A stretch of DNA of 40,104 nucleotides, taken from Actinomycetota bacterium. GTDB lineage: Bacteria > Actinomycetota > Acidimicrobiia > Spongiisociales > UBA5794. Both the position numbers and the translations under genes were made by a program. Below are positions 1 through 40,104 of the stretch, piece by piece. How positions within the stretch are numbered: the first letter of the stretch is position 1; every line of letters starts with the position of its first letter. The stretch spans positions 1 through 40,104 of the forward strand of contig JBDLJV010000001.1 in assembly GCA_039714175.1 (NCBI GenBank), written 5' to 3'. The notes beneath the pieces were generated by a model. It had not been told where the DNA came from and searched no databases. It saw only the letters and a list, made by a program, of their open reading frames with translations.

Positions 1-21
1 CAGCAAGAACAGAGAACAGAG
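1..21. repeat. Tandem heptanucleotide repeat (cagcaag/aacagag/aacagag), cut by the window edge
   Basis: Three in-phase 7-mers read directly. Same word family as 12161-12195 and the reverse complement of 37191-37232. Confidence 0.6.
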
Positions 22-54
22 ATTGTGGGGAGCGCATCGGCGCTCCCCACAATC
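21..54. other. Perfect 15-bp inverted repeat hairpin (GATTGTGGGGAGCGC-atcg-GCGCTCCCCACAATC)
   Basis: Arms 21-35 and 40-54 are exact reverse complements with a 4-nt loop. No U-tract on either strand, so this is terminator/REP-like only. Confidence 0.8.
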
Positions 55-170
55 GCGAACCCAGGGTTACAGACCCTCTCAGCGAAGGCTCCAGCCCACA
101 GAATGGTGTCCGGCTGGCGGGAACCGGCGACTGGTATGGTCGAACCGAGCCAACAGTGGGAGGAAAGACC

Positions 171-440
171 ATGGCTGACGACTTCGGGAGCGAACACGTC
201 GCAGACGGTGATGCAGAGCACAAACAGGTCGCGGTCGGTGGCATCGTCGCCATCATCGTCGCGGCAGCCTCGGCAGTCTTCATATTCCAGAACACCGACC
301 CGACACACGTCGAATTCCTCTTCGTCAATGGAGAGGTGCCTCTGTTCATCGTCATCATCGTCTCGATGGTGCTCGGCGCGCTCCTCGGATGGTTCTACGG
401 CTTCCGTCGCCGTCGTCGGAAGCGCCACAAAGCTCATTGA
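171..440 (+). CDS. Small membrane protein, LapA/DUF1049-like
   Basis: 89 aa from the ATG at 171, preceded by GGAGG (158-162). Two hydrophobic helices (VGGIVAIIVAAASAVFIF; LFIVIIVSMVLGALLGWFYGF) and a basic RRRRRKRHK tail. I trimmed the track ORF (156) to the ATG. Confidence 0.6.
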   Translation: MADDFGSEHVADGDAEHKQVAVGGIVAIIVAAASAVFIFQNTDPTHVEFLFVNGEVPLFIVIIVSMVLGALLGWFYGFRRRRRKRHKAH

Positions 441-732
441 CCGAAGCAGCTCAACAGCTAACCTCCTCGAGCGAAGCGCTCATCCAGAGCGGTGGAGGGA
501 CAGGCCCGATGAAGCCGCGGCAACCGATGTGTTCGGTGCCAATGCCTGATCGATGAGATGTCTAGAGCGGAGACCCGCTCGGGATGCGTGAGCGTTTCGA
601 GAGAGAGGAGCCGCGATGCGACAAGAAACCGATCCCTTCTGTAGTCGCCGCTGCCACGCGTCCCCCCTTGATGGGGGGACGGACGAGGCACGACCGTCAG
701 GTCGAGACCGAGTCAGGGGGGTGACTCTGCAA

Positions 733-768
733 CCCCCTCCTGGCTCGCAAGCTCGCCTGTCCTCCCAC
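733..768 (+). repeat. 36-nt dispersed repeat, copy 1 (CCCCCTCCTGGCTCGCAAGCTCGCCTGTCCTCCCAC)
   Basis: Identical to 790-825 and one mismatch from 23000-23035. Confidence 0.9.
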
Positions 769-789
769 AACGGCTCGCAGACTCACCTA

Positions 790-825
790 CCCCCTCCTGG
801 CTCGCAAGCTCGCCTGTCCTCCCAC
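790..825 (+). repeat. 36-nt dispersed repeat, copy 2
   Basis: Exact copy of 733-768, 57 nt downstream. Its 3' end forms the left arm of the 816-836 hairpin. Confidence 0.9.
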
Positions 826-836
826 GAGGGGAGGAC
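816..836 (+). promoter_or_regulatory. SD-sequestering hairpin immediately upstream of metH
   Basis: GTCCTCCC (816-823) pairs with GGGAGGAC (829-836) across a 5-nt loop. The right arm contains the GGAGG located 8 nt upstream of the metH ATG (843). Confidence 0.55.
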
Positions 837-842
837 GCAGAT

Positions 843-3800
843 ATGAGTGACTACCTCAAAGCGATCGCCGAGCGGGTCGTCGTGTTCGATGGAGCAACGG
901 GCACGTGGCTCCAGACACAGAACCTCACCGCCGAAGACTTCGGTGGGCATGACCTCGACGGATGCAACGAGATCCTCAACATCACACGCCCCGACGTCAT
1001 CGAAGCGCTCCACCGCGCCTACCTCGATGTAGGAGCCGATGTCGTTGAGACGAACACATTCGGCGCCTTCGGCGTGCCACTCGGCGAATACGACATCGCT
1101 GACCGTGATTACGAGCTCGCCGCAGCCGGAGCGTCGATCGCCCGACGGGTCACGGACGACTACGAAGGCCGCTTCGTCGCCGGCTCGATGGGTCCCGGAA
1201 CGAAGTTCCCGACACTTGGCCAGATCACCTACGCAGACCTGAGAGATCAGTACGAGGTCGAGGCCGCTGGCCTCATCGATGGAGGCGTCGACCTGATCAT
1301 CATCGAAACCCAATTCGACCTCCTCTCCGTCAAGGCTGCAGTGAACGGGGCGAGGCGAGCGATGCGCTCCTCGGGCAGGGAGGTTCCTCTCCAAACCCAG
1401 GTGACCATCGAGCTCACGGGAAGGATGCTCCCGGGAACCGAGATCGGAGCGGCGCTGACTGCCATCGAGGCGCTCGGCGTCGACGTCGTGGGAATCAACT
1501 GTGCCACCGGCCCGGTCGAGATGTACGAACCGGTTCGGCACCTCTCCCGTCACGCAACAGTGCCGATCTCGGTGATTCCGAACGCTGGCCTCCCTTCGGT
1601 TGTCGACGGTGAGATGCACTATGACCTTGGCGTCGACGAGATGGCTGACCACCTGACGACGTTCGTCAACGACTACGGCGTGAGCGTCGTCGGCGGATGC
1701 TGCGGTACGACACCTGAGTACATCGCCCACCTCGTGGATGCCGTCGGCGGCCACACACCCGCCCAACGCCATCCGACCCGTGTGCCGTCGGTCACGTCCA
1801 CCTACTCGTCGGTTCCGCTCCACCAGGACACTTCGTTCCTCATCATCGGAGAACGCACGAACGCCAACGGATCCAAGGCATTCAGAGACGCGATGCTCGC
1901 CGGAGACATCGATGCGTGCGTGGCCATCGGGGAAGGGCAGGTCGCCGAGGGTGGACATCTCGTGGATCTCTGTGTCGACTATGTCGGTCGTGACGGAGTA
2001 GAGGACATCACTCCGCTTGCCCAGCGATTCGCCACGGACATCACGGCACCTGTCGTCATCGATTCAACGGAACCGGAGGTGATGCAGGCCGCTCTCGAGA
2101 ACCTCGGCGGTCGGTGCGTGTTGAACTCTGCGAACCTCGAATCCGGTGCAGATCCCGGTTCACGCCTCGACAAGGTGTTCAAGCTCGCGAAGGAGCACGG
2201 GGCAGCGGTCATCTGCCTACTCATCGACGAACGGGGCCAAGCTCGCGACATCGAGTGGAAGATGGAGGTCGCTCACCGACTCCACGATCTGGCAACCGAC
2301 ACCCACGGACTCGACCCGACAGATCTCATCTTCGATCCACTGACATTCCCGCTGTCGACCGGGGATGACGATCTGCGGCGAGATGCCATGGAAACCATCG
2401 AAGCGATCCGTCGAATCAAGGAAGAGCTTCCGGGTGTCAGCACGGTGCTCGGTGTATCGAATGTATCGTTCGGACTCAGGCCAGCAGCACGACGGGTCCT
2501 CAACTCCGTCTTCCTCCACGAGTGTCTCGACGCGGGACTCGATGCGGCGATCATCCATGCAGGCAAGATCACTCCGCTCAACGCCATCGATCCTGAACAC
2601 GTGCAGGCCTGCACCGACCTCGTCTACGACCGGCGCACCAGCTCATACGACCCGCTTGAGGTTCTCCTCGACGCCTTCGCCGATGTCACCGATGGCAGCG
2701 CTGCTCAGGATCCCTTCGCAGGCATGGACCTGGTCGAGCGTCTCGAGCATCGGATAGTCGCCGGCAACTCGGTGGGACTCGAGGACGACCTCAACGAAGT
2801 GCTGCAAACCACGAGCGCCTTGACGATCATCAACGACGTGCTCCTGCCCGGAATGAAGACGGTGGGCGAGCTCTTCGGATCCGGAGACATGCAACTGCCC
2901 TTCGTGCTTCGCTCTGCCCAGACAATGAAGTCAGCCGTCCGCCATCTCGAGCCCCATCTCGACAAAGTCGATTCCTCCGAACGGGGCAGCATCGTGCTCG
3001 CCACGGTGTCAGGTGACGTCCACGACATCGGCAAGAACCTCGTCGACATCATCCTCACCAACAACGGCTACCGCGTCCACAACCTCGGGATCAAGGTCTC
3101 AATCGCTGAGATGATCGAAGCCTTCGAGGAACACGACGCCGATGCAATCGGGATGAGCGGGCTACTCGTCAAGAGCACGCTCATCATGCGCGAGAACCTC
3201 GACGAGCTCACGCGGCGGGGCCTGGATGATGTCCCCGTACTGCTGGGCGGCGCTGCGCTGACGCGCGGCTACGTCGAGGACGATCTCGCCCACCGCTACG
3301 GAGGCCCTCTCGTGTACGGAAAGGACGCGTTCGCCGGTCTCGACGCGATGGCATGGATCACGACAGGCGGCGATGCTCCGCAGTCGCAGCGTCGAACACT
3401 GCCCTCGGTGGACCCGTCAATGGTCGACCACGGTTCCGTGCCGAGACGTTCACCTGAGGTCACATCCGACAATCCAATCCCCCATCCTCCGTTCACCGGA
3501 TCCCGGATCGTCAAGGGAATCGAACTCGACGACATCGCTCGCTACCTGAACACGACCGCCCTGTTCAGGAACCAGTGGCAGTATCGGCCGGAAGAGGGAG
3601 AGACAAACGATGCGTTCAGGGAGCGGCTCGCCCCCGAGTTGCGCAGCGCCCTCGCCAGAGCGCGTTCCGACGATCTCCTCCAGCCGCAGGTTGTCTACGG
3701 CTACTTCCCTGTCAATGCCGACGGAGACGAACTCGTCATCTGGACGGACACGGACCGCACGCACGAGCGCACACGGTTCAGCTTCCCCAGGCAGTCCGCC

Positions 3801-4298
3801 CCTCCTTGGCTCTGCATCGCTGACTACTTCAGACCGATTGAAGCCGAACACGCAGACATTGCGGCCTTCCACATCGTGACAATGGGTTCAGCTGTTTCCG
3901 AGCGGACGGCGCAGCTGTTCAGTGAGGACCGCTACGAGGAGTACCTCAAGCTCCACGGTCTCGGTGTTGAGATGACCGAAGCGCTCGCTGAGTACTGGCA
4001 TGCTCGCATTCGTGAGGAACTCGATATCGCGGAGGGCGACGATCCCACGATCAGAGGGCTCTTCCGACAGCGGTACCGCGGAGGCAGATACTCCTGGGGC
4101 TACCCGGCCTGCCCTGATCTCGAGGACAACCTGACCGTCGCTGAACTGCTCGGGGCACACCGCATCGGGATCGAGGTTGGTGCCGGTACCGGGTTCCAGT
4201 ACCAACCCGAGCAGACAACATCAGCAATCATCTGCCACCACCCGCAGGCGAAGTACTTCATCGCAAAGAGACCCAAGGAACTCAGAGAGGGTCGCTAA
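843..4298 (+). CDS. metH: Cobalamin-dependent methionine synthase
   Basis: 1151 aa with full MetH architecture: Hcy S-methyltransferase N-terminus, pterin-binding region, B12-binding DxHxxG (DVHDIGKN) and a C-terminal AdoMet activation domain. Confidence 0.97.
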   Translation: MSDYLKAIAERVVVFDGATGTWLQTQNLTAEDFGGHDLDGCNEILNITRPDVIEALHRAYLDVGADVVETNTFGAFGVPLGEYDIADRDYELAAAGASIARRVTDDYEGRFVAGSMGPGTKFPTLGQITYADLRDQYEVEAAGLIDGGVDLIIIETQFDLLSVKAAVNGARRAMRSSGREVPLQTQVTIELTGRMLPGTEIGAALTAIEALGVDVVGINCATGPVEMYEPVRHLSRHATVPISVIPNAGLPSVVDGEMHYDLGVDEMADHLTTFVNDYGVSVVGGCCGTTPEYIAHLVDAVGGHTPAQRHPTRVPSVTSTYSSVPLHQDTSFLIIGERTNANGSKAFRDAMLAGDIDACVAIGEGQVAEGGHLVDLCVDYVGRDGVEDITPLAQRFATDITAPVVIDSTEPEVMQAALENLGGRCVLNSANLESGADPGSRLDKVFKLAKEHGAAVICLLIDERGQARDIEWKMEVAHRLHDLATDTHGLDPTDLIFDPLTFPLSTGDDDLRRDAMETIEAIRRIKEELPGVSTVLGVSNVSFGLRPAARRVLNSVFLHECLDAGLDAAIIHAGKITPLNAIDPEHVQACTDLVYDRRTSSYDPLEVLLDAFADVTDGSAAQDPFAGMDLVERLEHRIVAGNSVGLEDDLNEVLQTTSALTIINDVLLPGMKTVGELFGSGDMQLPFVLRSAQTMKSAVRHLEPHLDKVDSSERGSIVLATVSGDVHDIGKNLVDIILTNNGYRVHNLGIKVSIAEMIEAFEEHDADAIGMSGLLVKSTLIMRENLDELTRRGLDDVPVLLGGAALTRGYVEDDLAHRYGGPLVYGKDAFAGLDAMAWITTGGDAPQSQRRTLPSVDPSMVDHGSVPRRSPEVTSDNPIPHPPFTGSRIVKGIELDDIARYLNTTALFRNQWQYRPEEGETNDAFRERLAPELRSALARARSDDLLQPQVVYGYFPVNADGDELVIWTDTDRTHERTRFSFPRQSAPPWLCIADYFRPIEAEHADIAAFHIVTMGSAVSERTAQLFSEDRYEEYLKLHGLGVEMTEALAEYWHARIREELDIAEGDDPTIRGLFRQRYRGGRYSWGYPACPDLEDNLTVAELLGAHRIGIEVGAGTGFQYQPEQTTSAIICHHPQAKYFIAKRPKELREGR

Positions 4299-4314
4299 CG
4301 CTTCACCGAGGGCA

Positions 4315-4608
4315 TTGGTCGCGATCATCATCACGATCCCCCTCGCGATCACCGGACAGACCATCGTCCAGGAATCCAACAATCTTCGCAATGCTTCACA
4401 TGCCGTATCCGTGTGGCTCGGAGAGGCCTCGCTCATGCACATCAATGAGCTATCGATCGAAGACGAAGAGGTGCGGGTTCAGCTCATCGGCCCACAGCCG
4501 GGACCACCGTCATCTCTCACCCTGTCGCAGACCATCATCGTGGAAATCGGAAGACCACTGACGACGCAGATCGCGTGGATCGAGGAGCACCGCGAAATTA
4601 CCCGCTGA
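4315..4608 (+). CDS. Hypothetical small membrane-anchored protein (start uncertain)
   Basis: Frame stays open after the metH stop with a bias toward G/C at third codon positions. Contains a TM-like LVAIIITIPLAITG segment. Candidate starts are TTG 4315 or ATG near 4435. No family recognised. Confidence 0.3.
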   Translation: MVAIIITIPLAITGQTIVQESNNLRNASHAVSVWLGEASLMHINELSIEDEEVRVQLIGPQPGPPSSLTLSQTIIVEIGRPLTTQIAWIEEHREITR

Positions 4609-5167
4609 CGCCCTCGAGCCAGTCATCGGCCTGCTCCACCATGTACATGCTGACATCGTGAACCCTGTCGAGCACCTCGCACAGCGAGTCCTGTTTGAAG
4701 ACGACATCGACGAGGGACCGCTTCGCCGCACCGACAACCGATAGCAGCCTGTCCCCCTTGTCCGAGAGTGCAGCCATGGTCTCGACCGCTGACACCTCAA
4801 TCGGTAGATCGATACCGCCCATCCCCGCGAGCTCGGCAGACAGCACGATGATGTCCGGATGTCGCTGCATCGGCGGCAACGACCAGTTGAAGAAGAATGT
4901 GACCTCGTACTCACCATCGGGATCCTCAGGAATGCCGTCGGTGTCGTGGAGGGCATCTTCGAACTTCAGTAGCAATCTCGGGTCCACATCAAGCGCGATG
5001 TGGAGATCGAGCGGTCCCGCGCATGCTTCGGCAGGATGAACATCGATCTCCCAGGACTGCCGGAGCGTGTACGTCTCGACGAAGTGTCGCTCGTCGTGCA
5101 CATGGAAACCATGCTCCATTGCATGGTCCTTGAGGTAGGTGACCGTAGAAGCGAGATCGACAGCCAT
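4598..5167 (-). CDS. Hypothetical protein, translationally coupled downstream of the LiaF-like gene
   Basis: 189 aa with coding-like composition. Its start overlaps the upstream stop (TGATG). No family recognised. Confidence 0.6.
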   Translation of the reverse strand: MAVDLASTVTYLKDHAMEHGFHVHDERHFVETYTLRQSWEIDVHPAEACAGPLDLHIALDVDPRLLLKFEDALHDTDGIPEDPDGEYEVTFFFNWSLPPMQRHPDIIVLSAELAGMGGIDLPIEVSAVETMAALSDKGDRLLSVVGAAKRSLVDVVFKQDSLCEVLDRVHDVSMYMVEQADDWLEGVSG

Positions 5168-5619
5168 CAGCCAACCTCAGCAGCGTGGATCTCGATACCG
5201 CCCACTACCGCCAGAGCGTCAACAAGAAGCACCGGGGTCTGGTCCGCGTCGGCATCAGGGTCCGAGAGGTTCCCGACCCCTCCCATGAGTGACCGGGCCA
5301 TCACCTCGACACGCCAATGCGCCGGCACGATGACATCGATGCCGCCCATCACCGCTCGCAGGGTGAGGAACGCCCCTGGAGCAAGCTCGGCATCCAGCAG
5401 ATCAAGTTCGATGCCGCCCATGAACGCCGTGGCCCTGGCTTCGGTGAGCGACTGGGTCTTGCTCTCGAAGACGCGACCGCCCATGGCAGCGACGACCGAG
5501 AAGACGTCATCATTTTCATCCCCGAACTCCGGTGTCCGGTTCTTCACGACAAGCGCAGCCACAGCACTCGATGCCGTAACCGCAACGAACCAGAAGAGGA
5601 TGTTCTTGAGAGTCTTCAT
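5167..5619 (-). CDS. LiaF-like / DUF2154 (cell wall-active antibiotic response) domain membrane protein
   Basis: N-terminal TM (ILFWFVAVTASSAVAALVV) followed by repeated xMGGxxxxL/V beta-strand units (AAMGGRVF, AFMGGIELDL, AVMGGIDVIVPAHW, LMGGVGN, VVGGIEIH) typical of the LiaF C-terminal domain. Start trimmed to MKTLKN. Confidence 0.6.
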   Translation of the reverse strand: MKTLKNILFWFVAVTASSAVAALVVKNRTPEFGDENDDVFSVVAAMGGRVFESKTQSLTEARATAFMGGIELDLLDAELAPGAFLTLRAVMGGIDVIVPAHWRVEVMARSLMGGVGNLSDPDADADQTPVLLVDALAVVGGIEIHAAEVG

Positions 5620-5665
5620 GCGTTCAAGGTACCAGCGCCACAAGCTCTACCCGCCGGGATGACGA

Positions 5666-6556
5666 TCACGCGATCGGTGACGCCGGATGGCTCTCGGAGA
5701 GACCAAGTCGCTGCACGGTCGAGACCGCCACGACTACCACGATCACACCTAACCACTGGATCGGAGTGAGTGCTTGGCCGAGCATGATGGCCGCTGCGAT
5801 GGCGCCGATCGCTGGTTCGGTCGTGGCCACCACACCGACGATCCCGGACGATGCGAGACGAAGTGCAGCGAACTCGACGATGAAGGGAATGGCGGTCCCA
5901 AGCACTCCGATGAAGAGCAGATCCATCCAAGCCCTTGCTCCGATGTCCGTAGGGAAGTTCCAGATCGGGAGCACGATCAACCAGAACACGGAAGCAAAGA
6001 CGAATCCCCATGCAGCGATCTGGGCTGGCTTGAACGTCCTCCCCAGGTACTCGCCGTACAGGAGGTAGGCGGCAAATGCGAAGGCTGATACGAGACCGGA
6101 TATGACACCAAGCGCATCTGACGCTTCGAGCTGCCACGCCCGGGTCACGAGACCGACCCCGATGACGGCGAACACGGCTGCGGTCCACACGAGTGGACCG
6201 AGACGCGTTCTGTGGACCATCGCCATCCATGCAAGAACGATGATCGGTGCCAGGAACTGGAGGGTCGCACCGGGTCCAACACCGAGCGCGTCGATCGCCC
6301 AGAAGAAGGTCACGTTGACCAGAGCGAGATTCAGGCCCAACAGCACGAACTTCCAGAGTCCTCCCTCGAGTCGCAGCACTCCTCGGTGCGCGGCGTACGG
6401 AACGAGGACAGCAGCTGCCACGAGTGCCCTCGTTTGAGTGACCCTGGCCGGTGACACAACGTCGAACACACCGCCTGCCACTGCTCCCGATACACCCCAC
6501 AGGGCCGCTGCAAGCAACGTGAGCAAAGCGCCCTTGGTCGTTCGGTCCATGGCCAT
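5666..6556 (-). CDS. EamA/DMT-family transporter
   Basis: 296 aa with about 10 TM segments and two EamA-like halves (ALWGVSG... motif). Confidence 0.85.
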   Translation of the reverse strand: MAMDRTTKGALLTLLAAALWGVSGAVAGGVFDVVSPARVTQTRALVAAAVLVPYAAHRGVLRLEGGLWKFVLLGLNLALVNVTFFWAIDALGVGPGATLQFLAPIIVLAWMAMVHRTRLGPLVWTAAVFAVIGVGLVTRAWQLEASDALGVISGLVSAFAFAAYLLYGEYLGRTFKPAQIAAWGFVFASVFWLIVLPIWNFPTDIGARAWMDLLFIGVLGTAIPFIVEFAALRLASSGIVGVVATTEPAIGAIAAAIMLGQALTPIQWLGVIVVVVAVSTVQRLGLSESHPASPIA

Positions 6557-6616
6557 CCGGCGAGCCTACGGTCGGCGCTGTGGCTGTAACATCACGCGAG
6601 TTCACAGAAAGGATCC

Positions 6617-7012
6617 ATGGAACCGCAAGTCCTCTTCGTCTGCGTGCACAACGCCGGCCGATCCCAGATGGGAGCAGCGCTCCTCGAGCATCATGCAATG
6701 GGTCGCGTCCGCGTGCGCTCAGCCGGTTCTGCGCCCGGGGAGACAGTGAATCCGATGGCGGTTGCGGCTCTCGCTGAGTGGGGAATCGACATCGCCGGCC
6801 GCGAACCTCATGTACTCCGAGACGAAGAGGTTCAGGCCTCGAGCGTCGTGATCACGATGGGGTGCGGTGATGCTTGTCCGGTCTACCCGGGGAAGCGCTA
6901 CCTGGATTGGGAACTCACCGATCCCGCGGGCAAGGATCTCCCGGTGGTGCGTGAAATTCGCGACGAGATCGACCGTCGCGTCCGAGCACTCGTTTCGGAG
7001 ATTCTCGATTGA
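6617..7012 (+). CDS. arsC: Arsenate reductase, LMW-PTPase family
   Basis: 131 aa with the CX5R P-loop CVHNAGRS and downstream Cys residues (GCGDACP) typical of thiol-coupled ArsC. Confidence 0.85.
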   Translation: MEPQVLFVCVHNAGRSQMGAALLEHHAMGRVRVRSAGSAPGETVNPMAVAALAEWGIDIAGREPHVLRDEEVQASSVVITMGCGDACPVYPGKRYLDWELTDPAGKDLPVVREIRDEIDRRVRALVSEILD

Positions 7013-7049
7013 GTGCAACCAATCGGGCGATCGGATGGTTCTTTAGGGT

Positions 7050-7592
7050 ATGAAGCCGCGCGATGCCTCCGACGAGACAGAGATCAAACGGACACTCGTT
7101 TCCGACCGCGATCTCGGATTCACAATGCTCGTGCGCAGGTACCAACCCGGCATCTACTCGGGGGCACGACGATTGACCCGCCTACACGAGGACGCAGAGG
7201 AAGTCGCCCAGGACACCTTCCTGCGGGCGTACCGGGCACTCGATGGCTACAACGACACGCGGATCAGGGATCTCCGTCTCCGGGGTTGGCTGTGGACGAT
7301 TGCTCTCAACCTCTGTCGAACCAGGGCAGCTCGGCCGAGGCAGGAGCCGTCGGGAACCGACCTCGACAGATCCACAACAGATGATTCGCCAATCGACGCA
7401 CAGGCATGGAACTCACGGCTTTCCCGATTGTCCAGCGACCAACGAGCAGCGGTCGTGCTGCGTCACGTTGCCGATCTCCCGATCCGCGACATAGCTGAGG
7501 CAACGGGTCGACCCGAAGGCACCGTGAAGGCGGACATCTCCCGCGGTCTCGACAAACTTCGTGAAGCCATGGAACGAGAGGAGACACTGTGA
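7050..7592 (+). CDS. ECF-type sigma-70 family RNA polymerase sigma factor
   Basis: 180 aa. Region 2 (DAEEVAQDTFLRAYRAL...WLWTIALNLCR) and region 4 HTH (LRHVADLPIRDIAEATGRPEGTVKADISRGLDKLR). Confidence 0.9.
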   Translation: MKPRDASDETEIKRTLVSDRDLGFTMLVRRYQPGIYSGARRLTRLHEDAEEVAQDTFLRAYRALDGYNDTRIRDLRLRGWLWTIALNLCRTRAARPRQEPSGTDLDRSTTDDSPIDAQAWNSRLSRLSSDQRAAVVLRHVADLPIRDIAEATGRPEGTVKADISRGLDKLREAMEREETL

Positions 7593-8170
7593 ACAGCATG
7601 GAAGCCCAACTGGCCGGCCTCATCGAGCAGCCCCCTGCCGACCTCGAGCGAATCACCGTGACCGAAGCTGGCGCCGGAGATCTCGTTGCCACCGTCGACA
7701 GCCGGTTCGGACCGCTCTGGGTCGCCTGGAGTCGCCTCGGCGTCACCGGTCTGACACCTGTATTCGCAGTGCCAACGATCGATTCATTCCTTGAGCATCA
7801 CCGACGCGTCTCCTACGAGGCGCCCGCCCTCCCGCGGTCACTTGAGTCGGACATCACCGACGCTTTGAGCAGTGGAACGGCTGGAGGCCTCTCTCTTGAT
7901 CTGCGAGGTGTCTCGGAGTTCCAGCAGTCCGTGCTCGAGTCCTGCTCCACGATCCCGATCGGGCAGGTGCGTCCCTACGGCTGGATCGCCAAGTCAATCG
8001 ATCAACCAGGTGCAACGCGCGCCGTGGGCACGGCGCTCGGCAAGAACCCGATCCCCCTGCTCATCCCGTGCCACCGAGTGGTCAAGTCGGACGGCTCCGT
8101 CGGCAACTACGCCTTCGGTCCCGAGATGAAGCGCGACCTCCTCATCCACGAGGGCGCCATCGCCTTGTAG
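7589..8170 (+). CDS. ogt: Methylated-DNA--protein-cysteine methyltransferase (Ogt/MGMT family)
   Basis: 193 aa with the active-site PCHRV motif inside IPLLIPCHRVVKSDGSVGNYAFG. GTGA start/stop overlap with the sigma-factor gene; an alternative ATG lies at 7598. Confidence 0.85.
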   Translation: MNSMEAQLAGLIEQPPADLERITVTEAGAGDLVATVDSRFGPLWVAWSRLGVTGLTPVFAVPTIDSFLEHHRRVSYEAPALPRSLESDITDALSSGTAGGLSLDLRGVSEFQQSVLESCSTIPIGQVRPYGWIAKSIDQPGATRAVGTALGKNPIPLLIPCHRVVKSDGSVGNYAFGPEMKRDLLIHEGAIAL

Positions 8171-8187
8171 CCCGAAGCGATCAGCTT

Positions 8188-8257
8188 CCGACTGCTGACA
8201 TCCGATTTCCGACTTCCGACTTCTGACAGCTGACTTCTGACAGCTGTACTCTCTGCC
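8188..8257. repeat. Tandem heptanucleotide array, 10 in-phase units (ccgactg ctgacat ccgattt ccgactt ccgactt ctgacag ctgactt ctgacag ctgtact ctctgcc)
   Basis: Read directly. Fills the ogt / PLP-enzyme intergenic spacer up to 3 nt before the ATG at 8260. Confidence 0.9.
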
Positions 8258-8259
8258 AC

Positions 8260-9936
8260 ATGGACATCATCGAGACCGTGCGGGCATCTGTCATCGGGGC
8301 AGACAACGTGGTTCCGGGGCCCTTCGGATCGCGCCGGATGACCTACGCCGACTACACGGCTTCCGGACGATCATTGAGCTTCATCGAGGACTACATCCGT
8401 GATGTGGTTCTCCCCCTCTACGCCAACACCCATACCGAGGCGTCCGGAACAGGGCTCCAGACCTCCAAGTTCCGCGAGGAAGCGCGGGAGATGATCAGAC
8501 GATGCCTCAACGCGTCCGATGAGTACGCCGTCATCTTCGCCGGGAATGGCTGCACGGGAGCGATTGACCGCATGATCAGGGTGCTGGGGCTCTCGATACC
8601 GGACACGCTGGAGCGCCAATACCACCTCACCGACGCGATCCCTCCAGATGAGCGCCCTGTGGTCTTCATCGGCCCGTTCGAGCACCACTCCAACGAGCTC
8701 CCATGGCGCGAGTCGATTGCAGATGTGGTCAAGATCGGTGAGGACCGTGACGGGCACATCGATCAGGATCAACTCGAAACGGAACTCATCCGGTACCAGG
8801 ACCGCTCGCTGAAGATCGGTTCGTTCTCTGCAGCATCGAATGTGACCGGAATCCTGTCGGACACCCGAGGCATCGCAACCCTCCTCCACAAGTACGGAGC
8901 TCTCTCGTTCTGGGACTTCGCTGCCGCTGCTCCCTATGTCTCAATGGATGTGCAGCCCGCCGACATGCCGGGCGCGTACAAGGACGCAGTGTTCATCTCG
9001 ATCCACAAGCTGATCGGAGGGCCCGGAACCCCGGGTCTGCTCGTCGCACGCAAGGAGCTGTTCAAGAACGCCGTGCCGGCTGTGCCCGGTGGCGGAACCG
9101 TGGCGTTCGTGCGGACGGATTCCCACGAGTATCTGACGGACATCGAGCACAGGGAAGAGGGTGGGACACCAGCGATCGTTGAGTCCATACGCGCCGGTCT
9201 CGTGTTCCAACTCAAGGATGCCGTTGGATCGGGTCGGATCCGCGAGCTCGAAGAGGGCTTCATCACTCGGGCGATCGAGTCCTGGTCGGAGAACCCCGAC
9301 ATCGATATCCTCGGCAACCCCGACGCCGAGCGCCTCTCGATCGTTTCGTTCGTGGTGAAGCACCAGGGCCAGTACCTGCACCACAACTTCGTGGTTGCAG
9401 TGCTCAACGACCTGTTCGGGATCCAGTCGCGGGGCGGGTGTTCGTGTGCAGGTCCTTATGGCCATGCTCTACTGGGTATCGACGATGCTCACTCAGAGGA
9501 GATCAGCCACGAGGTCGGACTCGGATGCGAAGGCATCAAGCCCGGTTGGGTACGAGTCAACTTCAACTACTTCATCTCCGATGCCGTATTCAGCTTCATC
9601 ACGGAGGCGGTCCATCTCGTGGCGACCCACGGTTGGAAGCTGCTGCCGTGGTACCAGTTCGATACGCACACGGCTGAGTGGACACATGTTGACGGAAGGG
9701 GTGATGCCCCGTTCTCGCTCTTCGACATCGACTACAGCAATGGAGAAATGCACTACGACACCCAGCCGGCCCACGTGCCCGACACGGAACTGGCTCGCTA
9801 TCTCGTGGAGGCGAATGCCCTGTTCGACTCCATAGATCCGGCGACAGGCCCTGCACAGCCTCCTGTCGAAGCAACAGCATCGTTCGAGGATCTCCGCTGG
9901 TTCCTGCTACCGGAGGAAGTCCGCACCGGTGAGTAG
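8260..9936 (+). CDS. Class-V aminotransferase-fold PLP-dependent enzyme (cysteine desulfurase-like, long form)
   Basis: 558 aa. N-terminal YADYTASGR...YANTHTE and the PLP-lysine context FISIHKLIGGPGTPG. Confidence 0.8.
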   Translation: MDIIETVRASVIGADNVVPGPFGSRRMTYADYTASGRSLSFIEDYIRDVVLPLYANTHTEASGTGLQTSKFREEAREMIRRCLNASDEYAVIFAGNGCTGAIDRMIRVLGLSIPDTLERQYHLTDAIPPDERPVVFIGPFEHHSNELPWRESIADVVKIGEDRDGHIDQDQLETELIRYQDRSLKIGSFSAASNVTGILSDTRGIATLLHKYGALSFWDFAAAAPYVSMDVQPADMPGAYKDAVFISIHKLIGGPGTPGLLVARKELFKNAVPAVPGGGTVAFVRTDSHEYLTDIEHREEGGTPAIVESIRAGLVFQLKDAVGSGRIRELEEGFITRAIESWSENPDIDILGNPDAERLSIVSFVVKHQGQYLHHNFVVAVLNDLFGIQSRGGCSCAGPYGHALLGIDDAHSEEISHEVGLGCEGIKPGWVRVNFNYFISDAVFSFITEAVHLVATHGWKLLPWYQFDTHTAEWTHVDGRGDAPFSLFDIDYSNGEMHYDTQPAHVPDTELARYLVEANALFDSIDPATGPAQPPVEATASFEDLRWFLLPEEVRTGE

Positions 9937-10816
9937 CGATACGCCGTCGTGGTTCACCGAAGCGTTGGCCACCGAACCCGAGGAGCGAGAGGTCGACGTC
10001 GATGGCACACCGATTCGCTACCTGTCGTGGGGTGACACCGACAAGCCCGGTCTCGTGTTCGTGCACGGTGGAGCAGCCCACGCCCACTGGTGGTCATTCA
10101 TTGCCCCACTGTTCACGAGCGAGTGGCACGCTGTCGCAATCCATCTGTCGGGGATGGGCGATTCAGGTCGACGAGATGCCTACTCACACGAGATGTGGGC
10201 GCGCGAGGTGATGGCGGTTGTCGATGACGCACAGTTCCCCGGACCACCCGTGCTCGTTGGGCACAGTCTTGGTGGCATGGTCACCATCCAGACGGCAGCA
10301 ACGTTCGGGAATCGGCTGAAGGGCGCCGTGATCGTCGATGCCCCCGTGCGAGAGCCCTCCCCGGAAGCAAAGGAGAGCCGATCGGGCCACGCGTTCAAGC
10401 AGCCCGGGGTTTACGCGTCGAGGGAGGAAGCGGCGTCTCACTTCGCTCTCGTACCGCGCCAGCCATGTGACAACGATTTCATCGTGGACTACATCGCTCA
10501 CAAGTCGATTCACGCGACAGATGCCGGGTGGACCTGGAAGTTCGACCCGATGATCTTCGCCGGCACACTGGTCGCTCTCAGGGATCAACTTGCCTCCGTC
10601 CAGTGCCGTGTTGCACTGTTCACCGGTGAGTGGTCAGTCGTGGTTCCGAAGGACACCGCCGCGTACATGTATGAGCTGATGGGGCGCGTATCCCCTGTGA
10701 TCGAGATTCCGCAGGCACATCACCATCTGACGCTCGACCAGCCGCTTGCTTTTGTCGCCGCGCTCAGGACGCTCCTCGCCGATTGGCACCACTCGATCGC
10801 CTTCAAACGGGTTTAG
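9929..10816 (+). CDS. Alpha/beta-fold hydrolase
   Basis: 295 aa with the nucleophile elbow GHSLGG and an HGGAAHAHWW oxyanion region. Its GTG start overlaps the upstream stop. Confidence 0.85.
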   Translation: MSSDTPSWFTEALATEPEEREVDVDGTPIRYLSWGDTDKPGLVFVHGGAAHAHWWSFIAPLFTSEWHAVAIHLSGMGDSGRRDAYSHEMWAREVMAVVDDAQFPGPPVLVGHSLGGMVTIQTAATFGNRLKGAVIVDAPVREPSPEAKESRSGHAFKQPGVYASREEAASHFALVPRQPCDNDFIVDYIAHKSIHATDAGWTWKFDPMIFAGTLVALRDQLASVQCRVALFTGEWSVVVPKDTAAYMYELMGRVSPVIEIPQAHHHLTLDQPLAFVAALRTLLADWHHSIAFKRV

Positions 10817-10841
10817 CGCTTCGGGTAAGCTGCAGTTTGGT

Positions 10842-11501
10842 ATGGGAATTCCGAAACACAGCCAGCTCACACTCGATCAGGCGTATCAAGCCACGTATCT
10901 GTGGCTCGACCACGTTGACGATCCTCCTATCGAGATCTCCGAGCCGGCACACGGCTCGGTCGAGATCCATACTGAGAACGCCTACGTCCGGGTTCGATCA
11001 AGCGAAGGACCGGTCGAGCAATCCTCTGTTCTGGCTCTGATGCGTGCTGCCGGTCCGGGCAAGAGGCTCCTCCTCTTCTCCCCCTCCGGATTCTCACCAG
11101 GTGCACGCTCGATTGCCGAAACACAGGGCATCGGGCTGTTCTCCCTCGATGCATCCGGGCGAGCCGTTCCCGAGACCACACACGCTCGCTCGGTCTCGCC
11201 CGACACAGAACCCGATCCTCCGTTCCCCCCTGAGGCCACAGAGGAAGAAGACACCTTCTGGTCCCCCAGGCCTCCACCGACATTCGATGCCGATCCAGAA
11301 GACGAGCCCGAAAGCGAGCCGGAAGGCATCGATGCAACGGCCGAGGACTGGTCCGACTGCCCCTCATGTGGGACCACCCACTACCGCAGCGCCAACTTCT
11401 GCAAGGAGTGCGGTACCAAGATGACTCCGGACCCCGCAGAGGCTCCCACGATGGTCTGCCGCACCTGCGGTGGTCACGACATCAAGATCCTCGATACCTG
11501 A
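10842..11501 (+). CDS. Mrr-cat-like (restriction endonuclease fold, apparently degenerate) protein with C-terminal double zinc ribbon
   Basis: 219 aa from the ATG at 10842. Core VEIHTENAYVRVRSSEG...LLLFSPSGFSPGARSIAETQGIGLFSLD resembles the Mrr_cat layout. An acidic/Pro-rich linker is followed by CPSCG...CKECG and CRTCG. Confidence 0.5.
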   Translation: MGIPKHSQLTLDQAYQATYLWLDHVDDPPIEISEPAHGSVEIHTENAYVRVRSSEGPVEQSSVLALMRAAGPGKRLLLFSPSGFSPGARSIAETQGIGLFSLDASGRAVPETTHARSVSPDTEPDPPFPPEATEEEDTFWSPRPPPTFDADPEDEPESEPEGIDATAEDWSDCPSCGTTHYRSANFCKECGTKMTPDPAEAPTMVCRTCGGHDIKILDT

Positions 11502-11570
11502 GAACTCCGTTACGAACCCAGGATTCGCGACGGGAAGACCCGGTATCTCCAGCCCACAGAATGGGTGGAG

Positions 11571-12146
11571 CTACACAGTGGGCTTGCGCATATGAAGCCG
11601 AGTCCGCTCCGCTGCCTCCGCTCCGGTGATCGAGAGCGAAATTCCGGCCAGCTCCATCCGACGCTCAAGTGCGCTCCGGAACTTCTTCGGACAGGTGCCG
11701 AAACCAGACAGAGGCACCGCTTCCCCGCGGGCCAGTCGAGCACGCTCCGTAAGGTCGATCTCAACGGGTGGAAGAGCCCCCAACGGATGGTCGGGATTGG
11801 CTCCTGGTTCGAGCCGCGTGATCACGCCGTCACCATCAGCCGAAATGGAGATCCGGACGTACCAGGGAAGGAACTCTTCGTTCTCGTCGTAATCAAGGCT
11901 TATGTCGGTGAACGCTTCGTAGGGAATCCGGTACGTGTGGTCGTGCGGGTCATCGCCGACGACGTAGAAGAGCGCTCGATCCGACAGCAACCAGAACAAC
12001 ACGGCACGTTCTGAATCCCTGCGATCGAGTCCAGCTGCGGAACGATCCAACGTCTCGTCATCGATCGTGAGTGGTCGGGCCTTGGTCTTCGCCTCGCCTC
12101 GACCGAGATCGAGTACCGACTGTTTGAACGCATGCAAGATGGCCAT
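11571..12146 (-). CDS. Hypothetical protein (possible bacterial PH-like domain)
   Basis: 191 aa from MAILHAF. Coding-like composition. The AVLFWLLSDRALFYVV...RIPYEAFTDISL segment is PH/GRAM-like. No confident family. Confidence 0.5.
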   Translation of the reverse strand: MAILHAFKQSVLDLGRGEAKTKARPLTIDDETLDRSAAGLDRRDSERAVLFWLLSDRALFYVVGDDPHDHTYRIPYEAFTDISLDYDENEEFLPWYVRISISADGDGVITRLEPGANPDHPLGALPPVEIDLTERARLARGEAVPLSGFGTCPKKFRSALERRMELAGISLSITGAEAAERTRLHMRKPTV

Positions 12147-12160
12147 GCCAGAAGGATAGG

Positions 12161-12195
12161 GCAGAGAACAGAGGGCAGAGAACAGAGAACAAAGG
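12161..12195. repeat. Tandem heptanucleotide array (gcagaga acagagg gcagaga acagaga acaaagg)
   Basis: Five in-phase 7-mers in the divergent intergenic region. Confidence 0.85.
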
Positions 12196-12273
12196 ATGGA
12201 CGGCAAAGACGGAATCTTCCCAACTCTCAGCTCACGGCTCTCAGCGAAGAGGCATCTTCGGAGGTCGGGTTGT

Positions 12274-12301
12274 TCTACGTACTACGTACTACGTACTACG
12301 T
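12274..12301. repeat. Tandem heptanucleotide array (tctacgt + actacgt x3)
   Basis: Four in-phase 7-mers ending 8 nt before the CPBP ATG (12309). Confidence 0.9.
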
Positions 12302-12308
12302 TCGCCCC

Positions 12309-13118
12309 ATGGGCAAGGACCTCAGAACAACGGGACACGAACAGGCGTGGTCGTGGCCGCTCGAAGATTGGGAACGGATGTGGCGTCCTTCCTACTGGCT
12401 CAAGACCCCTCCTCGGCCACACGACACACACATCTGGCATCTCGTCGCAATCCTTGCGCTCGCCGGATACGCCAACGTCATCTCGAACGAGGTCCTATCT
12501 GATGTCTGGCACATTCCCTTCAACCTCGGCATCCTCGCTGTTGCACTTCTCATCGCACGCCGAGCCGGTACGACTTGGACCACGATGGGACTCCGCAAGG
12601 ATCGCCGGAGACAGGGGGTCGCAGTCGGCGTCGTTGTCATCGGGGTCATCGCAATCGGCGTAGCCATAGCGATCGTGATACCTGCAACACGGGAAGCCTT
12701 CAAGGACGATCGCATCATCGAGAACTCTGCCGCATGGGGCTTCTACCAAGCATTCGTGAGAATCCCCCTCGCAACCGCCCTCTACGAGGAGGTCCTGTTC
12801 AGGGGGATCGTTTTCGGGATGCTGATCCGGAGGCGCTCAGTACTGGTGGCAGGGCTGATGACCTCCGTTCTGTTCGGTCTGTGGCACATCCTGCCGACCC
12901 TCGACACGCTTCAGACCAATCCGGCGGGAAACCTGTTCACGGGCGCGATCGGACTCGTGATCGCCATTGCCGGAGCGATCGCCGGAACATTCGTCGCCGG
13001 ACTCGGGTTCCTCTGGATCCGTCTCTATGCCAATAGCACCTACGCAGCCTGGCTCGCACATATCGGCACCAACTCAACCGCAATGCTGGGAGCAATGGTC
13101 GTGGTGCATCTCCTCTAG
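12309..13118 (+). CDS. CPBP-family intramembrane glutamic endopeptidase (CAAX protease/Abi)
   Basis: 269 aa from MGKDL. Motifs EEVLFRG and FGLWH, plus a C-terminal H (LAHIGTN), in a polytopic membrane protein. Confidence 0.85.
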   Translation: MGKDLRTTGHEQAWSWPLEDWERMWRPSYWLKTPPRPHDTHIWHLVAILALAGYANVISNEVLSDVWHIPFNLGILAVALLIARRAGTTWTTMGLRKDRRRQGVAVGVVVIGVIAIGVAIAIVIPATREAFKDDRIIENSAAWGFYQAFVRIPLATALYEEVLFRGIVFGMLIRRRSVLVAGLMTSVLFGLWHILPTLDTLQTNPAGNLFTGAIGLVIAIAGAIAGTFVAGLGFLWIRLYANSTYAAWLAHIGTNSTAMLGAMVVVHLL

Positions 13119-13120
13119 AA

Positions 13121-13178
13121 CGGAAGTCGGAACGCTTCGCTCTCGGAAGTCGGATATCGGATATCGGACATCGGATGT
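13121..13178. repeat. Tandem heptanucleotide array (cggaagt cggaacg ... cggaagt cggatat cggatat cggacat cggatgt)
   Basis: Reverse-complement word family of the 8188-8257 array (AGTCGG = rc of CCGACT). Five consecutive in-phase units at 13144-13178. Confidence 0.9.
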
Positions 13179-13212
13179 TCTGGTCTTGACATCTCGGGAC
13201 GTCAAGACCAGA
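13179..13212. promoter_or_regulatory. 12-bp perfect inverted repeat (TCTGGTCTTGAC-n10-GTCAAGACCAGA) containing TTGACA
   Basis: Arms 13179-13190 and 13201-13212 are exact reverse complements. TTGACA lies at 13186-13191. The site sits between the CPBP stop and the ABC exporter, so it could be an operator or a terminator. Confidence 0.5.
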
Positions 13213-13415
13213 CTGGTGGCATCTGGTCCTTGGGGACCGGGTTAGCGATTTAGGAGGGTCGATGATCAGACTGTCTCAGTCATCCGCATCACCGGCTCTC
13301 GCGCGCCCGAAAACGCTGTAGAAACAGCCTTCTCCCCGCTCTCGAGATCCACCTCAGGTGACGGTTCGCCGTTGACAGTACCTGCCTCGACCCCTCGATC
13401 CATCAAGGACCACGC

Positions 13416-15167
13416 ATGATTCCCGTAGCCGCATATTTCAAACTCTTCACCGGATACCTCCGGCCCCACCGCCGTAGGGCAGTGCTGCTCGCCGTCGTCC
13501 TGATCACAACGATCGCGCTTCAGCTCGTCAACCCTCAGTTGATCAAGCGATTCATCGATGGTGCCATAGAAGGCACATCCGTATCTCGGTTGATCCCGCT
13601 CGCCGTGGCGTTCATGATCGTTGCCGTGTCCCACAGCCTGTTGTCGGTGTGGGCGACCTACCTCGCCGAAGACATCGGATGGTCCGCCACCAACGAGCTA
13701 CGAGCGGACCTGACAGGCCACATCCTCCATCTGGACATGGGCTTTCACAAAGGCACCAGTCCGGGTGAGCTGATCGAGCGGATCGACGGCGATGTGACCG
13801 CGCTGTCGAACTTCTTCTCAGCGATGATGATCAAGGTCGTCGGCAACGGCGTCCTGCTTATCGGCATCATCGTGATGTTGGCGTTCGAGTCGTGGATCAT
13901 CGCTCTCGCCATCGGGTTGCTCACAATGGGCACGTTCCTGTGGATGGGCAAGATCCACGCGATCACGGTCCCCTGGCAGAAGGACATCCGCGCGACCAGC
14001 GCAGAGTTCCACGGCTATGTCGGCGAACAGGTAGACGGCACCGAAGACATCGAAGCGAACGGAGCGGTTCCGTTCATGCTCGCCAAGTTCGATGGCATCC
14101 AGCGCAAGTGGCTGCCTCAGGTCGTCAGGGGATGGACCGGTTGGGCGATGATGTGGAGTTCCTCGATGGTGCTGTACTTCCTCTCGCTCGGACTCGTGTA
14201 CGTCACCGGCGCATGGCTGCTCGGAGTGGGATCTCTGACGCTCGGAGCCGTGTACATCGCCGCTCACTACGTGGAGATGGCGCATCGCCCCATCGAGGAG
14301 ATCAGGGAGCAACTCGTCGACCTGCAGAAGGCAGGTGCATCAATCGACCGCGTCCAGGAGCTCTTCGCCCGAACGACGAGGCTGGAACAGCGCTCGCAGG
14401 AGAAGCTCGCTGACGGCCCACTGAGGGTGCAGTTCGATGCAGTCACGTTCGCGTACGACGATGAGGCCGGAGCCGAGATCGTGCTCGACGATGTCTCATT
14501 CGACATCGCTCCGGGACGCGTCGTAGGTCTCCTCGGCAGAACCGGCTCGGGCAAGTCAACGATCGCGCGATTGGCCGCCCGTCTGTACGAGCCGCAGGAC
14601 GGTGAAGTGCGGATTGGTGGCACAGCGACATGGAACGTCGATCTTGACGAACTGAGGCAAAAGGTCGCGATGGTGACCCAGGATGTTCAGCTGTTCAGGG
14701 CAACCGTTCGGGACAATCTCACGTTCTTCAACAGCACAATCGAAGACAGTCTCCTCATCGACGTGATCCATCGTCTCGAGTTGGACGAGTGGCTCTCGTC
14801 GCTGCCGTCGGGTCTCGACACCATGCTCGAGTCCGGGAGCGGTGGGCTGTCCGCTGGCCAGGCCCAGCTTCTTGCCTTCACGCGGGTATTCCTGCGGGAT
14901 CCCGGCATCGTCGTGCTCGATGAAGCCTCGTCGAGACTCGACCCGGCAACAGAGGCTCTGCTGGAGCGCGCAGTCGACCATCTCCTCGAGAACCGGACAG
15001 CGATCCTGATCGCTCACAGGCTCGACACGGTGGCGCGCGCCGACGACATCGTGATCCTCGAGGACGGAAAGGTCATCGAGCACGGGGAACGCGAGACGCT
15101 ACAAGCGGACTCAGAGTCCGTCTTCTCGCGACTCCTTACAGCAGGAATGGAGGAAGCCCTCGCATGA
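13416..15167 (+). CDS. ABC exporter, fused permease/ATPase (heterodimer subunit 1)
   Basis: 583 aa. Six-TM exporter domain, Walker A GRTGSGKST, signature LSAGQAQ, Walker B IVVLDEAS. Confidence 0.92.
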   Translation: MIPVAAYFKLFTGYLRPHRRRAVLLAVVLITTIALQLVNPQLIKRFIDGAIEGTSVSRLIPLAVAFMIVAVSHSLLSVWATYLAEDIGWSATNELRADLTGHILHLDMGFHKGTSPGELIERIDGDVTALSNFFSAMMIKVVGNGVLLIGIIVMLAFESWIIALAIGLLTMGTFLWMGKIHAITVPWQKDIRATSAEFHGYVGEQVDGTEDIEANGAVPFMLAKFDGIQRKWLPQVVRGWTGWAMMWSSSMVLYFLSLGLVYVTGAWLLGVGSLTLGAVYIAAHYVEMAHRPIEEIREQLVDLQKAGASIDRVQELFARTTRLEQRSQEKLADGPLRVQFDAVTFAYDDEAGAEIVLDDVSFDIAPGRVVGLLGRTGSGKSTIARLAARLYEPQDGEVRIGGTATWNVDLDELRQKVAMVTQDVQLFRATVRDNLTFFNSTIEDSLLIDVIHRLELDEWLSSLPSGLDTMLESGSGGLSAGQAQLLAFTRVFLRDPGIVVLDEASSRLDPATEALLERAVDHLLENRTAILIAHRLDTVARADDIVILEDGKVIEHGERETLQADSESVFSRLLTAGMEEALA

Positions 15168-16987
15168 CGAATCTCAAACCACGCTGGTTCGCCGCGGTGC
15201 TCTGGAAGATGGCGCGTCAGCAGCCGTTCCGGTACATCTGGGCCCTTTTCATCTGGACCTCGATCTGGACGATGCCGATCGCCGTCGGTGTCATCGCAGC
15301 GAGGTACTTCGACGCGCTCGCTGTGGGAATCGACACAACAACACTCGTCCTGACCGTCACGGCGCTCGGCGCCTATGCGTTCGGACGAGCCGTGTTCATC
15401 TTCCTCGGCATGCGGAACCACGCCTCGCTGCTCTTCCGGGCGGCGGCGCTCATGCGCAAGAACCTGCTCGTCAGGATCTACGAGCTCCCCGGCGCTGCTG
15501 CATTGGACGAGACCCCCGGCGAGATCGTCAGTCGGTTCCGTGACGACGTGGAACACGTCATCGAACCGTTCGACATCACGGTCGACTTCGTCGGTGCGCT
15601 CATCTCCGGCACGGTCTCGTTCGTGATTCTGTGGACGATCGATCCGACAATCACCATGGCAGTCGCTGTGCCGATCGCCGTCGTTGCCTTCGTGGCGAAT
15701 CGCACGGGCGGATTGATACGTCGGTATCGCACAGAAGCAAGAGATGCGACTGAGGCGATCACCGGATTTCTCGGGGAGACGTTCAACGCAACACAATCCG
15801 TCAAGGTCGCTGGCGCCGAGTCCTACATGCTCGAACACTTCAGGGAACTGAACGAGGTTCGCAGGTCGAAGATGGTGCGTGACCGCACGCTGAGCGCAGT
15901 GCTCCTCAACGTGTTCCGGAGCGCCGTGAACGTCGGAACGGGTCTCGTGCTGCTGCTTGCAGCCGGGAGGCTCGGGATCAGTGGCTCAACGGGTATCTCG
16001 CTTGGTGAGTTCGCTTTGTTCGTCTACCTGCTGAATCTCACGACAGATGCCGGGTATTTCTACGGCATCTTCGTAGCGCGTTCCAAGCAGGGCAGCGTAA
16101 GCATCGACCGTCTGACGAACACGTTGTCGGGTAAGGCGTGGAAGCGGTTGTTCATCCCGACGCCGATCCACCTCGACGACGGGGGCGCACCCATCGCACG
16201 CGTCGAACCGGCGAGCGAGCCGTTCCGATCACTGCGAGTGGAAGGCCTCACCTACCACTACAACGGATCGAGCAACGGAATCGATGACATCGACCTCGAG
16301 GTCAACGAGGGCGAGTTCGTCGTGGTCACAGGGAAGATCGGATCCGGAAAGACAACCCTCCTGCGCACGGTTCTCGGACTGCTGCCCGCAGAAGCGGGCT
16401 CTCTCGAGTGGAACGACAGAGACATCGAGGATGCTTCGACATGGATGGTGCCACCGCGGGCGGCGTACACGCCTCAGGTCCCGAGGCTGTTCTCGATGTC
16501 ACTCGAGGACAACCTCGTGCTTGGTGCGGCAATGCACGACGGCCTATCCGACAATGGCATCCTGGACGAATCGATCCATATTGCCACCATGGGTCACGAT
16601 ATCGACATGATGGCCGAAGGCCTCGGGACGATGATCGGGCCCCGCGGCGTGCGACTCTCCGGCGGCCAGATTCAGCGCACGGCGACGGCTCGCATGCTGA
16701 CACGCGTTCCGCAGTTGCTGGTTCTCGACGATGTGTCCTCGGCGCTTGACGTCGAGACCGAGCGCCTGATGTGGTCGCGCCTGTTCGAAGAACGGGGCAG
16801 GGTGGCAACACTCGTTGTGTCCCATCGTCACGCCGCTCTGGCGCGAGCAGATCGTGTCGTGGTCATGGACAAGGGCCGGGTCGTTGCCGTCGGAACAGCG
16901 GCCGAACTCGAAGAGAGCTCGGAGACCTTCCGGGCGATCTGGGAGGGAGCGCTCGGAGCGACGAATGGAGTGTCTAGCCGCGGGTGA
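15164..16987 (+). CDS. ABC exporter, fused permease/ATPase (heterodimer subunit 2)
   Basis: 607 aa. ATGA overlap with subunit 1. Walker A GKIGSGKTT, signature LSGGQIQ, Walker B LLVLDDVS. Confidence 0.92.
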   Translation: MTNLKPRWFAAVLWKMARQQPFRYIWALFIWTSIWTMPIAVGVIAARYFDALAVGIDTTTLVLTVTALGAYAFGRAVFIFLGMRNHASLLFRAAALMRKNLLVRIYELPGAAALDETPGEIVSRFRDDVEHVIEPFDITVDFVGALISGTVSFVILWTIDPTITMAVAVPIAVVAFVANRTGGLIRRYRTEARDATEAITGFLGETFNATQSVKVAGAESYMLEHFRELNEVRRSKMVRDRTLSAVLLNVFRSAVNVGTGLVLLLAAGRLGISGSTGISLGEFALFVYLLNLTTDAGYFYGIFVARSKQGSVSIDRLTNTLSGKAWKRLFIPTPIHLDDGGAPIARVEPASEPFRSLRVEGLTYHYNGSSNGIDDIDLEVNEGEFVVVTGKIGSGKTTLLRTVLGLLPAEAGSLEWNDRDIEDASTWMVPPRAAYTPQVPRLFSMSLEDNLVLGAAMHDGLSDNGILDESIHIATMGHDIDMMAEGLGTMIGPRGVRLSGGQIQRTATARMLTRVPQLLVLDDVSSALDVETERLMWSRLFEERGRVATLVVSHRHAALARADRVVVMDKGRVVAVGTAAELEESSETFRAIWEGALGATNGVSSRG

Positions 16988-17564
16988 TCGCGAGGATCTC
17001 GATCTCGAACGTAAGTGCCTCACCGGCCAGCTGGTGGTTGACATCGAGCTTGACCGTTTCATCGGTTACCTCGAGGACGATTGCTGGCTGGCCGTTCGTG
17101 AGGTACACCTCATCGCCGACCTTGACATCGTCCTGGTCGGGATTGAGAGGGACCTCGATGACGTTCTCTTCGCTCCACTCGCCATAGGCATCCTTCGGCT
17201 CCATGCGAACTGTGTTCACATCGCCGACCTTCCCGCCTCTGACTGCTTCATCGAAGCCGGAGATCACCTGACCCGTGCCCACGGTGAATGTGAACGGCGT
17301 GCCGCGATCGCGTGACGAGTCGAACTGCGAGCCGTCATCGAGTGTTCCTACGTAGTGGACGTCGACGGTGTCTCCATCTTGCACGATGAATCCCTCCTCC
17401 GGGATATCTTGGGTTGTCGAGGTTGTGTCGGGGGTCTCGTCCGTCACCGCCGTCGTCGTCGTGCCGGCCGCCTCGGCATCGGCGTCGCCAGCTTCAGCAC
17501 CGGAACAGGCTGCAGCGAGAAGTCCGAGGGCGAGGACCAGAACGGTGATGTGACGCGAACGCAT
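16974..17564 (-). CDS. FKBP-type peptidyl-prolyl isomerase lipoprotein (SlyD-like with insert-in-flap domain)
   Basis: 196 aa. Signal peptide with lipobox LLAAAC. FKBP core VHYVGTLDDGSQFDSS...FTVGTGQVISGFDEAV. Its 3' end overlaps the convergent ABC gene by 14 nt. Confidence 0.85.
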   Translation of the reverse strand: MRSRHITVLVLALGLLAAACSGAEAGDADAEAAGTTTTAVTDETPDTTSTTQDIPEEGFIVQDGDTVDVHYVGTLDDGSQFDSSRDRGTPFTFTVGTGQVISGFDEAVRGGKVGDVNTVRMEPKDAYGEWSEENVIEVPLNPDQDDVKVGDEVYLTNGQPAIVLEVTDETVKLDVNHQLAGEALTFEIEILAITRG

Positions 17565-17623
17565 GTGAACTCCGGGATGTTGGGATCTCCGAAAGGGTAC
17601 CGGAACGACTGCATACTCCCATG

Positions 17624-17691
17624 ACCGACATCCGACATCCGAGAGTGAGGCGTAGCCGAACGTTCGGATATCCGATATCCGAGAACGGAGA
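17624..17691. repeat. Two heptanucleotide blocks (accgaca tccgaca tccgaga / tcggata tccgata tccgaga acggaga) flanking the palindrome CCGAACGTTCGG (17656-17667)
   Basis: Read directly in the spacer between the cytosine deaminase stop and the FKBP start. Confidence 0.85.
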
Positions 17692-17724
17692 CCTGCTGTC
17701 GGTTCCGTGCAGGTGCACCGCGGG

Positions 17725-18174
17725 CTACTCGCCGATGTCCTCGTTCCACAACTCTGGATTCTCGCTGATGAACTCCTCCATCATCCGGACACACTCGGAG
17801 TCGTCAGCAACGACAACCTCGACACCACGGCTCCGAAGCAGGTCCTCCCCGCCCATGAAGGTCCGATTCTCGCCGATCACGACACGGGGTATCCCGTAGA
17901 GCAGAATCGCACCGGTGCACATGTCGCACGGCGAGAGCGTCGTGTACATCGTGGAACGTTGATACACGGCGGCTGGTTGGCGTCCGGCGATCTCCAGGGC
18001 ATCCGTCTCTCCATGCCGGATCGGAGACCCGAGTTGGATTCTGCGATTGCGACCTGCGCCAAGTGATTCGCCATCTGCAGCAAGCACAGCGCCAATGGGG
18101 ATGCCCCCTTCGGACAAGCCGATCTTCGCCTGCTCAATCGCCATCGCCAGAAAGCGGGCATCATCTTCGGTCAT
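17725..18174 (-). CDS. Cytosine deaminase, Fcy1/CDA-fold (cytidine/deoxycytidylate deaminase zinc-binding family)
   Basis: 149 aa. Zinc motifs HGE and PCDMC. End-to-end resemblance to yeast-type cytosine deaminase (...VVIGENRTFMGGEDLLRSRGVEVVV...). Its start overlaps the stop of the ABC permease gene. Confidence 0.75.
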   Translation of the reverse strand: MTEDDARFLAMAIEQAKIGLSEGGIPIGAVLAADGESLGAGRNRRIQLGSPIRHGETDALEIAGRQPAAVYQRSTMYTTLSPCDMCTGAILLYGIPRVVIGENRTFMGGEDLLRSRGVEVVVADDSECVRMMEEFISENPELWNEDIGE

Positions 18175-19079
18175 CAGTCCCTCCTATAGGGCTTCAAGTA
18201 CGCTCCCGGATACTCGACGTTCCGACCCGATATCGCCAACGCAGCGACGACAACCAGATACGGCATAGCGAGCAGGAGTTCGAACGGCACGGTGTCCCAA
18301 CCGGGAAGGATCCGGAGGCGCAGTTGCAGGGAGAAGACGCCTGCGAAGACGAGAGCCCCGACCACACCACGCCAGATCCGCCACCGTCCGAAGATCACGA
18401 GGGCGATCACAACCCACCCTCGTCCTGCGATGATGCCAAGGGTGAAGGTTCCAAGGGTTGCCAAGGTGATGAACGCGCCGCCAACAGCTGCGAGAGCGCT
18501 GCCGATCATCAACGCCATGTAGCGGTAGAAGGAAACGGACAAGCCAGCCGCATCCGCAGCCTCCGGATTCTCACCCACCGCCCGGGTTCCCAGCCCGAAT
18601 GACGTTGATCGCAGCACCCACCACCCGAGCGGGGCCACGACCAGGAAAGCGACGTAGGTCAACGCGTACTGACTGAAGACATTGTCCGGTCCAAACGGTT
18701 CCAGCAGTCGGTAGGACTCGATACGGCGCAGGCCTTGCGAGCTGCCGAAGTAGAGGCGATTGATGAACTCGGAGATCCCGATGAGACCCAGTGTCAGACC
18801 GATCCCTGCAACGTGTTGGCTTGTTCCGAGGGTCACACTGAAGAGGCCCATGATCGCTCCGGAAGCCACTCCCACAATGATGGCTGCGAGGATTCCAAGC
18901 TCAAGCGATCCGGTAACGGCTGCCGCCGCGAATCCGAAGAACGCACCTGCGTACATGGTCCCTTCAATCCCGAGATTGAGGATCCCGGCCTTTTCTGCAT
19001 ATGTCTCCCCGACCACCCCGAAGACAAGAGGGGTTGCGTTTCTCAGGGTTGCAGTCAGGACATCGAACAGGAAGATCAC
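18174..19079 (-). CDS. BMP-family (nucleoside/purine-pyrimidine) ABC importer permease 2
   Basis: 301 aa polytopic protein of the branched-chain/ribose-type permease family (YufQ/NupQ-like). Overlaps the upstream permease gene. Confidence 0.85.
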   Translation of the reverse strand: MIFLFDVLTATLRNATPLVFGVVGETYAEKAGILNLGIEGTMYAGAFFGFAAAAVTGSLELGILAAIIVGVASGAIMGLFSVTLGTSQHVAGIGLTLGLIGISEFINRLYFGSSQGLRRIESYRLLEPFGPDNVFSQYALTYVAFLVVAPLGWWVLRSTSFGLGTRAVGENPEAADAAGLSVSFYRYMALMIGSALAAVGGAFITLATLGTFTLGIIAGRGWVVIALVIFGRWRIWRGVVGALVFAGVFSLQLRLRILPGWDTVPFELLLAMPYLVVVAALAISGRNVEYPGAYLKPYRRD

Positions 19080-20167
19080 GATGTGTCCACCTCCACGACT
19101 TCTGCCAGGGCACCTTCTCCCGACGCATCATCAACCACAGGTTCCCGCACCTTGTGGTGGTACCTCCGGTAAGCCAGGACGCCGACGGTTACCAGGAGGA
19201 CCGTTGCCTCGATGACATCCCCCAGTTGCGACGGAACACCCAGGACACGACCGGCCGACCCAGCTCCAACATTGAGATCCGCAAGCAACAACGCCGCGAG
19301 CACAACCGTGGGCATCGCCAGGGCTCCGAGCGTCGCCACCACGATGCCCGTGTAGCCGAACCCTGCCGAGAGCCCGCTTGTGAGCCGGTACTGGATTCCG
19401 CTCACCTCGCTCGCTCCGGCAATCCCCGCAATGGCTCCACTCGTCAGAGCGACCGTTAGCAGCGTGCGTCCAACACTGATTCCGGCGAATCGAGCAGCGT
19501 TGGGCCCAGAGCCGACAGCACGTACCCGAAGACCCGCAACGGTTCGAGACAGCACGAACCACACCAGGGCCGCTATTGCCAACCCGATCAGGAAGCCGAG
19601 GTGGAGTCTCGATCTCGGGATCAGGATCGGAAACTGCGCTGACTCTGCGATCCGCTCGGACTCCGGGAAGCCAGTCTCGGGGTCTGCCCACGGTCCATTG
19701 AGAAGCGCCATCACAACCAGGAGTGCTACGGGATTCAGCAGCAGTGTTGTGACGACCTCATCGATTCCGAGTCTGACACGGAGCAGGGCGGGCACGAGTG
19801 CCCAGAGCGCTCCCGCCGCTGCGCCGGCAAGGACCACAGCGGGCAGAACGAGAAAGCGCGATTGATTTCCGGCAAGCATGCCGACTGCGGCACCGGCAAC
19901 AGCCCCCATGAGCAGTTGTCCCTCGGCACCGATGTTCCAGTACCCGGCGCGGAATGCCAACGCTACCGACACGCCGGTGAGAATCAACGGGATCGACGAG
20001 ACCAGTACTTCCTGAGCGGAGAATCGGGATGTCAGTGGTGATATGAGGAATTCGACATAGGCGGCGAATGGATTGGCGCCGGCCAACATGATGAACGGTG
20101 CCGTGATAACAAAGGTGCCCAATACGATGAGGCCTGCTGTCGTCGCTCCTCGTCTCCAATGTTCCAC
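19076..20167 (-). CDS. BMP-family ABC importer permease 1
   Basis: 363 aa polytopic, YufP/NupP-like. Confidence 0.85.
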   Translation of the reverse strand: MEHWRRGATTAGLIVLGTFVITAPFIMLAGANPFAAYVEFLISPLTSRFSAQEVLVSSIPLILTGVSVALAFRAGYWNIGAEGQLLMGAVAGAAVGMLAGNQSRFLVLPAVVLAGAAAGALWALVPALLRVRLGIDEVVTTLLLNPVALLVVMALLNGPWADPETGFPESERIAESAQFPILIPRSRLHLGFLIGLAIAALVWFVLSRTVAGLRVRAVGSGPNAARFAGISVGRTLLTVALTSGAIAGIAGASEVSGIQYRLTSGLSAGFGYTGIVVATLGALAMPTVVLAALLLADLNVGAGSAGRVLGVPSQLGDVIEATVLLVTVGVLAYRRYHHKVREPVVDDASGEGALAEVVEVDTS

Positions 20168-20168
20168 G

Positions 20169-21689
20169 TCACGCCACCTCCGTGTGCCCTGCCATCAACA
20201 GGCCCAGTTGATCGCGATCAGCCTCCGGTGCATTCACGCGGCCTGCGATCCGACCGTCGTAGAGGACGATCAACCGGTCCGACAGCTGAAGCAATTCATC
20301 GAGATCCTCGCTCATGAGAACGATTGCGGCCCCCTTCTGACGCATCGCCAGCAGCTCACTTCGCACATACGCCGTGGCCCCTATGTCAAGCCCACGTGTC
20401 GGTTGGGAAACCACGATCACACGCGGCTCTCGAACCAGTACACGAGCAAGCAGGACCTTCTGGATGTTTCCGCCCGAGAGCGTCTTCACGAGATCGTCGG
20501 GACCAGCTTTGATCGAGAATCTGTCGATCAGATCAAGTGCATTTGCCCGAATCCGATCGCGATCGAGAACGAATCCCTTTCCGACTTCCTCGAGATGCTC
20601 CAACATCAGGTTGTTGGCGACCGACATATCACCAACCAACGCCTCGTGGCGATCCTCCGGAATCCGACCGACTCCCGCAGCGACAACCTGGTTCGGATTC
20701 CTGCCAGCGATCTCAGCCCCGTTCGCCATGATGGATCCGGCAGTCGGTTTCCGCATCCCCGACAGCACCTCGGCGAGCTCGGTTTGACCATTGCCTGAGA
20801 CACCGGCCACCCCGAGAATCTCGCCAGAGGCGACATCGAAGTCGACACCGGAAAGCGCTGGAAGGCCGAGTCGGCCATTCGCCGACAGGTCTGAGACCTC
20901 AAGTACCTTTTCTCCAGACTCGACTCCGAGTCGAGGTTGCAGTGCTTCGGCAGGGCGCCCCACCATCCACGACGCCAATCCTGCAGCATCGACCTCATCG
21001 GTCTCGGTTGTGTGAACGACCTTCCCGTGACGAAGAACCGTTACCCGATCCGTCAACTCCATCACCTCAGGAAGCTTGTGGCTGATGAAGACGATGGCCA
21101 TACCGCTGGCCCGAAGTTTGTCGAGCGTTGCGAACAGGGTCCTGATCTCCTGCGGAGTGAGCACCGCTGTCGGTTCGTCAAGGATGAGAACGCGACAATC
21201 CCTATAGAGCGCCTTGAGAATCTCCACGCGTTGCTGCTCGCCCACTGAGAGGTCCACGAGACGGCGATCGGGATCCACATCGATTCCGAAACGCTCAGAA
21301 GCGTTCTCCACGAGAGACTTCGCTCGCGCTGGGTCAAGTATCCGTCCACCAGTTCGACCGAGGATGATGTTCTCGGTGACGGTCATCGGCTTCACGAGAG
21401 CGAAGTGCTGTGTCACCATCCCGATTCCGGCGTCTATGGCACCCTTCGGTGACGCTATGTTCGCTGGGGCACCATCGACATGGATCTCTCCCTCATCGGG
21501 AGCCGAGAGACCGTAGAGAATGCGCATCAAGGTTGTCTTCCCGGCACCATTCTCGCCGAGAACACCGTGAACCTCTCCACCCCACAGCGACAGGTTGACA
21601 CCGTCGTTTGCCAGCACGTCTCCGAAACGTTTGCTGATCGACCTCAGTTCGACAACTGGAGTCGTCAAGGAGTCACCTGTCGCTGTCAT
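20169..21689 (-). CDS. ABC importer ATPase with duplicated ATP-binding cassettes
   Basis: 506 aa. Walker A GENGAGKTT, signature LSVGEQQRVEI, and a second cassette GVSGNGQTE / LSGGNIQKV, as in sugar/nucleoside CUT2 ATPases. Confidence 0.92.
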   Translation of the reverse strand: MTATGDSLTTPVVELRSISKRFGDVLANDGVNLSLWGGEVHGVLGENGAGKTTLMRILYGLSAPDEGEIHVDGAPANIASPKGAIDAGIGMVTQHFALVKPMTVTENIILGRTGGRILDPARAKSLVENASERFGIDVDPDRRLVDLSVGEQQRVEILKALYRDCRVLILDEPTAVLTPQEIRTLFATLDKLRASGMAIVFISHKLPEVMELTDRVTVLRHGKVVHTTETDEVDAAGLASWMVGRPAEALQPRLGVESGEKVLEVSDLSANGRLGLPALSGVDFDVASGEILGVAGVSGNGQTELAEVLSGMRKPTAGSIMANGAEIAGRNPNQVVAAGVGRIPEDRHEALVGDMSVANNLMLEHLEEVGKGFVLDRDRIRANALDLIDRFSIKAGPDDLVKTLSGGNIQKVLLARVLVREPRVIVVSQPTRGLDIGATAYVRSELLAMRQKGAAIVLMSEDLDELLQLSDRLIVLYDGRIAGRVNAPEADRDQLGLLMAGHTEVA

Positions 21690-21698
21690 TCGTCGAGA

Positions 21699-22736
21699 TC
21701 AGCCGCCGATTGATCCAGCGGGTTCTTCCTCGTTGATGTTCACCCGGAAGACACCACTCCTGATGTCTGCCTCTGTGGCCTCCACCATGTCGATGAGTGC
21801 TTGATCCACTCCTCCGGTCACGGACGTGTTGATCGGAGCCAGCGAGGCGCCTCCCTTGGCAAGCATGCTGAAGTCCTTGAGATCTTGTGCCGTATAGGCG
21901 CCAGCGGCTACCTGATCAATGACATAGGCCACTGTCGGCGCCATGTCCCAGACCACACTCGACACGACGCTCTCCGGAGCAAGCTCCTGCTGATCCGACA
22001 TGTTGCCGAATGAGAACGCGCCCTTCTCCTGGGCTGCCTCGATCACACCGAACCGTTCGGCGTAGAGCACATCCGCGCCTGCATCGATCTGGGCGAGAGC
22101 TGCTTCTTTGGCTGCTGCCGGATCAAACCAACTGTTGATGAACGTGACCTTCACTTCGACACTCTCGTTCGTCGACTGAGCACCAGCGACGAACGCGTTC
22201 GTGATGCGGTTGACCTCAGGAACCGGATGGCCCCCGACCACGCCAACGACGCCAGAAGTGGTGAGTCCGCCGGCGAGCATGCCAGCGAGATAGGCCGGCT
22301 CATGAATCCAGTTGTCAAACACTGAGAAGTTCGGATCTGCCGGTCCGCCGCCTGATCCGAAGACGAACGCTATGTCCGGGTATGCAGCAGCGACCCGCCG
22401 AACCGCATCCTCGTTCCCAAATGCATCACCGAAGATGATGTCGGGCTTGTCTTGCTCGGACACCTCGGTGAGGATCCGTTCCATGTCGCCCGAGTAGCCG
22501 ATGTCATCCGTGAACTCGTAGGTGATGTTCCCTGCTTCTTCCTCGGCAAGCAACGCGCGGTGGATGACCCCGTCCCACGGTTCTTCGATCTGGGTGGCGA
22601 AGGCGCCGAAGACAGAGATCGTTTCGCCGTCGGCCGCTTCCTCACCGGAATCACTGCTGCACGCAGCCGCAGCGAGTGTGGTGATCACCACCAGCAATAC
22701 CAAGAAGACTTTCGAACGGTAGGGCATCCTGCTCAT
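21699..22736 (-). CDS. BMP-family (Med/PnrA-like) substrate-binding lipoprotein
   Basis: 345 aa from the ATG at 22736, preceded by GAGGAGG. Lipobox LAAAAC. BMP-like core (GGHPVPEVNRITNAFVAGAQS...). N-terminal extension in the track ORF trimmed. Confidence 0.85.
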   Translation of the reverse strand: MSRMPYRSKVFLVLLVVITTLAAAACSSDSGEEAADGETISVFGAFATQIEEPWDGVIHRALLAEEEAGNITYEFTDDIGYSGDMERILTEVSEQDKPDIIFGDAFGNEDAVRRVAAAYPDIAFVFGSGGGPADPNFSVFDNWIHEPAYLAGMLAGGLTTSGVVGVVGGHPVPEVNRITNAFVAGAQSTNESVEVKVTFINSWFDPAAAKEAALAQIDAGADVLYAERFGVIEAAQEKGAFSFGNMSDQQELAPESVVSSVVWDMAPTVAYVIDQVAAGAYTAQDLKDFSMLAKGGASLAPINTSVTGGVDQALIDMVEATEADIRSGVFRVNINEEEPAGSIGG

Positions 22737-22850
22737 CGGCTCCTCCTCATGATCGGGATGGCTACGCGTCGCGGCGTTCTTCATCCACCCCGTTCCCGGC
22801 ATCGTACAAGAATCGGTGTGGCGATATCTATCAAAACCGACCGGGTTACG

Positions 22851-22867
22851 TAGTCAGATTCTGACTA
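22851..22867. promoter_or_regulatory. AT-rich palindrome TAGTCAG-att-CTGACTA upstream of the BMP transporter operon
   Basis: Exact 7-bp arms about 115-130 nt upstream (minus sense) of the 22736 start. Candidate operator. Confidence 0.35.
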
Positions 22868-22960
22868 GGAGCGGCCGGTCGGATCATCGTGTGGTCTCTC
22901 CCGACGAGCCCGTGGTTGAACTCGCTGAGGATCGCGCGACGGCTTCCTCAAGTGTGTGAT

Positions 22961-22988
22961 GCTGAAACCTGAAACCTGAAACCTCAAC
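22961..22988. repeat. Tandem heptanucleotide array (gctgaaa cctgaaa cctgaaa cctcaac)
   Basis: Four in-phase 7-mers, 12 nt upstream of copy 3 of the 36-nt repeat. Confidence 0.85.
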
Positions 22989-22999
22989 TCCCTCTGCAT

Positions 23000-23035
23000 C
23001 CCCCTCCTGGCTCGCAAGCTCGCCCGTCCTCCCAC
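23000..23035 (+). repeat. 36-nt dispersed repeat, copy 3
   Basis: 35/36 identical to 733-768 (CGCCCGT versus CGCCTGT). Followed by a 6-bp hairpin GTCCTC-n9-GAGGAC, as in copy 2. Confidence 0.9.
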
Positions 23036-23127
23036 AAGGCGAGGACCGTTGGAAAGATGCCTCACCTCGTGGATTGAGGGTGAATGGGGAACTCGGAAGC
23101 GGAAGTGGGAACCGGTAGCCCAAAGCA

Positions 23128-23154
23128 AGAGGGGCCGGCGATGCCGGCCCCTCT
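23128..23154 (-). terminator. Intrinsic-terminator-like hairpin after the uracil permease gene
   Basis: 12-bp GC-rich stem AGAGGGGCCGGC-gat-GCCGGCCCCTCT, 17 nt past the stop (23171). Followed on the minus strand by UGCUUUGGG, a short U-run. Confidence 0.5.
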
Positions 23155-23170
23155 CAGCGTCTGTTGATTG

Positions 23171-24406
23171 CTACTCGACGTCCGGAGCCATTGCGAATTC
23201 GTCCTCTTCTGCCGGTTCCGGCAGAATCAGATTGACGATCACGCCAACGACGGCGGCAAGTGCGAGACCCGAGATCGGCACATCACCGATGGCAAGGGTA
23301 TTGGTAAGACCGCTGACACCAAGACCGAACACGAGGATCAGTCCAACAACGATCATGTTGCGACTCTTCATGAAGTCGACCTGTGCGTTCACCAGTGTCC
23401 TCAAACCGACCGCTGCGATCATTCCGAAGAGAACGATCGACAGTCCGCCAAGTACTGGAACCGGTGTGGTCCTCAGGATGGCGGCCAGTTTCGGAATCAG
23501 GGCAAGCACGATTGCGAAACCCGCACCGATTCGGAGGATGAGCGGGTCGTACACCTTCGTGACGGCCAGCACGCCCGTGTTCTCCGAATACGTCGTGTTC
23601 GGTGGGCCACCGATCAGACCGGCGAACAGCGTCGCGATACCGTCGCCGAGGAGCGTTCGCTCCAGGCCGGGCTCCTCGAAGAAGTCCTTTCCGACAACAC
23701 TGCCGTTGGCCATGATGTCACCGACATGCTCGATCATGGTCACGAACGCGATCGGTGCGATGAGAGCAACCGGTGCCCATGAGATGTCTCCAAAGCCCCA
23801 TGTGAACTCGGGAAGACCGACCCACGCTGCCTCACCGACAGCAGCGAAGCTGAAGTCAGGGAAGAAGATTGCTCCGAGGATGTAGCCGACGACCGCTGCA
23901 GTGAGGATCGGCAGCATCCGGAACAAGCCTTTGAAGAACACCGCCGCAATGACCGCGGTCAGCATCGTGACGAGCGCCAACCACCAGGCACCCTCTGACA
24001 TATTGATGGCGATCGGCGCCAGCGTGATTCCGATGACGATGATGACCGGTCCGGTCACGATCGGCGGGAAAACTCGCTGGATCACTTCGTGACCGACTGC
24101 CGCCACAAGGAGGCTCATCGCGGTGTAGAGGACACCGGCGGCCATGATCCCGAGTCCGATTGCTGCCCACGTGTAGTCACGTTCGGTGGCGAGGATGATC
24201 GCTGGGATGAACGCAAATGACGAACCCAGGAATACCGGCACCATCCGCTTGGTCACAAGGTGGAACAGCAACGTACCAACTCCGGCGGCAAGCAATGCCA
24301 CCGACGGATTGAGTCCTGTCAACAACGGCACAAGGACCGTTGCTCCGAACATGGCCACGACGTGCTGCAAGCCCAGCACCGTCTTCTTTTGCATCGTCAT
24401 TTCCAT
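23171..24406 (-). CDS. NCS2-family uracil/xanthine permease (UraA/PyrP-like)
   Basis: 411 aa from MEMTMQKK, with SD GGAGAGG 8 nt upstream. N-terminal LGLQHVVAMFGATVLVPLLTG is the canonical NCS2 motif. Confidence 0.88.
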   Translation of the reverse strand: MEMTMQKKTVLGLQHVVAMFGATVLVPLLTGLNPSVALLAAGVGTLLFHLVTKRMVPVFLGSSFAFIPAIILATERDYTWAAIGLGIMAAGVLYTAMSLLVAAVGHEVIQRVFPPIVTGPVIIVIGITLAPIAINMSEGAWWLALVTMLTAVIAAVFFKGLFRMLPILTAAVVGYILGAIFFPDFSFAAVGEAAWVGLPEFTWGFGDISWAPVALIAPIAFVTMIEHVGDIMANGSVVGKDFFEEPGLERTLLGDGIATLFAGLIGGPPNTTYSENTGVLAVTKVYDPLILRIGAGFAIVLALIPKLAAILRTTPVPVLGGLSIVLFGMIAAVGLRTLVNAQVDFMKSRNMIVVGLILVFGLGVSGLTNTLAIGDVPISGLALAAVVGVIVNLILPEPAEEDEFAMAPDVE

Positions 24407-24623
24407 AGGGTTTTCCTCTCCCAATCGCGAAGAGAGCCACCCCAATCGAGGTGACTCCCTTTCCTATATGTCGAGCTTGTTGCCCGTACCTGACCCGTAC
24501 CGCTTCCGGTGGCGAAAACTGTCGCGGGCTTGTCATTGATTGATGGTGCAGCAAATAAGCAGCCACCCCCCCTTGTTGCGCTGCCCAGTCTTCGCTGGCT
24601 GCCATCAAGGTATGACAATTAGA

Positions 24624-24971
24624 TCATGCTCCTCTGAACACCATCCCGTAGTAGTTGTCGTACGTCTCTTCACGCACGATCTCGACGCTTCCTTTCACGG
24701 CCATGCCGGCCTTCGGTTCGTCGATGTCGAGTTGCCCCAACATCCGCATCCCGTTCTCCAGCTCGACAATACCAAGTCCGAGCGTCGGAACCTCGTACTG
24801 CGGCGGCAGGTTGTAGACCCGTGTGTAGGTCAACAGCTTGCCGTCCCGCGGAAGCGGAACCGTGTCGAACTCGAAGAAGTCGTTCTGCTTGCAGTTCTTG
24901 CACACCATCCGGAACGGGTAGTGCTCCGTGTCGCACAGGCGGCACTTGTAGGCGTAGATTTCCCGAGCCAT
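24624..24971 (-). CDS. DUF35 OB-fold / zinc-ribbon protein (thiolase-partner family)
   Basis: 115 aa. Cys4 ribbon CRLCDTEHYPFRMVCKNCK followed by an OB-fold-like C-terminus. Its start overlaps the thiolase-like stop (TGATG). Confidence 0.8.
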   Translation of the reverse strand: MAREIYAYKCRLCDTEHYPFRMVCKNCKQNDFFEFDTVPLPRDGKLLTYTRVYNLPPQYEVPTLGLGIVELENGMRMLGQLDIDEPKAGMAVKGSVEIVREETYDNYYGMVFRGA

Positions 24972-26146
24972 CAGGCCTCCTTCTCGAACACGAGACAAAC
25001 AACGTTGTTACCGAAGCCGCCGAAGTTGCAAGTGAATCCAACCTCTGCGTCCTCGACCTGGCGAGCTTCGCCGTCTCCACGCAGCTGGGTCACGATCTCC
25101 CATGCCTGCGCGATACCGGTCGCTCCGACCGGGTGACCGCGGCCCTTGAGACCTCCACCGACATTGATGGGGATCTTGCCACCGAGCGCTGTCTCGCCCT
25201 TCTCGAGAGCGATGTGTCCTTCGCCCTTGGGGAAGAACCCGACCTCTTCGCTCTCGACGATCTCGAGGATCGTGAACGCATCGTGGAGCTCGGCAACGTC
25301 GACGTCTTCTGGCGTCTTGCCCGCCATTGCGAACGCATCGGCTGCAGCCTTGCGAACCGCGAGAAGATCCGTCGGTTCCTCGCGTTCATGAACGGTATGG
25401 GTGTCAGTTGCCTGACCAACGCCGCTCAACTTGATCATCGGTCCACCGAGCTCCTTCGCCTTCTCTTCAGAAACGAGAATGATGGCTGCGCCACCGTCGG
25501 AGACCGGACAAGCATCGAAGAACCGCAGTGGCTCTGCGACGTACGGGTTGTTGGTCATCGCCTCAGGGGAATCAAGGATGCCCTCGAGGGATATCTCTTG
25601 CTGGAGATGTGCCCATTCGTTGTTGAGCGCAGCGTTCTGGTTCTTGACTCCAACCATCGCAAGGTGACGCTCGGTAACCCCGTACTTGTCCATGTAGAGA
25701 CGGGTGAACATCGCAGCGTGCGCCGGAAGTGTCACTCCGTAGATGTACTCGGCGATCGGATGGGTCAGCGTCGCGACGAAATCGGTCGCTTCGAGGCCGT
25801 TGACCTCGCGCATCCGCTCCACACCGGCCACAAGAACGACATCGTCCATTCCGGAAGCAACGGCCTGGTACCCAGCCTTGATCGCAGAGCCGCCAGAAGC
25901 CGGTCCATTCTCGATGGCCGCGGCACCAGCGGGAGTGAGGCTCAGGCTGTCCGCGACGGCACTCGCGAGTGCCGTCTGGTGATTGACCCTGGGGCTTCCC
26001 ATGTTGGCCACATAGACCTGGTCAACCTCTGTAATCCCTGCATCCTTGAGCGCCATCATTGACGCATAGGACGCGATCTCGGACAGCGCGAATTCCAACC
26101 GGGTGAAGGTCGTGATGCCAATACCGGCTACGTAGACGTCACGCAT
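24971..26146 (-). CDS. Thiolase-fold protein (SCP-x/archaeal type) apparently lacking the nucleophilic Cys
   Basis: 391 aa from MRDVYVAGIG. C-terminal thiolase motifs are present (ELHDAFT, GRGHPVGATG, CNFGGFG). The expected [E]xxCASGG nucleophile site reads ENGPASGG, and there is no Cys in the first ~230 aa. Confidence 0.8.
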   Translation of the reverse strand: MRDVYVAGIGITTFTRLEFALSEIASYASMMALKDAGITEVDQVYVANMGSPRVNHQTALASAVADSLSLTPAGAAAIENGPASGGSAIKAGYQAVASGMDDVVLVAGVERMREVNGLEATDFVATLTHPIAEYIYGVTLPAHAAMFTRLYMDKYGVTERHLAMVGVKNQNAALNNEWAHLQQEISLEGILDSPEAMTNNPYVAEPLRFFDACPVSDGGAAIILVSEEKAKELGGPMIKLSGVGQATDTHTVHEREEPTDLLAVRKAAADAFAMAGKTPEDVDVAELHDAFTILEIVESEEVGFFPKGEGHIALEKGETALGGKIPINVGGGLKGRGHPVGATGIAQAWEIVTQLRGDGEARQVEDAEVGFTCNFGGFGNNVVCLVFEKEA

Positions 26147-26897
26147 CCTGCAACCCCTCCTCCATCGCCCAACGCTGCACCATGAGAGCGGATGCGGTCG
26201 GGTCATACTGCGAGCGGGTCGCGGATAGCGGGTCAAGGGCAGGCGTCGGCGGATCCGACGGCGGAAGGATCGCTTCCATGGCCTTGTCGAGAATCTCCGG
26301 TGGAACCGGTCTCCGACCAACGACGAGGCTGGACCTCGCGGCGTCGAACAGCTCACGAGTCAACGCCCATGAGGGGACACCGCCGAGCTCGTGGGGAATC
26401 TCGAATCGCTTCTCGAGTTTGTACTCGATCATCCACCGGCGGAATCCGATCGGTGACTCGGCGACAATCAGGACCTCGTCATGACCGAGCACATCGAAGT
26501 GGTACTCCATCTTCGCCGCGAAGGCATGAGCGCCGATGCGCAGGCCGCGGCGCAGGGCCAGGGTGTGCAACGACAAGCCCAGGTTCGGAGTCACCTGGCG
26601 ACCATTGACAATGGCTGCCAGCTCTCCATCGACCTGCACGGCAAGGACGTACTGGTCCTGGAAACGGTACTGATAGTGAGACAGCAGCTCCGCGTAGACA
26701 CGCGATGCGACGACGTCGTAGTAGTCACGCTCCACGTGTAGCAGCGGCTCGACGTGCTTCAGCAGATCCGGGATCTCATCCCGGTCGACGGCACGAACCA
26801 CGGCTGCCTCACCGCTGGCGAGCAGCATGTACTTCGGTTCGTACGGCGCCATCTCCGAATCGATGGGCCGAAGAATCTTTTCTAGATCAACGGACAT
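26139..26897 (-). CDS. Hypothetical protein, operon-embedded (weak GNAT-like segment)
   Basis: 252 aa with coding-like composition. Starts 2 nt after the CoxL-like stop and has an 8-nt overlap with the thiolase-like start. Only a weak LRRGLRIGAHAF motif-A-like stretch; no family recognised. Confidence 0.65.
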   Translation of the reverse strand: MSVDLEKILRPIDSEMAPYEPKYMLLASGEAAVVRAVDRDEIPDLLKHVEPLLHVERDYYDVVASRVYAELLSHYQYRFQDQYVLAVQVDGELAAIVNGRQVTPNLGLSLHTLALRRGLRIGAHAFAAKMEYHFDVLGHDEVLIVAESPIGFRRWMIEYKLEKRFEIPHELGGVPSWALTRELFDAARSSLVVGRRPVPPEILDKAMEAILPPSDPPTPALDPLSATRSQYDPTASALMVQRWAMEEGLQDA

Positions 26898-26899
26898 TC

Positions 26900-29296
26900 T
26901 CAGTTCGCTCCTTCTGTTGTCTTGGATTTCTCAAGGATCGCCATCGCGACCTTCTCCTGTGTGATCGGCATCGACTTGATGCGGACCCCTAGTGCGTTGT
27001 AAACGGCGTTGGCAATCACCGGTGCAGCTCCGATCATCGTGTGCTCACCCACGCCCCTGGCTCCGAACGGGCCATCGGGCTGTGGCACCTCGACGATGAT
27101 CGGGATGATCTCGTCGGGGATGTCGAAGGCCGTCGGGATCTTGTAGTCGGTGAACGTCGGGTTCATCATCTTCCCGTTCTCGTCGAAGCGCATGTCTTCG
27201 TACAGAACGGTTGCAAGACCCTGGACGAGGCCGCCGGTGATCTGACCGTTCACGAGGTCCGGGTTGATGGCCCGGCCGGCGTCGACGGCCAGCGCTGCCT
27301 TGCGCACCCAGATACGACCTGTGTCCGTGTCGATCTCAAGAACAACACCAGTTGCCCCAACCGTGTAATGCACGTTGGGATGGCCTCCCTGGCCGGTCTC
27401 CGGATCGCTGATCGCGTTCGTGAACTCGGGCATGAACTTGCCGCTGGCAATGATTGGCCCACCGCGCCAGGTTCCTTCCTCGGTCTGGATGCCGTCGATG
27501 ACGAATTCACGCAACGGCTTCGAGAAACTGGCATCGGTTCGACACTTGACTGCTTCGTCCTCGAGGTACAACGAATCATCCTCGAAGCCGTACACCTCGT
27601 GAATGACGTCGAAGATCTTGCCTCTCGCCTCGATGGCTGCCTTCTCGACCGCCAGTCCCGAACTCCATGTGACGTGGCTGGCAACGGTCTGCCATTCGTA
27701 GGGGTTCCGGTCGGTGTCCGGTGTCTCCACCCGGATCTTGTTCACGGGGACGGTGAGGATCTCGCTCGCGATCTGCGCCATGACGGTGAGGTATCCCTGA
27801 CCGAGCTCCATGCCGGACACGGTGATGTTGATGCTGCCGTCCTCGTTGAACTTGAGGAACGAGGCCGATGAGGCGTTCGGCGGCATCGCCGGCGCCTTCC
27901 AGAACAGGGCAAGACCCTTGCCGATCACGGTGTTCGGGTTGTCGGAGGTTTCCTCGACACCCCAGTCGATGGCCGCAGCGGTCTTGTCGATCGCCTCGAT
28001 CATGCCGGACGGATTCATGTGAGCTCCATAGGCGAGCTCGTCACCCTCAACGATCGCGTTCTTGCGTCGGAAATCGACCGGGTCCATCCCGATTGCCTCG
28101 GCGATTCGATCCATGTGTGACTCAAGCCCGAAATGGAATTCGGAGTACCCGAAGCCACGGTACGGACCACCCGGGGGGAGATTCGTGTAGATGCACAGCG
28201 AGTCATTGGTGATGTTGGGCACACGGTACGGGCCGGTGGCCGACAGGCCAGCGGCGTTGACGACGTTGGCGCCGTACTCGACATATGCCCCGGCATCCCA
28301 GTAGAGCTTGTGCTCAACGGCCGTTAGTGTGCCGTCGTTCATGACACCGACCTTGAGCTCGGCGACGACGCCCTGGCGCTGATAGGTGTTGTAGAACTCC
28401 TGCTCCCTGGTCCAGCGCAGCTTGACCGGCCGGCCCTTCACGAGCGTCGCCATGGCAGCACCGAGGATCTCCATGGAGACACCGGCTTTCCCGCCGAATC
28501 CACCGCCGACGTACGGCGTGATCACGCGAACGTCCTTGTGGGTGAAGCCCAGAGGTGCGAGCGCTTCGGCAAACAGGTGGCGCTGCGTATGCGGTGATTG
28601 GGATGCAGTCCAGACCGTGAGCCGATCTGACTGATCGAGTCGGCTGACCGTCACGTGCGGTTCGATGGCGCAGTGCGCGTAGCGCGGCACGTGGTAGGTG
28701 TCTTCGAGCACGTAGTCGGCCTCGGCGAAGGCCTTCTCAGTGTCGCCCTTCCGGATCTTCCTCCAGTGGGCGATGTTCGTGTCGTCCTGTGGGAAGAACC
28801 AGGGGACATGGACATACTCATCGAGGTCGGGATGGACCAGTTCGGCACCGTCGGCGACTGCACTCCTCGGGTCGAGAAGCGGCTCCAGGACCTCGTACTC
28901 GACCTCAATGAGCTTGGCTGCGTGCACAGCGTCGCGATGGCTCCTCGCGATGACACCAGCCACTTGCTCGCCCACGAAACGGACGTGGTTCTGAGCGAAG
29001 ATGTAGCGATCCTCCATGTACATGCCGAACTTGTATGGGAAGTCCGCGCCGGTGGCAACCCGCACAACGCCCGCTGCCGCCTCGGCCTTGGACGTGTCGA
29101 TGGAGACGATCTTCGCGTAGGCGTGAGGGCTCTCGACGATGGCAGCGTGCAGCAACCCGGGCCCAAAATCGATATCGTCGACGAATTGCGCGGCACCGCT
29201 GATCTTGTCGAGACCGTCGATCCTGACGGCCGGCTTGCCGACTGTCTTGAGATCGTCGGTGCTCTTTTCGACCTCGAAGGGATACTCGGTCGTCAT
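26900..29296 (-). CDS. XDH/aldehyde-oxidase-family molybdopterin-binding large subunit (CoxL-like); candidate uracil/thymine dehydrogenase
   Basis: 798 aa from MTTEYPF. VGGGFGGK motif and GVGE catalytic-Glu context (ARGVGEHTMIGAAPVIANAVYNALG). ATGA overlap with the FeS subunit gene. The substrate assignment is inference from context. Confidence 0.88.
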   Translation of the reverse strand: MTTEYPFEVEKSTDDLKTVGKPAVRIDGLDKISGAAQFVDDIDFGPGLLHAAIVESPHAYAKIVSIDTSKAEAAAGVVRVATGADFPYKFGMYMEDRYIFAQNHVRFVGEQVAGVIARSHRDAVHAAKLIEVEYEVLEPLLDPRSAVADGAELVHPDLDEYVHVPWFFPQDDTNIAHWRKIRKGDTEKAFAEADYVLEDTYHVPRYAHCAIEPHVTVSRLDQSDRLTVWTASQSPHTQRHLFAEALAPLGFTHKDVRVITPYVGGGFGGKAGVSMEILGAAMATLVKGRPVKLRWTREQEFYNTYQRQGVVAELKVGVMNDGTLTAVEHKLYWDAGAYVEYGANVVNAAGLSATGPYRVPNITNDSLCIYTNLPPGGPYRGFGYSEFHFGLESHMDRIAEAIGMDPVDFRRKNAIVEGDELAYGAHMNPSGMIEAIDKTAAAIDWGVEETSDNPNTVIGKGLALFWKAPAMPPNASSASFLKFNEDGSINITVSGMELGQGYLTVMAQIASEILTVPVNKIRVETPDTDRNPYEWQTVASHVTWSSGLAVEKAAIEARGKIFDVIHEVYGFEDDSLYLEDEAVKCRTDASFSKPLREFVIDGIQTEEGTWRGGPIIASGKFMPEFTNAISDPETGQGGHPNVHYTVGATGVVLEIDTDTGRIWVRKAALAVDAGRAINPDLVNGQITGGLVQGLATVLYEDMRFDENGKMMNPTFTDYKIPTAFDIPDEIIPIIVEVPQPDGPFGARGVGEHTMIGAAPVIANAVYNALGVRIKSMPITQEKVAMAILEKSKTTEGAN

Positions 29297-29760
29297 TCGG
29301 AACCCTCCTTGCCAGCCGCAAGCACGGCATCGATGATCGGCTCGTACCCGGTGCAGCGGCAGAGATTGCCTGCAAGCGCTTCCTGTACGTCGTGGCGAGT
29401 CGGATCGGGGTTGTTCTCCAGCAACTCGGTGGCAGACAGGACGATGCCCGGGGCACAGAACCCGCATTGGAACGAGTTGTTCTCGATGAACAGGTTCTGG
29501 AGTTCGCTGAGGCCCTCGTAGCTGATGCCTTCCACCGTGGTCACCTCGCGACCATCAGCTTCCACGGCGAGCACGAGACAACTGCGCACGGAGCGGCCGT
29601 CGAGGACGACAGTGCACGAACCACAGTCGCCACGCTCGCACCCGATCTTCGGACTCTTCGTTCCGATCCGCTCCCTGAGCACGTCGAGCAACGTGTCCGC
29701 CGGGGCAACGTCGAGGCCCCAGTCTTCACCATTGACTTTGATGTTGAGATTCATCGTCAT
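29293..29760 (-). CDS. (2Fe-2S)-binding small subunit of XDH-family dehydrogenase (CoxS-like)
   Basis: About 155 aa. Plant-type cluster CERGDCGSCTV and a second cluster QCGFCAPG...CRCTGY. Start is 29760 or 29754. Confidence 0.9.
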   Translation of the reverse strand: MTMNLNIKVNGEDWGLDVAPADTLLDVLRERIGTKSPKIGCERGDCGSCTVVLDGRSVRSCLVLAVEADGREVTTVEGISYEGLSELQNLFIENNSFQCGFCAPGIVLSATELLENNPDPTRHDVQEALAGNLCRCTGYEPIIDAVLAAGKEGSE

Positions 29761-29764
29761 CCTC

Positions 29765-30649
29765 TCAGACAAGCCGTGTGCCGTAGTCGGGACCCTTGCC
29801 GGCAAGTCTCTCGGTCGCTGCTACCAATCCGCGCCCCAGCATCACTTCGGTCATGTGGTTGCGATACTCCGCTGACGCTCGCATATCGGTGATCGGACTG
29901 ATCTCGTCACGGACCATCGCTACAGCCTCGGCGATGAGGTCACCGTCGAGCGACTTGCCTCGGAGAGTGTCCTCGATGCGAGCGGAACGGATCGGTGTGG
30001 GGGCGACGGCACCGAAAGCAATGCGGTACTCGTTGTCCGGGTAGGCAAGTATGCCCACCGAAGCCTGGGCCAGGTCTTCGCCTCCGTAGCGCATGAGCTT
30101 GACATAGACCCCGCCGTGTGAGCCGAGGTCGATGGTGAGATGCGAAACGATCTCGTCCTCCGACAAAGCGGTCTCGCGCAGGCCCACGAACCAGTCCTTG
30201 ATATCGACGCTGCGGGCACCGTCGGGTCCGATGAGATGCACCACTGTGTCATAGACGAGCAGCACAGGTCCGGCATCACATGAAGGGACTGCCGAGCAGA
30301 TGTTGCCGACCACAGTTGCCCGGTTCCTGATTCCACCGGAGGCCACAGTGTCGGCCATCTCTGCCAGAAGCGGGGCATGTTCGTTGACGATCTCGGATTC
30401 GATGATGTCGGTGAACGTCACCAGTGAACCGATGTGAAGGGTGTCACCATCCATCGTGAGATCGTTGAGCCCCGGCACATTCTTGATATCGACAACAAGA
30501 TCCGGGGCGATGGCATCGTCGCGCATCCACGCCACGAGATCGGTGCCACCAGCAAGGATCTGCGCGGAACCGGTGTGGTCCGAGAGGATCCCGATGGCCT
30601 CCTCCAGCGTGTCGGGACGCTGATACTCGAAGTTACGGGCGATCACCAT
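29765..30649 (-). CDS. FAD-binding medium subunit of XDH-family dehydrogenase (CoxM-like)
   Basis: 294 aa. N-terminal FEYQRP...ILAGGTDL FAD-binding PCMH motif. SD GGAGG upstream. Confidence 0.9.
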   Translation of the reverse strand: MVIARNFEYQRPDTLEEAIGILSDHTGSAQILAGGTDLVAWMRDDAIAPDLVVDIKNVPGLNDLTMDGDTLHIGSLVTFTDIIESEIVNEHAPLLAEMADTVASGGIRNRATVVGNICSAVPSCDAGPVLLVYDTVVHLIGPDGARSVDIKDWFVGLRETALSEDEIVSHLTIDLGSHGGVYVKLMRYGGEDLAQASVGILAYPDNEYRIAFGAVAPTPIRSARIEDTLRGKSLDGDLIAEAVAMVRDEISPITDMRASAEYRNHMTEVMLGRGLVAATERLAGKGPDYGTRLV

Positions 30650-30746
30650 CGCAGACCTCCTCTGCCCCCTGAAATCGAAACCTTGATTCTCGCACTTCGT
30701 CCGTCAATGGTTCGCTGCCCGAGACAACCGTGCGTGCGCCACCAAT

Positions 30747-32153
30747 TCATTGCAGCGTCTCCGCCAGCGCATTGACTCCATCCACGAAACACTCCATGGG
30801 TGCCTCGACCAGACCCGCGCCGACCATGCCGGTGCCCGGGACCTTGCCGGCAACACCGGTGTTGATCTGCGGCCGAACGCCGGCCCGCACGACCCTTGTG
30901 GCATCGATACCAACCGGTGTCCCACGGAACTCGAGCATCGGGATCTGATAGGCCGGGTGCTCGGCCATCGTGATCTCGTACATTGCGAGCGTCCTGGTCA
31001 CGGCTCCAGCGGCCGTTCCACCGACGAACCCCACAATTGCGGGTGCTGCAGCCATTGCGAGGCCTCCAAGACCAACCGTCTCGGTGATCGTCGAGTCTCC
31101 TATGTCCGGACTGGCGTCATCTTCGGTGAAGGATCCGAGGTAGAGACCGTCAACCGGCGGGGCAGGGGCGATGAACCAGCGATCCCCCGTTCCGGAGAGC
31201 CGGACTCCGAAGTCGGTACCGTTGCGGGCCATCACCGTGACGAGGCTCGACCCGGCCACTCCGGACGCGGCATCGGATCCAAGCTTGCCAGAGGCCATGA
31301 CAAGGTTGAGCATGAAGTGGTCGTTGCCATCGATGAAGTCGTACACGGCCCGGCGTTGGCCGAGCGGTGCGTCGGCTCCATCGATGAGTGCTCCGCTGAT
31401 CTCGCGAAGGAAGAGCGATGTCACCGCTCGGTTTCGGTTGTGTCCGTCATCGCCCATCTGAAGCGCCTGGGCGATCAACGACTGGAGATCTATCGGTCCG
31501 GTGCTCTTGAGGGTGGCTGCGAGCACCGGACCGAGAACCTCATCCATCCAATGGAGCCGATCGATAGCTTCGGGAGCGAAGGCGCCATATCGAAGCACCT
31601 TCCCGAGTCCTTCGTTCAATGTTGAGTAGGACACGCCGTCTCCGGCGGCGTCCTTGACGACCGCAATCGGCATCGACGGCGATGTCACCCCAGCCATCGG
31701 GCCGACGGCGCCGTGATGGTGGCAAGGGGATAGGTCGATGAGGCCGTCTGCGGCCTTCGCCGCGGCGTCGTCGGGATCATCTGCAAGTCCCTCGTAGAGC
31801 ATCGCCCCGATGATCGCTCCCCTCATCGGGCCGCTTGCCCGTTCCCACGTCAATGGCGGACCGGCGTGGAGGAAGGTCCGCTCCGTCATTGAGGGGAACA
31901 CGTCACGGGCCACGCTGACATCAACGAGCTGTGGCCGCACGGCCAGCATGCGCTTGATCGCGACCTCGTTCGCATCCCGCATTCGGTCATCTGCGAACAA
32001 GATTGCGAGAGCGTCTTCGCTTCCGGCGGCTGGTGGACGCCAGTCGGCTCGCTCGACAGCGGAGCCCTGTTGCTCGATCGACGTGGCAAGCATGTCGGTA
32101 CCTGCGGTCGCGACCACCGGTTCCGTGTCGAGCAGTTGTCCGAGATCGCTCAT
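30747..32153 (-). CDS. DUF1116 protein (YlbE/AllG-like)
   Basis: 468 aa from MSDLGQ. ATGA overlap with the FdrA-like stop. SPCHHHGAVGPMAG segment and its position next to FdrA and DUF2877 match the ylbE family. Confidence 0.75.
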   Translation of the reverse strand: MSDLGQLLDTEPVVATAGTDMLATSIEQQGSAVERADWRPPAAGSEDALAILFADDRMRDANEVAIKRMLAVRPQLVDVSVARDVFPSMTERTFLHAGPPLTWERASGPMRGAIIGAMLYEGLADDPDDAAAKAADGLIDLSPCHHHGAVGPMAGVTSPSMPIAVVKDAAGDGVSYSTLNEGLGKVLRYGAFAPEAIDRLHWMDEVLGPVLAATLKSTGPIDLQSLIAQALQMGDDGHNRNRAVTSLFLREISGALIDGADAPLGQRRAVYDFIDGNDHFMLNLVMASGKLGSDAASGVAGSSLVTVMARNGTDFGVRLSGTGDRWFIAPAPPVDGLYLGSFTEDDASPDIGDSTITETVGLGGLAMAAAPAIVGFVGGTAAGAVTRTLAMYEITMAEHPAYQIPMLEFRGTPVGIDATRVVRAGVRPQINTGVAGKVPGTGMVGAGLVEAPMECFVDGVNALAETLQ

Positions 32154-33580
32154 GATGAAGTCCTTGTCGTTGCCAGGCGTGCTGCGTACAAGGCAGCCTC
32201 CGCGTTGGACAGGTGCACAGATGCACCAGCGTCGTTGAGGGCCTTTGCCTGGGTGTCGCGTCCCTGCGGATCTCCGCTCGTCCCACACAGTGAAACGACG
32301 ACGGCCACTCCGGAGTCGACAACGCGCTCGACGATGGGGGCGAGTTCGGCAGCCGGATTGGCATTGGCGCCATAGCCGAGGACAACGTCCATGAGGACCA
32401 CGCCGACCGATTCGTCGTGGGCGACGGCTGCGAGTCGCTCGACCCGCACGGTCTGGTCGATCATCGGATGGGCTCTTCCCTGCGTGTATTCATCATCGCC
32501 GTAGTCGATGAAGGTGTGTCCCTCGTCTTCCTCGCGGGTTCCGATCTCGCCGAGCTGCGGACCAGCCACATGACGCGCTTCGGAACGCAGCGTGCCGCCG
32601 GAGAACAGTCCACGGACGAATCCGGAACGGTGCTCCTGTTGGGGGGCTTCCCATGAACCGTACGTCGGCCTGGCCTGACCGAGAGCATCCAGCACCTCGC
32701 CTGCGCCTTCCTCGAGCGTGGTCTCCCCCATGAATGTGATCACGACAGGTGTGGCGCACTCTGCGGCGACGCGGCGCACCTGGTCTGCAACCGGTGCGGC
32801 CGGAGGCTTCGAGATGACAACAATCAGCTCGGTTCCCGGATCAGCGTCGAGCGCTTCGAGTGCTTGGAGCGTCGAGATGGCCCCAACGTCTTCGGAGAGA
32901 TCATGGCTTCCCGTGCCGAGCGCATGTCGAACACCAACGCCGGCGTCATCGAGCAACGCGCACATCTCCTGTATGCCGGTACCTGATGCGCCCACCATGC
33001 TCACCGGACCTGGCTGCACTGCATTGGCAAATCCGAGACCGATGCCGCTCACGATCGTCGTGCCGCAATCGGGGCCCATCACGAGGAGATTGTGTTGCGC
33101 GCCGTATCGCTTGAGTGCGACTTCCTGGGAAATGGGGACGTTGTCGCTGAAGATCATCACATGGAGACCATCCTGGAGTGCCTCCATGGCTTCGACATAG
33201 GCGTGCTCCCCGGGAACCGACAGCAGAGCGACGTTGGCGCCGTTGATCTCGGCTGCAGTGCCCACAGTCTTCGCATCGGGTGCGTTCATCCCGCCCGAGC
33301 GGACCATCTTCGGGGTGAGCGCTTCTTCGAGAACCGCATGCGCATGAGCGATTGCCTCTTCGTTCTCGGCATGGACAGCGAGCAGCAGGTCGTTGGGTCC
33401 AACGCCGACGACAGAATCCATGTCGAAGTCCATGTCGGCAAGCAGGCTGAGATTGAGCTCAGTGGCCATCGCCACCAGAGCGTCGGTGACGCCTTCAACA
33501 CCTTGGAGTGCCTTGCTTGCTTGCATCAGCCGAACCGAATCGTGATAGCGGCCGGGGTGTACCTCAACTCGCGAGATCAT
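32150..33580 (-). CDS. FdrA-family protein (AllF-like; succinyl-CoA-synthetase-alpha/CoA-ligase fold)
   Basis: 476 aa. N-terminus MISRVEVHPGRYHDSVRLMQASK parallels the E. coli FdrA N-terminus. Rossmann/CoA-binding-like repeats. ATGA overlap with the DUF2877 stop. Confidence 0.8.
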   Translation of the reverse strand: MISRVEVHPGRYHDSVRLMQASKALQGVEGVTDALVAMATELNLSLLADMDFDMDSVVGVGPNDLLLAVHAENEEAIAHAHAVLEEALTPKMVRSGGMNAPDAKTVGTAAEINGANVALLSVPGEHAYVEAMEALQDGLHVMIFSDNVPISQEVALKRYGAQHNLLVMGPDCGTTIVSGIGLGFANAVQPGPVSMVGASGTGIQEMCALLDDAGVGVRHALGTGSHDLSEDVGAISTLQALEALDADPGTELIVVISKPPAAPVADQVRRVAAECATPVVITFMGETTLEEGAGEVLDALGQARPTYGSWEAPQQEHRSGFVRGLFSGGTLRSEARHVAGPQLGEIGTREEDEGHTFIDYGDDEYTQGRAHPMIDQTVRVERLAAVAHDESVGVVLMDVVLGYGANANPAAELAPIVERVVDSGVAVVVSLCGTSGDPQGRDTQAKALNDAGASVHLSNAEAALYAARLATTRTSS

Positions 33581-34425
33581 CGTGCGCCTCCAGTGAGAGA
33601 TGAAACAGATCGACCACCGAGGACGATCCCTGCGGCGAGCGCAGGTCCCGAGCTGTGTCCGACGGCAAGTAGATCGCGATGGCTGGCCCGGATGTCTCCG
33701 CGCCCGGCAACAGCTCGGAGGAACGCCGCGGCGGGGAGTGCCACGTTCCCCTTCAGGGCGTGGTCGATCAGGGCGGCCGAGAACGTGGTGGTTCGCTGTC
33801 GTGCCAGCGACGAGATTTCGAGAGAGGTCGCATCGAGCGTCTGCATAAGTCGACGATCTCCGACCGCTTCGCCGAACAACCGCAGGGCAGAGAGAACTCC
33901 GGCCAGGTAATCGTCACCTTCGGGTGTCAGACCTTCACCTCTGCCAATGAGCATCGATGCAGCCGCAACAAGACCGGCTGGTGAGTCTGTGGCCGGGATG
34001 GCGTCGAGTGGCATGCCATCCACGGTTGATGGCAGGTCGACGATCGACTCGGCAATCCGGGCTCGATCGAGAGTCGGTAACGCTGGTCGGGGATCCCACC
34101 ACCGGACGGCGTCGATCGTCAGCCCGTCGAGCATGACCTGACCGATTCCGACGGTGGCCGGTGAGCCATGCTCGATCGAACCGAAGACATTGGCCTCGGC
34201 GTCGGCGGCCACCTCAACACTGTTCGGAAGCCGGGTCGCATCCCGGGTCGATACGACGACGACACCACCGCCGTCCAGGAGGAGCCAGACGGCGTGGCTC
34301 GCCGATCCCACCACCGTTGCCGATGCGTGTGAATCAGACAGCTCAGAGCGGAGCGCGGCACTCGCCACCCCCGGCATCCGAACGGATACCGGGGACGATC
34401 GAGTTTCGACCGCTCTGACGGTCAT
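33577..34425 (-). CDS. DUF2877 protein (YlbF/AllH-like)
   Basis: 282 aa. Family-typical GLTPEGDDYLAG and VGHSSGPALAAG motifs. Starts 6 nt after the amidohydrolase stop. Confidence 0.75.
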   Translation of the reverse strand: MTVRAVETRSSPVSVRMPGVASAALRSELSDSHASATVVGSASHAVWLLLDGGGVVVVSTRDATRLPNSVEVAADAEANVFGSIEHGSPATVGIGQVMLDGLTIDAVRWWDPRPALPTLDRARIAESIVDLPSTVDGMPLDAIPATDSPAGLVAAASMLIGRGEGLTPEGDDYLAGVLSALRLFGEAVGDRRLMQTLDATSLEISSLARQRTTTFSAALIDHALKGNVALPAAAFLRAVAGRGDIRASHRDLLAVGHSSGPALAAGIVLGGRSVSSLTGGAR

Positions 34426-34431
34426 CTACTG

Positions 34432-35529
34432 CTATCCGAGATCGACGATCGCGGCAACCGGACCGCCACCGCTCGGGCCTTGGTGGATTGCTGCAACAGA
34501 CACGAACACAGCGGCATCGTCGATCGCGTTGGCTACGACGCCACCCACGGCGGCTTTGATGTGGCGATGGTGGTGCACGTCGGAATCGTCCAGGGCGACC
34601 TGCCGGCGGCCCCTCAGGCGTGAGGTCGGATCAGCTTCGCACTTGACGAAGACGTTCACGACCTTGCCATCGAGATCATCGGAGTTCGCCCGATCCGGAA
34701 GATCGAGACCTGCCGAGCGGATCGCCCGGTATACGCCTTCGCGGTCGAGAGCATCGTTCATCACATCGTGACCGATGCGATACCGGCCACCGGCACCGCG
34801 TACGTTGCCGACGACGACGGTCTGTGCTCGGTCAAGTTCGACACCCGACGAGCAGGACGCTACCGAGGAGAACAGGCTGAGATCGTGACCGATCTGTTCG
34901 GCTGTCGGCATCTCGATCTCGCCGAGGGCTACGGCGATGCCGAGCCCGGATGTGCCGTTCGAGATGTTCATCGACTCGAGCGGATCCTCGGTGTAGACGG
35001 TGTGACCGCGTTCCTTGGCATCGTTGATCGTATCCATGACGAGCAGCGGGGTCTTCGTCTGCACGTAGTGGACGTCAGCGGCATCTTCGATGCCTGCGGC
35101 TGCCATTGCGCGGCGGACTCCTTCGGCGACCTTGGCGACCATCGCCGGCCGTCCGATGTCCTCCGGCAGAATGACGTCGCTCATCGCGTAGCCAACAGCC
35201 AGGCGGGGTTCGTCGGATACAGGGCCGTCATCGGGAACGTTGGCAAAGACGGTGGCGTGCGGACACAGAATGCCGTCCGTGCCACCCGACCACACCATGG
35301 GAATGTCGTCAACCTCGGACTGCGGTCTCGTCCCCTTCTCCATCAGAACCTTGCGGAATGCCTGATCCGCGATGATCCTGGTGAAGTCGTTGACACCACC
35401 GTTGCCTTCGGTCTTGCCAACTACGGCGACAACGCCATCGGCGTCGAAGACTCCCTCGTCGATCAGTGCTGCGAGCCCGGATGCATCTCCGACGCTCTCA
35501 AGTACGACCTTGCGTACGTCAACGGCCAT
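34432..35529 (-). CDS. Ring-opening amidohydrolase, AtzD/TrzD/barbiturase family (barbiturase favoured by context)
   Basis: 365 aa from MAVDVRK, with SD GGAGG 7 nt upstream. Family motifs [58 protein letters not shown] and HQGPSGGGP. Confidence 0.88.
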
Positions 35530-35582
35530 GGTCCTGCCTCCTACTGTCCGGATGGAATCGAGAATATCCCAATCGAACCTCG
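35530..35582. promoter_or_regulatory. 53-bp divergent control region (amidohydrolase operon / pucR-like gene) carrying CCCAATCGA and GGAATCGA motifs
   Basis: CCCAATCGA at 35568-35576 and AATCGA at 35556-35561. The same 9-mer recurs in the uracil permease 5' UTR (24441-24449; variant at 24420-24428). Confidence 0.4.
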
Positions 35583-37184
35583 ATGGCATTAGGGTATGTT
35601 GCCGTGACTTCACACAGTTCATTGTCATATTCCCACAAGGGAGAAGAGCTCACTCTCCGCGATGTGCTGAAGACTCCTGGCTTCCAGGGCACTGAGGTGT
35701 TGGCGGGTGCCGGCGGGCTTGACAGAGTCGTCTCCTCGATCAATGTCATGGAGAATCCGGACATCATCCCGTGGGTCAAGAATCGGGAATTGTTGATCAC
35801 GGTGGGCTACTCACTTGCCGGGCGGACGAAGGATCTGGCAGCGCTCGTCGAAGACCTGGCTGATCAAGACCTGGCAGGGTTCGGGGTCAAGCTCGGCCCC
35901 TATGTGACCGAGGTCGGCAAGGACGCACTCGATGCTGCGAATCATCGCGATTTCCCGATCCTCTCACTTCCCCCAACAGTGTCTTTCGACGATCTGATCG
36001 CTGACGTCTACGGCGCTCGGGACTCTCTCCTCCTTGGAGGCCTCCACCGACGAAGTGACCGGGAGCACGAACTCATTGGAGTCGCCCTCGAAGGCGGGGG
36101 CCCCGGCGAAGTTGCCGCCAGGCTTGCTCAGCTCGTGAACTGTGAGGTCCTCATCCTGGGTGCGGGCAATGAGATCATGTCGCACCACCCGGACCCCGAG
36201 CATGTCGCCAGGGAGGACCACGATCCGCGCACCGATCCGCGCTTCGAGGAGGCTGCTGCTGCACCCATCGTGTTCGGCTCGACCTACGTCGGCCAGCTCT
36301 ATGTGCTCCCGAACGAAGGATCGTCTGAGGAGTTCTCCCCCGGCCTTGTCCCGGCATGCGCGCAGATCATGGCTCTCGCAGCCTCAAGGGAGATCGCTGT
36401 CGCCTCGGTGGACCGCCAGTTTCGGGATGAGCTCCTCGAGCAGATCCTTCGCAATCGTCTCGATCGCCGAGAGGTGGATCGCCGCTGCCAAGCGCTTGAG
36501 TGGGCGATCCGTTTCCCAGCGGTCATCGTGACCCTTACGCCCGCGGATCTCGACTCCACCCCACATCTCGAACGGGCGCGAGACGCCCTGGGCTGGTCGC
36601 TTCGAGCCAGGGGCCTCCATGCCCCCCACGCGATCATCAACGGCAACGTCGTTGCCGTCGTTGGGAGTGGCGATCTGCCGGATGCCGATCCGGAGGCAAC
36701 AGCAGTGTCGGCAGCGGCCGAGGTCATCTCCCGATCGGTACCGGGAACGTGGTCCGGTGGCGTCTCAGGCGGCGTAGGGAACCCAACGGAGCTGCAGAGA
36801 GGTTGGGACCAGGCACAGACGGCGACCCGAGTGACGCAAGCAATCAAGGGAGTTGGCGTCGTCGGCAAGTTCACGGAGCTCGGTGTCTTCCGGATTCTCG
36901 CCGAGGTTGACCGGGGCGTGTTGGCGGGTTTCGCAAAGGAGACACTCGGCGAACTGCACGAACCCACGGAGAGCCGTGCCGAACTCAGACGTACGCTCGC
37001 AGTTCTTCTGGCCACGAATCTGAATGTGGCAGAGACAGCCAGGCAATTGCACTACCACTACAACTCGGTTCGCTACAGGATGAACCAACTCGAGCAACTG
37101 CTCGGGCCGTTCTCCACCGATCCGACACGCCGGCTCGAACTCCACATCGCTCTCCTCATCGGCGACATGGATCCAAACGACTGA
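35583..37184 (+). CDS. PucR-family transcriptional regulator
   Basis: About 533 aa. N-terminal PucR-like [39 protein letters not shown] and C-terminal Puc[33 protein letters not shown]. The start is uncertain: ATG 35583 has no SD, and GTG 35604 or TTG 35622 are alternatives. Confidence 0.85.
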
Positions 37185-37190
37185 CTACGT

Positions 37191-37232
37191 CTCAGCTCTC
37201 AGCTCTCTGCTCTCTGCTCTCTGCTCTTTCTT
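37191..37232. repeat. Tandem heptanucleotide array (ctcagct x2, ctctgct x3, ctttctt)
   Basis: Six in-phase 7-mers just after the pucR-like stop. Reverse complement of the GCAGAGA/AACAGAG family. Confidence 0.9.
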
Positions 37233-37272
37233 CCCCAGGTTCGACCAGACAGCGCCGCAGTAACCTTGTGTC

Positions 37273-39042
37273 ATGGCGAACTACACACCTCCCGTACGAG
37301 ACATCACCTTCACCCTCGACACGATCGCTGACATCGATTCGATCATCTCGCTCCCCGGATTCGAGCACGTTGACCCGGAGATGACCGAAGGAGTCCTCGA
37401 CGAAGCCGCCCGCTTCTTCTCCGAGGTATTCGCACCCACGAACGAGGTTGGGGATGAGAAGGGCGCCGTGCTCGTCGACGGCAATGTGATCACACCTGCC
37501 GAGTTCAAGCCCGTGTGGGACAAGCTCATCGAGGCCGGCTGGACGGCGGTCACCGGCACCCCCGAATACGGCGGCCACGGATTCCCCAAGACCATTGGCA
37601 TGACGATCTCAGAGATGATGACGTCTGCCAACCTGGCCTTCTCACTCAATCCAATGCTCACCGGCAGTGGCATCACCCTCCTCACACGCCACGGAAGCGA
37701 CGAACTGCGCGATCAGTATCTGGAGAAACTCATCTCAAGCGAGTGGACCGGGACAATGGTGCTCACCGAGGCAGAGGCAGGATCCGACGTCGGAGCTGTT
37801 CGGACGAAAGCCGTCAAGAATGATGACGGGACCTACACGATCAGCGGCACGAAGATCTTCATCACGTGGGGAGACCACGACCTGACCGACAACATCATCC
37901 ACCTCGTGCTTGCACGAACCCCGGATGCCCCTGTCGGGACGAAGGGCATCTCCCTCTTCGTTGTGCCGAAGTTCCTCCTCAACGAGGACGGCACGCCAGG
38001 CGATCGCAACGCTGTTGAGACCGTCTCCATTGAGCACAAGCTCGGGATCCATGCAAGCCCGACCTGCGTTCTGTCCTTCGATGATGCAACCGGCTTTCTG
38101 GTCGGCGAGGAGAACCAGGGCATGCGCTACATGTTCACGATGATGAACCAGGCGCGCCTCGAGGTCGGCTTGGAGGGACTCTCGGTAGCTGAGCGCGCCT
38201 ACCAGCACGCTGCTGAGTACGCGAAGGATCGCGTCCAGGGCCGCGTTCCCGGATCGCACGATCCGGCAAGGATCATCGATCATGCCGACGTCCGACGGAT
38301 GCTCATGACGATGAAGGCCTACACCGAGGCAATGCGTGCCCTCGTGTACGACGCTGTTGCAGCTGAGGACCGCATGCACAACTCCCCGGACGAGGCGATT
38401 CGCACCGCGGGAAGTGAACGCCTTGCACTCCTGACCCCGATCGCGAAGTCATGGTGTACGGACAGAGGAGTCGAGGTTGCTTCGATCGGCGTTCAGGTCC
38501 TCGGCGGCATGGGATTCATCGAGGAATCCGGGGCTGCGCAGTTCTACCGGGACGCACGGATCACCCCCATCTACGAAGGAACAAACGGAATCCAGGCGCT
38601 CGATCTCGTCATGAGAAAGCTCCCGATGCGTGACGGTGCGGTCATCGACGAGTATCTGACCGAGATCGAATCGCTTGATGGACCACTGGCATCAGTGGAG
38701 GAACTCTCAGATCTCCGTGACCAGCTGTCCCAGGCCACGGCAGCCGTCCGTCGGGCAACCGAGTGGTTGAACGGCTCGGAAGATGTGCAGGCAAGGATGG
38801 CGGGAGCCACCCCCTATCAGGAGATGCTCAGCACGCTGGCCGGCGGCTACTACCTGGCACGACTGGCACTGGCGGCACTTCCGGACGCAGAGACAGACCC
38901 GTGGATGGCGGCGAAGGTCGCCACAGCCCGGTTCTATGCAGTGAACCTCCTGCCAAAGGTGCACGGCCTTGTCGCTGGCGTGACCGATGGCCCCGACCTC
39001 CTCTTTGCCGTCGATGACGCGCAACTCGGAGCGTCTGCGTGA
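37273..39042 (+). CDS. Long-form acyl-CoA dehydrogenase (about 590 aa, FadE type with C-terminal extension)
   Basis: 589 aa. ACAD N/M/C domains (GTKIFITWGDHD, YRDARITPIYEGTNGIQALD). Confidence 0.88.
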   Translation: MANYTPPVRDITFTLDTIADIDSIISLPGFEHVDPEMTEGVLDEAARFFSEVFAPTNEVGDEKGAVLVDGNVITPAEFKPVWDKLIEAGWTAVTGTPEYGGHGFPKTIGMTISEMMTSANLAFSLNPMLTGSGITLLTRHGSDELRDQYLEKLISSEWTGTMVLTEAEAGSDVGAVRTKAVKNDDGTYTISGTKIFITWGDHDLTDNIIHLVLARTPDAPVGTKGISLFVVPKFLLNEDGTPGDRNAVETVSIEHKLGIHASPTCVLSFDDATGFLVGEENQGMRYMFTMMNQARLEVGLEGLSVAERAYQHAAEYAKDRVQGRVPGSHDPARIIDHADVRRMLMTMKAYTEAMRALVYDAVAAEDRMHNSPDEAIRTAGSERLALLTPIAKSWCTDRGVEVASIGVQVLGGMGFIEESGAAQFYRDARITPIYEGTNGIQALDLVMRKLPMRDGAVIDEYLTEIESLDGPLASVEELSDLRDQLSQATAAVRRATEWLNGSEDVQARMAGATPYQEMLSTLAGGYYLARLALAALPDAETDPWMAAKVATARFYAVNLLPKVHGLVAGVTDGPDLLFAVDDAQLGASA

Positions 39043-39818
39043 CCTCCGAGAACGCCGCGGCGTTCTTCGATCTCGATCGGACGATCATCGGCGGGTCCTC
39101 GGTGTTCACGTTCGGTTGGGTTGCCTACCGCAACGGGATGATCCCGACTTCCCAGCTGTTGACAGATGCTGCATCCGCAGTCACGTTCAAGTTCTCCGGG
39201 GCCTCGGATGACAAGACCGAGGCGGTCAAGAGCCGGATACTCGAAGCGATCGCCGGCGTACCAGTCGCCATGTTCACCGACATCGGTGATGAAGTGATCC
39301 CGAAGCTGCTCGATGACGTGAGGAGAGAGGCTCGAGGACTTGTCGATCTCCATACCGACGCTGGTCGAGACACCTATATCGTGTCCGCCTCACCCGTGGA
39401 GATCGTGGGACGGTTTGCCGACGCCATGGAGATGACCGGCGGTATCGGTACCGTTTCGGAGATCGTCGATGGTGCGTACACGGGTGAGCTCGCGGAGCCG
39501 TTCTGCTACGGCGAAGGCAAGGCGATAGCGATTCGGAAGGTGGCCGACGAGCACGGATATGACCTGTCCCGGTCCTACGCCTATACCGATTCGGCTGGTG
39601 ACCTCCCGATGCTCGAGATCGTCGGACATCCAGTGGCGGTGAACCCGGACCGTGCCCTTGAGGCGATCGCCTATCACCGCGGTTGGCCAATCGTCGAGTT
39701 CTCTCGGACCCGTAAGAAGGTCGTGAAACGCACCACAGCGGCAACGGGAGCCGTTGCACTGGCAGGGGCCACCTATGTGCTCGGACGACGCCACGGCAGG
39801 CTGAAGGCCGGAGGCTGA
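39039..39818 (+). CDS. HAD-IB family hydrolase (SerB-like) with C-terminal TM anchor
   Basis: 259 aa. DxDxT motif FFDLDRT, motif IV YTDSAGDLPML, C-terminal hydrophobic AATGAVALAGATYVLG. GTGA overlap with the ACAD stop. Confidence 0.8.
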   Translation: MTSENAAAFFDLDRTIIGGSSVFTFGWVAYRNGMIPTSQLLTDAASAVTFKFSGASDDKTEAVKSRILEAIAGVPVAMFTDIGDEVIPKLLDDVRREARGLVDLHTDAGRDTYIVSASPVEIVGRFADAMEMTGGIGTVSEIVDGAYTGELAEPFCYGEGKAIAIRKVADEHGYDLSRSYAYTDSAGDLPMLEIVGHPVAVNPDRALEAIAYHRGWPIVEFSRTRKKVVKRTTAATGAVALAGATYVLGRRHGRLKAGG

Positions 39819-39823
39819 TAACA

Positions 39824-39842
39824 CGGACGGCTGCGCCGTCCG
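39824..39842 (+). terminator. Short GC hairpin after the HAD gene (CGGACGG-ctgcg-CCGTCCG)
   Basis: 7-bp stem 6 nt after the stop, with no U-tract. Confidence 0.3.
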
Positions 39843-39863
39843 ATCGCTCGGCTGCGCCTCACT

Positions 39864-39891
39864 CTCAGCTCTCAGCTGTCAGGTATCCGAC
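39864..39891. repeat. Tandem heptanucleotide array (ctcagct ctcagct gtcaggt atccgac)
   Basis: Shares the 15-mer tctcagctctcagct with 37190-37204. Confidence 0.8.
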
Positions 39892-40104
39892 AGAGATCGG
39901 AACACTCAATCTGCTCTTCCGATGCCCGTAGAGCATCTCCCCTCCGCTGGGCGGAGGCGAGCTCTCTTCCACCGGCGGACGCTGGCTCTCTCCGCTTCTT
40001 CGTTGGCCGTCGACCGAAAACCTGACGCCTAACGTGTGTTTCGGCTACCTTCCTCATCAGGGCACACCTCCTCTACCGGCCCCAGGTAATGATCACTGAC
40101 CAAA

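Follow-up and report, generated by a model that had tools for sequence, protein, structure and literature searches.

A ten-gene cluster from an uncultured actinobacterium appears to encode uracil and thymine catabolism by the oxidative (barbiturate) route. Phosphorolysis would replace the hydrolytic ureidomalonase, and the resulting C3 amide would pass to a CoA-dependent module; we put this full scheme at slightly better than even. The original prediction, an oxidative pyrimidine route with non-canonical later steps, is partly supported, by a barbiturase, a Mo-hydroxylase, the lack of an amidase and a conserved gene neighbourhood. Our literature search found no paper describing such a pathway or cluster.

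A compact ten-gene cluster and its neighbours

The window (the whole stretch of DNA analysed, 40,104 nt) contains ten minus-strand open reading frames arranged head to tail at 24624–35529, each with an ATG start and most preceded by a GGAGG-like ribosome-binding site. Families were assigned with Pfam and NCBIfam-type profile models, with PDB sequence comparison for selected proteins, and the family calls first made for the ten genes all hold. From gene 1 to gene 10, with the one longer gap, the features are:

34432–35529, minus strand: gene 1, predicted barbiturase, AtzD/TrzD/Bar ring-opening amidohydrolase, 365 aa (PF09663 Amido_AtzD_TrzD, E 7e-143)
33577–34425, minus strand: gene 2, AllH-like subunit, formerly DUF2877 (PF11392, E 7e-22)
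32150–33580, minus strand: gene 3, AllF/FdrA-like subunit (Ligase_CoA and CoA_binding; PRK06091 FdrA, 405 bits)
30747–32153, minus strand: gene 4, AllG-like subunit, formerly DUF1116 (PF06545, E 1e-88)
30650–30746, minus strand: 97-nt intergenic gap, possible internal promoter (12 orthologous loci compared)
29765–30649, minus strand: gene 5, Mo-hydroxylase FAD subunit (FAD_binding_5 and CO_deh_flav_C)
29293–29760, minus strand: gene 6, Mo-hydroxylase 2x[2Fe-2S] subunit (Fer2_2 and Fer2)
26900–29296, minus strand: gene 7, Mo-hydroxylase molybdopterin subunit, candidate uracil/thymine dehydrogenase (Ald_Xan_dh_C and MoCoBD_1/2)
26139–26897, minus strand: gene 8, predicted GNAT-fold protein of an unnamed family, 252 aa (AlphaFold2 model and Foldseek)
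24971–26146, minus strand: gene 9, thiolase-fold protein without the nucleophilic cysteine (Thiolase_N/C)
24624–24971, minus strand: gene 10, DUF35 partner with OB fold and CxxC...CxxC zinc ribbon (PF01796, OB_ChsH2_C, E 4e-8; zf-ChsH2)

All ten genes and nine junctions were reproduced exactly as first described. There are gaps of 6 nt (genes 1/2, 34426–34431), 97 nt (4/5, 30650–30746), 4 nt (5/6, 29761–29764) and 2 nt (7/8, 26898–26899), and there are overlaps: a shared ATGA at 2/3 (33577–33580), 3/4 (32150–32153) and 6/7 (29293–29296), 8 nt at 8/9 (26139–26146), and TGATG at 9/10 (24969–24973), which sets the DUF35 gene at 24624–24971. For gene 1 the start at 35529 is correct, rather than that of the longer open reading frame from 35628: the recorded protein P0001 has the identical sequence of 365 aa. 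Across the 12 orthologous loci, the gap 5′ of the xdh genes measures between −1 and 124 nt, its sequence is poorly conserved, and in many of them a hexamer resembling TAnnnT stands about 30 nt ahead of the first xdh codon; an Rfam search of 30650–30746 gave no match. The gap might house an internal promoter, and a single transcript for all ten genes is putative.

The original prediction depended on this neighbourhood being conserved in relatives, and it is: the full ten-gene order recurs in 12 Acidimicrobiia loci, whose barbiturase identities span 94% to 73%. In differing arrangements, genes for barbiturase, AllF/G, XDH and a permease also occur together in Geodermatophilus, Blastococcus, a Dormibacteraeota MAG and others. 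Around the cluster lie:

23171–24445, minus strand: NCS2 nucleobase permease, uracil-permease-like (Xan_ur_permease, E 1e-86)
18174–22802, minus strand: Bmp-type (nucleoside-type) ABC importer, comprising binding protein, ATPase and two permeases (Bmp, ABC_tran, 2x BPD_transp_2)
17725–18174, minus strand: CDA-fold deaminase, 149 aa (TadA-type model, 56.6 bits against a cutoff of 150)
35466–37184, plus strand: divergent PucR-family regulator (PucR, GGDEF_2 and HTH_30 domains)

The permease passes the cutoff of the NCS2 model (333 bits), and its best specific model is the uracil permease PRK10720, as in the earlier assignment, but the score lies below that model's own cutoff (327 versus 477 bits). 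The nucleoside importer proposed earlier has Bmp-type domains. The start of the deaminase gene overlaps the ABC permease stop; its earlier description as a cytosine deaminase stands for the CDA fold but not for the substrate, as it scores below any equivalog cutoff. The predicted divergent regulator has the domains expected of a PucR protein, probably starts between about 35583 and 35664, and is likely to regulate the cluster.

Gene 1 as a barbiturase

From its sequence, gene 1 is a barbiturase and not a cyanuric acid hydrolase. In the PDB it matched barbiturase 5hwe, the crystallised Rhodococcus enzyme, with 525 bits and 68% identity, against only 317 bits for the best cyanuric acid hydrolase, and it has all five residues of the barbiturase specificity signature defined in PMC3758960 (N191/H321/K325/V345/A346). 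Placement among the cyanuric acid hydrolases, part of an outcome that would have undone the original prediction, was not what we found; the sequence is of barbiturase type. The NCBIfam model NF052395, named ‘cyanuric acid amidohydrolase’, scored gene 1 at 452 bits (cutoff 360), but the characterised Rhodococcus barbiturase scored still higher (478 bits), so this model cannot discriminate the two activities.

That NF052395 match would nevertheless favour a cluster for scavenging nitrogen from cyanuric acid, triuret or biuret (s-triazine), with gene 1 as cyanuric acid hydrolase and biuret, allophanate or another carbamoyl-urea as the compound that genes 2–4 phosphorolyse. So would the collocation of AllFGHK homologues with the biuret and triuret genes biuH and trtA in nitrifiers (PMC12625717), which means that the family may have other substrates and counts against our reading as well. 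We consider such a role very improbable: besides the nondiscriminating model, the residues are Bar-type rather than AtzD-type, neither a biuret hydrolase nor an allophanate hydrolase is present, and a Mo-hydroxylase and nucleobase/nucleoside importers would have no role in cyanurate catabolism.

A Mo-hydroxylase as candidate uracil/thymine dehydrogenase

Motifs in the Mo subunit predict a catalytically competent Mo-hydroxylase, consistent with the dehydrogenase originally thought plausible: it keeps the GGGFGGK motif (Moco) and the catalytic Glu in GVGE, and the CODH motif CSFR is absent. It falls under every equivalog cutoff (XdhA model, 508 versus 780). Its identity to the Mo subunit of Caldisericota loci (L088-90) is 67%; XDH subunits linked to barbiturase in other lineages are only 28–44% identical to those here, which counts against our reading.

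With XDH-family subunits for which the best NCBIfam models are named XdhA/B/C, a PucR-family regulator and AllFGH homology, the cluster could also serve purine, allantoin or oxalurate breakdown, through a xanthine/urate-type dehydrogenase, AllFGH acting on oxalurate and an AtzD-family enzyme acting on a purine-derived ring. This is distinctly improbable, given that the XDH scores lie far under equivalog cutoffs, the barbiturase signature is complete and the permease is nearest to uracil permease. The window also has no uricase, allantoinase, allantoate amidohydrolase or ureidoglycolate dehydrogenase, and such allantoin-type genes flank allFGHK in E. coli.

A close known parallel is found in Rhodococcus erythropolis, whose oxidative pyrimidine pathway comprises uracil/thymine dehydrogenase, barbiturase and ureidomalonase (Soong et al. 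2001/2002, cited in PMC3758960). As there, the cluster has an orthologous barbiturase (68% identity, same specificity residues), an adjacent Mo/FAD/FeS hydroxylase predicted to be able to make barbiturate, and pyrimidine uptake genes nearby; unlike there, it has an AllFGH-type transcarbamylase instead of a ureidomalonate hydrolase, and an extra CoA-related three-protein module. The Rhodococcus pathway reportedly yields urea and malonate, so hydrolytic cleavage exists in nature, which counts against our reading; the predicted products of the cluster are carbamoyl phosphate and malonamate. We know of no gene assigned to the Rhodococcus dehydrogenase or ureidomalonase, and our literature search found no gene for either activity.

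Genes 2–4 resemble oxamic transcarbamylase

The original prediction was right that an amidase-type ureidomalonase is lacking, as no amidase was found in the cluster, but it regarded the six later genes as an unfamiliar combination, and three of these six belong to a characterised enzyme type. The purified E. coli AllFGH complex is an oxamic transcarbamylase, catalysing oxalurate + Pi <-> carbamoyl phosphate + oxamate (Kim & Kim 2024, PMC11326118), and by homology the FdrA/DUF1116/DUF2877 combination is of this type, characterised in 2024. The same three subunit families stand side by side, with identities of 39% to AllF (492 columns), 44% to YlbE/AllG and 32% to YlbF/AllH (over the C-terminal 113 residues), and the predicted chemistry is likewise phosphorolysis of an N-acylurea to carbamoyl phosphate and an amide. 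The cluster differs from E. coli in gene order (H-F-G, not F-G-H), in lacking an adjacent allK and allantoin genes, in its AllF (476 aa, about 60 C-terminal residues short of the 555-aa E. coli protein), and in having a barbiturase upstream, with ureidomalonate rather than oxalurate as predicted substrate. Ureidomalonate, which barbiturase produces, has one CH2 more than oxalurate. Assignment to the AllFGH type yields a specific prediction, phosphorolysis of ureidomalonate, which is drawn from homology to the characterised enzyme, from substrate analogy and from gene context, including a linkage to carbamate kinase.

No gene accompanies barbiturase more often than that for carbamate kinase. 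In 43 of 80 barbiturase loci it lies on the barbiturase strand, 30–230 nt upstream, and two further loci have it at another place; its product matches PRK12352 (277 bits, cutoff 266) and shares 44% identity with E. coli AllK. Among the 53 barbiturase loci with at least 5 kb on either side, 50 have AllF/G (23), carbamate kinase (36) or both. Two observations count against our reading. No carbamate kinase was found in the window or the Acidimicrobiia loci, and Streptosporangiales loci with carbamate kinase and barbiturase have no AllFGH within 10 kb, leaving the transcarbamylase there unlocated.

The absence of carbamate kinase from the window would suit a different enzyme, an SCS-like CoA-dependent one that thiolyses N-malonylurea to malonyl-CoA and urea, or ligates malonate or malonamate to CoA, with the three downstream genes handling the CoA ester. 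FdrA retains both its CoA_binding and its Ligase_CoA domain, succinate-CoA ligase alpha models match it, and the downstream genes have CoA-related folds. We think this unlikely: the match to the SucD models reaches only position 237 of 291, the window genes scanned include neither a urease nor a urea carboxylase, barbiturase is most often accompanied by carbamate kinase, and the sole homologue to have been characterised is a transcarbamylase that depends on phosphate and whose assay used carbamoyl phosphate and oxamate (PMC11326118).

A putative CoA-dependent module

If genes 2–4 form a transcarbamylase, genes 8–10 would receive the C3 remainder. The 252-aa product of gene 8, listed before as unknown, still has no sequence family (no match in Pfam, NCBIfam or PDB sequence searches), but its fold is now assigned: the AlphaFold2 model (pLDDT 86, pTM 0.80) is that of a GNAT protein, the top 50 Foldseek hits in the PDB all being GNAT acyltransferases (best E 3.5e-6). 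The family is a small one, with 156 of 1.8e9 representative clusters. Its GNAT CoA-loop motif is only partly kept here (RRGLRIGA), which counts against our reading.

Gene 9 does encode the thiolase-fold protein described originally, with 7yvy as best PDB match (272 bits), but cannot be a thiolase, as the nucleophilic Cys is replaced by Pro (ENGPASG in place of EAACASG; the GHP histidine is retained). The same replacement was found in every partner thiolase-fold protein examined. An archaeal SCP2 type thiolase-fold gene beside a DUF35 zinc-ribbon/OB gene and a third partner recalls the archaeal thiolase/HMG-CoA synthase/DUF35 complex and the steroid aldolases Ltp2/Sal with DUF35 (PDB 6esq/6et9, 6ok1; PMC12329534, PMC12960953), and the overlapping genes suggest a complex here too. 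However, the third partner here, with its predicted GNAT fold, is neither an HMG-CoA synthase nor a hydratase, and with Pro for Cys one cannot presume the chemistry of a thiolase or the aldolase arrangement described for those systems.

The GNAT-like/thiolase-like/DUF35 cassette also occurs in Caldisericota, together with XDH and AllFGH, and in archaea. Elsewhere it stands on its own, away from any pyrimidine genes, which counts against our reading in that its substrate need not be malonamate. GNAT-like genes also adjoin genes for MmdA-type carboxyltransferases, which are accompanied by a Na+-pump decarboxylase in some cases and not in others; in locus L056 one lies directly between an MmdA-type gene and barbiturase. 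In Coprothermobacterota and Hadarchaea, GNAT-fold relatives are immediately followed by genes for MmdA-type carboxyltransferase, biotin carrier and OAD beta/gamma, which resemble those of biotin-dependent Na+-translocating (methyl)malonyl-CoA decarboxylases (MmdABCD type); this points to a (methyl)malonyl-thioester as shared intermediate. The window lacks those genes and has the Cys-less thiolase-fold protein and DUF35 in that position. CoA thiolysis of an ordinary amide is uphill, and we know of no precedent for it by a GNAT-fold protein, which counts against our reading.

Proposed pathway

The NCS2 permease and Bmp-type importer would bring in bases and nucleosides, and cytosine or cytidine may be deaminated by the small CDA-fold enzyme. 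The three-subunit Mo-hydroxylase would hydroxylate C6 to give barbiturate or 5-methylbarbiturate, which barbiturase would open to ureidomalonate (N-malonylurea). Uptake, oxidation and ring opening are proposed from homology, specificity residues and gene context, and the predicted conversion of uracil through barbiturate to ureidomalonate is well supported. [quoted passage not shown] The GNAT-fold, Cys-less thiolase-fold and DUF35 proteins may act as a CoA-dependent module turning the C3 amide into acetyl-CoA (or propionyl-CoA), CO2 and NH3, the likely route being that the GNAT-fold subunit forms (methyl)malonyl-CoA and decarboxylation pulls the reaction forward. This conversion of malonamate to acetyl-CoA is speculative, drawn from folds and recurrent gene neighbours.

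The three-protein module proposed to take up the C3 remainder seems never to have been studied so far, and if phosphate rather than water cleaves the ring-opened product, energy would be saved.

Results

Layout of the cluster

The ten minus-strand genes lie at the positions of the original prediction, all with ATG starts and most preceded by a GGAGG-like ribosome-binding site, and the nine junctions are as it described them (three ATGA overlaps, an 8-nt overlap, a TGATG overlap and gaps of 2, 4, 6 and 97 nt). The barbiturase gene starts at 35529 and not at 35628, which fits its 365-aa homologues. Profile searches of the cluster proteins returned every family that had been named; the current Pfam names of DUF2877 (‘AllH’) and DUF1116 (‘AllG’) are those of oxamate carbamoyltransferase subunits. 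G+C is ~61% across the window, with composition unbroken at the cluster, and its nearest relatives are Acidimicrobiia MAGs. The cluster and the features around it are as follows.

24624–35529, minus strand: ten-gene cluster, in the order barbiturase, AllH-like, AllF-like, AllG-like, FAD, 2Fe-2S and Mo subunits, 252-aa protein, thiolase-fold protein and DUF35
24624–24971, minus strand: DUF35 gene, as implied by the TGATG overlap
30650–30746: gap between allG and the xdh genes
35552–35632: barbiturase/pucR intergenic region, with two imperfect inverted repeats, GAATATCCCAAT/ATTGTCATATTC and ATGGAATCGAG/CTCGATGGCAT, which are candidate operator sites
35583–35664: range of the ambiguous pucR start
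37273–39818, plus strand, after pucR: acyl-CoA dehydrogenase with an Acyl-CoA_dh_C extension, and a HAD-family hydrolase
477–559, plus strand: SAM riboswitch (RF00162, 70 bits), preceding the B12-dependent methionine synthase gene at 843–4298

A promoter and terminator scan of 17000–36500 gave counts that were not above those in shuffled sequence. Across the whole window, Rfam had no match inside the cluster, the SAM riboswitch far upstream being its sole match, and a tRNA search found none. Across the orthologous gaps in comparison loci from other genomes (L002–L061), the allG–xdh spacing ranged from −1 to 124 nt, and many of these gaps carry a TAAGAT, TAGGAT or TAGTTT hexamer ~30 nt before the xdh start, of which the window gap has no clear copy; the hexamers suggest a putative internal promoter.

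The ring opener is a predicted barbiturase

The ring-opening amidohydrolase is a full-length family match (PF09663, E 7e-143; TIGR02714, 509 bits against a cutoff of 153). Barbiturase (EC 3.5.2.1) is group VI of the AtzD/TrzD/Bar Toblerone-fold family, and five positions (Asn194, His324, Lys328, Val348 and Ser/Ala349) part it from AtzD, which has Arg, Thr, Arg, Gly and Gly (Peat et al. 2013, PMC3758960). Aligned to these Rhodococcus Bar residues are N191, H321, K325, V345 and A346 of the window protein, against R, T, R, G and G in the cyanuric acid hydrolase 5t13. The best match among all PDB sequences is the crystallised barbiturase 5hwe (525 bits, 68% identity), cyanuric acid hydrolases reaching at most 317 bits. 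Bit scores and signature residues together identify the window’s ring opener as a predicted barbiturase, the activity first proposed for it, and the PDB scores and specificity residues set it apart from the cyanuric acid hydrolases.

The protein also scores 452 bits on the NCBIfam equivalog NF052395, ‘cyanuric acid amidohydrolase’ (cutoff 360). The experimentally characterised Rhodococcus barbiturase reaches 478 bits on the same model, so this name carries no weight, and on that ground and on the specificity residues we rejected the cyanuric acid hydrolase reading. Because NF052395 captures true barbiturases too, barbiturases are likely to be mis-named by automatic annotation.

A Mo-hydroxylase beside the barbiturase

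Together the three subunits, with Moco, FAD and 2×[2Fe-2S] Pfam domains, account for every part of a xanthine-oxidase-family hydroxylase. A GGGFGGK Moco motif at residue 264 and the catalytic Glu in GVGE at 748–751 are present in the large subunit, from which the CSFR active-site loop of CODH is absent; by sequence, 4-hydroxybenzoyl-CoA reductase is the best structural relative of this subunit. The scores fall far below the equivalog cutoffs of xanthine dehydrogenase proper (XdhABC/PucCDE; XdhA 508 versus 780, XdhB 193 versus 310, XdhC 169 versus 217), and the enzyme is classed as an XDH-family Mo-hydroxylase. From the position of the hydroxylase beside the barbiturase, and from the NCS2 permease, uracil and thymine are its candidate substrates. 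Uracil permease is the best specific model for the permease, at a score below its cutoff.

An AllFGH-like trio and its predicted substrate

The FdrA/AllF, AllG (PF06545) and AllH (PF11392) families are encoded together in the cluster, at 39%, 44% and 32% identity to E. coli AllF, AllG and AllH, respectively. Oxalurate is N-carbamoyl-oxamate, and ureidomalonate, the product of barbiturase, is oxalurate with one inserted CH2. Homology and this chemical likeness point to ureidomalonate, rather than oxalurate, as the predicted substrate, and the simplest prediction is that the trio would phosphorolyse it to carbamoyl phosphate and malonamate, a step in which we place moderate trust. In E. coli, AllFGH, the oxamic transcarbamylase that interconverts oxalurate plus phosphate and carbamoyl phosphate plus oxamate, is encoded with a catabolic carbamate kinase, AllK (PMC11326118).

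The presence of such a trio might instead mark a purine or allantoin cluster. That explanation fails: in contrast to the E. coli locus, none of the allantoin-to-oxalurate genes (allB, allC, allD and allE) is among the window genes scanned, and the ring opener has the barbiturase signature. A cyanurate or biuret cluster has a parallel in nitrifiers, where AllFGHK lies beside biuret genes (PMC12625717), but it founders on that same signature and on the presence of the hydroxylase and nucleobase importers.

Barbiturase neighbourhoods in other genomes

We fetched 80 barbiturase loci from one-genome-per-species contigs and mapped the window proteins onto each, choosing ORFs in high-GC loci by GC3, since longest-ORF calling gave antisense artefacts. 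The ten-gene order is kept in 12 Acidimicrobiia loci (L002, L003, L006, L009, L013–L017, L029, L032 and L061), of which L006 and L016 show its first part, the contig or fetched flank ending early; barbiturase identity across the 12 falls from 94% to 73%. Barbiturase also occurs with AllF/G (44–58% identity), a nucleobase permease and XDH subunits in Geodermatophilus, Blastococcus and single MAGs of Dormibacteraeota (L027), Acidimicrobiaceae (L056) and Nanopelagicales (L062), where the genes are arranged quite differently. Three further Acidimicrobiia loci (L007, L010 and L011) keep barbiturase and allH–allF–allG followed by unrelated genes (APH-like kinase, dienelactone hydrolase), with no XDH or three-gene cassette (GNAT-fold, thiolase-fold and DUF35; described below) within 10 kb.

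In 43 of the 80 loci a carbamate kinase gene on the barbiturase strand precedes barbiturase by 30–230 nt, and 2 more loci have one elsewhere. One example, from among L018–L080, is comparison locus L037:

8982–9944: carbamate kinase
9989–11095: barbiturase

In a Spirillospora genome, the AA_kinase-matching protein encoded immediately upstream of barbiturase scores 277 bits on the carbamate kinase model PRK12352 (cutoff 266) and shares 44% identity with E. coli AllK. Among the 53 loci whose flanks extend for 5 kb or more in each direction, AllF/G was found in 23, carbamate kinase in 36 and both in 9, so that 50 have one or the other. In Streptosporangiales, carbamate kinase and barbiturase stand by themselves, and neither AllFGH nor XDH occurs within 10 kb of them. 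Comparative genomics supports a predicted link between barbiturase and carbamoyl phosphate.

A CoA-dependent trio, converting ureidomalonate to malonyl-CoA and urea, is disfavoured by the biochemistry of E. coli AllFGH and by this linkage of barbiturase to carbamate kinase. The phosphorolytic reading has a gap: tblastn finds a carbamate kinase in neither the window nor the Acidimicrobiia loci, where carbamoyl phosphate would need a kinase encoded elsewhere or direct biosynthetic use.

A GNAT-fold, thiolase-fold and DUF35 cassette

The 252-aa protein had been listed as an unknown, and by sequence it still falls in no family: it has no Pfam, NCBIfam or PDB match (a hit to IF-1 in PDB, at E 0.42, is spurious), and its own family is small, with 156 representative clusters among 1.8 billion. 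Its fold can now be predicted. AlphaFold2 on a diverse alignment gave a model with pLDDT 86 and pTM 0.80, superseding a poor one (pLDDT 63) from a shallow alignment at ≥70% identity, and the best 50 Foldseek PDB matches of this model are all GNAT acyl-CoA acyltransferases (E 3.5e-6 to 1.9e-4), with target-normalised TM of ~0.5–0.6 barring three much longer multidomain chains. Residues S109 and H111 are conserved on the strand before the CoA loop. The loop itself, RRGLRIGA, is partly conserved, Arg replacing the central Gly of the canonical Q/R-x-x-G-x-G/A.

The neighbouring protein has Thiolase_N and Thiolase_C_1 domains and is nearest to archaeal-type thiolases (7yvy and 6esq). It retains the GHP histidine, within a conserved GHPVGATG, and has ENGPASG in place of EAACASG, so that the acyl-accepting Cys is Pro. 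The ten Acidimicrobiia orthologues whose matches run to nearly full length all share this substitution, as do comparison loci L088, L093 and L098–L101 and every thiolase-fold gene found adjoining a GNAT-like relative. With its nucleophilic Cys replaced, the protein cannot work as a thiolase, and a canonical acetyl-CoA C-acetyltransferase reading was ruled out.

The cassette is a new and phylogenetically wide protein module. Caldisericota (L088–L090) encode the GNAT-like, thiolase-fold and DUF35 proteins at 52%, 53% and 42% identity, in the gene order of the window, together with AllF, AllG, AllH and an XDH; the Mo subunit of this XDH and that of the window share 67% identity. These three loci have no AtzD-type barbiturase; they carry two Cyclase-family (PF04199) hydrolases, of 263 and 545 aa, which may be non-orthologous substitutes for the ring opener. 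Nitrososphaerales archaea (L084–L086) have XDH, the GNAT-like protein, AllF/G/H, a Bmp ABC transporter and a cytosine-deaminase-like amidohydrolase, and in Hadesarchaea and other MAGs (L087, L093–L095 and L098–L102) the cassette stands alone, sometimes far from pyrimidine genes.

In Coprothermobacterota, Hadarchaeaceae and one Nitrososphaerales MAG the GNAT-like gene adjoins an MmdA-type carboxyltransferase, and the loci of the first two groups also carry a biotin carrier and Na+-pump decarboxylase subunits. The Acidimicrobiaceae locus L056 has, at 7616–11101, the order GNAT-like, Carboxyl_trans (540 aa), barbiturase, and in the Dormibacteraeota locus L027 XDH and carbamate kinase are followed by a Carboxyl_trans gene (17354–18892); no biotin carrier was seen near either Carboxyl_trans gene. 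Across these contexts the GNAT-like protein is repeatedly paired with families acting on malonyl and methylmalonyl thioesters, the acyl groups that uracil and thymine would be expected to yield.

The archaeal thiolase/HMG-CoA synthase complex is scaffolded by DUF35 and couples an unfavourable step to a favourable one; related work on DUF35-scaffolded complexes is available (PMC12960953). From this precedent and the gene contexts, we propose that the GNAT-fold subunit would convert (methyl)malonamate to (methyl)malonyl-CoA, an uphill thioester formation that its partner would pull by decarboxylation. Our trust in this mechanism is low.

Discussion

Of the pyrimidine degradation pathways, the oxidative route is the most poorly understood, and to our knowledge barbiturase is its only enzyme with an assigned gene. 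A full-text literature search likewise returned no genes assigned to uracil/thymine dehydrogenase or ureidomalonase, and no paper linking barbiturase to AllFGH or describing the pathway considered here. Judged from its genes, the cluster is a new variant of this route. The original prediction of an oxidative pyrimidine system holds at its core and can be sharpened considerably, with good trust in the predicted transport, oxidation and ring-opening steps.

As a whole, we offer a speculative scheme that we regard as possible, though on balance improbable: an energy-conserving oxidative pyrimidine pathway in which ureidomalonate gives carbamoyl phosphate and (methyl)malonamate gives acetyl-CoA or propionyl-CoA through a new, widespread and exchangeable three-subunit complex. 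The acylurea bond of ureidomalonate would be kept as carbamoyl phosphate, able to yield ATP, and the remaining (methyl)malonamate would be converted at no ATP cost. Within the complex, the divergent GNAT-fold subunit would form a malonyl thioester from the amide, and the Cys-less thiolase-fold subunit, scaffolded by DUF35, would drive the uphill reaction by decarboxylation. Acidimicrobiia, Caldisericota, Hadarchaea and Nitrososphaerales would share this complex, and in other lineages MmdA-type carboxyltransferases or Na+-pumping decarboxylases would be able to take its place.

The cluster and its relatives give testable candidates for two more steps of the route, the Mo-hydroxylase as uracil/thymine dehydrogenase and the AllFGH-like trio as the replacement for ureidomalonase. 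If an AllFGH-type enzyme does cleave ureidomalonate with phosphate, the cell would gain ATP or ready-made carbamoyl phosphate instead of urea, which would also account for carbamate kinase being the most frequent neighbour of barbiturase in actinobacteria, and the AllFGH family would widen from one substrate to a class of N-acylureas. The cluster genes are common in environmental Acidimicrobiia (at least 120 homologues among the matches listed, all at least 86% identical to the query), so the pathway may matter for the turnover of nucleobase nitrogen.

Follow-up and report, generated by a model that had tools for sequence, protein, structure and literature searches.

The window, as we call the whole stretch of 40,104 nt analysed here, carries a tightly packed run of minus-strand genes whose start and stop codons overlap or nearly abut, with Shine-Dalgarno-like sequences lying within the preceding genes. 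In order of transcription the run begins with a barbiturase orthologue of the AtzD/TrzD family (34432-35628; match to 5hwe), followed by an AllH-like subunit (DUF2877; 33577-34425; 32% identity to E. coli AllH), an AllF/FdrA-like subunit (32150-33580; 39% identity to E. coli FdrA/AllF) and an AllG-like subunit (DUF1116; 30747-32153; 44% identity to E. coli YlbE/AllG). Then come three XDH-family subunits, namely FAD-binding (29765-30649), [2Fe-2S] (29293-29760; Fer2_2 and Fer2) and molybdopterin (26900-29296; putative function, uracil to barbiturate). The run continues with a 252-aa protein of predicted GNAT-like fold (26139-26897; AF2 and Foldseek), a 391-aa protein with a Cys-less thiolase fold, ThlL (24971-26146; Pfam, HMMER alignments and AF2 model), and a 115-aa DUF35 protein with a Cys4 zinc ribbon and an OB fold (24624-24971; Pfam OB_ChsH2_C); we refer to these last three as the trio. 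The molybdopterin gene likely starts at ATG 29296, overlapping the stop of the [2Fe-2S] gene, the true start of the barbiturase gene is probably near 35529, and the divergent PucR-family regulator (35466-37184, plus strand) probably starts later than its listed ORF.

An NCS2-family uracil-type permease gene (23171-24445) follows the DUF35 gene on the same strand after a gap of 178 nt, and beyond the permease are a nucleoside-type ABC transporter (Bmp/PnrA binding protein, ATPase and two permeases) and a cytidine deaminase (17725-22802, minus strand). The preliminary description had placed the ThlL/DUF35 pair at the operon end, which is not clear given the same-strand permease and a gap in which no terminator-like site was found. 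A promoter and terminator scan of positions 22800-27000 gave no promoter, and terminator-like matches only inside genes; it neither links the permease to the operon nor splits it off. The DUF35-permease adjacency is seen again in more than 30 Acidimicrobiia-type loci. Elsewhere in the window is an acyl-CoA dehydrogenase gene.

ThlL scores above the Pfam cut-offs for Thiolase_N (84.6 bits, E 9e-24) and Thiolase_C_1 (148.1 bits, E 2e-43), and the solved structures nearest to it are 7yvy (272 bits, TM 0.87-0.92), 4yzo (229 bits, TM 0.81-0.91) and 6esq (203 bits); sequence and model thus place it by fold in the thiolase superfamily. The hallmarks ELHDAFT, GHPVGATG and CNFGG, noted in the preliminary description, are all present, and the ORF coordinates given there are right. 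That description had also read the nucleophilic cysteine as missing, subject to a proper alignment. HMMER aligns the 'iengPASGG' of ThlL to the 'ieaaCASGG' of the P. furiosus thiolase 7yvy and to the 'veaaCASGS' of the M. thermolithotrophicus thiolase 6esq; therefore the nucleophile position is Pro82, with no conserved Cys there, and the reading is borne out. The segment E79-N80-G81-P82-A83-S84-G85 is invariant in 121 ThlL homologues (76-92% identity), and EN-GP-ASG and LHDAF occur at 83/83 genomic loci.

The other thiolase cysteines fare no better. At the SCP2-type HDCF Cys position ThlL has Ala (HDAF), again invariant, and the Cys of its CxG loop, Cys373, is replaced by Leu in 30 of the 121 homologues and in 15/48 of the arrangement-A loci (described below) that keep the full cluster. 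The active-site His of the GHP loop is kept, with GHPVGATG present in 120/121 homologues. ENGPASG, HDAF and NFGGFG are invariant from Acidimicrobiia to Verrucomicrobia and largely kept at 40-60% identity. The preliminary statement that the N-terminal ~230 residues hold no Cys is correct up to residue ~212, beyond which Cys213 is present and invariant. We rejected Cys213 as a substitute nucleophile because Cys-containing relatives also often have a Cys at or beside this position (DC[SC]P), and we rejected a sequencing error or pseudogene as the source of the Cys loss given invariance over at least 200 sequences.

Because the nucleophile position is Pro, the HDAF position is Ala and Cys373 is dispensable, we conclude from these alignments that ordinary thiolysis is impossible for ThlL, as had been proposed earlier, and that an acyl-cysteine intermediate cannot form on it. 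A competent thiolase or acetyl-CoA acetyltransferase would need both the nucleophilic and the acid/base Cys, and ThlL also falls below cut-off with its best NCBIfam match, PRK06064 (391.9 against 420), and with AcCoTHIOL_METTL (324 against 600). The name 'acetyl-CoA acetyltransferase' in the public record MEN8039891.1 is, on these residues, a misannotation. ThlL is the most conserved module protein between phyla (75.9% identity), ahead of XDH-Mo (70.8%), the GNAT-like protein (70.5%), DUF35 (63%), AllG (50%) and AllF (39%), and ThlL-type proteins have thousands of metagenomic relatives.

The best start of the DUF35 gene is ATG 24971, closely preceded by AAGGAGG and having one base in common with the ThlL stop (TGATG); the overlap described earlier is thus confirmed, and the two genes are paired by translational coupling. 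The protein passes the Pfam OB_ChsH2_C cut-off (33.5 bits against 27.1), and its Cys4 ribbon (C10-x2-C13...C24-x2-C27), likewise reported before, is kept in 75/76 orthologues. Its sequence thereby assigns it to DUF35 (PF01796), with zinc ribbon and OB fold; here it is a free-standing protein rather than a domain of a MaoC hydratase.

The 252-aa gene lies upstream of ThlL, with an 8-nt overlap between its stop and the start of ThlL (ATGCGTGA). The two genes are neighbours at every locus with enough upstream flank, in at least four phyla. This partner was overlooked by the preliminary description. Pfam, NCBIfam and PDB sequence searches gave no family match, HMGS and KAS III models in Pfam included, and a Pfam scan of 35 family members with E up to 5 gave nothing meaningful and no GNAT model; for the 3064 homologues found, the only name that sources give is 'hypothetical protein'. 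With the AF2 model (pLDDT 64.6, confident over residues ~20-145), Foldseek returned GNAT acetyltransferases at E 6.5e-5 to 7e-4 and TM 0.45-0.6. A GNAT-like fold is therefore predicted for residues ~1-165. The loop RRGLRIGAHAF and Tyr159 are invariant in the family; by eye the loop resembles a GNAT CoA-binding loop, its RGLRIG fitting Q/RxxGxG/A in part.

Several neighbouring genes point to pyrimidine catabolism. The AtzD-family product matches the solved barbiturase 5hwe with 525 bits (E 9.5e-157) and cyanuric acid hydrolases with at most 317 bits; by this comparison the gene is a barbiturase orthologue, and cyanuric acid amidohydrolase, for which it passes in NCBIfam, was rejected. AllH, AllF and AllG subunits are encoded together (Pfam AllG, 296.6 bits; Pfam AllH, 78.6 bits), with FdrA flanked by AllH and AllG and scoring 405 bits against NCBIfam PRK06091, below the cut-off of 433. 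The E. coli AllFGH enzyme, when purified, acts as a transcarbamylase for which Mg2+ suffices and CoA is not required (PMC11326118). Because the AllFGH set is homologous to this E. coli oxamate transcarbamylase, the likelier role of FdrA is that of a transcarbamylase subunit, not that of a CoA ligase, and the CoA activation suggested in the preliminary description is not supported, although a CoA-dependent role is conceivable. From the neighbouring genes we infer that the XDH-type enzyme oxidises uracil and that the AllFGH homologue acts on ureidomalonate. The window ORFs scanned included no carbamate kinase or allantoin-pathway gene, and the cluster ORFs scanned no ureidomalonase-like amidase.

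The association of the trio with such genes extends well beyond this genome. We found the trio linked to XDH-type and/or AllFGH genes, in several gene orders, across 83 loci from Acidimicrobiia, Eisenbacteria, Verrucomicrobia and Acidobacteriota, all of them uncultured MAGs; together with the barbiturase orthologue, this upholds the pyrimidine link made earlier for the pair. In 77 of the 83 the trio is adjacent and collinear, and the other six lack one member, mostly through contig ends. It is always accompanied by a ring hydrolase and by an XDH-type dehydrogenase, an AllFGH-type enzyme or both, or by AllH at the least. Arrangement A (Acidimicrobiia-type) reads barbiturase-AllH-AllF-AllG-XDH-trio, often with the uracil permease next; partial forms have the trio without adjacent XDH genes or without adjacent barbiturase/AllFGH. 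Arrangement B, in other phyla, reads trio-AllH-AllF-AllG-cyclase-family hydrolase-XDH, with the DUF35 gene overlapping AllH, and since its flanks are unrelated it looks like a self-contained 10-gene unit. Arrangement C reads XDH-nucleoside ABC-cyclase-trio-DJ-1/PfpI; its trio has 56/59/40% identity to the proteins of the window, and there is no AllFGH nearby. Three Verrucomicrobia loci have the trio with AllH only. Given these loci and arrangement C, the genomic data do not fix the order of steps. On archaeal-looking contigs where pyrimidine genes are absent, more distant relatives of the Pro type (40-48% identity) have small zinc-ribbon/OB proteins as partners, so the ancestral function was something else; the contigs of two Pro-type relatives, P0243 and P0248, are too short for gene context.

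We think it likely that ThlL and its partners form an integral, non-thiolytic module of the pyrimidine cluster, acting on a ring-opened fragment. On balance we also favour, with less assurance, treating ThlL, DUF35 and the GNAT-like protein as one conserved three-subunit module of a so far undescribed form of the oxidative pathway for pyrimidines. In such a variant the XDH-type enzyme would hydroxylate uracil to barbiturate, barbiturase would open the ring to give ureidomalonate, and the AllFGH homologue would turn ureidomalonate and phosphate into carbamoyl phosphate and malonamate. Ureidomalonate and oxalurate are one CH2 apart. The malonyl C3 fragment would then be disposed of by the trio. 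How this might happen is more speculative: the GNAT-like subunit could transfer malonyl from nitrogen to CoA, and ThlL could decarboxylate malonyl-CoA to acetyl-CoA with no covalent intermediate, the enolate perhaps being stabilised by His288 (HDAF) and His338 (GHPVGATG), as in Cys-to-Gln ketosynthases, while DUF35 might act as the scaffold joining the subunits, as in other thiolase complexes. As the specific mechanism for the malonyl fragment, transfer plus decarboxylation is a tentative proposal. The same caution applies to the full picture, in which the trio and the AllFGH homologue would make up an energy-conserving oxidative uracil pathway by way of a GNAT-like N-to-S transferase/Cys-free decarboxylase complex; this is possible but doubtful.

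In favour of these ideas, the trio genes are translationally coupled and co-inherited, and the conservation of ENGPASG, HDAF, GHPVGATG and NFGGFG speaks for a retained functional pocket. Several points tell against them. Unless it is coupled to a further reaction, acyl transfer from amide to CoA runs uphill. The missing carbamate kinase sets the window apart from the E. coli allFGHK operon, the GNAT assignment comes from a medium-confidence model (pLDDT 64.6) with weak Foldseek scores, and the related Cys-less TbSLP, as cited in PMC12329534, decarboxylates malonyl-CoA very slowly (kcat 0.005 s-1). Arrangement C without nearby AllFGH, the three Verrucomicrobia loci with AllH alone and the distant Pro-type/zinc-ribbon pairs without pyrimidine genes also count on this side. 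In favour, again, a scaffold role of DUF35 is documented for the archaeal thiolase/HMG-CoA synthase complex, PhlABC, the Sulfolobus fatty-acid synthase complex and SmaATase.

A possible objection is that ThlL is catalytically dead, a PhlA-like scaffold or CoA-binding pseudoenzyme, with the chemistry done by the GNAT-like subunit or by the AllFGH enzyme, which the ThlL/DUF35 core would organise. All three thiolase cysteines are indeed absent or dispensable, the monomer model gives low pLDDT to the active-site loops, and related DUF35 complexes do contain inactive subunits (PhlA is without its Cys and Glu); the DUF35/AllH overlap in arrangement B and the three trio-plus-AllH loci would also suit an organising role. 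However, the former active-site loops are invariant across phyla and largely outlast divergence to 40-60% identity, and conservation of ThlL above all else in the module exceeds what a scaffold usually requires, although ligand binding could explain it. We regard a dead ThlL as unlikely, while taking the objection seriously. We give far less credit to the idea that the module has nothing to do with pyrimidines, being a chance neighbour or part of general acyl-CoA metabolism: the public name and the acyl-CoA dehydrogenase gene would agree with it, but the linkage to XDH and/or AllFGH persists through several gene orders in at least four phyla, there is codon overlap with the XDH-adjacent gene, and ThlL has no nucleophile for acetyl-CoA acetyltransferase activity. 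We find this scarcely credible.

Two further alternatives would keep the module in the pathway with other chemistry. Barbiturate is a cyclic 1,3-dicarbonyl with an acidic C5, and the trio might be a PhlABC/SmaATase-like Friedel-Crafts C-acyl transferase or deacylase working at C5 of barbiturate or of 5-substituted barbiturates. Tripartite thiolase/DUF35/third-subunit complexes acylate such cyclic 1,3-dicarbonyl or phenolic carbons (phloroglucinol, pyrrolidine-2,4-dione), and PhlC and MucABC are among the structural matches of ThlL. Yet the acetyl carrier in these complexes is the thiolase Cys (Cys88 of PhlC), where ThlL has Pro, the known third subunit is HMG-CoA-synthase/KAS III-like and not GNAT-like, and what C-acylation would do in a catabolic operon is not obvious; this makes the alternative very improbable. 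Slightly less so, and still improbable, is the reading as a lyase (retro-aldol or retro-Claisen) of the Ltp2-ChsH2/Sal-Shy type acting on a CoA thioester of the opened ring. Like ThlL, Ltp2 and Sal have a thiolase fold without the Cys and depend on a DUF35 partner, and both are among the structural matches (TM ~0.8); they cleave C-C bonds of CoA thioesters without an acyl-enzyme intermediate, using the catalytic Tyr of YDHF/YDCY at the HDCF position with a second Tyr or Cys (PMC12329534). In ThlL that Tyr is His and the catalytic Cys of Sal is Ala, so the analogy with Ltp2/ChsH2 drawn in the preliminary description is not sustained. In sequence and structure searches archaeal thiolases come far ahead of Ltp2 and Sal (111 bits for 6ok1), barbiturate is not expected to give a beta-hydroxyacyl intermediate, and the MaoC hydratase whose domain is DUF35 in these systems of steroid side-chain catabolism is missing here, with XDH, AllFGH and barbiturase genes as neighbours. 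Apart from the lyase analogy, the earlier suggestion, in which the malonyl moiety would undergo C-C chemistry as a CoA thioester, is plausible as a putative role of the pair.

Compared with the reductive and Rut routes, the oxidative pyrimidine pathway has received much less study; where it occurs and how its later steps run is poorly defined, and one paper describes barbiturase as rare and little studied. What the cluster suggests is a variant that is self-contained and widely distributed. Neither the cluster nor the module is described in the literature we searched, which left out most papers in subscription journals, and an AllFGH with a pyrimidine-derived substrate is not described there either; we set aside as irrelevant a uric-acid preprint that mentions the oxidative pathway. 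The analysis yields a short list of substrates for the Cys-less thiolase/DUF35 pair (malonamate, ureidomalonate and malonyl-CoA), adds an entry to the enzymes recruited to thiolase cores by DUF35, places some 3000 'hypothetical' proteins of one family in a context, and flags a systematic misannotation of ThlL-type proteins in public records. If the energy-conserving scheme is right, carbamoyl phosphate could yield ATP and the malonyl unit acetyl-CoA, the thiolase superfamily would gain a new non-covalent catalytic mode, and AllFGH would gain its first pyrimidine-derived substrate.

Set beside known systems, the ThlL module appears from its sequences to be a variant of thiolase/DUF35 complexes not described before in the literature searched. 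ThlL's closest solved relatives, P. furiosus PFC_04095 (7yvy) and the M. thermolithotrophicus thiolase (6esq/6et9), belong to archaeal-type thiolases that are likewise gene-paired with a Cys4 zinc-ribbon/OB DUF35 protein; there, however, DUF35 recruits HMG-CoA synthase as the third enzyme, the thiolase keeps its nucleophilic Cys (Cys85 in 6esq, which has the HDCF Cys as well), and the context is mevalonate or fatty-acid synthesis rather than nucleobase catabolism. ST0096 of Sulfolobus tokodaii (4yzo), for which we found no described function, is Cys-less like ThlL, but it is of a Ser type (DNTSGSGG) with HDMA, where ThlL is of a Pro type with HDAF. The BbsAB equivalogs of NCBIfam fail for both proteins of the pair (BbsB 168.6 against 750, BbsA 37.8 against 250). 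PhlABC and SmaATase (MucABC) resemble the trio in being tripartite (thiolase fold, DUF35 and a third subunit), with one inert subunit, and their substrates are carbon acids of the cyclic 1,3-dicarbonyl type; they differ in being biosynthetic enzymes that need the thiolase Cys as acyl carrier, and in their HMGS/KAS III-like third subunit, in place of which the trio has a protein with GNAT structural matches. The E. coli allFGHK operon has a carbamate kinase adjacent to the AllFGH subunits, whereas the cluster encodes these subunits without one. With the classical oxidative pyrimidine pathway (uracil dehydrogenase, barbiturase and ureidomalonase) the cluster has in common a barbiturase, an XDH-type three-subunit dehydrogenase and a uracil-type permease, but in the place of the hydrolytic ureidomalonase stand the AllFGH homologue and the trio, apparently a replacement by a phosphorolytic AllFGH-type enzyme together with a three-protein module.

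ThlL, the Cys-less thiolase-fold protein of the window (391 aa; 24971-26146, minus strand), matches Pfam Thiolase_N (E 9e-24) and Thiolase_C_1 (E 2e-43) and carries the public name 'acetyl-CoA acetyltransferase', an ordinary activity that its sequence rules out. Its 115-aa DUF35-family partner (24624-24971, minus strand), publicly an 'OB-fold domain-containing protein', has an OB domain (33.5 bits, cut-off 27.1) and a zinc ribbon, C10xxC13...C24xxC27. The ThlL and DUF35 genes overlap by a single base (TGATG), with AAGGAGG just upstream. The preliminary description overlooked a probable third subunit, a 252-aa protein of predicted GNAT-like fold whose gene (26139-26897) lies upstream of the ThlL gene and ends 8 nt within it (ATGCGTGA). 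The DNA is a 40104-bp NCBI contig of an uncultured Actinomycetota MAG, and its nearest relatives (95-97% identity) are Acidimicrobiia/Actinomycetota MAGs.

HMMER alignment to solved structures places IENGPASGG of ThlL on IEAACASGG of the Pyrococcus furiosus thiolase 7yvy and on VEAACASGS of the Methanothermococcus thiolase 6esq, which makes Pro82 the nucleophile position. The stretch E79-N80-G81-P82-A83-S84-G85 is constant in 121 homologues (76-92% identity), and EN-GP-ASG and LHDAF are encoded in 83 of 83 recovered genomic loci; the missing nucleophilic Cys first noticed by eye is thus real and fixed. The second catalytic Cys of SCP2/archaeal-type thiolases resides in an HDCF motif; ThlL lacks this one as well, HDAF with an invariant Ala taking its place. 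Cys373, in the CxG-type loop (CNFGG), is dispensable, since Leu substitutes for it in 30/121 homologues and in 15 of the 48 loci with the window's gene order (arrangement A). The statement that no Cys occurs in the first ~230 residues was slightly off, as there is an invariant Cys213. This residue is no relocated nucleophile, because Cys-containing relatives, too, commonly have a Cys there or next to it. The GHPVGATG His and the His-Asp pair of HDAF are invariant as well. Judged by these alignments, an acyl-cysteine cannot form on ThlL, and yet the former active-site loops are retained under very strong constraint. A clade-specific insertion, SPEAMTNN (residues 193-200), stands immediately ahead of the FDACPVSDG loop, in a low-confidence region of the structure model; it is missing from 98-99% of Cys-containing relatives and from 8/9 other Pro-type representatives.

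The best solved relatives of ThlL by sequence search are all archaeal: 7yvy (272 bits), 4yzo (thiolase-like ST0096 of Sulfolobus tokodaii, 229 bits, with Ser in the nucleophile position) and 6esq (203 bits). BbsB (135 bits), Ltp2 (111), PhlC (91) and TbSLP (49) are much more distant. The structure model (pLDDT 76, pTM 0.85) gives the same order of relatives, with Sal last among the 50 structural matches listed. Among 1.8 billion cluster representatives, searched exhaustively, one reaches 60% identity and all other full-length ones are at ≤50%; at the sequence level this shows a tight and isolated clade. Cys loss is common within this branch of the superfamily: of the 130 closest full-length representatives, 46 are without the Cys (17 Ser, 10 Pro, 8 Asp, others). 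Distant Pro-type members (40-48% identity) adjoin small zinc-ribbon/OB genes on archaeal-looking contigs, in which we found neither pyrimidine genes nor the 252-aa partner. Two such pairs (L084 7563-9015 and L089 4590-6034; 40-41% identity, partner genes of 94-102 aa) lie among methanogen-type (DUF1890/DUF1894) or haloarchaeal-type (HTH_10/BAT) markers. Five Ser-type Cys-less relatives of ~500-540 aa (P0260, P0295, P0339, P0341, P0357) are extended at the C terminus, possibly by a fused DUF35; such natural fusions would, if confirmed, support physical association of the thiolase-like protein with DUF35.

No Pfam, NCBIfam or PDB entry matches the 252-aa protein by sequence. For its 3064 homologues in a large protein collection (the best-scoring 120 being 71-97% identical), the only name given by sources is 'hypothetical protein'. 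An AlphaFold model, confident at residues ~20-145 (overall pLDDT 64.6), gives Foldseek hits to dozens of GNAT acyl-CoA N-acyltransferases (E from 6.5e-5; target TM 0.45-0.6). The invariant stretch R116-R-G-L-R-I-G-A-H-A-F resembles, in our reading, the GNAT pyrophosphate-binding loop, and we would place the likewise invariant Tyr159 of the model at a frequent GNAT general-acid position. The predicted GNAT fold should be read as a lead rather than as proven.

Read from 35628 to 24624, the genes lie end to end or overlap, in the order AtzD/TrzD-family hydrolase, AllH, AllF (FdrA), AllG, XDH FAD, [2Fe-2S] and molybdopterin subunits, and then the trio of GNAT-like, ThlL and DUF35 genes; this arrangement suggests strongly that they form one transcription/translation unit. 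Further genes follow, all on the same strand: after a 178-nt gap in which no terminator-like site was found, one for a uracil-type NCS2 permease, and then those of a nucleoside ABC transporter of Bmp/PnrA type and of a cytidine deaminase. The AtzD-family protein (34432-35628, minus strand) is, by sequence, a barbiturase orthologue, with 525 bits (E 9.5e-157) against the solved barbiturase 5hwe but ≤317 bits against cyanuric acid hydrolases. It nevertheless passes the NCBIfam cyanuric-acid-amidohydrolase equivalog (452 vs a cut-off of 360 bits), a call that we reject, and automatic annotation would probably misname it. A PucR-family regulator is divergently transcribed; its listed ORF (35466-37184, plus strand, GTG 35466) overlaps the barbiturase ORF (ATG 35628) head-to-head by ~160 nt. 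Homologues suggest that the real starts of both lie further in, so that a short divergent promoter region would remain. Unrelated genes of the window, all on the plus strand, encode a cobalamin-dependent methionine synthase (MetH, 843-4298), an ECF-type sigma factor followed by an Ogt-like methyltransferase-domain protein (7050-8170), and a long acyl-CoA dehydrogenase (37273-39042).

Scanning one genome per species gave 124 relatives, of which the best 80 loci were kept, and the window proteins were mapped onto 83 loci. The recovered loci are all from MAGs (Acidimicrobiia/Actinomycetota, Eisenbacteria, Verrucomicrobia, Acidobacteriota/Terriglobia and others). The trio genes adjoin one another in unchanged order in 77/83; the remaining six are without one member, mostly through a contig end. 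Besides arrangement A and its partial forms (AllHFG-trio-permease or XDH-trio-permease), we found an arrangement B of trio-AllH-AllF-AllG-PF04199 'cyclase'-family hydrolase-XDH (three subunits), which has unrelated flanks and so appears to be a self-contained 10-gene unit. An arrangement C (XDH-nucleoside ABC-cyclase-trio-DJ-1/PfpI) has trio proteins 56/59/40% identical to those of the window and no AllFGH within 10 kb. The PF04199 protein (L001 15349-16167; L064 15501-16319; L086 8392-9273) occupies the barbiturase-equivalent slot in B and C, substituting for barbiturase in B. Its family includes kynurenine formamidase and isatin hydrolase, and the protein is a candidate for opening the barbiturate ring as a non-homologous hydrolase. 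In L086, the most divergent trio-bearing locus, a DJ-1/PfpI-family gene (11568-12170) follows the DUF35 gene and an amidohydrolase gene precedes that for XDH, a context that may reflect a hydrolytic alternative to the phosphorolytic step. In L001, an Eisenbacteria locus, a LOG/PpnN-type nucleotide nucleosidase gene (PF03641, 8447-9037) just upstream of the trio is consistent with free-nucleobase supply. Three Verrucomicrobia loci (L065, L081, L083; about 9249-12900 each) hold the trio plus AllH only, followed by unrelated genes, and L081 has an ISL3 transposase directly upstream; these hint at either a special trio-AllH tie or cluster decay. ThlL is the most conserved module member between phyla (mean identity 75.9%), ahead of XDH-Mo (70.8%), GNAT-like (70.5%), XDH-FeS (64%), DUF35 (63%), XDH-FAD (55%), AllG (50%) and AllF (39%). 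Across these loci the three-gene module is obligatory and co-inherited with the nucleobase-oxidising cluster.

AllF, AllG and AllH share 39%, 44% and 32% identity, respectively, with FdrA, YlbE and YlbF of E. coli. These three proteins make up oxamic transcarbamylase, which uses phosphate to split oxalurate into carbamoyl phosphate and oxamate and which, when purified, is active with Mg2+ in the absence of CoA (PMC11326118). The full AllH-AllF-AllG set (30747-34425, minus strand) adjoins barbiturase, a neighbourhood that points to ureidomalonate as a substrate new to this type of enzyme. Ureidomalonate is oxalurate plus one CH2. In the pathway we propose, the XDH-type enzyme would convert uracil to barbiturate, barbiturase would open this to ureidomalonate, and the AllFGH homologue would phosphorolyse ureidomalonate, giving malonamate and carbamoyl phosphate; among the ORFs of the window that were scanned, none encodes a carbamate kinase. 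In arrangement B the trio would be the sole remaining candidate for the malonyl fragment. GNAT and thiolase folds both bind acyl-CoAs, and at thiolase-fold and ketosynthase sites with a two-His/Asn oxyanion hole removal of Cys leads to malonyl thioester decarboxylation, as established with ketosynthase Cys-to-Gln variants; a CoA-thioester step is therefore chemically sensible, and we propose transfer followed by decarboxylation. The GNAT-like subunit would move the malonyl group from nitrogen to CoA, and ThlL would decarboxylate malonyl-CoA to acetyl-CoA, pulling the unfavourable transfer. DUF35 would be the scaffold, as it is in archaeal thiolase/HMGCS, PhlABC, Sulfolobus FAS and SmaATase complexes. 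If true, this sequence ends the pathway on central metabolites. The specific mechanism is speculative, a tentative and rather doubtful proposal; that the trio is an integral, non-thiolytic module of the pyrimidine cluster, acting on the ring-opened fragment, we consider probable.

The main rival to a catalytic trio is that ThlL is an inert scaffold, for which PhlA is a precedent. The tight link of the trio to AllH favours this reading, and so do the active-site loops (112-139, 197-203, 211-216, 332-340), to which the monomer model gives low pLDDT, but a purely structural role runs contrary to the invariant pocket residues and to the top conservation rank of ThlL. The preliminary description had proposed C-C bond chemistry by the pair on a CoA thioester, with Ltp2 and its DUF35 partner as a known example. 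This interpretation is partly borne out. The Ltp2/Sal-type aldolase reading fails because ThlL lacks the defining Tyr. PhlABC-type C-acyl transfer to barbiturate fails too, as ThlL is without the required Cys and the third subunit differs in nature.

The searchable literature yielded no account of the trio module, nor any of a barbiturate pathway linked to AllFGH. Pairs of a Cys-less thiolase-fold protein and a DUF35 partner are already known; the window module differs from those pairs in the ThlL signature (Pro, HDAF and two His, plus the SPEAMTNN insertion), in its third subunit, in its metabolic context and in its association with an AllFGH-type enzyme.

What the first reader, a model, noticed from the sequence alone, without database searches (positions are those of the whole stretch)
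26900..30649. Three-subunit Mo/FAD/FeS dehydrogenase as a gene candidate for uracil/thymine dehydrogenase
Seen in sequence: CoxM-like (AGGTDL), CoxS-like (two 2Fe-2S Cys clusters) and CoxL-like (GGGFGGK, GVGE) subunits of about 31, 17 and 86 kDa lie inside the barbiturase operon.

Established knowledge: XDH-family enzymes hydroxylate N-heterocycles at carbon. Uracil/thymine dehydrogenase performs exactly this kind of C6 hydroxylation to give barbiturate. To my knowledge its gene assignment is poorly established.

Inference: genomic linkage to barbiturase, a uracil permease and a cytosine deaminase makes uracil/thymine the most economical substrate guess. No XdhC or MocA-type maturation genes are present in the window.
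Basis: partly seen in the sequence, partly recalled or inferred. Interest (0 to 1): 0.68.

Follow-up and report, generated by a model that had tools for sequence, protein, structure and literature searches.

The report
Probable uracil-oxidising molybdenum enzyme genes
Three adjacent genes encode a molybdenum/flavin/iron-sulfur enzyme that most likely oxidises uracil to barbiturate, the first step of a bacterial pathway for breaking down pyrimidines; the prediction is well supported but untested, and genes for this activity were already reported from another bacterium in 2024.

Summary
Window 26900-30649 (minus strand) encodes a complete xanthine-dehydrogenase-family trio: FAD subunit 31.4 kDa, 2x[2Fe-2S] subunit 16.5 kDa, Mo subunit 87.0 kDa. 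It lies in a tightly packed co-directional array: barbiturase, AllH/F/G-like, coxM-S-L, p252, thiolase-like, DUF35-like, UraA-type permease.

The uracil/thymine dehydrogenase reading is well supported by context but unproven:
- The neighbour carries the full barbiturase specificity signature.
- The permease carries the UraA-type motif.
- The Mo subunit keeps the catalytic Glu but lacks the purine-binding Glu802/Arg880.
- Its clade (groups A and B, shared GGKAG / KAPAMP / GVGEH pocket) is linked to barbiturase, AllFGH homologues or UraA-type permeases in Acidimicrobiia, Nocardioides sp. JS614 (coxL overlaps the barbiturase-family gene by 4 nt), Jatrophihabitans, Dormibacteraeota and Spirochaetota.

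Two corrections:
- Gene identification for uracil-thymine dehydrogenase was published in 2024 (Soong et al., J Biosci Bioeng). I saw only the title.
- In Rhodococcus, where the activity was characterised, the barbiturase-linked trio belongs to a different branch (form-II-CoxL-like, 28% identity).

So this is probably a second lineage with a known activity. The "cytosine deaminase" is only a generic deaminase. The AllFGH homologues suggest phosphorolytic cleavage of ureidomalonate.

The parts
29765..30649 (-). coxM-like FAD-binding medium subunit (294 aa, 31.4 kDa, AGGTDL)
   Evidence: Pfam FAD_binding_5 7.8e-46 and CO_deh_flav_C 8e-20. No NCBIfam equivalog cutoff is reached. Size.
29293..29760 (-). 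coxS-like small subunit with two [2Fe-2S] sites (155 aa, 16.5 kDa)
   Evidence: Pfam Fer2_2 1.3e-28 and Fer2. Eight Cys at 41, 46, 49, 61, 99, 102, 134, 136. The start lies 4 nt after the coxM stop.
26900..29296 (-). coxL-like molybdopterin-binding large subunit (798 aa, 87.0 kDa). Pocket: GGGFGGK-A-G, NVVNAAGLS, YRGFGYSEF, FWKAPAMPPN, GVGEH
   Evidence: Pfam Ald_Xan_dh_C, MoCoBD_1 and MoCoBD_2. Best NCBIfam hit XdhA_XDHase, 508 bits against a cutoff of 780. Best PDB hit 4-hydroxybenzoyl-CoA reductase alpha, 330 bits. Pocket mapping onto bovine XOR numbering.
34432..35529 (-). barbiturase (AtzD/Bar family), first gene of the array
   Evidence: 525 bits against PDB 5HWE barbiturase, 317 bits for the best cyanuric acid hydrolase. 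68% identity to the R. erythropolis enzyme. Bar signature N194/H324/K328/V348/A349 all present.
33577..34425 (-). AllH-like (DUF2877) subunit
   Evidence: Pfam AllH 6.9e-22. 32% identity to E. coli YlbF/AllH over the C-terminal 113 aa.
32150..33580 (-). AllF/FdrA-like subunit
   Evidence: NCBIfam FdrA 405 bits against a cutoff of 433; Pfam Ligase_CoA and CoA_binding. 39% identity to E. coli FdrA.
30747..32153 (-). AllG-like (DUF1116) subunit
   Evidence: Pfam AllG 1.3e-88. 44% identity to E. coli YlbE/AllG.
26139..26897 (-). p252, conserved protein of unknown family directly after coxL
   Evidence: No Pfam or NCBIfam hit. Conserved next to coxL or barbiturase in group A and B loci, including Spirochaetota. 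Only a weak profile hit to a GNAT domain, E=0.01.
24971..26146 (-). thiolase-like protein (391 aa)
   Evidence: Pfam Thiolase_N and Thiolase_C_1; NCBIfam 'thiolase domain-containing protein' 391 bits against a cutoff of 420. Conserved in group A and Spirochaetota loci.
24624..24998 (-). DUF35/OB_ChsH2-like small protein, the usual partner of such thiolases (start uncertain)
   Evidence: Weak BbsA hit, 1.7e-09. Orthologues in L084 and L085 carry PF01796 OB_ChsH2_C.
23171..24445 (-). NCS2 permease of the UraA (uracil) type
   Evidence: NCBIfam uracil permease 327 bits, RutG 276, xanthine permease 216. 38% identity to E. coli UraA; the counterparts of EHVG and of the ENxG signature are conserved, window TTYSENTGVLAVTKV.
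35466..37184 (+). divergently transcribed candidate regulator, homologous to the PucR-type regulators of the Rhodococcus locus (start uncertain)
   Evidence: Only weak NCBIfam hits to transcriptional-activator models (PmfR, Rv1453). Same BLAST family as the PucR/HTH_30 regulator next to barbiturase in the Rhodococcus locus L081.

Best explanation
The trio is a heterotrimeric (probably dimer-of-trimers) molybdenum hydroxylase that oxidises uracil, and probably thymine, at C6 to barbiturate (5-methylbarbiturate). That is EC 1.17.99.4 activity.

Inferred mechanism, by analogy with the family:
- Uracil enters through the UraA-type permease.
- In the large subunit, the Mo-OH group, deprotonated by the conserved Glu of GVGEH, attacks the electron-poor C6 next to N1.
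- Hydride passes to Mo=S.
- Electrons run through the two [2Fe-2S] clusters of the small subunit to FAD in the medium subunit, and on to an unknown acceptor.

Barbiturase, encoded by the first gene of the array, then opens the ring to ureidomalonate.

Shown here: family membership, cofactor motifs, operon layout, barbiturase identity, conserved linkage and a non-purine pocket. Inferred: substrate, product and electron acceptor.

The enzyme belongs to a discrete subfamily (groups A and B, pocket GGKAG / KAPAMP / GVGEH). This subfamily is distinct from the form-II-CoxL-like trio linked to barbiturase in Rhodococcus. It is therefore best seen as a second lineage with the same predicted activity.
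For: 1. Complete XDH-family trio with intact cofactor motifs and the catalytic Glu (bovine E1261), plus R912 and F914.

2. Same transcription-unit-like array as a protein with the full barbiturase signature. No biological source of barbiturate other than pyrimidine oxidation is known to me.

3. Seen from the barbiturase side: of 80 barbiturase loci from different species, 23 have an XDH-family large subunit within at most 10 kb. Of these, 12 are the window's type (72-91% identity; one match was fragmented), 5 are group B (43-44% identity to the window) and 6 are group C.

4. Seen from the CoxL side: I examined 7 group A/B homologues.
- Five have an AtzD-family gene within 10 kb (L084, L085, L087, L088, L090).
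- Six have AllF/G homologues within 10 kb (AllH called in five of them).
- Five have a uracil-type permease within 10 kb.
- In Nocardioides sp. JS614, coxL overlaps the AtzD-family gene by 4 nt.

5. The pocket is not a purine pocket: E802 is Ala and R880 is Ala. The motif set GGKAG / KAPAMP / YRGFG / GVGEH is nearly invariant in the 240 group A and B homologues. Among the 150 best 50%-cluster representatives it occurs only in the two closest full-length ones (P0429, P0430) and some fragments.

6. All 18 NCS2 permease matches in group A, B and C loci have Glu at the first position of the ENxG signature; most read TTYAENIGVMAAT[RK]VYS, close to E. coli UraA TTYGENIGVMAITRVYS.

7. Rhodococcus qingshengii also has an XDH-family trio plus a permease 4.5 kb downstream of barbiturase. 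Its barbiturase is 99% identical to that of the strain in which the activity was characterised. A Mo hydroxylase next to barbiturase is thus a recurrent design.
Against: - There is no biochemical evidence for any group A or B member.
- The Rhodococcus trio is only 27.6% identical in the large subunit and sits in another branch (NF040766, closest to quinoline 2-oxidoreductase). Function cannot be transferred by orthology.
- I could not read the 2024 paper, so I do not know which genes it identified.
- Some Acidimicrobiia loci (L007, L008, L010, L011) have barbiturase-AllHFG with no Mo trio in the available flank.
- Most Streptosporangiales barbiturase loci have no trio within 10 kb.
- Two Spirochaetota group B loci have no AtzD-type barbiturase within 10 kb.
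- No XdhC or MocA maturation gene is in the window.
Confidence: 0.65

Rival explanations
1. The trio hydroxylates a related but different N-heterocycle whose breakdown merges with barbiturate or N-acylurea metabolism. Candidates are 2- or 4-hydroxypyrimidine, 5-substituted uracils, isocytosine, or another small diazine. Uracil would then be at best a side substrate.
For: Substrate range in this family is broad and evolves quickly. Two Spirochaetota loci keep the trio, AllFGH, p252, thiolase and permease but carry a PF04199 cyclase-family hydrolase instead of an AtzD barbiturase. That could mean a different ring. Some barbiturase-AllFGH loci lack the trio.
Against: The permease is UraA-type in all loci. 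The partner hydrolase carries the barbiturate-specific signature. Uracil is the only abundant natural precursor of barbiturate (my knowledge).
Confidence: 0.17
2. It is a xanthine/hypoxanthine dehydrogenase. The array is then a purine-derived ureide pathway, with the AllFGH homologues acting on oxalurate as in E. coli.
For: The best NCBIfam hits are XdhA-type xanthine dehydrogenase models (508 and 476 bits). AllFGH is known from allantoin catabolism (PMC11326118).
Against: All XDH equivalog cutoffs are missed by a wide margin. Glu802 and Arg880 are both Ala. The conserved block contains no uricase, allantoinase, allantoicase or ureidoglycolate enzymes. The ring-opening enzyme is a barbiturase. 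The permease has the uracil-type Glu rather than the Gln that, to my knowledge, marks xanthine/urate transporters.
Confidence: 0.05
3. It is not a heterocycle hydroxylase. It would be an aldehyde oxidoreductase, or a reductive dehydroxylase like its closest solved relative, 4-hydroxybenzoyl-CoA reductase, acting on a CoA ester made by the thiolase/FdrA-like proteins.
For: The best PDB hit is 4-hydroxybenzoyl-CoA reductase alpha (330 bits). A thiolase-like protein and a succinyl-CoA-synthetase-like protein are in the array.
Against: The 4-HBCR models score far below cutoff: alpha 479 against 995, beta 119 against 405 and only partial, gamma 151 against 258. The medium subunit is a short 294-aa CoxM type with no sign of the extra Fe-S cluster insertion that, from memory, the 4-HBCR beta subunit carries. 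The oxidative pyrimidine route has no aldehyde intermediate (my knowledge). The trio also occurs with only permease and barbiturase in Nocardioides.
Confidence: 0.04

Closest known systems
Uracil/thymine dehydrogenase, EC 1.17.99.4, of Rhodococcus erythropolis JCM 3132 (Soong et al., J Biosci Bioeng 2024;137:413; seen only as a citation)
   Same: Same predicted reaction (uracil or thymine to barbiturate or 5-methylbarbiturate) and same pathway partner (barbiturase). From my memory of the abstract, which I could not verify, that enzyme is a heteromer of three different subunits that uses artificial acceptors and not NAD(P)+.
   Different: No activity is shown for the window's enzyme. The published gene identities could not be read. 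If they are the barbiturase-linked trio of Rhodococcus, the large subunits share only about 28% identity and lie in different branches of the family.
Barbiturase-linked form-II-CoxL-like trio of Rhodococcus, Streptomyces and Geodermatophilus (NCBIfam NF040766 'aerobic CODH group 5')
   Same: Three subunits of the XDH family. Adjacent to a UraA-type permease with a near-identical signature motif and to barbiturase. Also lacks Glu802 and Arg880.
   Different: 27.6% (Rhodococcus) and 28.8% (Streptomyces) large-subunit identity, about 30% in Geodermatophilus. Pocket GVKI.HPWPEE / YRGAGRPQ / YVEGTG instead of GGKAG / YRGFG / KAPAMP. Followed by a CoxG-like SRPBCC protein rather than p252. Best PDB match is quinoline 2-oxidoreductase.
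Xanthine dehydrogenase/oxidase (bovine XOR; E. coli XdhABC)
   Same: Same domain set, cofactor motifs, catalytic Glu1261, Arg912 and Phe914. 29% identity to E. coli XdhA.
   Different: Glu802 and Arg880 are replaced by Ala. The Phe1009/Thr1010 region is replaced by KAPAMP. The trio falls below all XDH equivalog cutoffs.
4-Hydroxybenzoyl-CoA reductase (PDB 1RM6), the closest solved structure
   Same: Highest sequence score among solved structures (330 bits).
   Different: The scores are far below the family cutoffs. The context is pyrimidine catabolism, not aromatic catabolism.
Oxamate carbamoyltransferase AllFGH of E. coli (PMC11326118), for the three genes between barbiturase and the trio
   Same: Three homologous subunits in one operon (39%, 44% and 32% identity). 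The substrates are N-acylureas that differ by one CH2: oxalurate against ureidomalonate.
   Different: The context is barbiturase, not allantoin genes. No carbamate kinase is in the window, though one is adjacent in related loci. The substrate is untested.

Membership tests
Xanthine dehydrogenase / Mo-hydroxylase family (three-subunit CoxLMS architecture) | Large subunit with a/b-hammerhead domain plus two molybdopterin-binding domains | tested here: met
   PF01315 9.9e-26, PF02738 6.3e-79, PF20256 6.3e-65.
Xanthine dehydrogenase / Mo-hydroxylase family (three-subunit CoxLMS architecture) | Small subunit with two [2Fe-2S] cysteine motifs | tested here: met
   Fer2 and Fer2_2. Cys41/46/49/61 and Cys99/102/134/136.
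Xanthine dehydrogenase / Mo-hydroxylase family (three-subunit CoxLMS architecture) | Medium subunit with FAD-binding domain (AGGTDL) and CO_deh_flav_C | tested here: met
   PF00941 7.8e-46, PF03450 8e-20. AGGTDL is in the translation.
Xanthine dehydrogenase / Mo-hydroxylase family (three-subunit CoxLMS architecture) | Catalytic Glu (bovine E1261) and Mo-site Arg912/Phe914 | tested here: met
   Alignment to a PDB-validated XOR fragment gives E, R and F at these columns.
Xanthine dehydrogenase / Mo-hydroxylase family (three-subunit CoxLMS architecture) | Bound Mo-pterin cofactor with sulfido ligand, FAD, Fe-S | not testable with these tools
   Needs purified protein. No XdhC or MocA gene is in the window.
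Canonical xanthine (purine) dehydrogenase | Purine-binding Glu802 and Arg880 (bovine numbering) | tested here: not met
   Both columns are Ala in the window and in all group A and B sequences.
Canonical xanthine (purine) dehydrogenase | Score above curated equivalog cutoffs | tested here: not met
   XdhA_XDHase 508 against 780; PRK09970 476 against 916; pucD 425 against 784; xdhB 303 against 850.
Uracil/thymine dehydrogenase, EC 1.17.99.4 | Oxidises uracil or thymine to barbiturate or 5-methylbarbiturate with an acceptor other than NAD(P)+ | not testable with these tools
   Enzyme assay required.
Uracil/thymine dehydrogenase, EC 1.17.99.4 | Genomic coupling to barbiturase and uracil uptake | tested here: met
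   Same array as a Bar-signature barbiturase and a UraA-type permease. The coupling is conserved across phyla.
Uracil/thymine dehydrogenase, EC 1.17.99.4 | Orthology to the genes identified in R. erythropolis JCM 3132 (Soong et al. 2024) | tested here: inconclusive
   The paper is not held. The only XDH-family trio in the Rhodococcus barbiturase locus is 27.6% identical and sits in another branch. Databases still name it CO dehydrogenase or xanthine dehydrogenase.
Aerobic CO dehydrogenase (form I CoxL) | Active-site loop AYRCSFR with the Cu-binding Cys | tested here: not met
   The window has PYRGFGYSEF at this loop. TIGR02416 scores 311 against a cutoff of 991.
4-Hydroxybenzoyl-CoA reductase | Scores above the alpha, beta and gamma equivalog cutoffs | tested here: not met
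   Alpha 479 against 995; beta 119 against 405, partial; gamma 151 against 258.
Barbiturase (neighbouring gene, on which the inference rests) | Bar-type specificity signature Asn194, His324, Lys328, Val348, Ser/Ala349 (PMC3758960) | tested here: met
   N, H, K, V, A at the aligned positions. 525 bits against PDB barbiturase, 317 for the best cyanuric acid hydrolase. It also passes the NCBIfam cyanuric acid amidohydrolase (AtzD) equivalog cutoff (452 against 360). That model therefore does not separate the two activities.
AllFGH oxamate carbamoyltransferase (neighbouring genes) | Three co-encoded subunits: FdrA-like, DUF1116/AllG and DUF2877/AllH | tested here: met
   Pfam AllG 1.3e-88, AllH 6.9e-22; FdrA 405 bits. 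39%, 44% and 32% identity to the E. coli proteins.
AllFGH oxamate carbamoyltransferase (neighbouring genes) | Acts on oxalurate/oxamate | not testable with these tools
   The context suggests ureidomalonate instead. This is inference only.

The most novel reading that the evidence does not exclude
The conserved block would encode an undescribed, energy-conserving version of the oxidative pyrimidine pathway.

- A second, independently recruited Mo-hydroxylase lineage (the KAPAMP clade) makes barbiturate.
- Barbiturase opens the ring.
- An AllFGH-type transcarbamylase then cleaves ureidomalonate with phosphate into malonamate and carbamoyl phosphate, instead of a hydrolytic ureidomalonase. ATP would be recovered by carbamate kinase.
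- p252, the thiolase-like protein and the DUF35-like protein would process the C3 remainder.

The block is widespread in uncultured Acidimicrobiia and also occurs in Nocardioides, Jatrophihabitans, Dormibacteraeota and Spirochaetota. If this reading is right, the 'rare' oxidative route would be a common way for environmental bacteria to use pyrimidines.
Probability: 0.35. Interest if true: 0.7.

Novelty: new variant of a known kind. Interest (0 to 1): 0.45.

Why it matters
Uracil/thymine dehydrogenase was, to my knowledge, a sequence-orphan enzyme for about 70 years. Judging from its title, a 2024 paper closed that gap for Rhodococcus. Public annotation has not followed: the Rhodococcus trio is still called CO dehydrogenase or xanthine dehydrogenase, and the window's family is called 'CO/xanthine dehydrogenase Mo-binding subunit'.

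If the window's clade also makes barbiturate, three things follow:
- Two distant branches of the Mo-hydroxylase family would have been recruited for the same step.
- Thousands of mis-named 'CoxL/XDH' genes in environmental Actinomycetota, Dormibacteraeota and Spirochaetota would gain a function.
- The oxidative pyrimidine pathway would be much more widespread than the handful of isolates in which it was described.

The adjacent AllFGH homologues give a directly testable prediction for the unknown fate of ureidomalonate in these organisms.

Tried and rejected
- **ORF calling.** My first caller, greedy by length, picked antisense shadow ORFs in the high-GC loci. A GC1/GC2/GC3-based filter helped but was still noisy. 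I therefore relied on tblastn with defined queries and on the precomputed gene calls of the look-up of encoding contigs.
- **Streptosporangiales barbiturase loci.** I examined them for an alternative oxidase. The neighbours are housekeeping genes (glyS, aroC/K/B) plus CoA-transferase III, a CN-hydrolase and carbamate kinase. That says nothing about the oxidase.
- **Acidimicrobiia loci without the trio (L007, L010).** Their neighbours offered no substitute oxidase.
- **p252.** No Pfam or NCBIfam hit even at E=10. Only a marginal GNAT-domain hit against PDB sequences. The single-sequence AlphaFold model had pLDDT 38 and was not used.
- **p252 and the Rhodococcus 223-aa protein.** I tested whether they are related. 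They are not; the latter is CoxG/SRPBCC-like.
- **Promoter and terminator scan.** Nothing above background of any use.
- **Literature.** Eight full-text searches found no open paper that assigns the gene. The 2024 paper surfaced only as a reference. Soong 2024, Seffernick 2012 and Vogels & van der Drift 1976 are not held.
- **Rejected readings.** Xanthine dehydrogenase, form I CO dehydrogenase and 4-HBCR were rejected on pocket residues and curated cutoffs.

Full report
**Observation**

- coxM (29765-30649): 294 aa, 31.4 kDa, contains AGGTDL. It has FAD_binding_5 and CO_deh_flav_C.
- coxS (29293-29760): 155 aa, 16.5 kDa. It has Fer2 and Fer2_2, with eight cysteines in the two canonical clusters.
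- coxL (26900-29296): the true start is MTTEYPF rather than the longer mechanical ORF. It is 798 aa and 87.0 kDa, and carries the hammerhead domain and both molybdopterin-binding domains, with GGGFGGK and GVGE.

Pfam E-values run from 1e-20 to 1e-79. The genes are translationally coupled: a 4-nt gap at coxM/coxS, an ATGA overlap at coxS/coxL, and 2 nt to the next gene.

**The array**

The trio sits in a co-directional array:
- barbiturase (34432-35529)
- AllH-like (33577-34425)
- AllF/FdrA-like (32150-33580)
- AllG-like (30747-32153)
- coxM, coxS, coxL
- p252, which matches no family (26139-26897)
- thiolase-like (24971-26146)
- DUF35-like (24624-24998)
- NCS2 permease (23171-24445)

A candidate regulator is transcribed divergently (35466-37184); it falls in the same BLAST family as the PucR-type regulator of the Rhodococcus locus. 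The window has no XdhC or MocA gene. The 'cytosine deaminase' is only a generic CDA-fold deaminase that follows a BMP-type ABC transporter. Homologue names point to Acidimicrobiia as the source organism.

**Is the anchor gene a barbiturase?**

The argument depends on this, and the answer is yes.
- The protein scores 525 bits against the solved R. erythropolis barbiturase, against 317 for the best cyanuric acid hydrolase.
- It is 68% identical to the R. erythropolis enzyme.
- It has all five residues proposed to separate barbiturases from cyanuric acid hydrolases: Asn194, His324, Lys328, Val348, Ser/Ala349 (PMC3758960). The window has N, H, K, V, A.
- It also passes the NCBIfam cyanuric acid amidohydrolase (AtzD) equivalog cutoff. 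That model does not discriminate between the two activities.

**Is the permease uracil-type?**

It is 38% identical to E. coli UraA and keeps the counterparts of Glu241 and Glu290. The NAT signature reads ...YSENTGVLAVTK, against UraA ...YGENIGVMAITR. To my knowledge, xanthine/urate members of this transporter family carry Gln at that position.

**Linkage seen from the barbiturase side**

I scanned one genome per species with a barbiturase alignment. At least 573 species carry a relative, and I analysed the best 80 loci with up to 10 kb of flank. tblastn found an XDH-family large subunit in 23 of the 80. They fall into three groups.
- **Group A** (12 loci, Acidimicrobiia and relatives; 72-91% identity to the window in 11, one fragmented match). 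The whole block barb-AllH-AllF-AllG-coxMSL-p252-thiolase is kept in order.
- **Group B** (5 loci: Ca. Dormibacteraeota, an Acidimicrobiaceae MAG, Ca. Nanopelagicales, Nocardioides, an Actinomycetota MAG; 43-44% identity in the four full-length matches). The trio lies with a permease, and in three of the five also a p252 homologue, next to barbiturase.
- **Group C** (6 loci: Geodermatophilus, Goekera, Streptomyces, Streptomonospora and a MAG; about 30% identity).

Many of the other loci are short contigs. The Streptosporangiales loci place barbiturase among housekeeping genes. Five Acidimicrobiia loci (L005, L007, L008, L010, L011) show barbiturase-AllHFG without the trio. In L005 the contig ends just after AllG. 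In L007, L010 and L011 several kb of flank follow AllG with no trio, and in L010 and L007 the neighbours offer no substitute oxidase.

**Linkage seen from the CoxL side**

I examined seven group A and B homologues with the look-up of encoding contigs.
- Two group A homologues at 73-75% identity sit in the same block, in otherwise unrelated flanks.
- Jatrophihabitans: barbiturase, p252-like and permease lie divergent from AllHFG-coxMSL-carbamate kinase.
- A 764-kb contig: coxMSL, then amidase-AllGFH, then permease-p252-barbiturase.
- Nocardioides sp. JS614: coxM-coxS-coxL is followed by the AtzD-family gene with a 4-nt overlap. From memory, the JS614 enzyme is one of the two experimentally confirmed barbiturases; I could not verify this here.
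- Two Spirochaetota (Rectinemataceae) contigs keep AllF-AllG, p252, thiolase, DUF35, permease, AllH and coxMSL. They carry a PF04199 cyclase-family hydrolase and no AtzD gene within 10 kb.

In total, five of the seven have an AtzD-family gene within 10 kb, and six of the seven have AllF/G homologues (AllH called in five of them).

**The active-site pocket**

I validated a recalled XOR fragment against PDB entries, where query position i corresponds to bovine residue i+784. I then aligned it with all the CoxL sequences.

Groups A and B keep the catalytic Glu1261 (GVGEH), Arg912 and Phe914 (YRGFG). Ala replaces both Glu802 (GGGFGGK-A-G) and Arg880. A conserved KAPAMP motif sits where XOR has Phe1009/Thr1010.

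These motifs are almost invariant in 120 group A and 120 group B homologues. I also ran an exhaustive search of 1.84 billion 50%-cluster representatives. Among the 150 best hits, only the two closest full-length ones (46% and 44% identity), plus fragments, share the full motif set. A third has KAPAIP, and everything at or below 42% identity differs.

The trio therefore belongs to a small, sharply delimited subfamily. All curated equivalog cutoffs are missed: XDH, CODH, 4-HBCR, PaoC and glyceraldehyde dehydrogenase. The closest solved structure is 4-hydroxybenzoyl-CoA reductase at 330 bits.

**The Rhodococcus comparison**

R. erythropolis CCM2595 is the same strain as JCM 3132, in which the pathway was characterised (PMC3961730). 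In R. qingshengii the barbiturase is 99% identical to the JCM 3132 enzyme. The locus reads:

XdhC ... PucR, permease, carboxyltransferase, CoA-transferase III, PucR, upp | barbiturase, amidase, aminotransferase, permease, coxM, coxS, coxL, CoxG-like.

A Mo-hydroxylase trio next to barbiturase therefore recurs in the reference organism group. That large subunit, however, is only 27.6% identical to the window's.
- It scores 1401 bits on NF040766 ('aerobic CODH group 5').
- It has the form-II-CoxL loop YRGAGRPQ.
- Its best solved relative is quinoline 2-oxidoreductase.
- In a neighbour-joining tree it lies outside E. coli XdhA relative to groups A and B.

The permeases next to group B and group C trios carry the same signature, TTYAENIGVMAAT[RK]VYS. 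The simplest reading is that two distant branches of the family fill the same slot: permease, then hydroxylase, then barbiturase.

**Prior knowledge**

Eight full-text searches found no open paper that assigns the gene. [quoted passage not shown] The paper is not held, so I know only its title. My memory of its abstract (three different subunits, artificial acceptors, no activity on purines) is unverified.

Databases have not caught up: the Rhodococcus trio is still named CO dehydrogenase or xanthine dehydrogenase.

**Mechanism and pathway**

The best-supported model runs as follows.
- UraA-type uptake brings in uracil.
- The Mo centre hydroxylates C6, with electrons passing through 2x[2Fe-2S] to FAD and on to an unknown acceptor.
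- Barbiturase opens the ring to ureidomalonate.

The three genes between barbiturase and the trio are homologues of E. coli AllFGH (39%, 44% and 32% identity). That enzyme is the oxamate carbamoyltransferase, which splits oxalurate into oxamate and carbamoyl phosphate (PMC11326118). Ureidomalonate is the one-carbon homologue of oxalurate. I infer a phosphorolytic cleavage to malonamate and carbamoyl phosphate, in place of the hydrolytic ureidomalonase. In Rhodococcus, the amidase next to barbiturase is the likely ureidomalonase.

Several observations fit this:
- A carbamate kinase homologue is adjacent to barbiturase in about 50 of the 80 genome loci, and follows coxL in Jatrophihabitans.
- One database protein is a carbamate-kinase-barbiturase fusion.
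- One locus places an amidase, a candidate malonamidase, next to AllG.

The roles of p252, the thiolase-like protein and the DUF35-like protein remain open.

**Verdict**

- The functional guess is the best available explanation (confidence about 0.65). It rests on context and pocket features, not on orthology to a characterised enzyme or on any assay.
- The activity is known, and genes for it were reported in 2024. The novelty is limited to a probable second lineage and a variant pathway layout.
- I rate it a new variant of a known kind, of moderate interest (0.45).

Noticed in passing
window 30747-34425 (minus strand): Three AllH/AllF/AllG homologues lie between barbiturase and the Mo trio (39%, 44% and 32% identity to E. 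coli AllFGH, the oxamate carbamoyltransferase). Ureidomalonate, the product of barbiturase, is the CH2-homologue of oxalurate. This suggests phosphorolysis to malonamate and carbamoyl phosphate rather than hydrolysis.
   Followed up: partly
L018-L080 (for example L064:8947-9936, L019), L087:12430-13368, protein P0219: A carbamate kinase homologue (arcC model 323 bits) lies directly next to barbiturase in about 50 of 80 species loci, mostly ones without AllFGH. One database protein is an AA_kinase-barbiturase fusion. Why barbiturase should be coupled to carbamate kinase where no AllFGH is nearby is unexplained.
   Followed up: partly
window 26139-26897 (minus strand); L084-L089: p252 is a conserved 230-252 aa protein with no Pfam or NCBIfam family. 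It is always next to coxL or barbiturase in group A and B loci, including Spirochaetota (53% identity). The only lead is a marginal GNAT-domain hit (E=0.01). The single-sequence structure model failed (pLDDT 38).
   Followed up: partly
window 24624-26146 (minus strand): A thiolase-like protein and a DUF35/OB_ChsH2-like partner are conserved at the end of the block in group A and Spirochaetota loci. They are absent from the actinobacterial and Dormibacteraeota group B loci and from all group C loci. Their role in a pyrimidine pathway is unclear.
   Followed up: partly
L086:1569-2444 and L089:3821-4693 (Spirochaetota, Rectinemataceae): These loci keep the trio, AllFGH, p252, thiolase and permease. 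They have a PF04199 cyclase-family (formamidase/isatin-hydrolase-like) gene and no AtzD-type barbiturase within 10 kb. This may be a non-homologous replacement of the ring-opening step.
   Followed up: partly
L081:15799-20535 (Rhodococcus qingshengii); also L059, L063, L064, L066, L067, L079: The barbiturase-linked trio of Rhodococcus, Streptomyces and Geodermatophilus is form-II-CoxL-like (YRGAGRPQ). It passes NCBIfam NF040766 'aerobic CO dehydrogenase large subunit' and is named that way in databases. It sits with a uracil-type permease and barbiturase, so it is probably mis-named and is the likeliest identity of the published uracil-thymine dehydrogenase.
   Followed up: partly
L007, L010, L011 (Acidimicrobiia MAGs); L005 and L008 similar but with shorter flanks: A sub-group with barbiturase at 88% identity has only barbiturase-AllH-AllF-AllG. 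There is no Mo trio, p252 or thiolase in the flank. The neighbours are unrelated (APH-like kinase, HypA, ParA-like, hydrolases).
   Followed up: partly
window 17725-22802 (minus strand): Downstream of the permease lies a BMP-family ABC transporter (binding protein, ATPase, two permeases), followed by a 149-aa CDA-fold deaminase. This could be a nucleoside or base uptake and deamination unit that feeds the pathway. No specific family cutoff is reached.
   Followed up: partly
window 35466-37184 (plus strand); L081:7364-9061 and 1027-2670: A regulator is transcribed divergently from barbiturase. It falls in the same BLAST family as one of the two PucR/HTH_30 regulators of the Rhodococcus barbiturase locus, which hints at a shared regulatory logic despite the different hydroxylases. 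Pfam was not run on the window protein.
   Followed up: no
L086:12475-13116: An NTP_transf_3 (MocA-like cytidylyltransferase) gene directly follows group B coxL in one Spirochaetota locus. This hints that the clade uses the cytosine-dinucleotide form of the molybdenum cofactor.
   Followed up: no
L082:4346-6604 (E. coli xdhA): In my alignment, E. coli XdhA also lacks the canonical Glu802 and Arg880 (Gln and Ala at those columns), although it is annotated as a putative xanthine dehydrogenase.
   Followed up: no

Follow-up and report, generated by a model that had tools for sequence, protein, structure and literature searches.

In the arginine and agmatine deiminase pathways, catabolic ornithine or putrescine transcarbamylase acts with carbamate kinase, so that a ureido group is phosphorolysed to carbamoyl phosphate and ATP can be obtained. 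In Escherichia coli, AllFGH has been shown experimentally to be an oxamate carbamoyltransferase (oxalurate + Pi <-> oxamate + carbamoyl phosphate); the kinetics quoted for it were obtained from carbamoyl phosphate plus oxamate, the Km for oxamate being 37 mM (PMC11326118). The allFGHK genes of nitrifiers adjoin biuH/trtA (PMC12625717). The oxidative pyrimidine pathway of Rhodococcus erythropolis comprises uracil/thymine dehydrogenase, barbiturase and ureidomalonase (Soong et al. 2001/2002, via PMC3758960).

The window analysed here spans 40,104 nucleotides. We think it rather probable that ten of its minus-strand genes form an operon for breaking down pyrimidines (uracil/thymine) oxidatively, in which a triad of AllH-, AllF- and AllG-like proteins cleaves ureidomalonate phosphorolytically. 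A three-subunit Mo hydroxylase would produce barbiturate, and barbiturase would open the ring to give ureidomalonate (3-oxo-3-ureidopropanoate), a step with strong support from orthology. The AllH/AllF/AllG-like complex would then convert ureidomalonate and Pi into carbamoyl phosphate and malonamate, moving the terminal carbamoyl group to phosphate and replacing the hydrolytic, urea-releasing ureidomalonase. We infer this phosphorolytic cleavage from gene context and by analogy with E. coli AllFGH, and it is well supported by comparative genomics.

The gene upstream of the triad (34432..35529, minus strand) is, by sequence comparison, a barbiturase orthologue. Its product, an AtzD/TrzD 'Toblerone' ring-opening amidohydrolase (PF09663, E 7e-143), matches R. 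erythropolis barbiturase (PDB 5HWE) with 525 bits and ~70% identity, while its best cyanuric acid hydrolase match reaches 317 bits. At the position of CAH Arg188, the window's protein, 5HWE and all barbiturase-clade proteins have Asn; TrzD has Arg. The ORF extends to 35628, and the likely start is the Met at 35529.

All three proteins of the triad match their expected families, as the sequence-only reading had anticipated. The AllH-like subunit (DUF2877; 33577..34425, minus strand, 282 aa) matches PF11392 (AllH/DUF2877, E 6.9e-22) and carries the family-invariant motif GxGxGLTPxxDD ... G(H/S)(S/T)SG. The AllF-like subunit (FdrA, succinyl-CoA-synthetase-alpha-like; 32150..33580, minus strand, 476 aa) contains the CoA-ligase domains PF00549 and PF02629 and scores 245 bits against the FdrA structure 3DMY and 405 bits against the NCBIfam FdrA model PRK06091, slightly below the cutoff of 433. 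The AllG-like subunit (DUF1116; 30747..32153, minus strand, 468 aa) matches PF06545 (AllG/DUF1116, E 1.3e-88) and structure 3CLQ (376 bits). Identities to E. coli AllF, AllG and AllH are 39, 44 and 32%, respectively, the last covering an alignment of the C-terminal 113 aa only; the AllF-like protein is also 35% identical to E. coli YahF and the AllG-like protein 43% to YahG over the full length. That earlier reading was right about the identity of the genes but not about their arrangement: they lie on the minus strand in the order DUF2877-FdrA-DUF1116, as in yahEFG, and not as in fdrA-ylbE-ylbF.

The triad is translationally coupled to barbiturase through junctions as tight as had been claimed. 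The barbiturase TAG (34434-34432) is followed after 6 nt (cagtag) by the ATG of the AllH-like gene at 34425, and both the AllH/AllF (33580-33577) and AllF/AllG (32153-32150) junctions are ATGA overlaps. The mechanical ORF of the AllG-like gene reaches 32288; we place its start at 32153 because the in-frame ATG there yields the ATGA overlap. Natural AllF-AllG fusion proteins of ~1000 aa occur, and the two subunits therefore act together.

Linkage was assessed at 59 barbiturase loci, no two from one GTDB species and each with at least 4.5 kb of sequence downstream. In 50 of these species-level loci, AllF and AllG are encoded on the same strand no more than 5 kb downstream of barbiturase, so the arrangement is not due to chance. 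It is kept in Acidimicrobiia, Nitriliruptoria, Streptomycetaceae/Streptosporangiaceae and Myxococcota, and Haliangium, Egicoccus, Embleya and Nonomuraea also carry barbiturase and the triad. Exceptions are loci missing AllH (L035, L053, L055 and L074) or AllF/G (L030 and L032). The barbiturase-associated AllG proteins, including that of the window, are monophyletic (bootstrap 97), with E. coli AllG and YahG placed outside their clade; they are 58-66% identical among themselves and 43-51% identical to those of all other triads. Homologues of allB/C/D/E were found neither in the window nor in 80 related loci. The phylogenetic profiling proposed earlier thus shows the triad tracking barbiturase and not allantoin genes, and the other computational tests suggested with the sequence-only reading likewise agreed with that reading. 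The triad probably represents a barbiturase-specific subfamily of AllFGH-type carbamoyltransferases.

The remaining genes of the operon are also on the minus strand. The FAD-binding subunit of the Mo hydroxylase (CoxM/XdhB-like; 29765..30649; PF00941 and PF03450) is encoded 97 nt past the AllG stop, with an RBS, and at least 28 related loci share this synteny. The [2Fe-2S] subunit (29293..29805; PF01799 and PF00111) and the molybdopterin-binding large subunit (26900..29467; PF02738, PF20256 and PF01315) have uncertain starts, and the mechanical ORF of the latter overlaps the 2Fe-2S gene. The three subunits form a candidate uracil-to-barbiturate dehydrogenase. The large subunit is only 27-30% identical to the CoxL proteins encoded beside barbiturase in Rhodococcus, in Embleya and in the Acidimicrobiales clusters of a second type, whereas those CoxL proteins share 57-71% identity with one another.

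Abutting the CoxL stop is U252 (26139..26897), a conserved 252-aa protein that has no Pfam or NCBIfam match and 3064 homologues, none with a name. A GNAT (acyl-CoA N-acyltransferase) fold is predicted from its AF2 model (pLDDT 73), whose best Foldseek PDB matches are all GNATs (RimJ, SpeG, PatZ and FdhC; E ~1e-5). The adjoining thiolase-fold protein (24971..26146; thiolase domains) matches the archaeal-type thiolase 7YVY with 272 bits and lacks the nucleophilic Cys, EAACASG being replaced by ENGPASG; the Pro of this motif is present in 27 of 27 aligned sequences (the window's and 26 orthologues). A 115-aa DUF35/ChsH2-type protein with zinc ribbon and OB fold (24624..24971; PF01796, E 3.6e-8) is joined to the thiolase-like gene by a TGATG overlap, with synteny in 27 loci.

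After a gap of ~180 nt follow a codirectional NCS2 xanthine/uracil permease (23171..24445; PF00860, E 1e-86), 32% identical to the permease of the Rhodococcus bar cluster, and a minus-strand BMP/PnrA-type (nucleoside-type) ABC transporter (18174..22802; PF02608, PF00005 and two PF02653) composed of a binding protein, an ATPase and two permeases. A BMP-family ABC transporter is also found in a TrzD-triad plasmid cluster. Divergent from the barbiturase operon is a PucR-family regulator (35466..37184, plus strand, start uncertain; PF07905, PF17853 and PF13556); PucR regulators also flank related clusters in Rhodococcus, Embleya, Nonomuraea and Peptoclostridium.

The earlier observation that carbamate kinase and amidase genes are missing here holds: tblastn and Pfam searches of the window, which is the complete 40-kb contig, detected neither of the two, nor a CN-hydrolase or a CoA-transferase, and none of these lies within 10 kb in window-type loci. 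In this cluster type, carbamoyl phosphate would therefore pass to a kinase encoded elsewhere or to biosynthesis, and the C3 fragment may pass to the co-transcribed GNAT-like, Cys-less thiolase-like and DUF35 proteins.

Both missing enzymes were found in related clusters. In 11 of 80 related loci, carbamate kinase adjoins barbiturase (Bar), the triad or both, with scores above the NCBIfam carbamate kinase subfamily cutoff. Gene orders include Bar-permease-CK-AllH-AllF-AllG (L070), Bar-CK-AllH-AllF-AllG (L078) and Bar-permease-CK-AllH-AllF on a contig ending in AllF (L082). There, the kinase would convert carbamoyl phosphate and ADP into ATP, NH3 and CO2. A CN-hydrolase, the candidate malonamidase, is encoded in 10/80 loci and in Embleya, and would release malonate and NH3 from malonamate. 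The Embleya cluster additionally encodes a family-III CoA-transferase and a carboxyltransferase-type decarboxylase, which could take malonate through malonyl-CoA to acetyl-CoA, and each predicted step has a candidate gene in this supercluster. In Embleya and Nonomuraea, the only AllG homologue detected by tblastn in each record is divergent from a PucR-permease-CoxMSL operon, the last gene of which is the CN-hydrolase in Embleya. The proposed logic also recurs elsewhere, in H-F-G modules with carbamate kinase that lie beside TrzD on plasmids, beside CAH-like genes and beside cysteine-hydrolase genes. Carbamate kinase nevertheless does not prove that carbamoyl phosphate comes from the triad, since CK-Bar pairs without a triad within 10 kb occur in Nocardioides, Blastococcus and Streptosporangiaceae; one such locus (L097) also has an amidase.

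In Rhodococcus qingshengii, a member of the genus for which the hydrolytic ureidomalonase was defined, the order is Bar-amidase(PF01425)-...-CoxMSL, with CoA-transferase and carboxyltransferase genes upstream. The barbiturase of this species shares 99% identity with the characterised one, and the amidase-signature gene overlaps its stop, in exactly the slot that the triad fills in the window. This fits the proposed replacement of ureidomalonase by the triad, and none of the 80 triad-type loci encodes a Rhodococcus-type amidase (PF01425).

The triad might instead cut the other amide bond or use CoA, forming malonyl phosphate or malonyl-CoA and releasing urea, with the GNAT-like, thiolase-like and DUF35 proteins processing the CoA ester. 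CoA-dependent chemistry may be possible, given these three genes and the CoA-binding-type domain of the succinyl-CoA-synthetase-alpha-like AllF: the trio is present in every window-type cluster, in L093 it is translationally coupled to AllH-AllF-AllG, and the classical pathway ends in urea and malonate (PMC3758960). We nevertheless consider this reading unlikely. The sole characterised member of the family moves carbamoyl to phosphate, and CoA is not mentioned in the abstract or discussion that describe it (PMC11326118). The recurring neighbour of Bar and triad is carbamate kinase, and not urease or urea carboxylase, and where clusters contain the kinase, their orthologous triads share 58-60% identity with that of the window. 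Moreover, the thiolase-like protein lacks its nucleophile, and the trio follows the Mo-hydroxylase type, not the triad clade.

It is quite unlikely that the triad is a generalist acylurea phosphorylase acting on acetylurea (after decarboxylation), the thymine-derived 5-methyl analogue or an allophanate/biuret-type compound. Homologous H-F-G modules with carbamate kinase do adjoin TrzD (product carboxybiuret/biuret), CAH-like genes and cysteine hydrolase genes, including those of BiuH/RutB type (PMC12625717), and the starting substrate may differ because the Mo hydroxylase of the window is not of the Rhodococcus type. However, ureidomalonate is reported as a stable barbiturase product (PMC3758960), and barbiturase-associated triads form one specific clade whatever the Mo-hydroxylase type.

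Very unlikely is a true oxamate carbamoyltransferase or other purine-ureide enzyme that lies beside barbiturase only because one PucR regulon and one xanthine-dehydrogenase-like enzyme serve both purine and pyrimidine catabolism: the PucR regulator, the xanthine/uracil permease and the best NCBIfam matches of the Mo enzyme (XdhA/XdhB/XdhC-like, all below cutoff) would suit it, but neither the window nor the 80 loci contain homologues of allantoinase, allantoate amidohydrolase, ureidoglycine hydrolase or ureidoglycolate dehydrogenase, the 4-nt and 6-nt coupling to barbiturase is kept in 50/59 loci, and the barbiturase-linked AllG clade stands apart from E. coli AllG.

The proposed phosphorolytic cleavage of ureidomalonate can be set against the known systems. 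With E. coli AllFGH and its carbamate kinase AllK (Kim & Kim 2024, PMC11326118), the triad has its three protein families in common and also the kind of reaction proposed here (N-carbamoyl amide + Pi -> carbamoyl phosphate + amide), on substrates one methylene group apart (oxalurate and, as proposed, ureidomalonate). However, E. coli AllG falls in a separate clade, the gene order is F-G-H instead of H-F-G, the window's AllG has an N-terminal extension of ~55 aa, its AllF lacks the C-terminal ~60 aa, and the triad is coupled to barbiturase and Mo hydroxylase without allK or allantoin genes. E. coli yahEFG-yahI-yahJ, an uncharacterised allFGHK paralogue, shares the gene order of the window, YahG aligns with the window's AllG including the extension, and an upstream-acting amidohydrolase is likewise encoded nearby; its proteins are, however, only 35-43% identical and of a different clade, and it lacks barbiturase while encoding a carbamate kinase-like protein and a metallo-amidohydrolase. 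In plasmid clusters with TrzD (Aminobacter pSR8 and Klebsiella) or IS26-flanked CAH-like genes (Enterobacteriaceae), a Toblerone-fold hydrolase also adjoins FdrA/DUF1116/DUF2877 and a nucleobase-type transporter (BMP ABC or NCS2), but the hydrolase is TrzD itself (identical to PDB 5T13) or a CAH-like protein, with Arg where CAH has Arg188. All these clusters include carbamate kinase, none has a Mo hydroxylase, and their AllG groups with that of E. coli. The ornithine and putrescine transcarbamylases follow the logic proposed here, phosphorolysis of a ureido group in place of hydrolysis, but have an unrelated fold (ATCase/OTCase family, not SCS-alpha-like plus DUF1116 plus DUF2877) and act on N-carbamoyl amines instead of N-acylureas. 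With the Rhodococcus pathway, the window shares an orthologous barbiturase (70%), a clustered three-subunit Mo hydroxylase, a PucR regulator and an NCS2 permease, whereas the large subunits are only 27% identical, the slot after barbiturase holds the triad in place of the amidase-signature gene of R. qingshengii, and the predicted products are carbamoyl phosphate and malonamate instead of urea and malonate.

The gene directly upstream of the triad (35529..34432) encodes, by sequence, a barbiturase. The protein aligned with the barbiturase of Rhodococcus erythropolis (5HWE) with 525 bits and ~70% identity, whereas the best cyanuric acid hydrolase (CAH) reached only 317 bits. Arg188 of CAH is replaced in the barbiturase subgroup (PMC4051656). 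At this position the window protein, 5HWE and every aligned barbiturase-clade protein carry Asn, and TrzD and a Citrobacter plasmid homologue carry Arg, so that the CAH signature of three Arg on three ring carbonyls is incomplete in the window protein. A CAH function was prompted by the NCBIfam equivalog NF052395 (‘cyanuric acid amidohydrolase’), which matched with 452 bits against a cutoff of 360, and was rejected because of the identity to 5HWE and the Asn at the Arg188 position. The model thus fails to separate barbiturases, and automatic annotation will mislabel such genes. Many barbiturase-clade proteins are also named ‘cyanuric acid amidohydrolase’ in JGI and UniRef, a label that looks like a systematic misannotation in this clade. 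One 490-aa gene product, P0219, combines AA_kinase and barbiturase domains and may be a fusion or a gene-calling artefact.

The triad itself consists of three separate subunits, one for each of the three Pfam domain types, all encoded on the minus strand: an AllH-like protein of 282 aa (34425..33577; DUF2877, PF11392), an FdrA-type, AllF-like protein of 476 aa (33580..32150; CoA_binding and Ligase_CoA, PF02629/PF00549) and an AllG-like protein of 468 aa (32153..30747; DUF1116, PF06545). All of these matches exceeded the gathering scores, in agreement with the families named in the sequence-only reading. The junctions are likewise as described there: six nucleotides separate the TAG of the barbiturase gene from the ATG of the triad, and both internal junctions are ATGA overlaps. 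The PDB entries 3DMY (FdrA) and 3CLQ (DUF1116) matched the window AllF and AllG with 245 and 376 bits, respectively. The gene order, DUF2877-FdrA-DUF1116, is that of Escherichia coli yahEFG, not that of allFGH. Identities to E. coli AllF, AllG and AllH are 39%, 44% and 32%; YahF and YahG share 35% and 43% with the window proteins, and YahE is alignable only across a 42-residue motif segment. Window AllG and YahG align from end to end, with a shared extension of ~55 aa at the N-terminus that is missing from E. coli AllG.

In AllH, the motifs GxGxGLTPxxDD and, at the C-terminus, G(H/S)(S/T)SG (G161-D172 and G256-G260 in the window protein) were invariant in 18 AllH/YahE/DUF2877 sequences, the window protein included. 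As to its fold, a profile built from 18 AllH sequences retrieved no PDB relative, and a single-sequence AlphaFold model was unusable (pLDDT 38). An equivalent of the catalytic phosphohistidine of NDP-forming acyl-CoA synthetases and the succinyl-CoA synthetase alpha subunit (GHAGA loop) was sought in FdrA-type proteins by MAFFT alignment with E. coli SucD; their xRGLFxGGT fell opposite GHAGAIIAGG with no aligned His, in an alignment that is unreliable at 22% identity. DUF1116 had 668 representatives at E<=1e-30 among the 50%-identity clusters, and several of them are AllF-AllG fusions of ~1000 aa, which supports the view that these proteins form one functional unit. P0363, P0372 and P0382 are among these FdrA-DUF1116 fusion proteins, one of which carries an additional C-terminal cupin.

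A scan in which each GTDB species was represented by a single genome retrieved 80 loci, with barbiturases 71–95% identical. The window spans a whole contig (40,104 bp) of an Actinomycetota MAG, and its closest relatives are Acidimicrobiia MAGs. AllF and AllG are encoded on the same strand and within 5 kb of the barbiturase in 50 of the 59 loci having at least 4.5 kb downstream, and loci on shorter contigs agree as far as their sequence reaches. Homologues of allB, allC, allD and allE were present neither in the window nor in the 80 related loci. This profiling, proposed in the sequence-only reading, links the triad to barbiturase and not to allantoin genes, and a purine/allantoin role was rejected because the latter are absent. 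Outside the Acidimicrobiia, the arrangement barbiturase-AllF-AllG is found in Haliangium (Myxococcota), and barbiturase-permease-carbamate kinase-AllH-AllF(-AllG) in Egicoccus and another Actinomycetota MAG. In Embleya and Nonomuraea, the only AllG homologue detected by tblastn in each record lies 18 and 41 kb, respectively, from the barbiturase; there, AllH-AllF-AllG are divergent from an operon that reads PucR-permease-CoxMSL and, in Embleya, runs on into CoxG and a CN-hydrolase. Two loci (L030 and L032) encode barbiturase-AllH without AllF and AllG, with CoxM directly next in L032, and four (L035, L053, L055 and L074) encode barbiturase-AllF-AllG without AllH. These gaps could stem from the assemblies, the genes could be encoded at another site, or AllH could be dispensable. 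When 14 AllG proteins of differing contexts were placed in a neighbour-joining tree, all barbiturase-associated proteins, window AllG among them, formed one clade (bootstrap 97). E. coli AllG clustered with TrzD-type and plasmid-type AllG (bootstrap 100), and YahG with a Peptoclostridium and a metagenomic protein (bootstrap 70).

In Rhodococcus qingshengii, whose barbiturase is 99% identical to the characterised enzyme, the slot where the window triad starts is taken by an amidase gene (PF01425) that overlaps the barbiturase stop codon. The locus reads UPRT, then barbiturase-amidase-aminotransferase-permease-CoxM-CoxS-CoxL-CoxG-like, with a family-III CoA-transferase and a fused carboxyltransferase upstream. 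Ureidomalonate is reported to be hydrolysed to urea and malonate in Rhodococcus (PMC3758960), and the amidase-signature gene is a candidate for the ureidomalonase. Its homologues are absent from the window and from all 80 triad-type loci, the pattern expected if ureidomalonate cleavage had undergone non-orthologous replacement.

Downstream of the triad follow the FAD, 2Fe-2S and MoCo subunits of a Mo hydroxylase (30649..26900), co-transcribed with it, and then a conserved, likewise co-transcribed trio on the minus strand (26897..24624) comprising a 252-aa protein (U252), a thiolase-fold protein and a 115-aa DUF35 protein, whose genes abut or overlap. The large Mo hydroxylase subunit is 27–30% identical to those of Rhodococcus, Embleya and a second, CN-hydrolase-containing type of Acidimicrobiales cluster (type-2), which are 57–71% identical to one another. 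On these identities, two unrelated lineages of three-subunit Mo hydroxylases cluster with barbiturase. The window enzyme, a candidate uracil/thymine dehydrogenase, was compared with those at L088:15799-19867, L083:22657-26524 and L061:16335-18713.

The window-type Mo hydroxylase is always accompanied by the trio. U252 has no Pfam match and is predicted to adopt a GNAT fold (AF2 pLDDT 73; every top PDB match is a GNAT). It was also considered as the counterpart of a small protein that follows CoxL in Rhodococcus and rejected, as the two share no similarity and the Rhodococcus protein is CoxG-like. Activity as a thiolase was rejected for the thiolase-fold protein: the reference motif A-C-A-S-G, with its nucleophilic Cys, reads ENGPASG, with Pro replacing the Cys, in the window protein and in each of the 26 orthologues aligned with it. 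The DUF35 protein is of the zinc-ribbon/OB type. The trio resembles known thiolase-DUF35 partner complexes (archaeal thiolase/HMGCS/DUF35 and Ltp2-ChsH2) but differs from them in that its partner is a GNAT and thiolase chemistry is lacking. A contig from JGI metagenome 3300023283 (L093:10001-20756) couples it directly to AllH-AllF-AllG of the YahG clade, in the order U252-thiolase-like-DUF35-AllH-AllF-AllG-cyclase-XdhC-CoxMSL, with a window-type Mo hydroxylase. The cyclase belongs to PF04199 (arylformamidase/isatin-hydrolase family) and stands in place of barbiturase; as no barbiturase is visible in this locus, the same module may be supplied there with a different cyclic amide. Since the trio stands in the position of the CN-hydrolase, it may act on the C3 product, or else it may be functionally tied to the window-type Mo hydroxylase.

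Beyond the DUF35 gene lie an NCS2 permease and a BMP-type ABC transporter, and a PucR regulator is encoded divergently. Homologue and domain searches of the 40-kb window found no carbamate kinase, as had been noted from the sequence, and no amidase-signature enzyme, CN-hydrolase, CoA-transferase or allantoin gene. Scanning the operon for promoters gave two promoter-like matches against 2.0 from shuffled sequences, and for terminators 12 matches against 6.3 ± 2.7, about twice as many; no match pointed clearly to an operon boundary. Elsewhere in the window (843..4298, 7050..8170 and 13416..16987) are genes for a B12-dependent methionine synthase, an ECF sigma factor with an Ogt-like methyltransferase, an ABC exporter pair and an FKBP isomerase, and 3′ of PucR are those for an acyl-CoA dehydrogenase and a HAD hydrolase. 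These remaining genes look unrelated to barbiturase and the triad.

Carbamate kinase genes adjoin barbiturase and/or the triad in 11 of the 80 loci, including some with orthologous triads (e.g. L070, L078 and L082). The kinase carries the motif ALGGNA...HGNGPQVG, and its score exceeds the threshold set by NCBIfam for a carbamate kinase subfamily. It is also paired with barbiturase in Nocardioides, Blastococcus and Embleya, and such pairs occur without a triad within 10 kb, in one case together with an amidase. In Nocardioides, Blastococcus, Embleya and related actinomycete contigs and MAGs (L089, L095, L096, L097 and L083), a HyuA-HyuB-NmrA-...-carbamate kinase-barbiturase block recurs, in which HyuA-HyuB are of the ATP-dependent caprolactamase/oxoprolinase type; a CoA-transferase III and a fused AccD/AccA-type carboxyltransferase are encoded beside the kinase-barbiturase block. 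A CN-hydrolase ends the type-2 Acidimicrobiales cluster, barbiturase-(carbamate kinase)-AllH-AllF-AllG-CoxMSL-CN_hydrolase, and recurs in Streptosporangiaceae and Embleya. In the Embleya supercluster, each of the predicted steps has its candidate gene: a Mo hydroxylase for uracil to barbiturate, barbiturase for ring opening to ureidomalonate, the triad for ureidomalonate and Pi to carbamoyl phosphate and malonamate, carbamate kinase for carbamoyl phosphate to ATP, the CN-hydrolase for malonamate to malonate, the CoA-transferase for malonate to malonyl-CoA and the carboxyltransferase for malonyl-CoA to acetyl-CoA.

Related modules also occur beside other hydrolases. Plasmid pSR8 of Aminobacter sp. 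SR38 (L085:9052-22864) and a Klebsiella quasipneumoniae plasmid (L086) carry hyp-fdrA-DUF1116-trzD-arcC-amidohydrolase-BMP ABC transporter-DUF2877, with a TrzD identical to the crystallised PDB 5T13; atzF is also close by on the Klebsiella plasmid. This cluster suggests that cyanuric acid catabolism has a branch that is phosphorolytic and yields ATP. Plasmid pE51_002 of a Citrobacter freundii shower isolate (L087:10704-20782) carries an IS26-flanked cluster, hyp(411 aa)-CAH-like-NCS2-DUF2877-fdrA-DUF1116-arcC-LysR, found on dozens of Enterobacteriaceae plasmids, including conjugative ones from hospital and plumbing isolates. Its 411-aa hypothetical protein shares 36% identity with the 454-aa one heading the TrzD cluster. 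In Peptoclostridium and on E. coli IncF plasmids, a cysteine hydrolase is followed by DUF2877-fdrA-DUF1116-arcC, with nucleobase permeases, and in nitrifier MAGs allFGHK are adjacent to biuH/trtA (PMC12625717). Together with the AllF-AllG fusions, these neighbourhoods suggest a cassette that turns the N-carbamoyl amide from an upstream hydrolase into carbamoyl phosphate.

The product of barbiturase is described as ureidomalonate (PMC3758960). Considering the homology of the triad and what is directly established (gene content, coupling, barbiturase orthology, triad family, conserved clade-specific linkage and the alternative amidase of Rhodococcus), we somewhat favour the reaction ureidomalonate + Pi -> carbamoyl phosphate + malonamate. 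The Mo hydroxylase would supply barbiturate from uracil or thymine, and carbamoyl phosphate would then pass to a kinase encoded elsewhere or to biosynthesis. A wider joint reading, which we consider possible but rather doubtful, takes DUF2877-FdrA-DUF1116 as a general, urease-free acylurea phosphorylase cassette and the Acidimicrobiia trio as a new complex. The cassette, usually with carbamate kinase, may stand behind many ring-opening or ureide-forming hydrolases: barbiturase, TrzD, the CAH-like enzyme of hospital-plumbing plasmids, BiuH/RutB-type cysteine hydrolases and cyclase/isatin-hydrolase-type enzymes. Barbiturate, cyanuric acid and biuret-type compounds may then be degraded with the ureido group kept as carbamoyl phosphate or ATP, without urease, and the trio may either process malonamate or partner a new type of pyrimidine-oxidising Mo hydroxylase.

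The oxidative pyrimidine pathway was described in the 1950s, and to our knowledge its genes past barbiturase have never been firmly assigned. The window locus and its relatives supply testable candidates for every step, with two alternative endings, a hydrolytic one (amidase to urea) and a phosphorolytic one (triad to carbamoyl phosphate). The latter, encoded by many uncultured Acidimicrobiia of environmental metagenomes, would regain ATP or a ready biosynthetic precursor from the pyrimidine ureido group and would allow ureido nitrogen to be assimilated without urease. The cassette beside TrzD suggests that one branch of cyanuric acid degradation has been overlooked, a matter of interest for bioremediation and for the plasmids that circulate in hospital water. 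If correct, the phosphorolytic proposal would give the AllFGH family a second substrate and offer an annotation rationale for proteins now called ‘acyl-CoA synthetase FdrA’, ‘DUF1116’ or ‘DUF2877’. An extension of this kind is to be expected for an enzyme family characterised so recently. The proposal also carries over to the degradation of cyanuric acid, is readily testable and would fill orphan pathway steps.

Full-text literature searches found no paper tying FdrA, DUF1116 or DUF2877 to barbiturase, ureidomalonate or TrzD. The activity of the AllFGH family is reported to have been identified only in 2024, for the E. coli enzyme, which reversibly converts oxalurate + Pi to oxamate + carbamoyl phosphate and for which all three genes are described as required (PMC11326118). 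The window triad belongs to the same three-protein family and is predicted to work alike. It is not an orthologue of E. coli AllFGH, however, because its clade, gene order and pathway context differ and no homologue of the kinase that partners the E. coli operon (allK) is encoded within the 40-kb window. By analogy, the triad is predicted to be the same type of enzyme as AllFGH, with a new substrate and in a new pathway.
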